A DNA stretch of 47,759 nt from Chloroflexota bacterium. Its GTDB lineage: Bacteria > Chloroflexota > Anaerolineae > Anaerolineales > E44-bin32. This document shows positions 1-47,759 of this stretch, piece by piece; the stretch's first letter is position 1, and every line of letters starts with the position of its first letter. The DNA lies in assembly GCA_027298025.1 (NCBI GenBank), contig JAPUGV010000277.1:1-47759 (forward strand). The letters are read 5' to 3'. The position numbers and the translations under genes are program-made. The notes beneath the pieces are model-generated. The model saw nothing but the letters and a program-made list of their open reading frames with translations. It did not search any database and was not told where the DNA came from.

Positions 1-314
1 GCCAGGAAGCGGTACCGATAAAGACGAGCGGCCTCCTCATAGGATTGCTTCCTACGGACGACCGGTCCCCGGCCAAGCTCAAAAGGAACCCCATACGCAC
101 TCGCAACCCGTCCCACAAATTCGGCCTCCTCCTCGCTCTCCGCTCTGAGTTGATGGTCGAAATGCGCCACAATGATCCGATAATTTAGGCGGATTAGGCA
201 ATCCAGGAGGCAGAGGCTGTCCGGGCCCCCCGATACACCCACAACAAGGCTCTGCCCGGGCTCCAACAGGCCCTCACGATCGATATAGCTTGCTACTTGC
301 TCCCTTAGCTGCAT
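1..314 (-). CDS. tilS: tRNA(Ile)-lysidine synthetase, N-terminal part (runs off window start)
   Basis: Not in ORF track. Manual translation from ATG 314: MQLREQVASYIDREGLLEPGQSLVVGVSGGPDSLCLL...VAHFDHQLRAES...YEEAARLYRYRFL; PP-loop SGGxDS, HxDHQLR and ExxARxxRY motifs. Confidence 0.95.
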   Translation of the reverse strand, partial: MQLREQVASYIDREGLLEPGQSLVVGVSGGPDSLCLLDCLIRLNYRIIVAHFDHQLRAESEEEAEFVGRVASAYGVPFELGRGPVVRRKQSYEEAARLYRYRFL

Positions 315-324
315 CTAATCTGAC

Positions 325-330
325 ATTATA
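325..330 (-). promoter_or_regulatory. -10 box TATAAT for tilS (very short leader)
   Basis: Perfect TATAAT 10 nt upstream of the ATG at 314; no Shine-Dalgarno (SD) in between. Confidence 0.6.
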
Positions 331-413
331 CTTAGCACCCTAACCTCGCAGCCGTTGACGCAGTGGCGTCGCCGCCAAATTAACCTAACATAAGCACTTG
401 GAAGGCACCCGCA

Positions 414-422
414 TGGTATAAT
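414..422 (+). promoter_or_regulatory. extended -10 promoter TGgTATAAT of the mre operon
   Basis: TGnTATAAT upstream of GGAGG (449-453) and GTG 463. Confidence 0.7.
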
Positions 423-462
423 GCCGCTCGCCCTCCAGACGGCCCCTTGGAGGTCTCCACCC

Positions 463-1521
463 GTGGCAATCAATCCTCTCAACTGGCTTCTCGGCCTCTT
501 CTCCCTAGACATAGGCATCGATCTGGGAACGGCTAATACACTCGTCCATGTGCGAGGCAAGGGCATCGTTTTGAATGAACCCTCCTGGGTAGTTATTGAG
601 AAGAGGACGAAGCAGCCCATCTTTATCGGAGCCGAGGCCAAGGAGATGGTCGGTCGCACACCCGCCAATATTGTGGCATTACGGCCGCTGCGTGACGGCG
701 TCATCTCGGATTTCGACATCACAGAGGCGATGCTGGAGTACTTCATCGGGAAGGCGCATGAACAGAGCGTGGCGCCTGTCCCGCGACCCAGGGTCGTGAT
801 TGGAATTCCCAGCGGCGCCACAGAGGTTGAGAAGCGGGCTGTTTTCGACGCGACCATGGCTGCGGGCGCGCGCGAGACCTACTTGATCGAGGAGCCTACC
901 GCAGCTGCCCTTGGCGCCGACTTGCCCATCGGGGAGATCGGGGGCTCGATGATCGTCGACATTGGCGGCGGGACGACCGAGGTTGCGGTCCACTCGCTGG
1001 GTGGAATTGTGGTCTCAAGATCGCTGCGAGTGGCAGGCGATGAAATGGATCAGGATATCATTTCGTACGTCCGGAACAAATACAATCTGCTCATCGGCGA
1101 GCGCATGGCCGAGCGCGCGAAACTTTCGCTTGGATCAGCCTTCCCAACAAAAGACGAACAGACCATTACATTGCGGGGTCGAAATCTCGTGAGCAGACTA
1201 CCAGAGGCCGTCGAAGTCTCGTCCATTGAAATCCGTGAAGCTCTTTCCGGTTCAGTGAAAGTCATTATTGAGACTTTACGAGATGCCATTGACGAGATCC
1301 CACCGGAAATTATTGCGGACCTCATGGAAGTTGGCGTTTGTCTTGCGGGAGGCGGTTCCCAGCTCAAGGGGCTCGATGAGCGGGTCAGCAACGAATTGAA
1401 CATGCGAGCCTGGGTAGCCGAGGATCCCATGACCTGCGTTGTAAGGGGAGCGGGTCTGATTCTCGACAATCTGGAAGTAAACAGTCAGTTCCTCATCAGT
1501 ACGGATCGGACCCCCGTCTGA
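463..1521 (+). CDS. mreB: rod shape-determining protein MreB
   Basis: IGIDLGTANT, RPLRDGVI, IEEPTAAA and DIGGGTT actin-like motifs; start set at GTG 463 behind GGAGG (ORF-track ATG 421 overlaps the -10 box). Confidence 0.97.
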   Translation: MAINPLNWLLGLFSLDIGIDLGTANTLVHVRGKGIVLNEPSWVVIEKRTKQPIFIGAEAKEMVGRTPANIVALRPLRDGVISDFDITEAMLEYFIGKAHEQSVAPVPRPRVVIGIPSGATEVEKRAVFDATMAAGARETYLIEEPTAAALGADLPIGEIGGSMIVDIGGGTTEVAVHSLGGIVVSRSLRVAGDEMDQDIISYVRNKYNLLIGERMAERAKLSLGSAFPTKDEQTITLRGRNLVSRLPEAVEVSSIEIREALSGSVKVIIETLRDAIDEIPPEIIADLMEVGVCLAGGGSQLKGLDERVSNELNMRAWVAEDPMTCVVRGAGLILDNLEVNSQFLISTDRTPV

Positions 1522-1539
1522 TCCAACCGAAACTCCACG

Positions 1540-2367
1540 ATGCTGTCCCAGTTCTCCTCCAAAACTTTATTGGCGAGCGCCCTGGTGCTCCTGTCAGGCG
1601 CGCTCTTGATCCTGAACCTTGGGGGGTATCTTGGGCCGGCCCAGGATGTGATCCTCCCGCCGCTAGCCACGGCGCAGGATTGGGTGTCTAAGCGGTTCTT
1701 TACTATTCGCGATCTGGTTACTTCGCCGCGTGACGTGGCTGCGCTTCAATTCCGGATCAGCGAGCTCGAAGCAGAAAGCGCTCAGCTTCAGGACCGGATC
1801 ATCGCACTCCAAGAGCAGGCGGCAGAGGCTGAGGTATTGGGCGCGCTGCTTAATTACGCCCGCACTCGACCCGAGAGCCGCTACCTTTCAACAAACGTGA
1901 TCGGGCTGGACCCAAGCCCATTTATCCGCTCCATCAACATTGGGGCGGGTTCAGATCGAGGCGTCCTGCACGGAATGCCGGTTCTGACCGACGAAGGGCT
2001 CGTCGGGCGCGTCACCGAAGTCACGGCCGCCACCTCACGAGTCCAGCTGATCACAGATCCCGCCTCTGCAGTCAATGTGCAGCTCCAGGGATCTAGAGCG
2101 GACGGGCTGCTGGCAGCCCAGCCTAACGGTGAACTCTGGGTGGAGCTAATTGACCAGAACGCCAACGTTGAGCCGGGCGAGCTCGTTCTCACCTCGGGCC
2201 TCGGAGGGGCATTCCCGGCGGATATTCCGGTGGGGCATGTGGTCAGCGTGCGGCGGAGGGACTTTGAGCTCTTTCAGCGGGCGGTGATCCAGCCTACGGT
2301 CAACTTTGATGAACTGGAGATAGTACTGCTGGTGACGAATTTCAAGCTGCTTGAGATCGCTCCTTGA
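1540..2367 (+). CDS. mreC: rod shape-determining protein MreC
   Basis: N-terminal TM helix, coiled coil, GLVGRV and VLTSGLGGAFPADIPVG motifs; follows mreB. Confidence 0.95.
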   Translation: MLSQFSSKTLLASALVLLSGALLILNLGGYLGPAQDVILPPLATAQDWVSKRFFTIRDLVTSPRDVAALQFRISELEAESAQLQDRIIALQEQAAEAEVLGALLNYARTRPESRYLSTNVIGLDPSPFIRSINIGAGSDRGVLHGMPVLTDEGLVGRVTEVTAATSRVQLITDPASAVNVQLQGSRADGLLAAQPNGELWVELIDQNANVEPGELVLTSGLGGAFPADIPVGHVVSVRRRDFELFQRAVIQPTVNFDELEIVLLVTNFKLLEIAP

Positions 2368-2864
2368 CCTACCTTATTGGGTTACCCACCATCGCGCTGC
2401 TGGCCATCCTGCAGACCAGTCTGGTTAGCCACTTACGCCTACTCGAGGGACGTCCCGACTTGGTATTGTTGGCGGTAGTGGCCTGGGCACTAACGGGCAG
2501 AGGTCATGAAGCGATGATTCTGGGATTCGCGGGTGGCCTGTTTCTGGATGCCTTTTCGGCGGTGCCTCTCGGCGTGAGTTCGACCGCACTGGTGATCGTA
2601 GCCGCCATCGCCTCCTACTCCGAAGGTCAATTCTGGGGAATCAACCCCATCATGCAATTGGCGGCAGTCCTAGTGGGCTCAGTGGCCTATTATTCGGCTA
2701 TCATTTTTGCCCTGGTTGCCACAGGTCAGCCGCTAGATCTGCAGCTAGCATTCGGACGCGTCGTGCTTCCTGGCGTGTTCGTAAATTTGGTTTTAGCGCT
2801 CCCGACCGTGCAGCTGGCGGGAGGTCTGTACAATTTGCTGCATCCGCCTCGGGTTACGGCATGA
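2364..2864 (+). CDS. mreD: rod shape-determining protein MreD
   Basis: Hydrophobic 166 aa, PDLVL and GLFLD motifs; TTGA overlap with mreC. Confidence 0.9.
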   Translation: MTYLIGLPTIALLAILQTSLVSHLRLLEGRPDLVLLAVVAWALTGRGHEAMILGFAGGLFLDAFSAVPLGVSSTALVIVAAIASYSEGQFWGINPIMQLAAVLVGSVAYYSAIIFALVATGQPLDLQLAFGRVVLPGVFVNLVLALPTVQLAGGLYNLLHPPRVTA

Positions 2865-4933
2865 TTCATGCTTGGAGACTGCGTGCCACGATTGCTGCCA
2901 TGGGCCTCCTGTTGGCCGTATTTATCGGCCGGCTGTTCAGCTTGCAGATCCTGCAAGGCGAGCTCTATTCGAACCTGGCAGACGACAACCGCTTCGACCG
3001 GGTAAGCCTTCCTGCTCCACGAGGGGTGATTTACGACTCAAACGGCTCTCTACTGGTGCGAAACCTTCCCGCCTTCAACATATACGTGACCCCTGCCCTG
3101 TTGCCCGATTCGGAAGCCGAGATTGAAGCGATATATATAAAGTTAGCCGACCTAACCGGCGTTCCGCTTGATCAGCCGGGGCCACCTGCAGCCCCTTGTG
3201 TCGGCGGTCGTGGAATCCGACAGCTCGTTGAGGAGGGCGCCACGAACCGACCCTTCGATGCCTGGCCTGTGGCATGTGATATTGACGAAACCACGGCGCG
3301 GGTGTTGCGGCAGCAGCAGATCGACATGCCGGGGGTTAGCGTCGAGGCCGTCCCCGTGCGCGAGTATCCCACTGGCAATCTAACCTCCGCCGTCATCGGA
3401 TATCTTGGGCCTATTCCCGCCGCGCAAGTCGATTTCTGGGAAAGCTTAGGCTTTCTGGCAGATCGAGATAAGGTCGGATATGGAGGTGTAGAACTCAACT
3501 ACCAGGACATTCTGGCCGGCCAAAACGGGCTCAAGCTAGTCGAGAAGGACGTGGCCGGCTCGCTACTAGCCGAGGTTGGGCCGGGCAATTCAGCCGTTCC
3601 AGGCAACAATTTGAAGCTGACTATCGACACCCGACTGCAGGCGATCACCGCCTCCGCCCTCGAGAATCGGATGGAGTTCCTCAATAGATTTGCGGGTGAA
3701 GTTCGGACCACGATTGGATCCGTAATCGCCATGAACCCACAAACCGGCGAGATCCTGGCGATGGTTTCGATTCCATCGTATGAAAATAATCGATTGGCGC
3801 GTTTCATCCCACAGTATTACTTCCGCCAGCTCTCCGAGGACGCCTCCCGGCCACTCATCAATCATGCGATCTCTTCGGAATTTCCACCCGGATCATCGTT
3901 CAAGATGGTGACTGCCGTGGGCGCGCTAAATGAGGGGGTCATCGATCCAAAGCAGACTCTATTTGATCCCGGTCAGATCACCATCCAGAACGCGTACTTT
4001 CCCAACGATCCGGGGCAGGCCAAGGAATTCGTTTGCTGGAAAGAGGACGGTCATGGGCAGGTGGATTTTATTCACGGCATCGCCTGGTCCTGCAATGTCT
4101 ACTTTTACAAGATTGGCGGAGGGTTTGAAGACGAAGTCTCCGGCAAGGGTCTCGGAATCGATGACCTAGGCGTGTATGCGCGTGCGCTCGGCTACGGCGC
4201 ACCGCTGGGCATCGATCTGCCCGGGGAGGAGGACGGCCTCATTCCCACCGAAGAGTGGAAGCGACTTAACCTCGGGGAGAGCTGGTCCACCGGAGATACG
4301 TATATCTCCGCTGTCGGCCAGGGCTTCGTTCGCGGGACACCGCTGCAGGTGCTTACTTCCGTCTCCACCATTGCTAACGGCGGCCGCGTCATGTGGCCGC
4401 ACGTGGTTCAAGAAGTCCTGGATGGTGAAGGAAACGTTGTGCATCGATACGAGCCATGCGTGTTATGGGATATCGCTGATGGCATACTCATGGAAGACAC
4501 AAGTGAAATCGCGGCGGGTTGCGATAGCCTCGATCCTGAGTTGCGCGAGAACATCATCGCCGGTCATACCGTGTCACCGGACATCACCGTCGCTCCTGGT
4601 GTTCTCGAACTGGCCCGAGAAGGGATGCGACTGGTCGTTGAAGATGAAGAGGGCACTGCAAACCCATACGCGTTGCTGGATGGCATCTCTTCTGGGGGAA
4701 AGACAGGCACGGGCGAGTTCTGCGACGAAACTGCCTTCTCTAGAAACCTCTGCGTGCCTGGCAACTGGCCGACACATTCCTGGTACACCGCCTTTGCACC
4801 CTATGAGAATCCGGAGATTGCGGTCGTAGCCTTCGTGTACAACGGCGGGGAAGGCGCGGTCACTGCGGGACCCATCGTCAAGCAGGTGATCGAGGCCTAC
4901 TTCGAACTGAAGGCCATCGATGCCGCCCGATAG
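2861..4933 (+). CDS. mrdA: penicillin-binding protein 2 (class B transpeptidase)
   Basis: APRGxIYD, REYP, GLE-like GVE, SxxK (GSSFK), SxN (SCN), KTG (GKTGT); ATGA overlap with mreD. Confidence 0.95.
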   Translation: MIHAWRLRATIAAMGLLLAVFIGRLFSLQILQGELYSNLADDNRFDRVSLPAPRGVIYDSNGSLLVRNLPAFNIYVTPALLPDSEAEIEAIYIKLADLTGVPLDQPGPPAAPCVGGRGIRQLVEEGATNRPFDAWPVACDIDETTARVLRQQQIDMPGVSVEAVPVREYPTGNLTSAVIGYLGPIPAAQVDFWESLGFLADRDKVGYGGVELNYQDILAGQNGLKLVEKDVAGSLLAEVGPGNSAVPGNNLKLTIDTRLQAITASALENRMEFLNRFAGEVRTTIGSVIAMNPQTGEILAMVSIPSYENNRLARFIPQYYFRQLSEDASRPLINHAISSEFPPGSSFKMVTAVGALNEGVIDPKQTLFDPGQITIQNAYFPNDPGQAKEFVCWKEDGHGQVDFIHGIAWSCNVYFYKIGGGFEDEVSGKGLGIDDLGVYARALGYGAPLGIDLPGEEDGLIPTEEWKRLNLGESWSTGDTYISAVGQGFVRGTPLQVLTSVSTIANGGRVMWPHVVQEVLDGEGNVVHRYEPCVLWDIADGILMEDTSEIAAGCDSLDPELRENIIAGHTVSPDITVAPGVLELAREGMRLVVEDEEGTANPYALLDGISSGGKTGTGEFCDETAFSRNLCVPGNWPTHSWYTAFAPYENPEIAVVAFVYNGGEGAVTAGPIVKQVIEAYFELKAIDAAR

Positions 4934-5026
4934 TTCCCCAATTCGGTTCGAAATCCAAGTCGTTCCGGAGCCGCACGGCACTGCCTAGGATCCGAAGGCA
5001 ACCCGCTAGCCCCCATTTCATCTCAG

Positions 5027-5035
5027 TGCTATACT
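5027..5035 (+). promoter_or_regulatory. extended -10 TGcTATACT, internal promoter for minCDE-rodA
   Basis: TGnTATACT 17 nt before ATG 5053, in the only sizeable gap of the cluster. Confidence 0.6.
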
Positions 5036-5052
5036 CTCCGCCCGATTGCCCT

Positions 5053-5730
5053 ATGAGTATCCCGCTCTCAATGAAGGGTATCGGCGACGGCCTGCTGGTT
5101 ACGGTTCCAGAAGGTACTTGGAGCGTCGTTCGGCCCTCCCTCCTCCAAGCAATTGACGAACGATCCGACTTCTTCCGCGGCGCATACGTCGCCTTGCAGA
5201 TGGCGAATCGGTCCCTCAACGCCGCCGCGCTGGGTGGGCTCAGGGACGAGCTAAGTGAAAGGGAGATCGTACTAACTGCGATTTTGACGACCTCCAAACA
5301 AACGCGGGTGGCAGGCGCCGACCTGGGTCTGGCCCTCGAAATACCGCGGCCCAACATTGATCAGGATTTCGAGTTGGATCCTATCGAGTCTGATCTTGAA
5401 GGCGATGAGGCGGTGCTGCTTCATCGCACATTGCGTTCAGGCCATTCGATCCGTCACCCAGGTCATGTCGTTGTTATCGGAGACGTCAATCCCGGCGCGG
5501 AGGTCGTGGCGGGTGGAAACGTGGTGGTCTGGGGTCGAGTACGGGGCGTGGTGCACGCCGGCGCAACGGGGAACACAAAGGCCGTCGTCTGCGCCTTGGA
5601 TCTCGCGCCAACTCAGCTCCGGATAGCAGCACAGATCAGTATCTCGCCGGAAAGAAAAGGGAAACCACGTCCCGAGATGGCGATGCTGAAGAACGGACAA
5701 TTCGTGGCCGAGGGTTGGGAGCACAATTGA
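5053..5730 (+). CDS. minC: septum site-determining protein MinC
   Basis: TLRSG, GDVNPGAEVVAGGNVVVWG and RGVVHAGATG beta-helix motifs; start moved to ATG 5053. Confidence 0.93.
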   Translation: MSIPLSMKGIGDGLLVTVPEGTWSVVRPSLLQAIDERSDFFRGAYVALQMANRSLNAAALGGLRDELSEREIVLTAILTTSKQTRVAGADLGLALEIPRPNIDQDFELDPIESDLEGDEAVLLHRTLRSGHSIRHPGHVVVIGDVNPGAEVVAGGNVVVWGRVRGVVHAGATGNTKAVVCALDLAPTQLRIAAQISISPERKGKPRPEMAMLKNGQFVAEGWEHN

Positions 5731-5743
5731 GAAGGAGGGAGTC

Positions 5744-6553
5744 TTGAGTGCAACCGTAGTGACCGTCACTTCTGGGAAGGGTGGTGTCGGCAAGACAACG
5801 GCTACCGCCAACCTTGGAACGGCCCTGGCCGAATTTGGCCAGCGCGTCGTGTGTATTGATGCAGATATCGGATTGAGAAACTTAGATGTCGTGATGGGCC
5901 TGGAGAATCGGGTCGTCTATGATCTAGTGGACGTGATCGAGGGCCGATGCAATCTCCGCCAGGCGATGATCAAGGACAAGCGGCTTAAGGATCTCTACAT
6001 GATCCCCGCCGCTCAGACACGGGACAAGACCGCTGTTTCCCCGGATGACATGATTCGTATTGCAGATGAGCTTCGGCCAAAGCATGACTGGATCTTGATC
6101 GATTCTCCAGCGGGCATCGAACGCGGCTTTCGTAACGCGCTAGCACCCGCCGACCTCATCTTAATTGTGACCAATCCGGAGGTTTCGGCAGTCCGAGATG
6201 CCGATCGCATCATCGGTATGACAGAAGCCGAGGGGAAAGAGGAACCAAAGCTAATCCTCAATCGAGTGAGGCCGGAGATGGTCCGGCGTGGCGAAATGCT
6301 GAGGGCCGAGGACGTTTTGGAGATCCTTGCCATTGATCTTATCGGGGTCGTGCCCGAGGACGAGGGCGTTCTGAAGGCTTCCAATCATGGTATCCCCATC
6401 GCCCTCAATGGGCGCAGCAAGGCCGGCCGCGCGTTTCGTGCGATTGCCTCACGCTTGATGGGTGATGAGTTACCGCTCGAAGATTTTGAAGCAGAAGGGG
6501 GTCTCTTCAATCGCCTCACTCGCATGGTCAAGACTGGGGGGCAGCCCGCATGA
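5744..6553 (+). CDS. minD: septum site-determining ATPase MinD
   Basis: Deviant Walker A GKGGVGKTT, DIGLRNLD, DSPAGIE, C-terminal amphipathic GLFNRL; SD AGGAGG. Confidence 0.97.
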   Translation: MSATVVTVTSGKGGVGKTTATANLGTALAEFGQRVVCIDADIGLRNLDVVMGLENRVVYDLVDVIEGRCNLRQAMIKDKRLKDLYMIPAAQTRDKTAVSPDDMIRIADELRPKHDWILIDSPAGIERGFRNALAPADLILIVTNPEVSAVRDADRIIGMTEAEGKEEPKLILNRVRPEMVRRGEMLRAEDVLEILAIDLIGVVPEDEGVLKASNHGIPIALNGRSKAGRAFRAIASRLMGDELPLEDFEAEGGLFNRLTRMVKTGGQPA

Positions 6554-6810
6554 TCATCGACTGGCTGCGCACCCGGAGAGGGGGTTCCGCCAGGACGGCC
6601 AAGAAGCGGCTACAATTCGTTCTGGTAAACGACAGAGCAGGGCTCTCTCCTGCTAAAATCGAGGCAATGAAGGACGATCTTATCGCTGCGATCTCCCGAC
6701 ACGTGGATATTGATTCCAAGAGAGTCAAGATCTCCCTGACGAACGATCGCAAGAAGCAGCGGCTTGTCGCAGACATCCCACTTGCCACGCGACGACCGCA
6801 CGCCCACTAG
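6550..6810 (+). CDS. minE: topological specificity factor MinE
   Basis: SAxxAKxRLQxVLxxDR signature and LVADIP; ATGA overlap with minD. Confidence 0.92.
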   Translation: MIIDWLRTRRGGSARTAKKRLQFVLVNDRAGLSPAKIEAMKDDLIAAISRHVDIDSKRVKISLTNDRKKQRLVADIPLATRRPHAH

Positions 6811-6814
6811 CTGA

Positions 6815-7975
6815 ATGCAGGCTTCGGCAAAAATCTGGCGTCATTTTGACGTCTGGCTTTTGGCGACCGTTGCTCTTCTGACGATCGCGGGGGTGGCCAT
6901 GATCCGCTCCGCCATCGCCAACAATCCCGAGTTGGTTGAGCTCAATGTTGTGGGAAGACAGGCCATCTTCGGCCTCGTTAGCCTGGTGCTTTTATTGGCG
7001 ACGGCTGCCATCGATTACCGCTTATGGTCGGCCCTCTCGCGACCGATCTACGTTTTCAACTTGCTCTTTCTGGCACTTATTCCAATCGCGGGTGTAGTCG
7101 GCTTTGGCTCTGCTCGCTGGTTTCAGCTCGCCACTGTAACTATCCAGCCCTCGGAGCTGGCTAAGATTCTGATGATCATTGTGCTGGCTAACTTTCTGGC
7201 CCGCAACCGGGACCGCATCCACGAGCTACGCACGATTCTGAGGAGTTTCGCCCTCGTTGCTGTGCCAGCTGCTTTAATCCTCATCCAGCCTGATCTCAGC
7301 ACTGCGATCGTGCTGCTCGTCATCTGGCTGGCTTTAGTGTGGGCGGCCGGCGCGCGCATGTCAAAGCTGGCGATCTTGGTGGCAGTGGTGCTTCTAGTAG
7401 CGATCGTGCTGACCCCGCTGCTGGTCAATTACATCGTCCAGGGCTATCCGGCAGGTGAGGATTTCTTCTTCTTGCGGAACTACCAGATGACACGTTTGGT
7501 TAATTTTATTTTTCCTAACCCGGAGGAGAGCTTTGGCGCCACCTATAACGTTGAGCAGGCACTGATCAGTATTGGATCAGGAGGTTTGCTCGGGCAGGGC
7601 TATGGAAGTGGAACCCAAGTTCAGCTGCGCTTCCTCAAGGTTCGCCACACGGACTTCATCTTCTCGTCCATGTCGCAGGAATTTGGCTTCATTGGTGCCA
7701 CGATCTTCCTGCTTCTGATCATGTTCGTTATCTATCGTTGCCTACGGGCAGCTCGCATGGCGCGCGATGGATTTGGCTCCCTGATTTGCTACGGAGTGGC
7801 GATTCTGCTGTTGTTTCAGGCTTCCTTCAATGTTGGAATGAACCTCAACCTGCTTCCCGTATCTGGGTTGCCGTTGCCTTTCTTATCCCAAGGCGGGTCA
7901 TCCCTGCTGACCATACTGCTAGGGATCGGCCTTGTTGAGAGCGTGATGCTGCGTCACAAGCGCATTGAGCTCTAA
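6815..7975 (+). CDS. rodA: SEDS glycosyltransferase RodA
   Basis: ARW, IQPSELAK, QPDL, HTDFIF and GLPLPFLSQGGSS motifs; in mre/mrd cluster. Confidence 0.93.
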   Translation: MQASAKIWRHFDVWLLATVALLTIAGVAMIRSAIANNPELVELNVVGRQAIFGLVSLVLLLATAAIDYRLWSALSRPIYVFNLLFLALIPIAGVVGFGSARWFQLATVTIQPSELAKILMIIVLANFLARNRDRIHELRTILRSFALVAVPAALILIQPDLSTAIVLLVIWLALVWAAGARMSKLAILVAVVLLVAIVLTPLLVNYIVQGYPAGEDFFFLRNYQMTRLVNFIFPNPEESFGATYNVEQALISIGSGGLLGQGYGSGTQVQLRFLKVRHTDFIFSSMSQEFGFIGATIFLLLIMFVIYRCLRAARMARDGFGSLICYGVAILLLFQASFNVGMNLNLLPVSGLPLPFLSQGGSSLLTILLGIGLVESVMLRHKRIEL

Positions 7976-7997
7976 TGCCGGCACCTTACCCGCCCGA

Positions 7998-9473
7998 GTG
8001 AATTCGCCAGCCCGCGTTCGTTTTGCCCCCTCCCCGACAGGGCGTCTCCATATCGGCGGCGCACGCACTGCGCTGTACGACTATCTCCTTGCGCGGCAGA
8101 CCGAAGGTGCGTTCGTAATTCGCATCGAGGACACGGATCGCAAACGATACGTGCAAGGTGCCGAGGAGGAGATTTACAAGGCCCTATCTTGGCTTGGTAT
8201 GGAATGGAACGAGGGACCGGACGTTGGCGGGCCTTTTGCCCCGTATCGGCAGTCAGAACGAACCGACATCTATCTTGAGCACGCCGAGCAGCTTGTGGAA
8301 TCGGGCCACGCCTACTACTGTTTCTGCACCACCGAGAGGCTGGCTACGGTCCGAAAGGAGCAGCAGGCGAGAAAGGAAGCGCCCCGGTATGACGGGCTAT
8401 GCCGGCGGCTCAACTCCGACGAAGCGCATAACCGGAAGCACGCCGGCGAAGCCCATGTGATCCGGTTTAAGACACCGCGACAGGGAAAAACCACGAGTGT
8501 AGACGAGATTCGAGGGGAAATCACCGTGGAGAACGCTACCCTGGATGACTACATCCTTTTAAAATCCGATGGCCTTCCGGTTTACCACCTGGCGGCCATG
8601 GTAGATGATCATTTGATGGAGATCACACACGTTTTGCGTACGTCGGAGTGGCTACCGACGTTCCCTCTGCATGTGTTGATCTATAAAGCCTTCGGTTGGG
8701 AGCAGCCCGCCTGGGTACACATGTCGGTGCTGCTGAATCCTTCGGGCAAAGGCAAGTTGAGTAAGCGACACGGCTCTGGGGGAGCGCACGCCGTCTACCC
8801 GCTCGAACTCAAAGAGTCGGGATATGTGCCGGAGGCGGTGGTAAATTGGCTCTCCCTCATGGGCTGGTCCTACGACGATCGGACTGAGTTCTTCATTATG
8901 CCGGATCTCATCGGAAAGTTCTCTTTGGCGAAATTGAACCCCAGCCCGGCCGCGGTCAACTTCAGCAAACTGGATCACTTCAATGGACTGCATATCCGCT
9001 CGCTAAAGCAAGAGGATTTAGCGAGCAGGCTGGTGCCCCGCTTCCGTGCTGCGGATTTAGAAGTGACGGAGGACGAACTGCGGCCGATTACGCCTCTGAT
9101 ACAGGAGCGAATTCGTACCCTAGATGAAGCAGTCGAGATGTCGGGATTCTTTTTCCGAAATACGGTCCAGCCCGATCCACAGCAGTTGATTGGAAAAAAC
9201 ATGTCCCCGGTTGAATCGGCGGCCGCATTGAGTCGGTCCATAGACCTTATACAGGGTTTTGAGCGATTGGCCGCTGAGTCCCTTGAGCTTGCATTGCGCG
9301 GCCTGGCAGATGACCTGGATCTCAAGGTGGGTCAACTCTTCGGCATTCTGCGGGTGGCCGTGACGGGGCAGCGCGTGAGCCCTCCGTTGATTGAAACCAT
9401 GGAGATCCTGGGTAAGGAACTGATTCTCCAACGTCTGAACCGCGCCGCTGAGCTGCTCGAATCTCCTGAATAA
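7998..9473 (+). CDS. gltX: glutamate--tRNA ligase
   Basis: RFAPSPTG, HIGG, RIEDTD, YYCFCT and KLSKR; start either GTG 7998 or TTG 7965. Confidence 0.97.
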   Translation: MNSPARVRFAPSPTGRLHIGGARTALYDYLLARQTEGAFVIRIEDTDRKRYVQGAEEEIYKALSWLGMEWNEGPDVGGPFAPYRQSERTDIYLEHAEQLVESGHAYYCFCTTERLATVRKEQQARKEAPRYDGLCRRLNSDEAHNRKHAGEAHVIRFKTPRQGKTTSVDEIRGEITVENATLDDYILLKSDGLPVYHLAAMVDDHLMEITHVLRTSEWLPTFPLHVLIYKAFGWEQPAWVHMSVLLNPSGKGKLSKRHGSGGAHAVYPLELKESGYVPEAVVNWLSLMGWSYDDRTEFFIMPDLIGKFSLAKLNPSPAAVNFSKLDHFNGLHIRSLKQEDLASRLVPRFRAADLEVTEDELRPITPLIQERIRTLDEAVEMSGFFFRNTVQPDPQQLIGKNMSPVESAAALSRSIDLIQGFERLAAESLELALRGLADDLDLKVGQLFGILRVAVTGQRVSPPLIETMEILGKELILQRLNRAAELLESPE

Positions 9474-9480
9474 GCCCCTA

Positions 9481-9489
9481 TGATAGAAT
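9481..9489 (+). promoter_or_regulatory. extended -10 TGaTAGAAT for tRNA-Gln/prfB
   Basis: TGnTAGAAT 12 nt before the tRNA 5' end. Confidence 0.6.
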
Positions 9490-9501
9490 GGCCGCGTTCC
9501 C

Positions 9502-9572
9502 TGGGGGTTGGTCTAGTGGTAGGACAGCGGGCTCTGGATCCGTTAGCCGAGGTTCGAATCCTCGACCCCCAG
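9502..9572 (+). tRNA. tRNA-Gln, anticodon CTG
   Basis: Acceptor stem TGGGGGT/ACCCCCA, D-loop TAGTGGTA, anticodon arm GCGGG-CTCTGGA-TCCGT, T-arm CGAGG-TTCGAAT-CCTCG; followed by CCT, so CCA is not fully encoded. Confidence 0.96.
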
Positions 9573-9588
9573 CCTAACTAAAGAATTT

Positions 9589-10669
9589 ATGGAAAGCCTG
9601 ATCGCAGCACTAGAGGCAAGCCAGGCACGTCTCCAGGAACTCCTGGTGCGTCTTTGATTTCCCTGCCAAAGAACAGCAACTAAGTAAGCTCGAGCGCGCG
9701 GCGGAGGATCCCAACCTCTGGGACGACCGGGCGCGCGCTCAAGGTACCATGCGTCGGCTTTCGAAGCTGAGAACAGAAATCGAATCCTGGCACACGTTGA
9801 GCCAGCGCACAGAAGATGCCCTCGAGCTCGCACGACTGGGCGATGACAGCCTGCGGGAGGAAATTGCTCATGAGCTGAAGGTGATCGAGACTGAGCTTGA
9901 AGGCATCGAGTTCGCCACCTTGTTGTCGGGAAAATATGATGCAGACGATGCGATTCTGGCGATCCATGCCGGCGCCGGTGGCACAGATTCCCAAGATTGG
10001 GCGCAGATGCTCGAGAGAATGTACCTCCGGTGGGCGGAGAGCAGAGGGTTCGGAACGGAAATCCTGGATCGCAGCGAGGGCGAAGAGGCGGGCCTCAAGA
10101 GCGTGACCATCGCCGTGGACGGAGATTATGCTTACGGCTACTTGAGATCGGAGGGCGGCGTCCACCGACTGGTTCGGATTTCGCCATTTGATTCGGCACG
10201 GCGCAGGCACACTTCGTTCGTGCTGGTAGAGGTGTACCCGCAGGTGGAGGCGGACACCGAGGTCGAGATCAATATCAAGGACCTCCGCATAGACACTTTC
10301 TTATCTGCTGGCGCAGGCGGACAAAATGTGCAGAAGAACGAAACCGCGGTACGGATTACGCATGTCCCCACCGGAGTCGTCGTCACGAGCCAGAATGAGC
10401 GATCCCAGACGCAGAACAAAGTGAACGCCATGCGGGTTCTCCGAGCGCGGCTGCTCGATTTGCAACGCCAAAAGCGAGAGGAGCAGCTGGCTGAGCTCAA
10501 AGGCGAGCATGTGAGTGCCGAATGGGGAAGCCAGATCCGTTCCTACATTCTCCACCCCTACCAGATGGTTAAGGACCATCGCACGAAACACGAGCGAGGA
10601 AACACGAGCGCGGTCTTGGACGGCGAACTCACTGAGTTTATGGAAGCCTATCTGAAGAGCGGAGCCTAG
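9589..10669 (+). CDS. prfB: peptide chain release factor 2, expressed via +1 programmed frameshift
   Basis: SPF and GGQ motifs in the long frame; 22-codon first ORF from ATG 9589 ends CTT-TGA and the +1 frame from 9656 (DFPAKEQ...DPNLWDD) joins the 9749 ORF. Confidence 0.95.
9644..9658 (+). promoter_or_regulatory. RF2 +1 frameshift cassette (GGTG-CGT-CTT-TGA-T)
   Basis: Slippery CTT followed by TGA, with an SD-like GGTG 3 nt upstream. Confidence 0.9.
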
Positions 10670-10805
10670 CCCACCGCAAATTGATTCGGTGACGAAGGGC
10701 TAATCGCACATTGGACCAGGCTCAATGCATGCGGTACTCGCGATGCTTCCCCATGAGCAGGTTCGGCTATGCGCAGGTGGTCTTAAGAACGATCTATCAC
10801 CTGTG

Positions 10806-10814
10806 TGCTATAAT
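10806..10814 (+). promoter_or_regulatory. extended -10 TGcTATAAT for the secG operon
   Basis: Perfect TGnTATAAT, followed by AGGAG (10826-10830) and TTG 10839. Confidence 0.7.
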
Positions 10815-10838
10815 GCCCCCCGCTCAGGAGCAAGCGCG

Positions 10839-11066
10839 TTGAAGTTCTACCTCAATCTAGCACTCATCATTGTCTCGATCTCGCTAATCATCATGGTCGT
10901 TTTGCAGAGCCGAGGGATTGGGCTAGGCGGCCTCGGCGGTGGCGACTTTGGAGGCAGTGGATACCACGTCCGTCGTGGCGTTGAGCGGTTGATTTTCAAT
11001 ATCACTATCGGGCTGAGCGTCACTTTCTTCGTACTCGCGATTCTGAACGTCACCCTCCCCGGATAG
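10839..11066 (+). CDS. secG: preprotein translocase subunit SecG
   Basis: Two TM helices, LQSRGxGLGG linker, RRGVERxxFxxT; start at TTG behind SD. Confidence 0.9.
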   Translation: MKFYLNLALIIVSISLIIMVVLQSRGIGLGGLGGGDFGGSGYHVRRGVERLIFNITIGLSVTFFVLAILNVTLPG

Positions 11067-11081
11067 TCTCACCCGAAAGTC

Positions 11082-12776
11082 ATGCGCAGGATTATTTGGC
11101 AGCTGGTAATCGCCCTCGGGGGACTCTTGCTCGTTCTTGGTCTGCTGCTCGGCCAAACCCCCGATCCCGAAGCCACATTTGTTCAACCCGTGCACGGCGG
11201 ATCGTATGCCGAGGGCCTCATCGGGCGCTCCATCCGGCTTAATCCGCTTCTAGATCGCGGAAACCAGGTGGATCGGGACATCGATAGACTGCTGTACGGC
11301 GCGTTGGTTCGTTTCAATTCGTTTGGCGACCCAGTTCTTGAGCTGGCCGAGAGCTTTGCTGTATCGGCCGACGCTACGCTCTACAATTTCACGATTCGAG
11401 AAGACGCAATGTGGCACGATGGGGAGCCGGTGACGGCCAACGACGTGATCTATACTTTCTCGAAGTTTGCCGAAGAAGAGTACCCTGCCCCGGAGGATCT
11501 CAAACAGCTGTGGACCGAAGTGCAAGTCGTCAAACTGGATGATAAAAACGTGCAGTTTCAACTTCCGGAACGATTTGCGCCCTTTATGGACTACATGGCC
11601 GTGGGGTTGCTGCCTGATCACCTCCTTCGAGGGGTGGATGCGGAGGCTTTGATCAACCACCCTTTTAACCTGGAGCCTATTGGGAGTGGCCCCTTCAGGT
11701 TTGAGGGATTCCAGCGGGATGACAACGGCGAAGTAACTGGCGTCAGCCTTACGGCCTTTGAAGATTACGCGCTGGGTCAACCGTTCCTCGAGAGGGTGGA
11801 GTTTCGTTTCTTCGGTGACGCTCATGCCGCATTCCAGGCTTTCGAAGACGGCGAGGTGGACGGGATTGGCCAGGTTTCGGAGGAGATTTTGGATTCGGTC
11901 CTGGCGCAGCCCGACCTCAATCTGCACAGTGTGCGGAGCCCGAGTACCGCAATCGTTTTTCTCAATACACGGCATCCGGATAAGGATTACCTTGGCGAAA
12001 AAGACTTTCGGCAAGCCCTGACGATGGCGGTCGATCGGCAGCGGATGATCGGAGAGCTCCTCGGCGGGCAGGGACTGGTAGCCTCCGGACCGATCCTGCC
12101 GGGCAACTGGGCTTTCGCCCCAAACTTGGAGCCGCTTCCCTTTGACATGCTTGCTGCAGAGGAGCTGCTGGCCGACCAGGGCTGGGAAGTACCTGCCGGC
12201 ATTCCGCGGGGTTCACCAGATTACATTCGCACCGATGGAGAAAACCAACTATCGATCCAGCTAGCCCACCTCGACGACGCTCTGTATACAGCAGTGGCCG
12301 AGATGTTGCAGGCGAGTTGGCAGAGCGTAGGAATTAGTGTGGAGCTCGTTTCGCTTCCGGCGCCTGCCATAGTCTCTGACATGTTGATCCCGAGACAGTT
12401 TGAAGCGGTGCTAACGGAGCTGGATGCCTCTCAGGTGGCTGATCCAGATCCCTATTCGTTTTGGCACGATTCTCAGGCTGAGACGGGCCAAAACTACAGC
12501 GGGTTCGAAGATCGCAACATTAGCCTCTGGCTGGAGCAAGCCCGCATTACCCCCAACAAGGATCGGCGACAAGAGCACTATCGGGATTTTCAATTCCGAT
12601 TCCGGGATCAAGCACCCGCGCTTTTGCTTTATCATCCTATTTTCAACTATGCCATTAGTTCAGACATTCAAGGAGCAAATCTTGGACCGGTCTATGATCC
12701 TAGCGATCGATTTGCTAATATCAAGGACTGGTTCTTGCTTGTGCGCCGAGGCTTCTCTGGCGCAGAGGAAACATGA
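11082..12776 (+). CDS. family 5 (peptide/nickel) ABC substrate-binding protein, N-terminal TM anchor
   Basis: LNP, WHDGEPVTANDVIYT, PIGSGPF, RQALxxAVDR and NYSG motifs. Confidence 0.9.
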   Translation: MRRIIWQLVIALGGLLLVLGLLLGQTPDPEATFVQPVHGGSYAEGLIGRSIRLNPLLDRGNQVDRDIDRLLYGALVRFNSFGDPVLELAESFAVSADATLYNFTIREDAMWHDGEPVTANDVIYTFSKFAEEEYPAPEDLKQLWTEVQVVKLDDKNVQFQLPERFAPFMDYMAVGLLPDHLLRGVDAEALINHPFNLEPIGSGPFRFEGFQRDDNGEVTGVSLTAFEDYALGQPFLERVEFRFFGDAHAAFQAFEDGEVDGIGQVSEEILDSVLAQPDLNLHSVRSPSTAIVFLNTRHPDKDYLGEKDFRQALTMAVDRQRMIGELLGGQGLVASGPILPGNWAFAPNLEPLPFDMLAAEELLADQGWEVPAGIPRGSPDYIRTDGENQLSIQLAHLDDALYTAVAEMLQASWQSVGISVELVSLPAPAIVSDMLIPRQFEAVLTELDASQVADPDPYSFWHDSQAETGQNYSGFEDRNISLWLEQARITPNKDRRQEHYRDFQFRFRDQAPALLLYHPIFNYAISSDIQGANLGPVYDPSDRFANIKDWFLLVRRGFSGAEET

Positions 12777-13477
12777 TCAAACTGGGCGATTTTAAGGCGG
12801 ACGATGACGTGCAGGGCAAGGTAACCCGCATTGGCGTTGCAGGAGCCTTCCTGGACGTCGGCGCGGAAGTCGAGGGATTCGTTCACATCTCTCGCCTGTT
12901 GCCCCGGTCTAATCGCGTCGAGGATGTGCTCACTGTAGGCCAGGAGGTCGAGCTCTGGGTGAACAAGGTGGATCCCGCCACCGAGCGGCTCGAGCTGACG
13001 ATGATCCGCCCCATTCGATTGAAGTGGAGTCAGATTAAACCCGGCATGAAAGCCGAGGGCGCGGTTACCCGGCTTGAAAAATTTGGCGCCTTCGTAGACA
13101 TTGGCGCTGAAAGAGACGGGCTAGTTCACGTTAGCGAAATGAGCGACGGCTATGTACGCGATCCAGCCAATGTGGCCCGAGTGGGCGATCAAGTCGAGGT
13201 CGCAGTGCTTGAGGTAGATCGCGGCAAGAGGCAAATCCGGCTTACCATGAACCTCCCTCCCGACGAGTATATGGAGGATGACGAAGAGCAAGAAGAATTG
13301 CCGACCGCAATGGAGATCGCATTACGACAAGCTATGGATTCCCCCTCCTCCGAATCTCTGGCCCCAGAAGATTCAAAGTCGGCTGACAAACGGAAGATAA
13401 TTCAGGACGAGCTGCTCGACCGTACCCTGTCCGATCGGGTCGAGACCTCAACCGAGAGCAGAACAAAGGAAGATTAA
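12773..13477 (+). CDS. two-S1-domain RNA-binding protein with acidic tail
   Basis: Two repeats, GAFLDVG..EGFVHIS and GAFVDIG..DGLVHVSEM; ATGA overlap with upstream gene. Confidence 0.88.
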   Translation: MIKLGDFKADDDVQGKVTRIGVAGAFLDVGAEVEGFVHISRLLPRSNRVEDVLTVGQEVELWVNKVDPATERLELTMIRPIRLKWSQIKPGMKAEGAVTRLEKFGAFVDIGAERDGLVHVSEMSDGYVRDPANVARVGDQVEVAVLEVDRGKRQIRLTMNLPPDEYMEDDEEQEELPTAMEIALRQAMDSPSSESLAPEDSKSADKRKIIQDELLDRTLSDRVETSTESRTKED

Positions 13478-13499
13478 TACAAGGTCTAGGCCACGTATC

Positions 13500-13530
13500 A
13501 AGAAAAGACCGAGGCCAAATTCACCTCGGT
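13500..13530 (-). terminator. intrinsic terminator of the rel operon
   Basis: Stem ACCGAGG/CCTCGGT followed on the minus strand by CTTTTCTT, between convergent genes. Confidence 0.65.
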
Positions 13531-13558
13531 TGCGCCTTATTGAAGAGCCCCTCGGATC

Positions 13559-13801
13559 CTAAGTCTCTTCTTCTTCCTCACCCTCCATCCATAAGTCGTC
13601 TTCGTCTTCCTCTGGCTCGAGGAGCTCATCCCTTTCCCAAATTTCATCCAGCCCTTCCTCGTTCCAGTCGTCGTCCGAGGCGTCGGAGAGGTGGGTGAAA
13701 GTCATGCAGCCGACCTCCGGATCAATCTCTACTGCCGAAGCTCCGCAGTAACCCGCATCCAAAAATACGCATTCAATGTAATGGCAACGGATTCTTGGCA
13801 A
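13559..13801 (-). CDS. small protein, four-Cys N-terminal domain (DUF1540-like) plus acidic tail
   Basis: RCxxxxCxxxxxxxCxAxxVxI...CMTF spacing; D/E-rich C-terminus; 6 nt after rel. Confidence 0.7.
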   Translation of the reverse strand: MPRIRCHYIECVFLDAGYCGASAVEIDPEVGCMTFTHLSDASDDDWNEEGLDEIWERDELLEPEEDEDDLWMEGEEEEET

Positions 13802-13807
13802 TTCGCA

Positions 13808-15958
13808 TTACCCTGGTTGAATTCTGCGCGCTTCGAGCACATTAGGAAGCGCTTCGAGTCGATTTAGGACACGGCTCAGTTGGGCGAGATCCGTAATTCC
13901 CATGATGAGGTCGAAAATGGCCAAACTCTCGTCGGTCGACACATGGATAGAGGACATGCTGATCCCCTCGTTCGCTACAAGGGTCGAGACATCCCGCATG
14001 AGGCCATCGCGATCGTAGGCTCGAATCTGGACTGACACGGGGTAAGTATCCTTCGCTTTGCCCCAGGATACGCTAACTAATCGTTCCTTATCTCTGAGTC
14101 GAAGAACGTTGGGGCAGTCTTGCCGATGAATGGTTGCCCCACGACCGCGGGTTACGTAGCCGATTATTGGATCACCCGGAACAGGATTGCAGCATCGACC
14201 CAATTTCGTGAGCAATCCAGAAAGCCCCAGAACACTCACTTCTGCGGCCTCTTTCGGAGCGCTTGGCCTACTGAGCGGCATAGGGATTGCCAGCTGCGAC
14301 TCTTCCCGCTCAGCCGCGCGGTTGACGATCTTGCCAAGGTTGAGATCGCCTACGCCAACTGCGGCGAGGAGATCGTCTCGGGAGGGGTATTTCATATCCT
14401 CTGCGAGTTGGTCGATATCAAATTCCTGAATCCCAAGTCGCCGGATCTCACGCTCTACTAGCTGCTGGCCGTGCGAAATATTCTGCTCCCGATCCTGTTT
14501 GCGAAACCATTGCCGGATCTTCGAGCGCGCTCTCTGGCTCTTCACCATCTCAAGGCTGGGGTTGAGCCAATCGCGGCTAGGGCCGCCCCGTTTGGTGGTC
14601 AGGATTTCAATCGAGTCACCGGTCTTCAGTTTGGTATCCAAGCTGACCAGCTTTCCCCCCACCCGTGCTCCGCGACATCGATGGCCAATTTCCGTGTGAA
14701 TGTGATACGCAAAGTCGATGGGAGTCGAGTCTACGGGCAAATCGATGATATCCCCACGCGGAGTAAACACGAATACGCGATCCTCGAGGACATCGGATTT
14801 CATGGCATCCATGAAGTCGCCGGCATCGGTAACATCCTGGCGCCACTCCATCAGGCTGCGTAGCCAGTTGACGCGCCGCTCGAATCCGTCGTCGCGAACA
14901 CGTTCTTCCTTGTATCTCCAGTGTGCTGCGATCCCGAACTCGGCATTCTCGTCCATCTCAGGAGTGCGGATCTGGACTTCCACTGTCTTGCCGTCGTCAA
15001 AGATCACTGCAGTATGGAGGGATTGATAGAAGTTGTCTTTGGGAGTGGCAATATAGTCATCGAAGGTGCCGGGTACCGGCTTCCAGCGATTGTGAATAAC
15101 CCCCAGAGCCAAATAGCAATCCGAGTCGGATTGTACGAGCACCCTAACCCCCCGGATGTCGTACACCTCTTCGAAGGGAACATCTTTGCGTTCCATTTTG
15201 CGGAAGATCGAATACAGATGCTTGGGTCGTGCCTGGACCTCCGCTTCAATACTGGTTTCCCCCAGAAGGCCTTGCACGTCCTCCCGAATAGCCGTCATGT
15301 TCTGCTCGCGATCCACGCGGCGAATTGCCACCTGATCTCCTAACATCTTGTATTCGTCCGGGTGGACATAGCGAAAGGCTAGATCTTCCAGTTCCCATTT
15401 GACCTGCCAAATCCCGAGCCTGCTGGCCAGGGGGGCGAAGATTTCGATGGTCTCAATGGCTATCCGCTGGCGACGCTCAGCCGATAAATGAGACAAAGTG
15501 CGCATGTTATGCAGTCGATCGGCAAGCTTGATGACCACCACCCGGACGTCGTCTCCCATCGCCAGAAATGTCTTGCGCAGGGTCTCATTTGCCAGCTCGC
15601 GACGTTCCGGTCGTTCTCCCCGATTGTTGCGACTCACTCGAGGCAGCTGGGTGAGCTTGGTCACGCCGTCTACGAGCTGGGTAATTTCCGGTCCGAATTC
15701 ATCATTGAGGTCGTCGAGCGTGAGATCCGTGTCCTCGACTGTGTCGTGCAACAGTGCGGCCACGACGGTGGGGGTGGGTGCGCCCAATTCTGCCATGATC
15801 GTCGCAACTGCCAAGCAGTGATTGATGTACGCCTCCCCCGAGGCTCGCTTCTGACCCTTATGCGCCTTCCTAGCCACTTCATAGGCGCGGCGAATCTGTT
15901 CCTCGTCGCTCGGTGAGGTTTGCTCTGGAAGCGCTTCTAACAGCCGCTCAAGTTTCAT
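13808..15958 (-). CDS. relA: bifunctional (p)ppGpp synthetase/hydrolase Rel
   Basis: Intact HD motif (LLHDTVED), ADRLHNMRT, RPKH, YQSLHT, EVQIRT, TGS, CCNP and ACT domains. Confidence 0.96.
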   Translation of the reverse strand: MKLERLLEALPEQTSPSDEEQIRRAYEVARKAHKGQKRASGEAYINHCLAVATIMAELGAPTPTVVAALLHDTVEDTDLTLDDLNDEFGPEITQLVDGVTKLTQLPRVSRNNRGERPERRELANETLRKTFLAMGDDVRVVVIKLADRLHNMRTLSHLSAERRQRIAIETIEIFAPLASRLGIWQVKWELEDLAFRYVHPDEYKMLGDQVAIRRVDREQNMTAIREDVQGLLGETSIEAEVQARPKHLYSIFRKMERKDVPFEEVYDIRGVRVLVQSDSDCYLALGVIHNRWKPVPGTFDDYIATPKDNFYQSLHTAVIFDDGKTVEVQIRTPEMDENAEFGIAAHWRYKEERVRDDGFERRVNWLRSLMEWRQDVTDAGDFMDAMKSDVLEDRVFVFTPRGDIIDLPVDSTPIDFAYHIHTEIGHRCRGARVGGKLVSLDTKLKTGDSIEILTTKRGGPSRDWLNPSLEMVKSQRARSKIRQWFRKQDREQNISHGQQLVEREIRRLGIQEFDIDQLAEDMKYPSRDDLLAAVGVGDLNLGKIVNRAAEREESQLAIPMPLSRPSAPKEAAEVSVLGLSGLLTKLGRCCNPVPGDPIIGYVTRGRGATIHRQDCPNVLRLRDKERLVSVSWGKAKDTYPVSVQIRAYDRDGLMRDVSTLVANEGISMSSIHVSTDESLAIFDLIMGITDLAQLSRVLNRLEALPNVLEARRIQPG

Positions 15959-15974
15959 TGAATTCTATTGAATC

Positions 15975-16003
15975 AGTATAGCTGGTGGAAAGTTCGCCTT
16001 CAA
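15975..16003 (-). promoter_or_regulatory. sigma70-type promoter TTGAAG-N17-TATACT for rel
   Basis: Both hexamers with an exact 17 nt spacer; about 10 nt AU-rich leader with no SD. Confidence 0.7.
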
Positions 16004-16065
16004 GTGCCGCAGAAGGGTCCCACAGATTGCTTTTCAGGCGGAAAGGAGTGGATGTAGGCGCAGAA

Positions 16066-17184
16066 CTAGCCGCCCGGGCGAAAGGGAGGGGAGGGCACAC
16101 GATCCACCCAGTAGTCCATAATTTCGATTGCAGCGCTGTCGCGTGCCTCAGCAATCCAGGTATTGAGCGCTTGAGATACGGCGAGACGATACGCTGAAGC
16201 ACTTAGCTCTCGGTCTTCGTGGCCTAGGATTTCAATGAGATGCCAGCCGAAATCAGTCTCGACTGGGCCCACGATCTCACCGATCGCTCCTCCGAACGCG
16301 GCCTCCTCAAAGGCCTCCACCATCCGTCCGCGGCCAAACCAGTCCAAGTTTCCCCCCTGCTCCTTATTCGACTCATCGAGAGAGTATTCGGAAGCCAAGT
16401 CGCCCCACTCCTCTCCCTCCTCAACGCGGGCCAGGAGATCTGCGGCTTCCTGCTCTTCCTCAACAAGGATGTGGCGTGCCCAGACCTGGTCTTGTGTCTC
16501 ATCGACCTGGTCCTCAAAGTCGGCTTCAAGCCGCTCCCGAAGCATTCTGGCGCGCACATCGGCTCGCAGCGTGGCCTCATCAACTCCAAATGCCCCGATA
16601 TTGGTGAGGTAGGCCTCGAAGTTGCTCTCAAAAAGCTCGCGAGTGTACGGGGTTGCGATGGGGCTCGGAGTCCCATCGACCGCTGGCGCGGGTGTAGCTG
16701 CATCCTGCTCTCCAAAGAATCCCAGACTTTCTTCTATGAAGGCGTCAATCTCTGCCTCTGAAACGTCGATCCCTCGACGCCCAGCCTCCTGTTCGATGAG
16801 CTGCTCTTGGATTAGCAAGTCCAGGATGTTGCTACCTATAAATAGGGGGTTGGCTAATTGCTGGCCAATGTTGGTCAATTGAGACTGATAGGCAGAAAAG
16901 GTTTCGGGGTCATCGCCGAGAATCTGGAGTGCTTGCTGCAAGTTGGTAAATTGGTTGGTGAGGTTCCATTGCGCGAGACTCACTCGCCCCTGGAATTCAG
17001 CCGTCGTAATTTCGCCCTCCCCGATGATCGCGATAGGTTGATTGGGCTGGACGAAGAAAGCCTGCACTAGCCCATACGCCACAAGGCCCACCACGACCGC
17101 GGTCACTACCGCCGCGCCAATTAGGATCCTACGGCGAAGCCGTCGTTCGCGCTCCCCTATTGCAATATGCTTTCGATTTATCAG
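16066..17184 (-). CDS. membrane-anchored PrsA/SurA-like parvulin peptidyl-prolyl isomerase
   Basis: VWARHILV, LASEYSLD, GGNLDWF, GPVETDFGWHLI; start uncertain (CTG 17184 behind GAGGA, or GTG 17106). Confidence 0.88.
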   Translation of the reverse strand: MINRKHIAIGERERRLRRRILIGAAVVTAVVVGLVAYGLVQAFFVQPNQPIAIIGEGEITTAEFQGRVSLAQWNLTNQFTNLQQALQILGDDPETFSAYQSQLTNIGQQLANPLFIGSNILDLLIQEQLIEQEAGRRGIDVSEAEIDAFIEESLGFFGEQDAATPAPAVDGTPSPIATPYTRELFESNFEAYLTNIGAFGVDEATLRADVRARMLRERLEADFEDQVDETQDQVWARHILVEEEQEAADLLARVEEGEEWGDLASEYSLDESNKEQGGNLDWFGRGRMVEAFEEAAFGGAIGEIVGPVETDFGWHLIEILGHEDRELSASAYRLAVSQALNTWIAEARDSAAIEIMDYWVDRVPSPPFRPGG

Positions 17185-17206
17185 GGGAATCCTCTTGAGA
17201 TCTTCG

Positions 17207-17464
17207 CTATCGATAGCGTCCGGATGTAAATGCCATTAGCGCCATGTGCCGGGATCGCTTGATTGCCTTCGCCAGCGCGCGTTGGTGCTTAGCACAGGTG
17301 CCGGTTTCTCTCCGGGGACGGATCTTACCGGTGTCCTTTACCAGCCGCTTCAATATGTCGGTTTTCTTGTAATTAATCGTCTTGCTTGGATCTGTGCAAA
17401 ACTGACAGGTCCGGGGCCTTCTCCTGAATCGTCTGCGCGGGCCATCATGTGATCGGGTCGCCAT
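17207..17464 (-). CDS. rpsR: 30S ribosomal protein S18 (Cys-containing, Zn-binding form)
   Basis: CQFC, INYK, GKIRPRRETGTCAKHQR, AIKRSRHMAL. Confidence 0.97.
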   Translation of the reverse strand: MATRSHDGPRRRFRRRPRTCQFCTDPSKTINYKKTDILKRLVKDTGKIRPRRETGTCAKHQRALAKAIKRSRHMALMAFTSGRYR

Positions 17465-17551
17465 TTATGCTCTCTCCACTTCGTATTGGAATCATCTAGC
17501 GGACTCAGCCTCGTCCAGTTGAGCGGTTTCAGGTCTTACTCAGTCCGCGAG

Positions 17552-17842
17552 TCACGACTCCTTCAATGTAAGAAGATATCTTAAGACTTGCTCACTGAGT
17601 TCTAGATCCCTTTCGATAGCCATACCAGCCTGAGGGGGCATCTCTGTCTCAAAAATGAAATAGTACCCTTCGGAGCGCTTCCGAATGGGATAGGCCAGCT
17701 TGCGCTTGCCCCAGCGATCTACATTTAGGGTCTTACCCTGTGCGGCATCGATCCACGATTTGACTCGCTCTTCGAGCGAGCCGAGCGCCTCCTCATCGAG
17801 GTCTGGATCCGCGATATAAGCAAGTTCGTATTTACGCAACAC
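17552..17842 (-). CDS. rpsF: 30S ribosomal protein S6
   Basis: RKYE, WGKRKLAYPI, EGYY and VLRYL motifs. Confidence 0.96.
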   Translation of the reverse strand: MLRKYELAYIADPDLDEEALGSLEERVKSWIDAAQGKTLNVDRWGKRKLAYPIRKRSEGYYFIFETEMPPQAGMAIERDLELSEQVLRYLLTLKES

Positions 17843-17902
17843 TCAACCTCCTCCCACGGGATTGCCCCAAACTCACCGCGAGGATGCGGAGGAATGGAGC
17901 GG
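17843..17902 (-). ncRNA. putative S6:S18 autoregulatory leader
   Basis: On the mRNA: GCUCCA/UGGGGC stem, then AAUCCCG, then GGGAGGAGG SD; same layout as the known rpsF leader. Confidence 0.6.
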
Positions 17903-17916
17903 AAAGTAGCCGATAG

Positions 17917-17925
17917 AGTTTATCA
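17917..17925 (-). promoter_or_regulatory. extended -10 TGaTAAACT for rpsF-rpsR
   Basis: TGnTAAACT just upstream of the leader. Confidence 0.5.
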
Positions 17926-17973
17926 TACGGGAGTACGACGACCCGGGCAGAGCGATAGTTCAGGATTTCACGG

Positions 17974-17979
17974 TATAAT
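17974..17979 (+). promoter_or_regulatory. -10 TATAAT for the pgm-tatD-polyprenyl synthase-upp operon
   Basis: Perfect hexamer in a divergent intergenic region; strong SD AGGAGG before ATG 18059. Confidence 0.6.
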
Positions 17980-18058
17980 CGGCGGCGAAGATCATAACTC
18001 AACATAATAAGAACCAGGCTGCTGCAAGACTGGGCGCAACGAACTGCCAGGAGGAGAA

Positions 18059-19486
18059 ATGGAAGCGGTTCCCATCAAGTTCGGGACCGACGGTTGGCGC
18101 GGCCGAATTGCAGATAACTACACATTTTCTTCCGTCCGCCGCTGCGCGGACGGTTTTGCAAAGTACCTAGCTGAAGCGGAAGGCAAGGGCCGGCCGGTAG
18201 TCGTAGGTTACGATCAACGGTTCGCCTCCGAATTGTTTGCGGCGGCTGCATCTGAAGTTCTGGCCGGACACGGTTTCCAGGTTCTGCTGACGCAAGAAGC
18301 CACTCCAACTCCCGCTATTTCGCACGCGGTGATGGAGCACGGTGCGGTTGGCGCGGTCAACATCACGGCCTCCCACAACCCCCCTGCAGACAACGGCTTT
18401 AAGGTGCGCAACAGGTATGGTGCAGCGATCGGTCCTCAGAATCTGAAGCGGATCGAAAACTTCATTCCGGATACAGCGGAACACGTGGCTAAAGTTCGGC
18501 TGAACGAGGGGCTGAATTCTGGATCCATCACATACATTGACCCCGGCCCTGCCTACGTGGCCAAGATTGAAACCCTGGTCGATTTGGATCGCATCCGAAA
18601 CGCTGGCTTGAACGTGCTGATCGACGCGATGTGGGGCAACGGCGCAGGTTGGTTCCCTCGCCTGCTTGACGGCGCATCCACTCAAGTTTCAGAAATCCAC
18701 CACGAGCGAAATCCGGTCTTTCCCGAAATGAGCAGGCCGGAACCCATCCCACCCAACGTAGATGTGGGACTTTCCACAACCGTTGAATCCGGAGCCGATG
18801 TTCTAGTGATTACGGACGGGGATGCGGATAGGGTGGGCATCGGCGATGAACGCGGCTCCTTTATCGACCAGCTTCGCGTCTACGGACTGCTGGCATATTA
18901 CCTTCTTGAAGTGCGCGGAGAACGCGGGCCGATCGTCAAGACCCTGTCAACTACCTATCTGTTGCTTAAGCTGGCAGAAATGTACGACGTGCCCATCTAT
19001 GAGACAGGAGTGGGTTTCAAGTACGTAGCTCCCAAGATGCTCGAGGTCGACGCGCTGATTGGAGGCGAGGAATCCGGAGGGTTCGCCTTCCGCGGACATG
19101 TCCCGGAGCGAGACGGAATACTCGCCGGCCTGTACATTCTGGACATGATGGTTCAGCTTGAGCGCAAGCCATCGGAATTAATTCAACTACTGTTCGATCG
19201 CGTAGGCCCGAGCTATTACAAGCGCATCGACACACCCTTGGAGGCAAGCGAGCGAGCGGAAAAGCAGGCCCTTGCCGAGAGCGCGGACCCGGACCAAATC
19301 GGCGGGCTAAAAGTCACGAGTGTCAACCGCACCGATGGGCACAAATTCGAGCTTGAAGATGGCGGCTGGCTGCTGGTTCGCTTTTCCGGCACCGAGCCTG
19401 TGGTACGTGTCTACTGTGAGACCACGGAAGAGCAGCGGGTGGATCCGATCCTTGCCGATGGATTAGAACTCATTGGGCTGCAATGA
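18059..19486 (+). CDS. phosphoglucomutase/phosphomannomutase family protein
   Basis: [24 protein letters not shown] and RFSGTEP motifs. Confidence 0.93.
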
Positions 19487-20292
19487 AGCCTCTGACGGAT
19501 ACGCACTGTCATCTGTCGCTGGATCAATTCACGGGCGAGTTGGATCCGATTCTCAAACGCGCGCGCGCGGCAGGAGTTGGGCGCCTGGTAATCCCCGGGA
19601 TCGATATTGAAACTAGCCGGCGGGCGGTCGAGATTGCCGAGGGGCTGGCAGGAATCTATGCTTCCGTTGGCGTCCACCCGCACAACGCGTCAAGCTATTC
19701 TGACTCGGCGAGGGATCGCCTTCGCGAGTTGGCGCGCTCCCCGGCCGTCGTGGCGGTAGGAGAGATCGGGCTGGACTACTATCGGGATCATTCGCCGCGC
19801 GATCAACAGGTCGCGGCGCTGATCGATCAGCTGTCGCTGGCCCGTGAATTGGAGTTACCGGTCATCATTCACAATCGTGAGGCCCAGGAAGAGCTATTTG
19901 AAGTTCTGTTAGAATGGGCGCCGACGGTGGCCGGGACCAAGAAAGGCGTTCTGCACGCCTTTTCCGGCACCCGCGCGAGCGCCGAGACTGCTGTATCATC
20001 GGGATTCTTCATTGGAGTAGCGGGACCACTAACATATCCGAGCGCCGAGGAGCTCCGCCAAACAATCCAAGATCTTCCCCAAGATCGGCTGCTATTGGAG
20101 ACTGATTCACCCTATCTCCCCCCACAACCGCATCGGGGTCAGCGAAACGAGCCGGCATATTTGCCGCTCATTGCCGAAGAGTTGGGCCGATTGACGGGCG
20201 GAGAGATCGACAAGGTGATCGCTTACACTTCAAGGAACGCAAGCTACTTATTTGGTTGGCTGAATGGAAGCGCGAACTCTATCCTTTCCTGA
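19483..20292 (+). CDS. tatD: TatD family nuclease
   Basis: DTHCH, GVHPH, GEIGLDY, IHNRE and ETDSPYL motifs. Confidence 0.93.
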
Positions 20293-21238
20293 ACTTGTTG
20301 CGGACGGCCTTACTGCTGTCGAGGCCCGCATGCGTGCGGGAATGGTGGCAGAGCTGCCGGCTTTGGGGGCTGCCATCGACCAGCTGCTCAGCTCGGGCGG
20401 CAAGCGCATCCGCCCCACCCTGGTGCTCTTAGCCGGGGGCCTGCTGGACGCGGACCGCGAACGCACGGTCACCTTGGCTGCAGCCGCGGAACTGCTCCAT
20501 ACTGCCACGCTTGTCCATGACGATCTAATCGACGGCGCACTTCTGCGCCGCGGTTTTCCCACCCTCAACGCGCAGATGGAGGATGGCGCCACCGTCCTGA
20601 TTGGCGACTACATTTTTGCGCGCGCCGCGCACCTAGCAGCTGAGACGGAGTCGCTACCGCTGATCAAAAAATTCGCCACGACGCTTGCGATCATCGTTAA
20701 TGGTGAGCTCGATCAGCTCCTCGGCTCTGCCACCGGAGACCATCGCCGTGATTACTTCGATCGAGTGTACGCCAAAACCGGCTCCCTATTCGAGTTGGCC
20801 GCCGAATCCCCAGCGCTGATTGCGGGCGCTGAACAGGGCACGATACGCGCGATGAAGAAATTCGGCCGTCAGATCGGCGTAGCTTTCCAGATCGTGGACG
20901 ACATCCTCGATTTCACTGGAAATGCCGACCTGGTGGGAAAGCCAGTGGGTGGCGATCTGCGCCAGGGGTTGATCACCCTGCCAACGATTTATCACCTGGA
21001 GGCCAATCCCGATGACTCCGACAAGATTGATGCGCTTGTTGCAGGCACACTCGACGCGGAGCAGGCTGCGCGGTTAGTTGAGACGATCCGCCACTCTGGC
21101 GCTGTGGGTAAAGCGCTGGATGAAGCATCGGATTACATTGAATCGTGCATTAGACTGCTGGACGATTTCCCATCCGATCGCCCCGAGCATCTTGCGCTCA
21201 TTGAACTGGCGAAGTACGTGCTCAACCGCACGCTATGA
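20264..21238 (+). CDS. long-chain trans-polyprenyl diphosphate synthase
   Basis: [20 protein letters not shown] and FQIVDDILD motifs. Confidence 0.92.
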
Positions 21239-21858
21239 CGGTTCATATCTCCCGACACCCACTCGTCGCTCACAAACTCACCAGAATTCGGGATAGTAGT
21301 ACCGAACCTAAGAAATTTCGGGAGCTTATCCGTGAGATTTCGGCGCTGCTGACCTATGAGGCTACGCAAGACCTGGGGGTCGATCCGGTGAGAGTTACCA
21401 CTCCACTGGAGGAGACGGATGGCTCCGATTTGGCGGAAAAGGTCGGGCTGGTCCCGATTCTTCGCGCGGGTCTAGGCATGGTCGAAGGTGTTTGGGAGCT
21501 CATGCCTTCCGCAGAGGTATGGCACATCGGTCTTTACCGAGATGAGGAAACCTTTCGCCCCGTTGAGTACTACAACAAGCTGCCGGTAACGCCTACAGTC
21601 GCGGTCTGTTTGGTTCTCGATCCCATGCTAGCTACTGGCGGCTCGGCGGTTGCAACCGTTGATATTCTTAAGCGCTGGGGGGTCGGCCGCGTCAAGTTCG
21701 TGGGATTGATCGGTGCCCCCGAGGGGATTACAAATCTGGAAGAGCACCATCCAGACGTCCCGATTCATCTGGCCGCGGCCGACGAACGCCTCAATGATCG
21801 AGCCTTCATCGTCCCCGGCTTAGGTGATGCCGGCGATCGGCAATTTGGAACCGCCTAG
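21235..21858 (+). CDS. upp: uracil phosphoribosyltransferase
   Basis: [21 protein letters not shown] and [11 protein letters not shown]. Confidence 0.97.
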
Positions 21859-21903
21859 CTGCGCCCAGAAGCCCTGGTTCGGAAACCGTCCGATTGAAAT
21901 GCG

Positions 21904-23595
21904 CTAAGAGCTTAGCGCGGCCTGGTATCCCTGCAAATGTCCGACCAACCAGGATGGCTTGCGCGGTCGCAGGAGCAGCTCATGGGTGAGTTGCAGCGCC
22001 TGCTCGTCATTGCCCGCCTGATGAAGGACATCGATCATTACTGCGTTGGCGAGAATATCCTCCGGGGAGGCGACGAGCACTCCTTCCAACATGCCAGCTG
22101 CAGCCTCCGCTTGTCCGACGTATAGAAGCGATCGCGCATCAAGGCTCTCCAGTGGGGCCCAGTCCGGAGAGATGTCGTATAGCGCATTAATTGCGGGAAA
22201 CATTGCTCCAGATTCAGCGCCCAGGAAGAGCGCTTGCGAGAGCAGATTGGATACCCGCAAATCGTCCCCCGGTTTCGCTCCCGTAAGCTCCAAGCCATTG
22301 ATTAGAGCTTCTGCAGCGCTCATATAATTGGCTTGTTCCAAGTAAAGCTCCGAGGCTTTGGTAAATTCGGATTTCGCCGGCGCTAGATCGCCCTCAGCTG
22401 CCAGCGCATGAGCAAGCTCGAGGTGGGCCTCGGGATTCTCAGGATTCTCATTAATCCACTGCCATGCTGAAGGGATTGCACCTTGAGCAGGGCCATCGAA
22501 CGGGTCCGGCGGGGCGTGATCCACTGAGGCCACCGCCGGTCGCTGGCTTCCATGCTGGTTTCCAGCATCCACCTGCTCCCCGGCCGCGCCGCCCATCGCG
22601 AACCCAAACGTCACCAAACTCAGCAGTGCAAACGCCAGCCCCCCACCAACCCAGGCCCAGCGCCTGGGCCGGGGCCTGATCTCCAGCTCTGCGATTGGAT
22701 CCACAGCCGGTTCTGCAACCGTTTCCACGGACATCGAGGCCCCGGCTTCTTGCTCGTCCCACGGAGAGATGCCGCGGGCGGCCTTGTCGAACGCCTCCAC
22801 AAGCTCCTCCACCGACGCGAAACGATCGGGGCGATCCTTCGCCAGCGCCTTCAGAAGCACCCGCTCTAGATCTACGGGAATCTTGTCGTTGATCGAGCGC
22901 GGCATGGGGAGAGGTGTGTAGAGGTGATCGTGAATGATCGAAAAAGGAGTATCCGAACTGTATGGCACGCGCCCCACCGCCAGCTGATAAAGCACAATTC
23001 CAAACGAATAGATGTCGGTCCCTTCATCGAGGTCCCGCGCTCCGCGTGCCTGCTCGGGCGAGATGTAATGAGGAGTGCCCAGAAGTTGGTCTCCAGAGAG
23101 GGTCGACTGGCCGGCTTCTGCCATACGTGCCAGACCAAAGTCAGCTAGATAGACGTTCCCCGATTCTGTTAGCAAGATATTGGAGGGCTTGACGTCACGG
23201 TGTAGCACACCTTGGCTATGGGCATAGGTGAGTGCGCTGCCGACCGACTGAACGATGCTGAGAATCTGTTCCTTGCTCGGCCACCCACGATCGAGGACCG
23301 CCTTCAAAGTTTCTCCCTCGATAAATTTCATGACCAGATAAGATTGGCCGTTGTGATCTGCATAATCGAATACCGGCACGATATTAGAATGATCGAGTTT
23401 GGCAACCACGCGCGCTTCACGCGTAAAGCGTTCAAGAAACTGTGGATCCTGCATAAAGGCTGGATGCAGCACTTTGATCGCGACGTAGCGATCTAAATTC
23501 GGGTGGTAGGCCTTGAATACCGTCGCCATGCCCCCCTGGCCGAGCTGCTCGATGATACGGTACGGTCCGACGTTTTCGCCTTGTTGAAATGGCAT
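21904..23595 (-). CDS. Hanks-type Ser/Thr kinase with TM helix and TPR-like C-terminal domain
   Basis: GQGGMATV, VAIK, HRDVKPSN, DFG, GTPHYISPE; central TM helix; helical repeats such as NPENPEAHLELA. Confidence 0.92.
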   Translation of the reverse strand: MPFQQGENVGPYRIIEQLGQGGMATVFKAYHPNLDRYVAIKVLHPAFMQDPQFLERFTREARVVAKLDHSNIVPVFDYADHNGQSYLVMKFIEGETLKAVLDRGWPSKEQILSIVQSVGSALTYAHSQGVLHRDVKPSNILLTESGNVYLADFGLARMAEAGQSTLSGDQLLGTPHYISPEQARGARDLDEGTDIYSFGIVLYQLAVGRVPYSSDTPFSIIHDHLYTPLPMPRSINDKIPVDLERVLLKALAKDRPDRFASVEELVEAFDKAARGISPWDEQEAGASMSVETVAEPAVDPIAELEIRPRPRRWAWVGGGLAFALLSLVTFGFAMGGAAGEQVDAGNQHGSQRPAVASVDHAPPDPFDGPAQGAIPSAWQWINENPENPEAHLELAHALAAEGDLAPAKSEFTKASELYLEQANYMSAAEALINGLELTGAKPGDDLRVSNLLSQALFLGAESGAMFPAINALYDISPDWAPLESLDARSLLYVGQAEAAAGMLEGVLVASPEDILANAVMIDVLHQAGNDEQALQLTHELLLRPRKPSWLVGHLQGYQAALSS

Positions 23596-23708
23596 TAGAT
23601 TCCTTTGAGCATAAGCCTAGGACCCTCAAATTATGGAGAGAATATGGGGATGTGACCAGTGAGTAAATTGTCAGGGCGAACGACATAGAAGACTGAGGGG
23701 TTAGCGAA

Positions 23709-24881
23709 CTAGGCCTGGAGTACCGCAAGTCCTGGCAGCGGCTTACCCTCCAGTAAGGCGAGCGCGGCGCCGCCTCCGGTCGAGAGGTGGGTGAACTGAT
23801 TTGCCAGGCCCGCCTGTCGAACGGCGGCCGCCGAATCTCCGCCTCCCACAATGCTCAAGGCACCACTTTGTGCAATGGCCGCAGCGAGGCCGACCGTTCC
23901 TGCTGCAAATGGTGCAAGCTCAAAGACCCCCATGGGCCCGTTCCAAAATACGGTCCCCGCTTGACCGACCGCGTGGGTGAAGGCTTCGAGCGTTTGTGGC
24001 CCAATATCCAGCACCTGCCAGCCACTAGGCACGTTGCCAACTTCCACCACTTGCGTGGCGGCTTCGGGCGAGAAGGCATCTGCCGCGACGGCGTCAGCAG
24101 GAAGGTGCAATTTTTCCTTGGCTTTCTCGATCAATTCCAGAGCCACCTCGTATGATCCAGGTTCTACCAGCGAATTGGCCATATCGTGGCCCTGCGCCGC
24201 CAGGAACGTATTGGCGATGCCCCCGCCGATTAACAACGCCTCCGCGCGCTCGATCAGGCTGCCCACGACGCCGATCTTGTCCGAGATCTTGGCTCCACCC
24301 AGCACTGCAACAAACGGGCGTGCAGGATCCTGGAGGGCGATCTCCAGAAACTGAAGCTCGCGCTCAATCAGCATCCCTGCTGCGCTAGGCAGGTAGTGCG
24401 CAACTCCTACAGTGGAGGCGTGGGCCCGATGCACGGTGCCAAATGCGTCGTTCACGTAAACATCACCCAGGGCCGCAAGCTCGCGCGCAAAATCGGCCTG
24501 ATTGCCCGTTTCATGTGGGCTGAAGCGGGTGTTCTCCAGAAGCAGCAGTTCGCCCGGCCCCAGGGCCTGCGCCGCCTCGGTCGCTTCCGAGCCCACCGTC
24601 TGGTCAACGAAGCCAACCGGCTTTCCAACCAATCGCTCCAGGCCATCCGCGATCGGTCGCATAGAGAGCTGCGCCACCACTTTCCCTTTCGGTCTGCCCA
24701 GGTGTGAGCAAATGACTATCCTGGCTTCATGTTCCAACAAATACTGGATGGTGGGCAGCGCGGCACGGATTCGCGCATCATCCGTAATGACGCCCTCTTT
24801 CATCGGCACATTGAAATCAACGCGAAGGAGCACTCGACGGCCGCGCAGATCGAGGTCGCGTAGAGTCCTTAATTTTCCCAC
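23709..24881 (-). CDS. pgk: phosphoglycerate kinase
   Basis: RVDFNVP, SHLGRP, NDAFGTVHRAHAS and HLSTGGGA. Confidence 0.97.
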   Translation of the reverse strand: MGKLRTLRDLDLRGRRVLLRVDFNVPMKEGVITDDARIRAALPTIQYLLEHEARIVICSHLGRPKGKVVAQLSMRPIADGLERLVGKPVGFVDQTVGSEATEAAQALGPGELLLLENTRFSPHETGNQADFARELAALGDVYVNDAFGTVHRAHASTVGVAHYLPSAAGMLIERELQFLEIALQDPARPFVAVLGGAKISDKIGVVGSLIERAEALLIGGGIANTFLAAQGHDMANSLVEPGSYEVALELIEKAKEKLHLPADAVAADAFSPEAATQVVEVGNVPSGWQVLDIGPQTLEAFTHAVGQAGTVFWNGPMGVFELAPFAAGTVGLAAAIAQSGALSIVGGGDSAAAVRQAGLANQFTHLSTGGGAALALLEGKPLPGLAVLQA

Positions 24882-24890
24882 GGCGTATAG

Positions 24891-25901
24891 CTAAAGGGAC
24901 TTGGCCATATAGGCGGCTAAATCAGCAGTTCGAACGGAGTAGCCCCATTCATTGTCGTACCACGATACGACTTTGGCCAGATTGCCGTCCATCACCATCG
25001 TGAACTGTGCATCGATGATGCTCGAGCGGGGATCCATCTTGAAGTCGGAGCTGACCAGCGGTTCCTCGCTGAAGCCAAGGATTCCCTCCATCGGACCTAC
25101 CGAGGCCGCCTGAAATGCTTTGTGAAGATCCTCGGTGGTGGCCTCTCGCTCCAGCAGCGCAACGAAGTCGACTACGGAGACGGTTGAAGTTGGCACGCGC
25201 ATGGAAAATCCATCGAATTTGCCTTCGAGTTCGGGAATCACCCGCGATACGGCTCGCGCCGCGCCTGTGGTGGTCGGAACGATGTTCAACGCCGCCGCCC
25301 GCGCGCGCCGCAGGTCCTTGTGTGGCAGATCCAGCAGCCGCTGACCTGCGGTGTAGGAGTGAATGGTCGTCATCAAAGCCTTCTCGATCCCAAACTCATC
25401 CTGCACGACCTTTGCCGCAGGCGCCAGGCAGTTCGTTGTGCAACTGGCATTGGAGACCACGTGGTGGGTCGCAGGGTCGTACATACCCTCGTTCACACCC
25501 AAGACGATCGTCACGTCAGGATCCTTGGAAGGGGCGCTGATGATCACTTTCTTGGCCCCGGCCTGCAGGTGCTGGGAGGCTTGCGCGTGGGTCCGGAAGA
25601 TGCCGGTTGATTCGATGACGATATGGACGCCCAAATCATCCCAGGGCAACTTGGCGGGCTCAGGCTCGGAGAGGGCTTTGATTAGGTCACCATTCACCCT
25701 AAGTCCATCGTCCGTCACCTCGACCGTGCCCTCGTACTTCCCGTAGTTCGAGTCGTACCTAAACAGATGGGCCATCGTGGCCAGATCCCCGAGGTCATTG
25801 AAGGCCACGATGTCAAACTCATTCGAGTACTGTCCCACCATCACTTTCAGGACCTGCCGACCAATCCGGCCCAGGCCGTTGATTCCGATACGTGTCGCCA
25901 T
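24891..25901 (-). CDS. gap: type I glyceraldehyde-3-phosphate dehydrogenase
   Basis: [18 protein letters not shown] and WYDNEWGYS; start at ATG 25901 (SD GGAGAG), alternative GTG 25934. Confidence 0.97.
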
Positions 25902-26000
25902 GAGTCTCTCCGATTCCGAGGATTCCGTCGCCACGCTCTCGCCGCGTCTGATCGAAAGCTTTGCATGGGATCCCCTGGATTGATGTGATTTGGGGCGTTG

Positions 26001-27329
26001 CTAATTCAATTCGCCGACTTGCTCGACTTGCGCCGCTTTTGGCCACTCGAGCGGACCCGTTCTCTCCTCAAGGAGCGAGATTAGCCGTTCCGCGAGTTGC
26101 TCAGAATGGTGCCGCCAGGGGTTATCGTGGTCAATGAGATCGGCAGCGTAGAAAGGCACATCCCTGAGGCCCTCTGCCGGCGGCCCCACTAGCGAAACGC
26201 CTTTTGACAGGGCCGTGTCCAGGCAGTCGTTGGCCACCACCACATCCACCAGACCATCACCGGTGTGGCGAGTCAAGGCCGTCCAATGTGCTTCGCAATC
26301 GTAGTCATCGGTCTCGCCCTTCTGCGTGGCTACGTTGCAGACGTAGACTCGGAATGCTCGGCTCGATCGGACGGCGTCCGCGATGTCAGGAACCAGCAGA
26401 TTCGGCAGTACGCTCGTGTACAGACTTCCAGGTCCGATGATAATCATGTCGGCGTTTAGCAGCGCATGGATCGCCTCGGGATAGGCGGGCGGATCCGATG
26501 GCTCAAGGTACACCCGACGGATCTGACCCGGCACCTCTGGGATTCGGCTCTCACCCTCAACGCGGATGGTTCGGGATTCCAGCGCGGGCGTCTTGTCGGC
26601 CGCGAGCGAGACATCGGCCAAGGTGGAAGGCAAGACCCGACCCCTTATGGCTAAGACCCGGCCCGCCTCCAGAATGCCGCGGTCGAAGCTACCGGTAACT
26701 CCGCTCAGGGCCGCAATGAATAGGTTGCCGAATGAATGCCCTTCCAGCTCTTCTCCCTCAAGAAACCGGTATTGAAAGAGCTGCGTCAGCAGGTCTTCAT
26801 CGTCGGATAGCGCCGCCAGACAACTCCGTAGATCGCCCGGCGGCGGCAGGCCCAGGGATCGACGTAGCCGGCCGGAAGATCCCCCATCGTCGGCCATGGT
26901 CACGATAGCCGCTAAATTGCCGGTGTGCGTCTTAAGGCCTCTTAGAAGCGTCGCCAGGCCGGTCCCGCCGCCAATGGCCACGATCTTGGGGCCCCTGCCC
27001 AGTCGACGATGCCGGGCCACGACTTCCACGACCCGCTTGCCAGGCTTTACGTACGGGCTGAGGAGACTGCGATTGAGACGAAATAGCGCAAATAGCGAGG
27101 CTGCTACCCCTGTGAGTCCCACCAAGCTCGCTATGACGCCGACCGGCAGTGAAGTGACATCGGTAAAACTTGGTTCGCCCGATAGCGCCGAAGCCCCGAT
27201 GGAGATCCCGAGCGCAGTCAGAAAGATTCCCACGATCAGGAGTACGATCCAGCGCTTTATACCCAAACCGGGCTGAAGCCAGCTCCACAGCGTCCTCAGA
27301 CGGGTGTGGTCCGTCGATTTGGCACCCAC
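26001..27329 (-). CDS. yvcK: YvcK/GlmR/CuvA family UDP-GlcNAc-binding protein with N-terminal TM extension
   Basis: GGGTG, DDGGSSGRLR, PPGDLR, GHSFGNL and GPGSLYTS; two N-terminal hydrophobic helices. Confidence 0.92.
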   Translation of the reverse strand: MGAKSTDHTRLRTLWSWLQPGLGIKRWIVLLIVGIFLTALGISIGASALSGEPSFTDVTSLPVGVIASLVGLTGVAASLFALFRLNRSLLSPYVKPGKRVVEVVARHRRLGRGPKIVAIGGGTGLATLLRGLKTHTGNLAAIVTMADDGGSSGRLRRSLGLPPPGDLRSCLAALSDDEDLLTQLFQYRFLEGEELEGHSFGNLFIAALSGVTGSFDRGILEAGRVLAIRGRVLPSTLADVSLAADKTPALESRTIRVEGESRIPEVPGQIRRVYLEPSDPPAYPEAIHALLNADMIIIGPGSLYTSVLPNLLVPDIADAVRSSRAFRVYVCNVATQKGETDDYDCEAHWTALTRHTGDGLVDVVVANDCLDTALSKGVSLVGPPAEGLRDVPFYAADLIDHDNPWRHHSEQLAERLISLLEERTGPLEWPKAAQVEQVGELN

Positions 27330-27335
27330 GCCGCG

Positions 27336-27344
27336 ACTATACCA
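27336..27344 (-). promoter_or_regulatory. extended -10 TGgTATAGT, leaderless yvcK
   Basis: 6 nt between the hexamer and GTG 27329. Confidence 0.65.
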
Positions 27345-27399
27345 AAGACCCAGTCGAGTGTCTACTGAGACCCCCGCACCGCCGTGGCAAGGCGGGAGG

Positions 27400-27405
27400 T
27401 ATAAT
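27400..27405 (+). promoter_or_regulatory. -10 TATAAT for the sugar ABC ATPase
   Basis: Perfect hexamer, with SD GGAGGAGG downstream. Confidence 0.65.
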
Positions 27406-27442
27406 GCGAAATACGAGACTCTAACGCGGAGGAGGACGGCCG

Positions 27443-28546
27443 ATGGCTAGCGTAACCTACAATCACGTCTACAAGCGTTTCGATGATGTCGCAGCTGTCA
27501 ATAACATGAGTATTGAGATCGAAGACAAAGAATTCTTGGTGCTCGTGGGCCCCTCCGGCTCCGGAAAGACGACCGCATTGCGCCTGCTGGCCGGCCTGGA
27601 GGAGATTTCGGAGGGCCAAATCCTAATCGGCGATCGAGTGGTCAATGATGTGGCACCTAAGGATCGCGACATCGCCATGGTGTTTCAGTCTTATGCGCTC
27701 TACCCTCATATGTCGGTGTATGACAACATGGCCTTTGGCCTTAAGCTGCGGAAAACTCCGAAGGACGAAATTGAGAAGAGGGTGAAGAACGCGGCCGAGA
27801 TCCTGCGTATCGAAGAATTGCTCGACCGCAAACCCCGCCAGCTCTCTGGTGGACAGCGGCAGCGCGTGGCGGTGGGTCGGGCGATCGTGCGCGAGCCCAG
27901 CGTTTTCCTCTTCGATGAGCCACTCTCTAACTTGGACGCTAAGCTCCGCGTTCAGACCCGCGCCGAAATTACTAAGCTCCACCAACAGCTTGCCACGACC
28001 TTTGTCTACGTAACCCACGACCAGGTGGAGGCGATGACGATGGCCACGCGGATCGCAGTGATTCGGCGTGGCCTTATGCAGCAGGTCGATTCGCCCCAAA
28101 CTCTGTACGACCATCCCATGAACGTGTTCGTGGCCGGATTTATCGGATCTCCGGCGATGAACTTCTTTGATGCCAAGGTAGACCGATCGAATGGGCAGCT
28201 GATCATCGACTCCGAAGTGTTCAATGCCGTGGTTCCCGAGGCAAAGGCTTCGAGATACCAGGAGTACGTTGGAAAGCAGGTTGTCTTTGGCATTCGACCG
28301 GAAGACATCCACGATCCAAGTTTCACCCCCTCCGATGTTCAGACCTCGTTGGTAGAGGCAAAAGTGGATGTGACAGAGCTCATGGGAAGCGAGATCTTCC
28401 TTCATCTGGAGGCCAAGGGAAAAGCATTTGTTGGCCGAGTCGATCCACGCACATCCATGCGAGCCGGAAATGACGTCCAGGTGGCCTTCAACATGGAAAA
28501 CATCCATCTCTTTGAGAGAGAGGGTGATCAAGCGAGCATCATGTAA
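27443..28546 (+). CDS. stand-alone carbohydrate ABC ATPase (MsmX/MalK/UgpC family)
   Basis: [35 protein letters not shown] and GIRPE. Confidence 0.94.
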
Positions 28547-28568
28547 CCCTGCCAATGCCCGACTCGCA

Positions 28569-28594
28569 GCCCCCGGACACGGGGGCTTCTTCTT
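28569..28594 (+). terminator. intrinsic terminator-like hairpin after the ABC ATPase
   Basis: Stem GCCCCCG/CGGGGGC followed by TTCTTCTT. Confidence 0.65.
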
Positions 28595-28602
28595 GCCCGC
28601 CC

Positions 28603-29814
28603 ATGCAATCACTCGATTTACTGACTCAACTCCACCGTCCATCCTCGGCGAAGATCATTCTGCTCGTTTTAGACGGTCTTGGGGGCCTTCCGATGCAGAC
28701 TGGAGGGGCAACCGCGCTCGAAGCAGCCGCGACCCCTAATCTTGACCGGCTAGCTCAAGAAGGAACGACCGGCCAAACGATCCCCATTCTGCATGGTGTA
28801 GCGCCTGGGTCGGGCCCAGCGCACCTTTCGCTTTTTGGGTACGATCCCCTGAAATACGATGTCGGCCGCGGCGTCCTGGAGGCCACCGGCATTGGATTGC
28901 AGGTCGCCCCCGGGGATGTAGCGGCGAGGGGAAATTTCTGCACGCTCGATGGTGACGGCCTGATCACAGATCGACGCGCAGGCCGATTACCATCCGAGGC
29001 GGCCGCTCCGCTGGTGGAACAGCTGGACTCGATTAAGATCCCCGGGTACACGTTCGAAATCCGACAGGTTCGAGAGTACCGCTTCGCCCTGGTTGCTAGA
29101 GGAGAGGGACTTGAGCCAGGGCTTTCTGACACCGATCCCCAGCGAGTGGGCCAGGCTCCGCTGCAGGTTGTCCCCGAAACGCCGCAGTCACAGGCGTCAG
29201 CGGAGCTGTTCAACCAATGGATTGAGGCCTCTCGTTCCGTGCTTGCCCAAGAACCTCTGGCCAACGGGCTGACTCTGCGAGGATTCTCGACCGATCCCGA
29301 GTTGCCACAGTTCGGCCAGAGCTACGGTCTGAATGCGCTCTGCGTGGCGGTGTATCCGATGTACAAAGGTGTTGCCAAGCTGGTTGGCATGGAAATCCTG
29401 GAGTTTGAAGGTGAAGATCCCGCCGATGAATTCTCCGCCCTCGGACCCCGATGGGACGAGTTCGATTTTGCCTTCATTCATGTGAAGGCTCCCGACAGCC
29501 GGGGCGAAGACGGAGACTTTGAGGGGAAGGCGGCGGTTATCGAGCAGATTGACCGGGAACTCGGCCGGCTGATGGACCTCGAACCGGCAGTGCTCGCGGT
29601 AACGGGTGACCATTCCACCCCGGCACGCATGCGATCGCACTCCTGGCATCCCGTACCTCTGCTGATATGGGCGCCCGATACTGTGCGACCGGATGACTCA
29701 CTTAATTTTGGAGAGCGCGACTGTGCCCGTGGCGGGCTGGGAACCTTTCCTGCCAAGTCCTTGATGGCGCTGCTGCTCGCCCACGCCGGCCGTCTCAACA
29801 AGTTCGGCGCCTAA
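28603..29814 (+). CDS. apgM: 2,3-BPG-independent phosphoglycerate mutase, ApgM (archaeal-type) family
   Basis: LDGLG, TPNLD, PGSGPAHL, RGNF, DRRAGR, TGDHSTP and HSWHPVP; start moved downstream of the hairpin. Confidence 0.88.
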   Translation: MQSLDLLTQLHRPSSAKIILLVLDGLGGLPMQTGGATALEAAATPNLDRLAQEGTTGQTIPILHGVAPGSGPAHLSLFGYDPLKYDVGRGVLEATGIGLQVAPGDVAARGNFCTLDGDGLITDRRAGRLPSEAAAPLVEQLDSIKIPGYTFEIRQVREYRFALVARGEGLEPGLSDTDPQRVGQAPLQVVPETPQSQASAELFNQWIEASRSVLAQEPLANGLTLRGFSTDPELPQFGQSYGLNALCVAVYPMYKGVAKLVGMEILEFEGEDPADEFSALGPRWDEFDFAFIHVKAPDSRGEDGDFEGKAAVIEQIDRELGRLMDLEPAVLAVTGDHSTPARMRSHSWHPVPLLIWAPDTVRPDDSLNFGERDCARGGLGTFPAKSLMALLLAHAGRLNKFGA

Positions 29815-30494
29815 CCGGTGCGTGAGAGAAGCAAGCGCGAGATCATGTACAGCAGGCCGGCCTGGACCAGAGTCGCCACACCGACGGTACCAAAGGCCAC
29901 CTGCCAGAAACGTACGGGGAATAACCGAATCAAGGTGTCGCTGAACAGGAAGGTCCACGTATTTGGATCGAAGAAGACCTCGTGGAAGCCAACAAAAAGC
30001 ACCGAGAACGCGACGATCAACCCTATCAGCAGAATGACCATGACCAGCGCGGTCAGCTTGGCACCTCCCTGCAGGGTTTCCCAGATATATTGGCTGCCGG
30101 CGACTCTCCACAAGAGCACGCTGGTGGCGAGCGCGGTAACCAATCCAATGCGCCAGAGGTTTAAGGCTGCTCGGGTGACCTGCTTGACGTCCGCCATGTG
30201 GCCGAGCTCGCGCAGATTGTAAACCGGGGTGCCATCATCAAATTGCTGATCCCCAAGAAACTCGATTTCCGCATCATTCAGCAGATATTCGAGCGCGATA
30301 GGAGCATGGCGGAGCCGATCCGCTTGGGTAAACCCGTATAAGTCCCTCGGGAAGCCAGGCAGGGCATAATTGAAGCGCACGAAAGTGCTGGTCATCATCA
30401 GCCGCACGCTTGTCAGCACAAGGATTACCGGAATGAGCACTTGCAGGAAGACGCGCGCTGCCGTCAGCCATCCGGGTTGCGAAGTCGCATCCAT
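29811..30494 (-). CDS. TIGR01906/DUF1461 membrane protein, Lit (lipoprotein intramolecular transacylase)-like
   Basis: Four TM helices with ExxHMxDVK, FxxFHxxFF, WxF and LIRLFP motifs typical of the family. Confidence 0.8.
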   Translation of the reverse strand: MDATSQPGWLTAARVFLQVLIPVILVLTSVRLMMTSTFVRFNYALPGFPRDLYGFTQADRLRHAPIALEYLLNDAEIEFLGDQQFDDGTPVYNLRELGHMADVKQVTRAALNLWRIGLVTALATSVLLWRVAGSQYIWETLQGGAKLTALVMVILLIGLIVAFSVLFVGFHEVFFDPNTWTFLFSDTLIRLFPVRFWQVAFGTVGVATLVQAGLLYMISRLLLSRTG

Positions 30495-32062
30495 CAGGGC
30501 AGTCCTTCCATCCCCCCCAGCACAAATTGGAGCACAATCGAGTTGATTAGTTGTTCGACCGGCGCACGATCATCGGTGAACACGATGTCCGTTTCGGGCG
30601 TGGTTCGGATGTTCGCCGTCGCACGGTTGAGCACATCGATCAGTTCATTCGGTGCCTCGCGTCCTTCCAGGGCCAGGAGGTTTTCCACCAGGTTAGTGGC
30701 CTGCGTCGGCTCTCGCGTAGCATACAACAGCGAATTGAAGCTTCCCGGCACATCCACCAGATATACCGAGGGAAAGACGGCCTGGATCGTTCCAGCCAGT
30801 GCCTCGATCAGCCGTCTATCCTCAGCAGTACGCCCCACGTTTATCGCTAACACCCCCCGATCTTCAAGATGATCCGCCACGTTTTGGAAAAACTCAACCG
30901 AAGTTAGTTCCCAGGGAATATAGGGCGCGCGATAAGCGTCGATCGCGATGACCGAATACAGGTGCTCGCTTTGTTCAAGACCCGTGCGACCATCGGCTAC
31001 AATCGCATTTAGGTTTGGCTCGTTCATATCGAAGTATTCGCGGCCGACGCGGATGATCTCTGGATCGATTTCCCATCCATCGATAGGTACCGGTCCGAAA
31101 ATCTCTGAATACTGCTTCGCAATCGTGCCCCCGGCCAGGCCAATTAAACCCACCCGTCCAAGATCATCTAGCTCCACCGGGGCGGGATTGAAAAAAGGCG
31201 CTACGAGAAACATTTCCCATGTGCCGTATCCGTATGGAGGTGCACCTTCCTCCGGCAAATATATCGAGTGTTCCGCCAACCCCTCATTCAGGTAGAGCAG
31301 GCGCACGCCATCGTTCTCCACTACCTGGATGTAATTGTACGAGGACTCCGTTTCATACAGCGAACCGTCCTTGATTGGACCCGAGAGCGCCAGAGCGGAC
31401 AGGCCGATCAGCGCGATCGGCATCCATGCGTATCGCAGCATCCTGCGCGCACCACTCTCGAAGGCCAGACCTCCAAGTGCCATTAGCAGTAGAACTAGAC
31501 TGAACAAGAGGAACGTGCGGGCGGTGCCGATCGTTGGGATCAGCCATAATACCGGCAGAAAGGTTCCAAGAATCGAGCCTACGGTTGAAACCGCATACAC
31601 CCTTCCCGATGTGCGGCCCGCTTTCGCCGTCTCCGTGATCGAAAGACGGATAGCGAAGGGGGATACGCAGCCCAGCAGTGTGATCGGGACAACGAAGAGT
31701 ACGAGCACTGAAATGAAGGAACCGACCATAATCGCCGCGTCCAGTGCCTGCACTGCGACCGCCGCCTGCCGCAACACGGGCCGGGAAATTAGCGGCACCA
31801 GCCCCGCAGTGAACGCCCCCCACGCGATGATGCGATAGAAGGTGTCAGCATAGGGAGAGCGATCGGCCCATCGGCCGCCTATGAAGTAGCCGGCAGCCAA
31901 GTAAATCAGGATGAGGCCGATAATGTTTGCCCACACGATATTGCTGGTACCAAACACCGTGCCGAGCAATCGAGCGGCCGTGATTTCAATCGCCAGGGTC
32001 GTCATGCCGGCGGTGAAAACCGCAAGAATGATGAGCCTCTCACGCGTAATCAATCTGGTCAT
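30494..32062 (-). CDS. fused membrane (MFS-like) domain / spermidine synthase-like SAM-dependent transferase
   Basis: About 7 TM helices (EIxAxRLL, GGRWAD, YAVSTVGSILG) followed by IGLAGG, EID, DGR, IDAY and TDD motifs; start at ATG 32062. Confidence 0.85.
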   Translation of the reverse strand: MTRLITRERLIILAVFTAGMTTLAIEITAARLLGTVFGTSNIVWANIIGLILIYLAAGYFIGGRWADRSPYADTFYRIIAWGAFTAGLVPLISRPVLRQAAVAVQALDAAIMVGSFISVLVLFVVPITLLGCVSPFAIRLSITETAKAGRTSGRVYAVSTVGSILGTFLPVLWLIPTIGTARTFLLFSLVLLLMALGGLAFESGARRMLRYAWMPIALIGLSALALSGPIKDGSLYETESSYNYIQVVENDGVRLLYLNEGLAEHSIYLPEEGAPPYGYGTWEMFLVAPFFNPAPVELDDLGRVGLIGLAGGTIAKQYSEIFGPVPIDGWEIDPEIIRVGREYFDMNEPNLNAIVADGRTGLEQSEHLYSVIAIDAYRAPYIPWELTSVEFFQNVADHLEDRGVLAINVGRTAEDRRLIEALAGTIQAVFPSVYLVDVPGSFNSLLYATREPTQATNLVENLLALEGREAPNELIDVLNRATANIRTTPETDIVFTDDRAPVEQLINSIVLQFVLGGMEGLP

Positions 32063-32091
32063 GGATAATCGCAGAATTGTACTTCGTTGAA

Positions 32092-33177
32092 CTATTGCGC
32101 CACCAGGATCGCCAATAGGGCAGACCAAAAGAGACTGTACCGCAGCGGCCGCAAGAGTTGTTGCGAGGCGGAAAACAAAATCACAGCCAGTACCAGGCCG
32201 CTTGCAAATCGCACCAGCCCTAGCGGCTCACGAAAGGTCGAGAACGGCAGGGCCATCACCGCAATTCCATTCCCGAGCAGCGACCAGGTTTCCGCCGAAG
32301 ACATGCCTCTGAGGATCGATCGAACGGAGACGACTACGGCCCATATCGTGGGCAGCACGATTGTTGGCAAGAACATAATGAGAAACAGACCCAGTGCGAG
32401 CATGTCCACAGATCCGATGCGAAATAATCCCATGAAGGGGATCCACTCGAATGAGGTGGCCATATCCCCACCGCTTCCCAGTCCAAGGCTCCCAAAGGTC
32501 CTCCAAAGCCAGGCCTGCCAGCCGATGAAGATCACCAGGGAGGCCAGATAGGCGACTAAGGGACGAGTTCTCCGTTGCCCGGTCAGCTCAGCCAGGAGGG
32601 CGGCGGCCAAGAAAATGATCGTGGTTTCTTTTGCAAACAGGGCCAGGCCGAGCAGCAGTGCACTCCACACGACCCTGCCTCTCGCTCTTAGCAGCCATCC
32701 CCCCGCCGCGAGGCCATAGGCCAGGGGTTCCCCAAGTCCCACCCCAATGGGAGCCACCAGGCCCACCCATAAGCCATAAGACAGCGCATACCAGGGATTC
32801 AACACCCGATCCAGCAGGAAGCGCGCGACCGCCCACGTGCCTCCCCAGTGCGCCAGCAGGCCCGCAATCACCAAAGTCCATGGCAGCCAGGCTTCGACCC
32901 CCATCGACATCAAGCGTGCGGAGAGCGGGAACAGGATCCGTTGATACCGATAGGCGGGGACATCCAATTTCGGCCCGACTTCTTTCGGGTCGGGGTTCGA
33001 GGCGATGTAGTAGGAAAACTGCCCATCGTACCCGGGCGAGCCACCCTCAATTCCCTGAGAAAAGCGGGTACCCAACTCGAAGAGTTCGATTGGCGCCCAG
33101 CCAAGGCTTGCCAGGCGCCAGACAACGTAGGCGGCTGCTGCCAGGGTCGATATCGTTGCTGGCCAGAAGGCTCTCAT
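32092..33177 (-). CDS. GT-C-like polytopic membrane protein (AZOBR_p60025-like)
   Basis: GYDGQF, D.PAYRYQRIL.P, E and AKE motifs; ATGA overlap with upstream gene. Confidence 0.7.
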   Translation of the reverse strand: MRAFWPATISTLAAAAYVVWRLASLGWAPIELFELGTRFSQGIEGGSPGYDGQFSYYIASNPDPKEVGPKLDVPAYRYQRILFPLSARLMSMGVEAWLPWTLVIAGLLAHWGGTWAVARFLLDRVLNPWYALSYGLWVGLVAPIGVGLGEPLAYGLAAGGWLLRARGRVVWSALLLGLALFAKETTIIFLAAALLAELTGQRRTRPLVAYLASLVIFIGWQAWLWRTFGSLGLGSGGDMATSFEWIPFMGLFRIGSVDMLALGLFLIMFLPTIVLPTIWAVVVSVRSILRGMSSAETWSLLGNGIAVMALPFSTFREPLGLVRFASGLVLAVILFSASQQLLRPLRYSLFWSALLAILVAQ

Positions 33178-35372
33178 TTGCGACTCAGGTATGCGAAAGC
33201 CGCCAACCCCACAAGGGACAGCGCAAGGCCGATGGGGACCGTGGTCGGACGGTAGCTGAAGTTCACCGTGTGTTGTCCCGCTGGAACCCACACGGCTCTC
33301 ATAACCCCATATGCAGGATAGCTTTCGGTGGCCCGACCATCGAGCTCGGCCGTCCATCCTGGATACCAGGTATCTGCCAGCACCAGCCAGCCTCCCTCCG
33401 GCGCCTCAACCGCAAGCTCCACCTCGTTTGGACCCTTATCTTGGAGGGCCGTCACCACGCCCAGACCGCCCACCTCCGGTCGGGGATCCCCTTCCAGCAG
33501 CACTTCTTCGGATGGGTCGAATTCTGGAGCGGTCGTTTTGCGGATGGCCTCCGTTGGACTCGTCACCCACTCTGCTCTCGGAACAATCCAGGCCCGCACT
33601 GGAGCCGATACCGGGTCATAGTGAGTCGGAACGTCCACAGCCTGCCATCCAACGTCCATATAGCGCAGCAATCGGTCGCGCAGCGCGGGGGTCGTACGTT
33701 CCAGTTGCACCATCCATGCGACATATCTTGCGGGGAGCAGAGGATCGAAATTGTTGACGGATGGTAGTCGATCCAGCAATAGCGTATTCGGCAGACCACT
33801 TTCTCGAACGATCCGCCAGTCGAGCTCGGGTTGAAAGTCGTCAAATCGAAACGCTATATCAAACTTAATTTCTCTCTCCACGTCTTGCGACATGTACAGA
33901 CGATGGTCACCAGACACTTCCTCACTGAGAGCGGTCGGGGCCGAGTTGAACTGGGCTGGTAATGTGGGATTGAGCCCACGACCGGCAAGGAAGAGGTCGA
34001 GCACAACGACACCGAGGGCGGCCGCGGTCCATCCTTTTCGGGCCGGATCCGTGCGCAGAAGTGTCAGGATTCCGCTGGCGGCCAGCCAGAGCCCGGCCAC
34101 GGCAATCGCGCGGGTGAAAGTCGGTTGGATGTCGGTCTCAAGTAAGCCGATCAGGGCGGCGACCACCAGGACGGCAACCGATCCGGCGGTGCCAAGGCGA
34201 ATCCAATAGAGTTTCCGCCCCCCCGCAACCTTCCAATGTTCGGCTCCCAGGCCTGCGAGCAGCGACAGAGAGGCAATCAGCCAGAGATTCCAACGTGTGG
34301 GCGCCTGGAATAAGGAAAACGTCGGGACATTCTCGAAAAGGAAGGTGAAGATGGGCGTGTTGTTTCCGAGGCTCAGTAGAAATGCGACCGCTGCAGTCCC
34401 GAGCAGGAACCATCTAAGACGGCCGCTCCTTTTGGAAAAGAGTGCACCGACGGCCAGGAGGAATGGAAGCACCCCTATGTAGATCGCGTCTTCCCAGAAA
34501 TTTCCGTAACCCCAGAAATCTGCTGTCCGCGGATTGCCATAAAGATCGGGCGCAACGAGCCCGAATAACCGCCAGGGCCAAAACGAATAGGTCAATGCGA
34601 ATTCAGGGTCTAGATCACCAGCCCGGTTGGAAACCGACACATACTCCAGTGTCGGAATGAGCTGCACGGCGGCAATGGCAAATGCGAGCACCCCGGCCGC
34701 CACCAGAGACACGACTGCTTTTCCAGCCGAGCCTGAGTAGAAGCGCGTACGGTATGCGACCCACGCAGCGGCCAGAATTAGCGTGTACCATGCGATCTGC
34801 GCGTGTCCTGAGAGCCACTGGAGGCCGAGCACCAGACCGAGCAAGGCCACGGTGCGCGGCTTGGGCTTTTGTGACAAGCCCTCTGCGGCAAACAGGATCC
34901 AGGGTAGCCAGGCCGCGGCGGCATTGATACTGAGGAAGCCTGATCTGGCAACCAGGTACCCAGACATCCCGTACGCAAGCCCTGCGATGGCCTGGGCAAA
35001 CGCACCGAGCCTCACGGACCGAGCAAGCAATGCCATGCCGAATCCGGCCCATATGAGGTGCAGCAAAACCAACAGCGTTTGGCCCCACGAGACATCCGTC
35101 GCTAGCAATATCCAGTTCGGCGGATACAGCAGCGCCGATTGATAATTCGCCAGCAGCGGTGCTCCCATTCCCAGCCACGGGTTCCACAATGGGAAGTGGC
35201 CCAAAAAAGCGATCTCTTTGGCCGCAGTGTGCCATGGCGTGAACTGCAGTAAGGGAGCACCCCAGAAAAGCGCCCGACCTCGGATCAGGTCGATTCCGAA
35301 GAGAAGAATCGGCCCGACTGCAATTGGCAGCCAGGGAAGTGCCTTACGGAAGGCAGGTTTGGTAGAGTTCAT
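33174..35372 (-). CDS. YfhO-family GT-C membrane glycosyltransferase (copy B2)
   Basis: PLWNP..GxP..YPPNW, GHAQ, and C-terminal YPGW...RAV.VPAGxHxVxFxYxP plus a final TM helix. Confidence 0.8.
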   Translation of the reverse strand: MNSTKPAFRKALPWLPIAVGPILLFGIDLIRGRALFWGAPLLQFTPWHTAAKEIAFLGHFPLWNPWLGMGAPLLANYQSALLYPPNWILLATDVSWGQTLLVLLHLIWAGFGMALLARSVRLGAFAQAIAGLAYGMSGYLVARSGFLSINAAAAWLPWILFAAEGLSQKPKPRTVALLGLVLGLQWLSGHAQIAWYTLILAAAWVAYRTRFYSGSAGKAVVSLVAAGVLAFAIAAVQLIPTLEYVSVSNRAGDLDPEFALTYSFWPWRLFGLVAPDLYGNPRTADFWGYGNFWEDAIYIGVLPFLLAVGALFSKRSGRLRWFLLGTAAVAFLLSLGNNTPIFTFLFENVPTFSLFQAPTRWNLWLIASLSLLAGLGAEHWKVAGGRKLYWIRLGTAGSVAVLVVAALIGLLETDIQPTFTRAIAVAGLWLAASGILTLLRTDPARKGWTAAALGVVVLDLFLAGRGLNPTLPAQFNSAPTALSEEVSGDHRLYMSQDVEREIKFDIAFRFDDFQPELDWRIVRESGLPNTLLLDRLPSVNNFDPLLPARYVAWMVQLERTTPALRDRLLRYMDVGWQAVDVPTHYDPVSAPVRAWIVPRAEWVTSPTEAIRKTTAPEFDPSEEVLLEGDPRPEVGGLGVVTALQDKGPNEVELAVEAPEGGWLVLADTWYPGWTAELDGRATESYPAYGVMRAVWVPAGQHTVNFSYRPTTVPIGLALSLVGLAAFAYLSRK

Positions 35373-36891
35373 ATCCGCCTTGACCGTCCAAGAGATCCAA
35401 ACACTCCCATTCCTGCGGGTCCCAATCGCCAAGGGCGCGCTCTCTAGGTCCGAAAATCACATAGGTGATTCGCTCTTCTCGTATGAGTGACATTCGCTGT
35501 TCTTCTGTCCCTGAAACCTGATAGAAATCTTCGATCCTGGGTTTCAATCCGGCCAGCCCCGCGGTCTCAGGCCCGTGACCGGCGACAACTCGCACCGGTG
35601 CCCAAGCCGGTAGGGGATTGCTGGTTTCGAACGAGGCCAGCACAATCGCCGACGGCTCCGCCAGCTGACTCAGGCGGCGAAATGCCTCGACCTCTTCCTG
35701 AGGTCGGAAGGCAGGCTCTCGAGCGTTCAGCGCAAGCTCAAATCCCCCGGCCAGGATCAAGAGGCTGCTAGGGATCAACAAGATGGCCATGGCGACCCTT
35801 CCAAGCCTCCGCCTTGGGCCTCCTTCGAGCGTAGCAAGCCCCGCCGCCGCCAGCACGGTCAGCGCCACCCAGCCACCCTCTGGAAGTCGGCGCTGTATGT
35901 TTAGCGGCGCCCACGCCAACGCCGGGATGGCAATCGCCCAGGCAACCGGAAACAACAACGCCTCCCGATTTCGACGTAGCAGACTACCCGCACCTATGAA
36001 AGCGGCAGGTAGCAGAATGCCGAACGCTAGCAGATACAGGATGGGATGAGGCGAAAGGATGAGATTTTGAGCGGTCCAGGCTTGCAGGTATGGATCCGTG
36101 AGCGCTTTATAGCCAAGGTACGCACTCAGTGGGACGGAGGGCAGGATCGAGCGCGCGAGGCGTTTCATCCAATGGGCCTTATTCGCTCCAAATCCCAGGA
36201 CCGCAATCGCGTGCGCGGCCAGTACTGCAAAGGCAGAGAGCAATTCGGGAGAATGGATTAGGCCCGCAAGAAGCAGGGCAAAGCCTGAGCGCCAGCTCGA
36301 TTCATCCTGTAGATACCAGACAAAGCCGAGGAGCATCAGCGCTCTTCCCAGCGTCAGATGCGGCAGACCGTATATGGCCAGGAACCCGAAGGTCTCCGGA
36401 GAGTAAAACTCTAGAGGCAGACTGCCGGCAACCGCCGGCTGTCCCAGAAAAATCAGAAACCAACCCAGCCCTCCCCCGATTGTTGCGATAACCACCGTCC
36501 AGCGGCGCAGCCCAATGTTTTCAATAAACAACGACGAGAACCGGTACACCGCGAGCACCAGGGCTGGGATAGCCAACACGCGAAACAAGTGGTAGAGCGC
36601 CACCAGCTGGCCATGAGATCCGTCGCTCGCTTTACCGAGCAAGAGGTACGGCAAGAACGCTAGAACGCCGGTTTGCTCTGTTGCGGAATACGGGCTTCTA
36701 AAGAGCCAAGCTCCCTCAAATCCCGAGAGCATCTTAGCGATGTACGAATTGCCGTCTTCTGCAGCGATGAGAAATCCGGTGAAGGTCCAATCATGTGTCG
36801 GGCTTGTGGCTGCCAGCAAGTAAGGCAGGCTTGTTACAAGTGCCAGCATCAACGAGTAGAGCAGGGCCCAGCGAATCTCGCTTCTCGTCAA
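35344..36891 (-). CDS. uncharacterised polytopic membrane protein, GT-C-like (copy A2)
   Basis: First-loop DGNSYIAKM, PE, PH, QRR, and soluble C-terminal domain with GHGPET and YVIFGPRE. Confidence 0.65.
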   Translation of the reverse strand: MTRSEIRWALLYSLMLALVTSLPYLLAATSPTHDWTFTGFLIAAEDGNSYIAKMLSGFEGAWLFRSPYSATEQTGVLAFLPYLLLGKASDGSHGQLVALYHLFRVLAIPALVLAVYRFSSLFIENIGLRRWTVVIATIGGGLGWFLIFLGQPAVAGSLPLEFYSPETFGFLAIYGLPHLTLGRALMLLGFVWYLQDESSWRSGFALLLAGLIHSPELLSAFAVLAAHAIAVLGFGANKAHWMKRLARSILPSVPLSAYLGYKALTDPYLQAWTAQNLILSPHPILYLLAFGILLPAAFIGAGSLLRRNREALLFPVAWAIAIPALAWAPLNIQRRLPEGGWVALTVLAAAGLATLEGGPRRRLGRVAMAILLIPSSLLILAGGFELALNAREPAFRPQEEVEAFRRLSQLAEPSAIVLASFETSNPLPAWAPVRVVAGHGPETAGLAGLKPRIEDFYQVSGTEEQRMSLIREERITYVIFGPRERALGDWDPQEWECLDLLDGQGGYELYQTCLP

Positions 36892-39119
36892 CGCCTGATC
36901 CAGATCGATGCCAACACGATCAGTCCGATGAGGGTGACGAGCGCTCCCGCCCGCAGCGAGTTGGGGCGGAAGGCAAACTCCACTTCGTGCTCCCCGGACG
37001 ACAGTTCAACCGCGCGCAGCAGCCCCGCGTACGTCTCGAGGGGGGCCGTCGCACCGTCGATCGTCGCCTCCCACCCTGGATACGCGATTTCACTAACAAC
37101 GAGCGTCCCCGGTCCCATAGCTCGCATTGCGATTCGATTGGGGGTCCGCTCCACCACCTCTACCGGTCCCCCGCCATCGATCCAGGCACGCGGCCTGGCA
37201 TGAGGATTGCGGTAGTAGTAGCGCCCCTGCTCCATTCTTTCAAACTCGAGATCGGGGTGCTCAATCGGATATGCCGAGACGATCTGGGAGATAGCGAGGT
37301 CTCCCATTAAGACCAGATCTGGCTTGAAGGCCCATTTGGCCCCAGGATCCACGAATGGTGGCAGAGTCACCGAATATTCGTCTTCACTGAATCCGGTGGC
37401 CCGTGACATATAGGCCGAGTAGGAGGCAAGCTGCAGAGGATTGATTCCATCCGCCAATTCGAGCCCCGCGGCGGCGGCAGCGGGCTGAGGCAGGCTGTAA
37501 GAGGGCGAAAACGCGCGTGGGTTGCCCGATTCCGGTCCCGCCTTTACACGTTCTAGATCCGGAGCAGGGCGTACTTCAATGGTAGTTAGATTCACCAGGC
37601 TGAGGTCGAGGACGATCAGCAGGCACCATCCCACGATTGACCCTAGCGACCGCTTACGTATGGAATTCCCGGTCCAGATGGCTGCCAATCCGATCAGCGC
37701 GGCAGATACGAAAAAGGCCGCCGACCGCAGTGCTGCCAGATTGCGCAGCAAGAGGCTGAGGCCCAGCACCAGAGATATGCCCGCGAGTGCCCCACCGATG
37801 ACGCGAAGCTGTCTGAGGTTTGCCCGTCCCTTGAGCATCTGATCCAATCCCATGCCGGCCAGCATGGCCAGCGCAAATGAAGAGAGGAACAAGCTACGGG
37901 GAGGTACGCGCAGTTTGCCAAACCCGGGCACGAGCGCAGATAGAAGCCCGTAGATCGGTGTGAGGTCGCCAAGAGCGACAATGAGCGAGAAGATAACAAC
38001 TCCTACCCAGAACCACCGTCCCGGCGCACGGCTCGGCAGTGTCGTCACGGCAAGGAAGAGCACCACGACCCCTGCATATATCTGCCATTCCGGCCAGCCT
38101 GCGTACTCGGGAGCCAACGCGTTCAGTAGATATTTGGGAGGCAGGCGGAGTGCCGTCGATTGAGCTAGAGAAAGGTTCGCGCGAGTACTGAGCGATACAA
38201 ACTCACCCAACGGTACGGCCAATATCGCCGCAACGGCCAGAGACATTAGCCCGGCGATGATGAGGGCCGAGGCCGCTCGGGTCCAACTCGCTCCCTCACC
38301 GCCGATATTGCCGACCTTACGAGGGGCTTCTCCTAGCGCTTGCGATTGCTGTGCGCCTGAATCTCCGTTTTCTGCGGAGCCGATTTTCCCCTGGCGATTT
38401 TTGATCATGAGTTGCGACGGTCTGAGATCTTGTGGTGCGGCTTCATCCGCATTTTGCTCCGTAGATCTTATTTGGCTATGCGCAAAACGCCACACAGCAA
38501 ATGCCCCCGCTAGCAGCGCCGATGGCAAGTACCAACGCGGATCGATTAGAAATACCATGCCCAGCGCGCCCCCTGCGAGCGCCGCAGATGCGAGGCGCCT
38601 CCCATTCAATTCGCGAACCGCCTTCTCAAAGGCGAGCAACACCCAGGGAGTCCAGTAGACGGCAAAGACCAGCGAAACGTGTCCGAGCCCAAAGTGCCCG
38701 ATCAGCTTTGGCATTCCCGCAAACGCCAAGCCCGCCACGATGGCCGGGCCCGACCGGATCCCGAGGGTTTGCCCAAGCTTCCACATGCCCAACCCGCCCC
38801 AGGCTATATGGAGCCAGGCCAGCAAATTGAATGCCACACCGGGATTTAGCACGATTGCCAGCCAGTTCGGCGGGTAATATAGCCCAGAAAGTGGATCGGC
38901 CGCGAACGGGGCGCCCGAGAGGATCATCGGATTCCAAAGGGGTACTTGCCCCCACTCAATCAGCGAACGCTGCACAAAGCTCGCATTCGGCCAATGAGAA
39001 ATCAGGAGATCCGAATATGCGCCCCCTCGCCAAAAAAGCACCCCCATCGGATCGCTGATTAGGGGCGCAAGCCATAACATGCCAGATAGCACAAAAATTA
39101 AAACGATGGCAGCGGTCAA
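36888..39119 (-). CDS. YfhO-family GT-C membrane glycosyltransferase (copy B1)
   Basis: SD in first loop, PLWNP..GAP..YPPNW, RVPPR and C-terminal YPGW...GEHEVEFAFRP; TTGA overlaps at both ends. Confidence 0.8.
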   Translation of the reverse strand: MTAAIVLIFVLSGMLWLAPLISDPMGVLFWRGGAYSDLLISHWPNASFVQRSLIEWGQVPLWNPMILSGAPFAADPLSGLYYPPNWLAIVLNPGVAFNLLAWLHIAWGGLGMWKLGQTLGIRSGPAIVAGLAFAGMPKLIGHFGLGHVSLVFAVYWTPWVLLAFEKAVRELNGRRLASAALAGGALGMVFLIDPRWYLPSALLAGAFAVWRFAHSQIRSTEQNADEAAPQDLRPSQLMIKNRQGKIGSAENGDSGAQQSQALGEAPRKVGNIGGEGASWTRAASALIIAGLMSLAVAAILAVPLGEFVSLSTRANLSLAQSTALRLPPKYLLNALAPEYAGWPEWQIYAGVVVLFLAVTTLPSRAPGRWFWVGVVIFSLIVALGDLTPIYGLLSALVPGFGKLRVPPRSLFLSSFALAMLAGMGLDQMLKGRANLRQLRVIGGALAGISLVLGLSLLLRNLAALRSAAFFVSAALIGLAAIWTGNSIRKRSLGSIVGWCLLIVLDLSLVNLTTIEVRPAPDLERVKAGPESGNPRAFSPSYSLPQPAAAAAGLELADGINPLQLASYSAYMSRATGFSEDEYSVTLPPFVDPGAKWAFKPDLVLMGDLAISQIVSAYPIEHPDLEFERMEQGRYYYRNPHARPRAWIDGGGPVEVVERTPNRIAMRAMGPGTLVVSEIAYPGWEATIDGATAPLETYAGLLRAVELSSGEHEVEFAFRPNSLRAGALVTLIGLIVLASIWIRR

Positions 39120-40669
39120 CGCTCCGGTACCTTATACAAGTCGGAGTCACCTTCCCGATGGGCAAATTCGGCTAGCGAGAGCCAAGAAGGAATCCCCAGC
39201 TTCTTCTCTTCTTCACCATAAAAGGCGTATTCGACGCCAGCCGCCCGAAGAGCCTGAAGCCCCAACACCGGATCCCCGTCCCAATTCCACAGTTCTCGAA
39301 CTAGCGCCTTTTGGGCATCTGAATGGGGGGTTTCAAATGGATGGCCATAAAGCACACGGACATCGCTATAGGCCGGCAATCGGTTGCCGGATTCGAGGCC
39401 GGCGAGGATCAGCGGATCTTCGGAGATGTTAAGTCCGATCCATTCGAGCAATGCCTGATCGCTCTCCGACATCACGACGCCTGCCTCTCCGCGCGAAACC
39501 GCAACTAATCCCGATCCGATGACGACCAGGTGAGAGGGTACGGAAAGCGCGATGGTTGCAGCCATCAACAGCGCAAACCTCCGACGGGTGGAAGCAATGG
39601 CATCTAGCCCGACGCCCGCCAGCGCCGCGAGGGGAATGAAGAGGCCGAGCGTCAGCCGACGCTGAAGGGAAACCGGCAAGTAGAGCATGAAAAATCCCAA
39701 GATGGCCCATGTGATCAGCAAGCGCCCGGAGGACCGACCGCGGGCATTTCCCAACAGCATTCCCACGACCGCTAATATCAGCACCAGGCCATATCCAAGT
39801 AGAACTTCCATGATGCCTGGTGTTGGCGTCAGATTTTGCGCATTCCAGGCGAATAAGACGGGATGCCGACGGATCACGCCCAACGTGTACACGAGCATCG
39901 GGAGGGCTCCAGCCAAAAATGCCGTCATCCCTACCACCCAGCTCCTTAGCTGCACGGCCTGCGTCCCGTGCAGGCGCTCGACCACCAGCCAGACGCCGAG
40001 CACAATTCCGATCGCGGCCACTGTGAATGGTTGAAGCAACGCCAATAGCAGCCCGCCGAGGAAGAGCACGGCTTGACGCGCATCCGGCAGAATCTTGGGG
40101 AACAGGATCAACGTTACGGAGGTTATCAAAGCCGCAGTCGCCAGCGGAAAGTGCGCATTGGCATAGGCTGAGAGGAACGGAATCGCCTCTGGAACCCACA
40201 GATCAATCGGAAGCAACCCCATGAGCAGGGCGATGCCACCCACTCCAGACCCAAATAGGGTGAGCACAAATGCAGCCCACTTAGCCCTCGGCGTCGGAAG
40301 CGTACGTACAAAGAAGAAATAGCTGCTTCCTAGCATTGCCAATGCGCCGAGCACACGCGCGGCATGGTAGGTCAGGATTTGCGGCAGCCCGATAACGCTG
40401 CTGATTCCGCCAAGGATCAGCTGGTATACAAAGAGCAAGACCCCCGGTCCCGGCTCGGGTGCATATGGAAGCCGAATCTCGAAAACGAGATCGGCCCCCT
40501 GCCGCATTTTGGCGAGATAGCTGAAGCCGTCAACAGGATTGATCAGGAATCCACTGAAAGTCGATCCCGTTTCGAGAAGCACGGGTGCGACCAAAAATGG
40601 AAGGGAGGTAAGCACGACAGCCAGCAGTGCCAGGCCGGCTGCCCAGCGCAGCTCGTGATTATGAAGCAC
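39116..40669 (-). CDS. uncharacterised polytopic membrane protein, GT-C-like (copy A1)
   Basis: DGFSYLAKM, PE, QRR, GHPFET and YAFYGEEE; clear paralog of 35344-36891; start at GTG 40669. Confidence 0.65.
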   Translation of the reverse strand: MLHNHELRWAAGLALLAVVLTSLPFLVAPVLLETGSTFSGFLINPVDGFSYLAKMRQGADLVFEIRLPYAPEPGPGVLLFVYQLILGGISSVIGLPQILTYHAARVLGALAMLGSSYFFFVRTLPTPRAKWAAFVLTLFGSGVGGIALLMGLLPIDLWVPEAIPFLSAYANAHFPLATAALITSVTLILFPKILPDARQAVLFLGGLLLALLQPFTVAAIGIVLGVWLVVERLHGTQAVQLRSWVVGMTAFLAGALPMLVYTLGVIRRHPVLFAWNAQNLTPTPGIMEVLLGYGLVLILAVVGMLLGNARGRSSGRLLITWAILGFFMLYLPVSLQRRLTLGLFIPLAALAGVGLDAIASTRRRFALLMAATIALSVPSHLVVIGSGLVAVSRGEAGVVMSESDQALLEWIGLNISEDPLILAGLESGNRLPAYSDVRVLYGHPFETPHSDAQKALVRELWNWDGDPVLGLQALRAAGVEYAFYGEEEKKLGIPSWLSLAEFAHREGDSDLYKVPER

Positions 40670-40676
40670 GGCCGAG

Positions 40677-40682
40677 ATTTTA
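40677..40682 (-). promoter_or_regulatory. -10 TAAAAT, leaderless start of the GT-C operon
   Basis: 7 nt between the hexamer and GTG 40669. Confidence 0.5.
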
Positions 40683-40706
40683 CGCCGGTATCGGCCACCC
40701 CGCCAT

Positions 40707-40736
40707 TTGCCCCGCAAACCTCCCCACATTTATAAT
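40707..40736 (+). promoter_or_regulatory. promoter TTGCCC-N18-TATAAT, leaderless zinc-ribbon gene
   Basis: TATAAT at 40731-40736, 6 nt before ATG 40743. Confidence 0.65.
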
Positions 40737-40742
40737 CCATTC

Positions 40743-41444
40743 ATGAGTCGCGCCTCTGGCTTGTACCGCCTCCAGGAAATTGATCTCGAGAATGATAGGC
40801 TAAAAGGGCGGCTTGAAGAAATTCGAATTACCCTCGATGATTCAGCTGAAATCACACAGCTTAGAGCCGATCTGGCTGCCAAGGAATCGGCATTGGCCAC
40901 CGTCCAGGCGGCATCCACGCGAGCCGAAAACGAGGTGGAAGATCAGCGGCTCAAAATCCAGAACACTGAGCAGGCCCTCTATGGGGGAAGCGTCAAACAT
41001 CCTAAGGAACTCGAGGATCTTGAAATGGAGTCGGAGTCGCTGAAGCGCCATCAAGACACGCTCGAGGATCGCTACCTGGAGGTCATGCTGGAGCAAGATG
41101 AAGCAGAAGGCAAGCTGACCCAAAGCTCGGCCTCCTTGGAGGTCGCTGAATCCGGTCAGGCGAGCCAGCACGTGGAGTTGGTCACCGAACGAGAGAGTAT
41201 TGATAATCGTCTGGCCAACCTGGAGGCCGAACGAGAAGTAGCATTAGCAAGCGTCTCTAAGCAGGATCAAGACGCCTATGAAGGATTGCGAACTCGCCTG
41301 CGTGGCGTAGCGGTAATCGTGCTGAACGGGGACAGCTGCGGCGCATGCGGGTTGACGCTATCCGCCTCTTCCCGACAACTGGTAGGCAGCGGTGACGAGC
41401 TCATACGCTGCACCCAGTGTGGTCGAATCCTGTACGGAGGTTAG
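40743..41444 (+). CDS. coiled-coil plus C4 zinc-ribbon protein (DUF164/CT398-like)
   Basis: LQEID start, long coiled coil, CGAC and CTQCGRIL. Confidence 0.85.
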   Translation: MSRASGLYRLQEIDLENDRLKGRLEEIRITLDDSAEITQLRADLAAKESALATVQAASTRAENEVEDQRLKIQNTEQALYGGSVKHPKELEDLEMESESLKRHQDTLEDRYLEVMLEQDEAEGKLTQSSASLEVAESGQASQHVELVTERESIDNRLANLEAEREVALASVSKQDQDAYEGLRTRLRGVAVIVLNGDSCGACGLTLSASSRQLVGSGDELIRCTQCGRILYGG

Positions 41445-41446
41445 CG

Positions 41447-43852
41447 ATTTTCGGACCCTTCGGACCTTTCGGAATACGGTTTGACATCGAAGAATTTATC
41501 GGCGGCCTAGTAGCCGGAATTCTCGTCGGTCTGCTCTTGGCCAGGCTCAAGCCGGCCTTTGTCTGGGTGATCGCAAGGATCAGAGAGCAGCTAAATTCCC
41601 TGCGGTCAGGGCTCACGGGCCGGGCCATTGACCGCTACCAGGTCGAACTTATTTCCCGCGCAGAAACTATGCACCTAGCTCGGGCTATTCTGGCGCTGGA
41701 TGAGATCCTCATTCCACCACGCGTGCTGGTCCCGCCCGCTCCATCCGATCCATCGAGCGATAACGATGTCCCACAGGACACACTTGGGGTTTTGCCGAAT
41801 CTTCCAGATTTCACCTACTTGTCCGGCGTATATGTGGCGCACACGCTTTCGCTCGGTGAGGCGCTGAGCAACGGCGCGGATCTGATACTCACGGGCGATC
41901 CGGGCAGTGGCCGATCCACGGCTCTGGCTTATCTGGCTATCCGGCTTGCGAACCGCGATGCGGCACTTGGCGAGCTCACGGGCAAGGTCCCCATTCTAGT
42001 ACATGCCGCAGACCTGCCGCTCGAGGGTCGCCAGGCTGCAATTGGACCGGTGATCGATGCCGCTCAACGGACCGTATCGCCGAGTGTGGCGGCCATGCTG
42101 CCCAGCTATATTCAAAAGCACTTTGAAAGCGGAAACGCACTCCTGCTCCTAGATGGGTTGGATGAGATCCCCTCCGAGGATCTCCCAGAAATTTCGACCT
42201 GGCTGAAGGAACTGCGCGCTCTGCATCAGGACCTTCGAATCGTAGCCGCGGGCCCGACGGATATGCTCGACGGACTGACGCAGGCAGGCCTGACTCCAGT
42301 TCCGATTGCCCCCTGGACGGAACGTATGCAGCGCGAGTTTTTTTCCAGGTGGGGTCGATCCTGGAACGAGCATGTCGTTCCGAACCAGCCGAAGAGTCGC
42401 ATCTCGGACATTGACCCGGCCTTGATAAATGGTTGGCTGGCCGGGACCACGCGCGGCCGAACTCCGGCTGAGATTACGCTTCGAGTTTGGGCAGCATACG
42501 CCGGCGATATTCGAGGTCAGCGAGCTGTGGACGATGCGGAATCCTACGCCGCGCGCGTGCTCTCTCCCGAGGAGCAGCGGCATGTCGAGGAAGTGGCCTT
42601 GGCTTGGCTGAAAGCCGGCAAAGCTGCCATCCCCGAGCGCGCCCTCCCAAAGGGGATTCCAATCCCAAGTTTGGTCGAAGCCGGGATTCTGGTTCGCAGA
42701 TCCGGGGGCCTCATTTCATTCTTCCAGCCCGGAATTGGCGCCTACTTTGGAGCGCGAGCCATGGCTCAGGGTGAGCTGTCGGAAAGCGTTGAGAGCGCCA
42801 GGTGGGAACCGGCGTCCAAGGCCCTGCACTACTATGCCGTACTCGGTGATCCCGAGGCGGCTGTCACGCGGGCCTTGAATTCCAATGGTGAGCCATTGGA
42901 GACGGGTCTGCTCAAGAGTGCCCGCTGGCTTCCTGATTCTTCGAGCAAGGCCGAGTGGCGAGGCAAGCTGCTCCGCGAAGTGGCAAAGATGGTTCAGGAC
43001 GCCGCCAAACCGTACGGCCTACGTCTGCGTGGGGTACATTCGCTTGCCAAGGCCGAGGAGGCATCGGTCAATATACTGTTCACACGAATGCTGAAATCAC
43101 CGGCAACCTCTAGCCGTGTCCTGGCGTGCCTGGGCCTTGGGGGTATGGCAGATGAGGATTCAGCGGAAGGCCTGGTCACGATCGCCCAGGGAGATTCGGA
43201 GCCTCTTGTGAGGCAGGCCGCATGCCTGGCGTTAGGGGCGATCGGCAACGATGCCGCGTTAGAAGGCCTGGGACAAGCGCTTTTGGGCGGGGACGAACAG
43301 CTCCGACTGGCGGCGGCGGAAGCGCTCGCGGTGCACCCAGATGAAGGCTACGGCATGTTGCGGGAGGCTGCGGAGCACGAGGAAATCATGACCCGTCGTG
43401 CAGCTGCATTTGGCCTGGCCAGGATTCAAGACGAGTGGGCGATCGAAATATTAGAGAGAGTCAAGGTGGATGACGAAGAGTGGATCGTACGCGGTGCGGC
43501 GGCCGAAGCCCTCGATCGTAGGCTCAAACCTCCCTGGAAGATCTATGCGCCTCCAAATGAGCCGGCAGAGCTGCCCTGGGTAATCGCATATGCGGCCAAA
43601 GAGGGCCTAGGAGTTGCACCGGGCAAAGCGTCTACTGAGATGTTGCGACGTGCATTGAGCAATGGATCGTTTGATGAGAAGGTCGCTGCACTGGAGGTGC
43701 TCGGCTGGGGCGCAGGCGAGGAGCTGACGCTCGAGCTTTACAAAGCACTCGAGTCGGGCGATGACCACCTGCGAGACATAGCGTTTGAATCGCTCTGGCG
43801 CTTGTCTACGACGGGGGTCCGCTTGCCCGACCCGCTGAAATTCGGCCTCTAA
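41447..43852 (+). CDS. TM-anchored NACHT-like NTPase with C-terminal HEAT repeats
   Basis: N-terminal TM helix, GDPGSGRST, LLLLDGLDE and HEAT units (VRQAACLALG, LRLAAAEAL, TRRAAAFGL, VRGAAAEAL); start ATT 41447 or GTG 41417. Confidence 0.75.
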   Translation: MFGPFGPFGIRFDIEEFIGGLVAGILVGLLLARLKPAFVWVIARIREQLNSLRSGLTGRAIDRYQVELISRAETMHLARAILALDEILIPPRVLVPPAPSDPSSDNDVPQDTLGVLPNLPDFTYLSGVYVAHTLSLGEALSNGADLILTGDPGSGRSTALAYLAIRLANRDAALGELTGKVPILVHAADLPLEGRQAAIGPVIDAAQRTVSPSVAAMLPSYIQKHFESGNALLLLDGLDEIPSEDLPEISTWLKELRALHQDLRIVAAGPTDMLDGLTQAGLTPVPIAPWTERMQREFFSRWGRSWNEHVVPNQPKSRISDIDPALINGWLAGTTRGRTPAEITLRVWAAYAGDIRGQRAVDDAESYAARVLSPEEQRHVEEVALAWLKAGKAAIPERALPKGIPIPSLVEAGILVRRSGGLISFFQPGIGAYFGARAMAQGELSESVESARWEPASKALHYYAVLGDPEAAVTRALNSNGEPLETGLLKSARWLPDSSSKAEWRGKLLREVAKMVQDAAKPYGLRLRGVHSLAKAEEASVNILFTRMLKSPATSSRVLACLGLGGMADEDSAEGLVTIAQGDSEPLVRQAACLALGAIGNDAALEGLGQALLGGDEQLRLAAAEALAVHPDEGYGMLREAAEHEEIMTRRAAAFGLARIQDEWAIEILERVKVDDEEWIVRGAAAEALDRRLKPPWKIYAPPNEPAELPWVIAYAAKEGLGVAPGKASTEMLRRALSNGSFDEKVAALEVLGWGAGEELTLELYKALESGDDHLRDIAFESLWRLSTTGVRLPDPLKFGL
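41450..41473 (+). repeat. 9-bp tandem repeat TTCGGACCY, about 2.7 units (FGP-FGP-FG)
   Basis: TTCGGACCC TTCGGACCT TTCGGA read directly. Confidence 0.8.
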
Positions 43853-43855
43853 ATT

Positions 43856-44164
43856 CTAGGTATCCAGGTAGCCCTGGATCCGCCTCTCAACCTCTGCAGC
43901 AGTCATGTCCTCGACCGCCACAATCTTATCCAGCCCCTTGTGGCCGGCTACAATTTCGATCCGATTCTTGTGTACGCCAAGCACTTTGGATAGAAAAGCG
44001 ATCAGGGCGCGATTGGCTTTGCCCTCCACCGGCGGCTCCTGAATTCGGATCCGAACCGTTCCATCCTCCAATATCCCCCCCACTTCGCTCTTTCGGGCGC
44101 GGGGAGTGACCCGGATAGTCAGCGCCGCGCCGTGTATGCCGTTGTGAAGCCTAAATTTGCGCAT
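43856..44164 (-). CDS. DUF167/YggU family protein
   Basis: VTPRA, PPVEGKAN and IVAG..G..K motifs. Confidence 0.88.
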   Translation of the reverse strand: MRKFRLHNGIHGAALTIRVTPRARKSEVGGILEDGTVRIRIQEPPVEGKANRALIAFLSKVLGVHKNRIEIVAGHKGLDKIVAVEDMTAAEVERRIQGYLDT

Positions 44165-44421
44165 TAGAATGCCGACACCAGTATTCGCAAGACCAGGCTT
44201 TGGACGATTCTTAGCACGATGAGCAAAACAAAGGGGCTAAAATCGATCCCGCTAACGGGCGGGAGGATGCGTCGGATCGGATCGAGCATGGGCTGCACGA
44301 TCGAATCCAGGAAACTTCGAACGGGGTGGAATGGGTCAAGGACCCAGGCGACGATGACATCTGCGAGCACCACGATCGATAATATTGTGAAAACGAGACC
44401 GACTATATCAATCAGGTCCAT
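44164..44421 (-). CDS. yggT: YggT/YlmG family membrane protein
   Basis: PMLDPIRRILP..GIDFSP motif; start moved to ATG 44421. Confidence 0.9.
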   Translation of the reverse strand: MDLIDIVGLVFTILSIVVLADVIVAWVLDPFHPVRSFLDSIVQPMLDPIRRILPPVSGIDFSPFVLLIVLRIVQSLVLRILVSAF

Positions 44422-44480
44422 AGTGCCGCTAGCTTCAATTATCCCATAATTTCGAGCCGGTTCGCCGGAGGAAGCATTTC

Positions 44481-45209
44481 CTATCCGATCGCCCGGGGTC
44501 CGAATATCGCCCGGCCAATGCGCAGCAAAGTGGCTCCCTCTTCTACCGCGATTTCGTAGTCTTCCGTCATTCCCATTGAAAGCTCCGACCAATCGCCCGG
44601 AACGGCCTGTCGCAAGTAATCTCGCAGCGCTCGTAACCTCTGAAAGACTGGACGAACGCGCTCCGGTTCAATGACCCTAGGCGCCATGGTCATCAATCCT
44701 CGAACCTCCAAGTTCGGCAGTTCACAAATTCGGGTAAATTCCTCCGCAGCCTCTGGCCAGCTCGCCTCATCGGTAAGGGGCCAGCCCCATTTCGAGGCCT
44801 CACCCGATACGTTGCACTCCAGAAAGATAGGCAACCGAGTTCCCGCCTGCCCCGCCTCACGGTTCAACCGATCCGCGATCTTGGAACGATCCACAGAATG
44901 CACGGCGTCAAAGACCTGAACCACCGTTCTTGCTTTGCGGCTTTGTATGTGTCCGACCATGTGCCATTCTAAATCGGCAAGGTCATCAGCGTTCGCCCGT
45001 TTGGGAAGGGCCTCCTCGACCCGATTTTCTCCAATCAGCCTGATTCCCGCTTCGTGGGCTGCCCGCACGAACTCCTGTGGGTGTGACTTCGTTATTCCCA
45101 CGATTCGGATTGCATGGGCATCACGACCCGCCCGATCTGCCGCGACGTGGATCCGCTCCTGAACTTCGTTCAATCGTTCTTGTACCTGAATTTCAGCTAC
45201 GGATGGCAA
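44481..45209 (-). CDS. yggS: PLP homeostasis protein YggS/YlmE
   Basis: ITK, GENRVEE, WHMVGHIQSRK, GLMTM, LSMGM and RIGRAIFG; start at TTG 45209 behind GGAG. Confidence 0.93.
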   Translation of the reverse strand: MPSVAEIQVQERLNEVQERIHVAADRAGRDAHAIRIVGITKSHPQEFVRAAHEAGIRLIGENRVEEALPKRANADDLADLEWHMVGHIQSRKARTVVQVFDAVHSVDRSKIADRLNREAGQAGTRLPIFLECNVSGEASKWGWPLTDEASWPEAAEEFTRICELPNLEVRGLMTMAPRVIEPERVRPVFQRLRALRDYLRQAVPGDWSELSMGMTEDYEIAVEEGATLLRIGRAIFGPRAIG

Positions 45210-45975
45210 GGTGTGCTCCAAAGCGTCCGGTGTTGCCGTTCTCTCCGCGATGTGAGTACCAGTCTTGCAGGTTACATGCCGTGCAAATCCCAGATATTTC
45301 AATCGAGCGCACGCCCGCTGAACGCAGCTGGGCCTCATTTGCGCTCCATAAGTCTAGATGTACGGCCCCGCCAATCGAGTGCAGGTGATCGCGCGCTGAA
45401 TCGCCGACCGATTCCTCGAATTGCACAACTACGTCTTCGCCGACTGGATAGTGGTCGGGTCCGATAGAGGGCCCAATCCCTGCTACCAGATCCTCCGGCC
45501 TGCATCCATATTCTTGTTGCAGGCTTTGCGCCAGCTCAGTTGCCACCCCGCGCACGGTACCCAGCCAGCCGGCATGCGCAACTCCTGCTGCCCGCCGGCG
45601 AGGATCATAGATCATGATCGGCACACAATCTGCAAAACGCATCATGAGCGTCACGTCGGGACGGTCGGTAATGATGGCGTCACCTTTCAGGTGCCCGCCG
45701 GCGAGATTGGGTTGGTCTGTGCGAATAACCGTTGCCGAGTGTACTTGCCATACGTCGAACGCCCGACCGAGGGCTTGATCCGTTGCGCCCAGTCCGCGCG
45801 CGATGTTTTCGGTGACGCGTGCCTCGTCATCTCCGACTGTGCGACCATAATTAAGCGAGTGCCATGGCGCCGGGCTCACCCCGCCGTGCCGGGTCAAAAT
45901 TGCATGGTCTAGGTTGGGATCTGCTAGGGATTCGAACTGAAAGAAGCGAAGTCCTTCAGCTTCCCGAAACGGCAT
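45193..45975 (-). CDS. pgeF: PgeF/YfiH/YlmD family (peptidoglycan editing factor / purine nucleoside phosphorylase)
   Basis: QVHS, ADCVP, HAGW, GPSIG, CT and YSHR motifs. Confidence 0.92.
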   Translation of the reverse strand: MPFREAEGLRFFQFESLADPNLDHAILTRHGGVSPAPWHSLNYGRTVGDDEARVTENIARGLGATDQALGRAFDVWQVHSATVIRTDQPNLAGGHLKGDAIITDRPDVTLMMRFADCVPIMIYDPRRRAAGVAHAGWLGTVRGVATELAQSLQQEYGCRPEDLVAGIGPSIGPDHYPVGEDVVVQFEESVGDSARDHLHSIGGAVHLDLWSANEAQLRSAGVRSIEISGICTACNLQDWYSHRGENGNTGRFGAHLAIRS

Positions 45976-45981
45976 GCGGCG

Positions 45982-45990
45982 AGTCTACCA
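45982..45990 (-). promoter_or_regulatory. extended -10 TGgTAGACT, leaderless pgeF
   Basis: 6 nt between the hexamer and ATG 45975. Confidence 0.65.
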
Positions 45991-46055
45991 CTCCGCCTGG
46001 ACATCCCTCAGCTGCGCAGTATGGCGTTATGGCTATACGCAAGCCAGGCCGTATC

Positions 46056-47045
46056 TTATTTGGAAGGCTCGGAGATATGCTTTGCGCGTTGCTCGGCTAC
46101 GGCAAGCTTCGTGGAGGTGGTCTTATTCGTGTCTATCATGGCCTGATCCACATGAGGGTAGGCCATCCACACGTTCATGGCTCCGAACAGGAAGCCGGTC
46201 GCGGTACGCAGCAGCGGTGGGCTCTCGCGGGGAGGGAAGGGGAAGAAACCGAGCTGTGAGATCAGCTGCGTTCCGCCGTCGAGCGCGATGGGGACGATCC
46301 CCAGCAGAAACCAGAACTTGAGGGGGAGTGGCTTGACGCTTCGGCGATTGCGAATGATTCCATACACAAGCCCCGCGATCAGGATCCCGACGTAAATTCC
46401 GATGTCTCGCTCGCACAGCGCGGTCTTGTATCCAACGGTCTCGTCTCCCACGTACCGCCGGGCAGCAATGACGTCCTGCTCATCCTTACCGGTGGCCTCG
46501 CCATAGGACACAAGATCCGTGCCTGCCAATTCGCGGGGATATACGACCTGCGGCCCGTACAAGAAGAAGGACCGGAACGCGAATTGATGGCAGAATGGCG
46601 AATACAGTGTATAGATGACCCGCGCCGGGCCAGTGGCGCCCACTTTCATCAGCGTAGGCGCCAGGAAGGGCAGCCCAGCATATAGAAAGACAATGAGTGA
46701 GAACGCCGCCAGCCAGTGGCGTGTGAAAAATCGAACCCCGCGATTCAGCCGAATGCCCCAGGCCTCGCTGGTGACCGCTCCAGCAGCCTCAGTCCGACTG
46801 GCTGAGTCCCTCGCCGCACCCAGCGCCACCTGGAGTTCGACCTCAGAGAAAGGGGAATTCAGCGTATAGGATCCGACTTCTACAACCGGTACGCGATCCC
46901 CGTACCTTTCCCGCAGCGCGGCATCCGCCGAGACGTCGATCTCGAGCAGCTCATGGGGAATCTGCTCTTGAAGTGAATTCAAGGCCGAGCGCACATCGTC
47001 GGCGTCACCCGTCTGATCAAGATAGTAGAGGGTGACCTGGATCAT
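46056..47045 (-). CDS. glutaredoxin-like (DUF836-type) domain fused to DUF2085 membrane domain
   Basis: N-terminal EIDV...RYGDRVPVV thioredoxin-fold; membrane part with CHQ..RSF, CERD.GIY, DG.TQ and RxxTG. Confidence 0.78.
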   Translation of the reverse strand: MIQVTLYYLDQTGDADDVRSALNSLQEQIPHELLEIDVSADAALRERYGDRVPVVEVGSYTLNSPFSEVELQVALGAARDSASRTEAAGAVTSEAWGIRLNRGVRFFTRHWLAAFSLIVFLYAGLPFLAPTLMKVGATGPARVIYTLYSPFCHQFAFRSFFLYGPQVVYPRELAGTDLVSYGEATGKDEQDVIAARRYVGDETVGYKTALCERDIGIYVGILIAGLVYGIIRNRRSVKPLPLKFWFLLGIVPIALDGGTQLISQLGFFPFPPRESPPLLRTATGFLFGAMNVWMAYPHVDQAMIDTNKTTSTKLAVAEQRAKHISEPSK

Positions 47046-47641
47046 TGACTCAGTTCAACGCTCTCTAGGTATCCGCCAAGTTGGGATTCTGTCAACACGC
47101 CTATGTGGTAGGCCTGGATACGACCCTCCCGATCCAGAACAACGGTAGTGGGATAGCCACGTACCTTATACAGGTGCTGGATTTTGCCTCCCGGATCGAG
47201 CAGAAGCGGAAAGCTGAGACCCAGTTCCTCGCCGAAAGCAGCCACAAGTTCAGCGGATTCGTCAAAGTCGATCCCGAGCACCACAAAGCCCTGATCCCTG
47301 AACGATTCGAAAGCCGATTCCAACAGGGGCATTTCGGTTCTGCAGGGCGCGCACCACGTCGCCCAGAAATTAAGCAGTACGACATCCCCCCGGTAGTCCT
47401 TGAGCCCAACCGGCGTTCCGTCTGCGGCTTCCAGATCGAAATCTGGCGCCGGGCCACCGGTCTCCAGGCCGGCCAAGGCGATCTGAGGTGGCCCCGCAGT
47501 AGGCAGGGGCTGGGAATCGATGGGCGTGGAGGGCACGCCGAAAAACACAAAATACCCGATAGCGGCGCCGATAAGCACGCCCACTAAGAGTGCCAACCAA
47601 GGCTGGTAAGACCGATCCGATCCGGGCTCCCGATTAAGCAC
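47042..47641 (-). CDS. membrane-anchored TlpA/ResA-type thiol-disulfide oxidoreductase
   Basis: TM helix, APDF, LNFWATWCAPCRTEMP and YPTT; ATGA overlap with the next gene. Confidence 0.92.
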   Translation of the reverse strand: MLNREPGSDRSYQPWLALLVGVLIGAAIGYFVFFGVPSTPIDSQPLPTAGPPQIALAGLETGGPAPDFDLEAADGTPVGLKDYRGDVVLLNFWATWCAPCRTEMPLLESAFESFRDQGFVVLGIDFDESAELVAAFGEELGLSFPLLLDPGGKIQHLYKVRGYPTTVVLDREGRIQAYHIGVLTESQLGGYLESVELSQ

Positions 47642-47759
47642 AATACGCCCCGCGGGCGTAACTCAATCATTTCAAGCGCAACGACGGCTGGATACACTTC
47701 CACGATCACGCGCGTGCCCGGATGCGGCCACTGCACTGTCAGATCGCCCGGTCGATAGT

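Follow-up and report, generated by a model that had tools for sequence, protein, structure and literature searches.

A conserved Anaerolineales gene cluster of five GT-C-like proteins and a methyltransferase-like/Lit-like pair

The window analyzed here is a stretch of 47,759 nucleotides from a Chloroflexota bacterium of the order Anaerolineales (GenBank assembly GCA_027298025.1, contig JAPUGV010000277.1). From 29811 to 40729 its minus strand is filled by seven open reading frames in the order A1-Y1-A2-Y2-P5-P6-P7 (Table 1), all encoding polytopic membrane proteins as judged by family or predicted fold. The genes are closely packed. The A1 stop and Y1 start share the bases TTGA at 39116-39119, and the same four bases join Y1 to A2 at 36888-36891. 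A2 stops at 35344, overlapping Y2 by 29 nt if the ATG at 35372 is taken as the Y2 start, while Y2 and P5 have ATGA in common at 33174-33177. Only one junction has a gap, the 29 nt that separate the P5 stop (32092) from the P6 ATG (32062), and P6 and P7 share TGATG at 30494. The first-pass annotation had described seven co-oriented membrane-protein genes with tight junctions, and every junction was found as described.

Table 1. Genes and intergenic features of the cluster and its divergent neighbor (positions in the window).
Feature	Position	Strand	Description
A1	39116..40669	-	517 aa, polytopic; ORF open to ATG at 40729; GT-C family without catalogue entry
Y1	36888..39119	-	743 aa, YfhO-family GT-C (PF09586)
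A2	35344..36891	-	515 aa, GT-C, family of A1; small C-terminal alpha/beta domain resembling AglB/PglB
Y2	33174..35372	-	732 aa, YfhO-family GT-C (PF09586); ORF open to TTG at 35432
P5	32092..33177	-	361 aa, minimal GT-C, membrane domain only; relative of NF046093
P6	30494..32062	-	522 aa, ~7 membrane helices and a spermidine-synthase-like class I methyltransferase domain
P7	29811..30494	-	227 aa, Lit-family (TIGR01906) membrane protein
Divergent intergenic gap	40670..40742		Between A1 and the CT398-like zinc-ribbon gene
CT398-like zinc-ribbon gene	40743-41444	+	Divergent from A1

A candidate leaderless promoter had also been proposed ahead of the cluster, but this did not hold up. A consensus promoter scan of 29500-41000 returned 2 promoter-like sites, compared to 4.3 +/- 1.9 in shuffled sequences, and the sole match within the divergent gap lies on the plus strand, serving the opposite gene. 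The A1 start at 40669 is a GTG located ~60 nt downstream of a TATAAA-like stretch, so a transcript from that stretch would carry a leader. Terminator-like sites likewise showed no excess over shuffled sequences (14 compared to 12.0 +/- 3.3).

A1 and A2 are paralogs, sharing 28% identity over their full length (E 3e-39), and neither matched a Pfam or NCBIfam model at E<=0.1. They belong to a large family that has no model in either catalogue, comprising 3,685 clusters of 50% identity at E<=1e-30. An alignment of 42 members contains 17 invariant columns, all kept in A1, including D46 after the first helix. The AF2 model of A2 (pLDDT 95, pTM 0.93) was aligned by VIA-align with STT3B (6s7t; Z 20.3, rmsd 4.9, 447 aligned), DPY19 (Z 19.1), AglB (Z 18.8), and AftA (Z 18.0), while its best 30 Foldseek matches, at E<=1e-3, are GT-C enzymes in 30 of 30 cases. 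STT3, AglB, and PglB are the best whole-length structural matches of A2, and the resemblance includes the small C-terminal globular domain, where residues 393-513 align with that of AglB-S2 (Z 10.3, rmsd 1.9, 113 aligned) and the domain also matches that of PglB (Z 8.5). However, the A family cannot be placed among these oligosaccharyltransferases by sequence. The WWDxG hallmark is absent, with WWD occurring in only 1 of the 42 rows, at residue 271 and outside the C-terminal domain; no Pfam STT3 or PMT match was obtained at E<=0.1, and the family profile matched 0 PDB sequences at E<=1. A2 is also the shorter protein, with 515 aa compared to 650-870 aa in the matched oligosaccharyltransferase chains.

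Y1 and Y2 are 26% identical, and both exceed the Pfam YfhO gathering cut-off of 28.5 bits (PF09586). Y2 scores 74.5 bits (E 8e-21) across profile positions 75-437, while Y1 scores 38.8 bits, but only over a C-terminal stretch (profile 783-835). Among 15 Y1 orthologues, D37 is invariant and D75 nearly so, both within what secondary structure suggests is the first outer loop. In 17 Y2 orthologues, the position of Y1 Asp75 is invariably taken by Asn76, and their first 240 residues contain no acidic position that is invariant. Because Y2 lacks the outer-loop aspartate kept in Y1, not all five GT-C proteins need be catalytic. Y1 and A2 probably act in physical association; natural fusions of the two exist, with all 8 A-domain proteins longer than 900 aa consisting of Y1 followed by A2.

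P5 is a clear relative of NF046093 (AZOBR_p60025, "cell surface glycopolymer formation"), covering positions 9-231 of the 232-position profile at 123.8 bits (E 6e-36), although this falls below the 150-bit cut-off for membership. The AF2 model of P5 (pLDDT 91) aligned with 18 GT-C entries at Z 17.9-13, led by AglB (17.9), Pmt1/2 (17.2), ArnT (16.5), and ALG12 (16.2), and the highest-scoring unrelated row stood at Z 7.1. In Foldseek, ArnT was the best match at E 3e-3, and none reached E<=1e-3. The motif GYDGQ at residues 49-53 is invariant, and its D51, invariant in 16 rows, follows helix 1. An acidic residue after helix 1 is found at D46 in the A family, D51 in P5, and D37 and D75 in Y1, where loop placement derives from secondary structure and not from residue-level superposition. 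Structure prediction with Foldseek, the check suggested in the first-pass annotation, gave A2 and P5 models with a GT-C fold: both match only GT-C enzymes at Z 13-20, with unrelated rows at ~Z 7 or less. The earlier count of five GT-C-like proteins is therefore borne out, with A2 and P5 assigned by predicted fold, A1 by paralogy, and Y1 and Y2 by the YfhO cut-off.

The gene cluster is real and conserved, its A1-Y1-A2-Y2-P5 order recurring throughout Anaerolineales. Within a sample of the order, an A2 homologue was present in 35 of 41 genomes, usually as two copies ~3.7 kb apart. Gene order was counted in 20 retrieved loci that surround A2 homologues of relatives, of which 13 have the seven genes in unchanged order, beyond what chance would give, including every complete locus of the window's family as well as another family. 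Y1-A2-Y2 is found in 17 of the loci, with 15 of these also having A1 and P5 (A1-Y1-A2-Y2-P5), while in an 18th A2 and Y2 are parted by other genes. The divergent zinc-ribbon gene adjoins A1 in 14. Besides the window's own family, two further families of the order show this linkage. P6 and P7 form a unit of their own: in 74 of 80 loci from Anaerolineae, P7 is immediately preceded by P6. Within the 52 Anaerolineae loci having at least 6.5 kb upstream of P7, the GT-C block precedes the pair in only 12, and 40 have no block member at all; in 15 block-less loci examined, the upstream genes are housekeeping genes such as alaS, ogt, sigma-factor, ruvB, and yjeF. In a phylum-wide sample of 201 genomes, the A family occurs in 39 and the P7 family in 86, and the two co-occur in 13, compared to 16.7 expected if unrelated. 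The cluster is thus composed of two evolutionary modules, A1-Y1-A2-Y2-P5 and P6-P7, that are independent across the phylum. By the refuting condition named in the first-pass annotation, scattered homologs without conserved linkage, the proposal of one dedicated pathway is half refuted: gene order stood within the window's family and two others, but across the class the last two genes mostly lack the GT-C block.

The interpretation we tentatively favor is that two separate conserved modules lie end to end, one for glycan assembly by five enzymes and the other a P6-P7 tailoring pair. Module 1 (32092-40669) consists of two pairs that are paralogous to each other, in which a YfhO protein comes after an STT3/AglB-like A protein, and then the minimal GT-C P5. 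In the proposed mechanism, a small GT2 with its gene outside the cluster would make a polyprenyl-phosphate-sugar in the cytoplasm, each enzyme would take the sugar from such a lipid and add it on the outer face of the membrane, and the five together would build or extend one surface glycoconjugate stepwise. As noted in the first-pass annotation, no donor synthase or GtrA is found within the cluster; the source genome has a PpgS/AglJ/ArnC-like GT2 and a GtrA on two other contigs. One relative has a 251-aa GT2 between P5 and P6, most like PpgS, AglJ, ArnC, and dolichyl-P-hexose synthases, and the homologue of this GT2 in the source genome (48% identical) adjoins an UptA/DedA-like gene.

Corynebacteriales use sets of GT-C enzymes to build lipomannan, LAM, and arabinogalactan. 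In those sets (Emb/Aft/MptA-B/PimE with Ppm1/PpgS), as in module 1, several different GT-C enzymes are encoded together, Wzx/Wzy and ABC exporter genes are absent, and a small GT2, whose gene may lie at another locus, serves as donor synthase. The structural matches of the module 1 models include AftA, AftB, AftD, and PimE, and GT87 genes lie near A genes in 6 of 18 loci from other Chloroflexota classes, where PMT_2 and small GT2 genes also occur. However, module 1 proteins have no sequence-level membership in the corynebacterial families, mycobacterial sets lack both the YfhO family and its pairing with A proteins, and the host is a Chloroflexota. A glycopolymer or lipoglycan, rather than a protein, is weakly favored as the acceptor of module 1, although a protein could serve equally well. 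The proposed logic is also that of the Firmicutes YfhO/GtlB/PgfM1-PgfM2 systems, in which C55-P-sugar produced by a cytoplasmic GT2 is moved by a flippase and then serves a GT-C enzyme that transfers the sugar outside (PMC5836110, PMC8035078). While Y1 and Y2 pass the Pfam YfhO cut-off, their scores against the PgfM1/M2 equivalogs are 22-28 bits (cut-offs 1400-1500). Unlike in the Firmicutes systems, two YfhO genes here alternate with two A genes, a fifth GT-C gene is added, and there are no teichoic-acid genes nearby.

A less likely interpretation retains both modules but makes proteins the targets of the five GT-C enzymes (pilins, S-layer proteins, lipoproteins, or Ser/Thr-rich regions). In this view the A proteins would do the work of an oligosaccharyltransferase or Pmt, and the glycan would be extended by P5 and the YfhO proteins. 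The closeness of the A2 model to the protein-modifying enzymes STT3B, DPY19, and AglB, including its C-terminal domain, points in this direction, as do the Tad/Flp pilus genes that adjoin A genes in 5 of the 18 loci from other classes and the weak matches of Y1 and Y2 to the streptococcal protein-glycosylation enzymes PgfM1/PgfM2. Chloroflexota surface filaments with probable O-glycans, made by unknown machinery, have also been described (PMC12488501). However, the missing WWDxG hallmark and the lack of STT3, PMT, or PDB sequence matches argue against a protein acceptor, and polymer building is the better fit for a block with five different GT-C enzymes, a glycopolymer-annotated relative of P5, and GT87 neighbors. 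The window contains no candidate acceptor gene, and to name lipoproteins or S-layer proteins as the acceptor is a guess.

It is quite improbable that the seven genes are one operon and one pathway, bringing glycosylation, methylation, and an acyl shift to the same lipid-anchored surface molecules. Such a dedicated pathway, as first proposed, would agree with junctions that overlap or span 29 nt throughout and with the order kept in 13 of 20 loci. P6-P7 also occurs beside A1-A2 alone in one relative (A1-A2-P6-P7) and beside a GT2 alone in another (GT2-P6-P7), and these different layouts make a functional link with the glycosylation genes possible. However, aside from the 40 block-less loci and the lack of co-occurrence, two families have P7 in 18/18 genomes and A in 1/18, while four others have A in 20/27 and P7 in 0/27. 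The block abuts P6-P7 in the window's genus, but in sister genera a MoxR-DUF58 pair parts P5 from P6, with block and pair together preceding P6-P7. Shared descent of gene order can explain linkage within one family.

Under the favored two-module interpretation, module 2 (29811-32062) would be a translationally coupled pair, made up of P6 as a METTL13/NHMT-like methyltransferase and P7 as a Lit-like acyl-shift enzyme. Conservation within the cluster is highest in P6 (mean column identity 73%), which matches NF037959, a fused MFS/spermidine synthase family widespread in bacteria and archaea, with 186.3 bits (cut-off 40), its membrane half at profile 4-227 and its catalytic half at 305-480. Crude hydropathy and K/R counts predict an N-terminus inside, 7 helices, and a catalytic domain outside the cell, where we know of no SAM supply. 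In searches of solved structures, the P6 profile best matched the METTL13 C-domain (5wcj, 6e-12) and 3gjy (2.4e-11), ahead of true spermidine synthases. The acidic position of GxG(D/E)G is G or A in P6 (motif GLAGGT, consensus GLAAGT), and in the NHMT paper this acid divides spermidine synthases from methyltransferases (PMC10349129). P6 is therefore best described as a predicted seven-helix membrane domain with a METTL13-like methyltransferase domain, in keeping with its earlier designation as a membrane SAM-dependent transferase. That P6 is a genuine membrane-bound polyamine aminopropyltransferase, as its name in databases implies, with P6-P7 handling polyamines or polyamine-modified envelope components, is hardly credible, for although it passes Pfam Spermine_synth (26.3 bits, cut-off 22.9), weakly matches speE equivalogs, and keeps D375, the aspartate of the SpdS active-site strand, its speE scores are far under the cut-offs (54/304, 38/472, 35/260, and 28/250 bits), the decarboxylated-SAM-binding acid is replaced, and among solved proteins METTL13 and an uncharacterised one come closest.

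NHMT (AN4663) is a fungal 7TM-plus-SpdS-like enzyme that methylates the N-termini of secreted proteins, and P6 is predicted to have the same layout: ~7 membrane helices, then an SpdS-like methyltransferase domain with a non-acidic GxG(D/E)G, in a protein of similar length (522 aa in P6, 558 aa in NHMT) (PMC10349129). The NHMT paper reports its 7TM region as confined to filamentous fungi (PMC10349129); the P6 family is widespread in bacteria and archaea. It would be a long shot, but P6 could be a bacterial counterpart of NHMT, with an extracytoplasmic catalytic domain fed SAM by its own seven-helix transporter-like domain and producing, with P7, lipoproteins (or another lipid-anchored amine) whose N-terminal form has so far not been described from bacteria. 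If true, this would be the first case in prokaryotes of a system for SAM-dependent methylation outside the cytoplasm.

P7 falls within the Lit Pfam family (PF07314, 70.9 bits, cut-off 24) and in the separate TIGR01906 group (83.6 bits, cut-off 74.8), but not in the Lit equivalog NF051877, scoring 30.8 of the required 400 bits. Its profile matches B. cereus Lit (7b0o) with E 1.8e-12, and the two proteins share a four-helix size class. P7 is coupled to P6 in Anaerolineae, whereas Lit is not known to be coupled to a P6-like gene. The histidines H99 and H171, corresponding to the Lit dyad, are invariant in 13 P7 orthologues, upholding the earlier identification of a Lit-like transacylase. The segments H99-M-x-D-V and F-x-x-F-H171 align with Lit His85/Asp88/Val89 and Phe149/Phe152/His153, such that the catalytic histidines (His85/His153) and surrounding Phe/Trp/Asp/Val residues are common to both (PMC8275575). 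Module 2 is probably a tailoring unit for lipid-anchored proteins, and we infer that P6-P7 would tailor an amine, for which the N-terminus of diacylglyceryl lipoproteins is the likeliest candidate. The lineage in which the pair is found has Lgt and LspA but lacks Lnt: across the source genome and 25 relatives, Lnt scores above its cut-off in only 1 of 26 genomes and LspA is present in 25 of 26, and Lgt is present in the source genome.

We read the seven minus-strand genes A1, Y1, A2, Y2, P5, P6, and P7, named in the order of transcription, as two modules, a reading that we favor tentatively and put slightly short of an even chance. The first, a block of five GT-C proteins (A1 to P5), would use lipid-linked sugars to build or extend, outside the membrane, a glycopolymer or lipoglycan of the cell surface, and the second, the P6-P7 pair, would tailor an amine on molecules anchored by lipid, lipoprotein N-termini being the likeliest. 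The window is an entire 47.8-kb contig of a 2.7-Mb metagenome-assembled genome (90% complete), in which the cluster is surrounded by housekeeping genes (mreB-mreC-PBP2-minCD-rodA, gltX, a peptide-chain release factor gene, relA, pgk, and gap), with apgM and a MalK-like ATPase directly downstream. The first-pass annotation had described one operon with overlapping or near-abutting genes behind a candidate leaderless promoter. Its junctions were all verified on the sequence, and the promoter was not borne out: in a consensus scan, shuffled sequence yielded more promoter-like sites than the real one, the minus strand of the divergent gap had none, and about 60 nt separate the TATAAA-like stretch from the proposed GTG start of A1 downstream of it. 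Terminator-like sites in the scanned region showed no excess over shuffles. In 14 of the 20 related loci, the zinc-ribbon gene on the other side of the divergent gap faces away from A1; in the window it is followed by a HEAT-repeat protein gene, and neither has an evident link to the cluster. Two genes 10-12 kb away, for a phosphomannomutase/phosphoglucomutase and a polyprenyl synthetase, could supply it with sugar phosphate and lipid carrier; they are not conserved neighbors of the cluster in the loci inspected.

Gene junctions of the cluster, and coordinates of genes in the window and in related loci
Feature	Detail	Coordinates
Seven cluster ORFs	minus strand	29811-40729
A1/Y1 and Y1/A2 junctions	TTGA overlaps	
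A2/Y2 junction	29-nt overlap given Y2 start = ATG at 35372	
Y2/P5 junction	ATGA	
P5/P6 junction	29-nt gap	
P6/P7 junction	TGATG	
Zinc-ribbon gene	CT398-like, coiled-coil; plus strand	40743-41444
HEAT-repeat protein gene	818 aa; plus strand	41396-43849
Phosphomannomutase/phosphoglucomutase gene	strand opposite to cluster	18011-19483
Polyprenyl synthetase gene	strand opposite to cluster	20264-21235
MoxR AAA+ ATPase and DUF58 pair	four related loci	L024:4311-6583, L031:12623-14919, L023:4332-6629, L074:6077-8375
Split Y1	two adjacent ORFs	L024:11712-14001
Split Y2	two adjacent ORFs	L032:5429-7831
Second, weaker Lgt-family gene	adjoins short CN-hydrolase gene with weak Lnt match	G000:C4:29999-31038

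The proposal that five of the proteins are of GT-C type held up, for A2 and P5 by predicted fold, for Y1 and Y2 by Pfam YfhO, and for A1 by its paralogy to A2 (28% identity). Neither A1 nor A2 has a Pfam or NCBIfam match at E<=0.1. An AlphaFold2 model of A2, built from a 42-row family alignment (mean pLDDT 95), gave 30 Foldseek matches at E<=1e-3, GT-C enzymes without exception, and a Foldseek-independent search returned STT3B (Z 20.3), DPY19 (19.1), AglB (18.8), AftA (18.0), Pmt4 (16.7), and ArnT (15.3). The C-terminal 120 residues align with the globular domain of a short AglB (Z 10.3, rmsd 1.9), and an invariant aspartate, D46, follows the first helix. A true oligosaccharyltransferase was rejected because the WWDxG motif of those enzymes is absent from the A family; since, in addition, no PDB sequence matches the family profile at E<=1, the A proteins are STT3-like in shape and lie outside the STT3 family. 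The family profile finds 8,118 clusters at E<=1e-3, of which 3,685 reach E<=1e-30 (50% identity; 1.84 billion representatives searched), and no precomputed Pfam domain is attached to its best 120 matches, named or unnamed. For all its thousands of members, this GT-C family is covered by no model in the databases. Among 18 loci from other Chloroflexota classes, the neighbors of A genes include GT87 (6), PMT_2 (2), small GT2 (5), Wzy_C (2), and Tad/Flp pilus genes (5). In the last five (L135, L138, L141, L142, and L147), T2SSF, T2SSE, and Flp pilin genes adjoin the A genes, which hints at pilin glycosylation in those loci.

P5 (361 aa) scores 123.8 bits against the NCBIfam model 'AZOBR_p60025 cell surface glycopolymer formation', under its cut-off of 150, and no literature was found on AZOBR_p60025. 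Its model (pLDDT 91) has a membrane-only GT-C fold, with Z scores of 17.9 to AglB, 17.2 to Pmt1/2, and 16.5 to ArnT; Foldseek gave nothing at E<=1e-3, the top rows being GT-C and the best ArnT (E 3e-3). Here too an invariant aspartate, D51 in GYDGQ, follows the first helix. Y1 and Y2 are paralogs (26% identity) that exceed the Pfam YfhO cut-off, Y2 at 74.5 bits and Y1 at 38.8 bits via a C-terminal stretch only. After the first helix of Y1, D37 is invariant and D75 nearly so across 15 orthologue rows, while the 17 Y2 rows have an invariant Asn76 at the position of Asp75 and no invariant acidic residue within the first 240 residues; judging by these alignments, catalysis in Y2 may depend on a different residue, or the protein may be a non-catalytic partner. 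In one related locus each, Y1 and Y2 are split, either by a frameshift or by an assembly error.

In all eight A-domain proteins longer than 900 aa, a Y1-type YfhO domain precedes an A2-type domain, with linkers of roughly 12-90 residues between the two; this order would be the topologically feasible one if the YfhO domain ends and the A domain begins inside the cell. These rare natural fusions support Y1 and A2 as a working pair and suggest two GT-C enzymes acting as one machine. Candidate genes for sugar donors lie elsewhere in the genome. A GtrA-family gene on contig C281 adjoins a sugar-nucleotide dehydratase/epimerase, and a gene on contig C159, beside an UptA/DedA-like gene, is 48% identical to a 251-aa GT2 that separates P5 from P6 in L022, a locus from another family. 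The L022 protein is closest to the polyprenyl-phosphate-sugar synthases PpgS, AglJ, ArnC, dolichyl-P-hexose transferase, and PgfS, and falls under every equivalog cut-off of these enzymes.

The Chloroflexota envelope is described in one paper as layered and without lipopolysaccharide; that its outer layers consist of polysaccharide or protein is no more than a suggestion there (PMC13319060), and another paper describes the enzymes that glycosylate Chloroflexota surface filaments as unknown (PMC12488501). A protein acceptor for the block would suit an STT3-like fold; given the missing WWDxG motif and the glycopolymer model nearest to P5, we consider it unlikely. The cluster is a multi-GT-C envelope cluster with an uncatalogued GT-C family, and we found no description of it in the literature on YfhO or GT-C in Chloroflexi, on YfhO together with membrane spermidine synthases, or on the Chloroflexota envelope and lipoglycans. 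As a conserved block of five GT-C proteins, it offers candidate enzymes for Chloroflexota surface glycosylation, and constitutes a well-defined target rather than the discovery of a function.

The claim that all seven genes belong together stood in part. Of 41 genomes sampled at the level of genus, family, and order, 35 have an A2 homologue, in most cases as two copies about 3.7 kb apart, and we retrieved 20 loci around these homologues, labeling ORFs by BLASTP against the window proteins. All seven genes stand in the window order in 13 of the 20: P5 abuts P6 in seven, from the window's genus, a 2.2-2.6-kb insert separates them in five, from other genera of the family, and L022 makes up the thirteenth. 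The other loci are less complete: L023 has the block and a MoxR-DUF58 pair without P6-P7, three (L027, L036, and L037) have only parts of the block, also without P6-P7, L040 ends at P5, L039 reads A1-A2-P6-P7, and L038 has two A genes in tandem. Seen from P7, however, the block is mostly missing. In the best 80 of at least 593 related loci from species-representative genomes, labeled almost all as Anaerolineae or Chloroflexota, P6 is immediately upstream of P7 in 74 (the scripted count was 73, a stop-to-stop ORF artefact having hidden P6 in L064), two leave no room upstream, and four lack P6; block genes lie upstream of the pair in only 12 of the 52 loci having at least 6.5 kb there. In 15 other P6-P7 loci scanned, alaS, ogt, a sigma factor, ruvB, or yjeF is upstream, and the downstream genes are those of the window, apgM or a histidine phosphatase plus the MalK-like ATPase. 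A GT2 gene directly precedes P6 in L058, and the pair is present in a cultured Anaerolineae member, Bellilinea caldifistulae (L090).

A single, evenly drawn set of 201 Chloroflexota genomes served to survey distribution across the phylum; the A family occurs in 39 of these genomes and TIGR01906, the P7 family, in 86 (one of the 86, G219, unpublished). The two co-occur in 13 genomes, against 16.7 expected under independence, a comparison made without a statistical test among related, hence non-independent, genomes. Two families (f14 and f15) have P7 in 18/18 genomes and A in 1/18, while four others (f31, f35, f40, and f43) have A in 20/27 and P7 in 0/27. Among the best 30 TIGR01906 loci, P6 is upstream in 4/5 of the window's class and in 0/25 of other classes (including L160, from G219), and a P6-P7 pairing beyond class Anaerolineae was therefore rejected. 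Neighborhood and distribution together mark the GT-C block as a unit of its own and the P6-P7 pairing as characteristic of class Anaerolineae. One integrated pathway of seven genes would account for the 13 loci in window order; set against the 12 of 52, we judge it improbable.

The MoxR-DUF58 pair, read in the two P5-P6 inserts scanned, separates P5 from P6 in sister genera, follows P5 in L023, and directly precedes P6-P7 in L074, where the block is absent; it behaves as a third mobile module joining the block and P6-P7. The sole DUF58 homologue of the window's genome is on contig C164 (33% identity). A record labeled as a Methanosarcinales archaeon genome bin (L101) has the Anaerolineae-type order Y1-A2-Y2-P5-(insert)-P6-P7 and is probably a mis-binned contig.

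P6 belongs to a methyltransferase family that is widespread yet uncharacterised, and its pairing with a Lit relative is specific to this lineage. That it is a true aminopropyltransferase is highly improbable: it scores 186 bits against NCBIfam 'fused MFS/spermidine synthase', above cut-off, and fails every speE equivalog, its profile ranks true spermidine synthases behind the C-terminal methyltransferase of METTL13 (6e-12) and a Corynebacterium protein not yet characterised (2.4e-11), and G or A replaces the acidic residue of GxG(D/E)G, the position that binds decarboxylated SAM. The same criterion is applied in the paper on the fungal NHMT, a protein of seven helices and a SpdS-like domain that adds a methyl group to the N-terminal His of secreted LPMOs (PMC10349129). 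For P6, a crude estimate from hydropathy and K/R counts in 14 orthologues predicts seven helices, with the N-terminus inside and the catalytic domain outside, a placement that would raise the question of the SAM source. Its whole-length structural neighbors fall in Chloroflexota, Bacillota, Binatota, and Nitrososphaerota clusters (TM 0.86-0.97), which is why we regard the family as widespread. The pair poses the question of whether an NHMT-like membrane methyltransferase acts on exported proteins in bacteria. A complex prediction for P6 and P7 gave no answer (score 0.00) and bears neither way.

P7 is above the Pfam Lit and TIGR01906 cut-offs and reaches only 30.8 of the 400 bits set for the Lit equivalog; comparing its profile with B. 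cereus Lit (7b0o) gives E 1.8e-12. Of two invariant motifs, H99-M-x-D-V aligns with Lit His85/Asp88/Val89, and F-x-x-F-H171 with Phe149/Phe152/His153, where His85 and His153 form the catalytic dyad, with the nearby residues as aligned, according to the Lit paper (PMC8275575). No account of the function of this family (TIGR01906 / DUF1461 / PF07314) in Chloroflexota was found in the literature. Lgt was found in the window's genome; LspA was not found in that 90% complete genome and is present in all 25 relatives searched (25/26 genomes), and Lnt scores above cut-off in 1/26. Given these findings, a Lit-type enzyme would have substrates and face no competitor. A CN-hydrolase similar to the one beside the second Lgt-family gene lies within about 1.5 kb of lspA in three relatives (G032:C15, G026:C175, and G027:C59), and these groupings may form a lineage-specific lipoprotein-processing cluster.

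DNA near-identical to 29811-39800 is present in 20 metagenome runs from 11 studies (45-92% of sampled 31-mers), all of them DNA runs, with no RNA run listed among them; the best-matching run may be the sample from which the genome came. They are labeled mostly sediment or marine sediment, with some other metagenomes, so the organism recurs across sediment-type samples.
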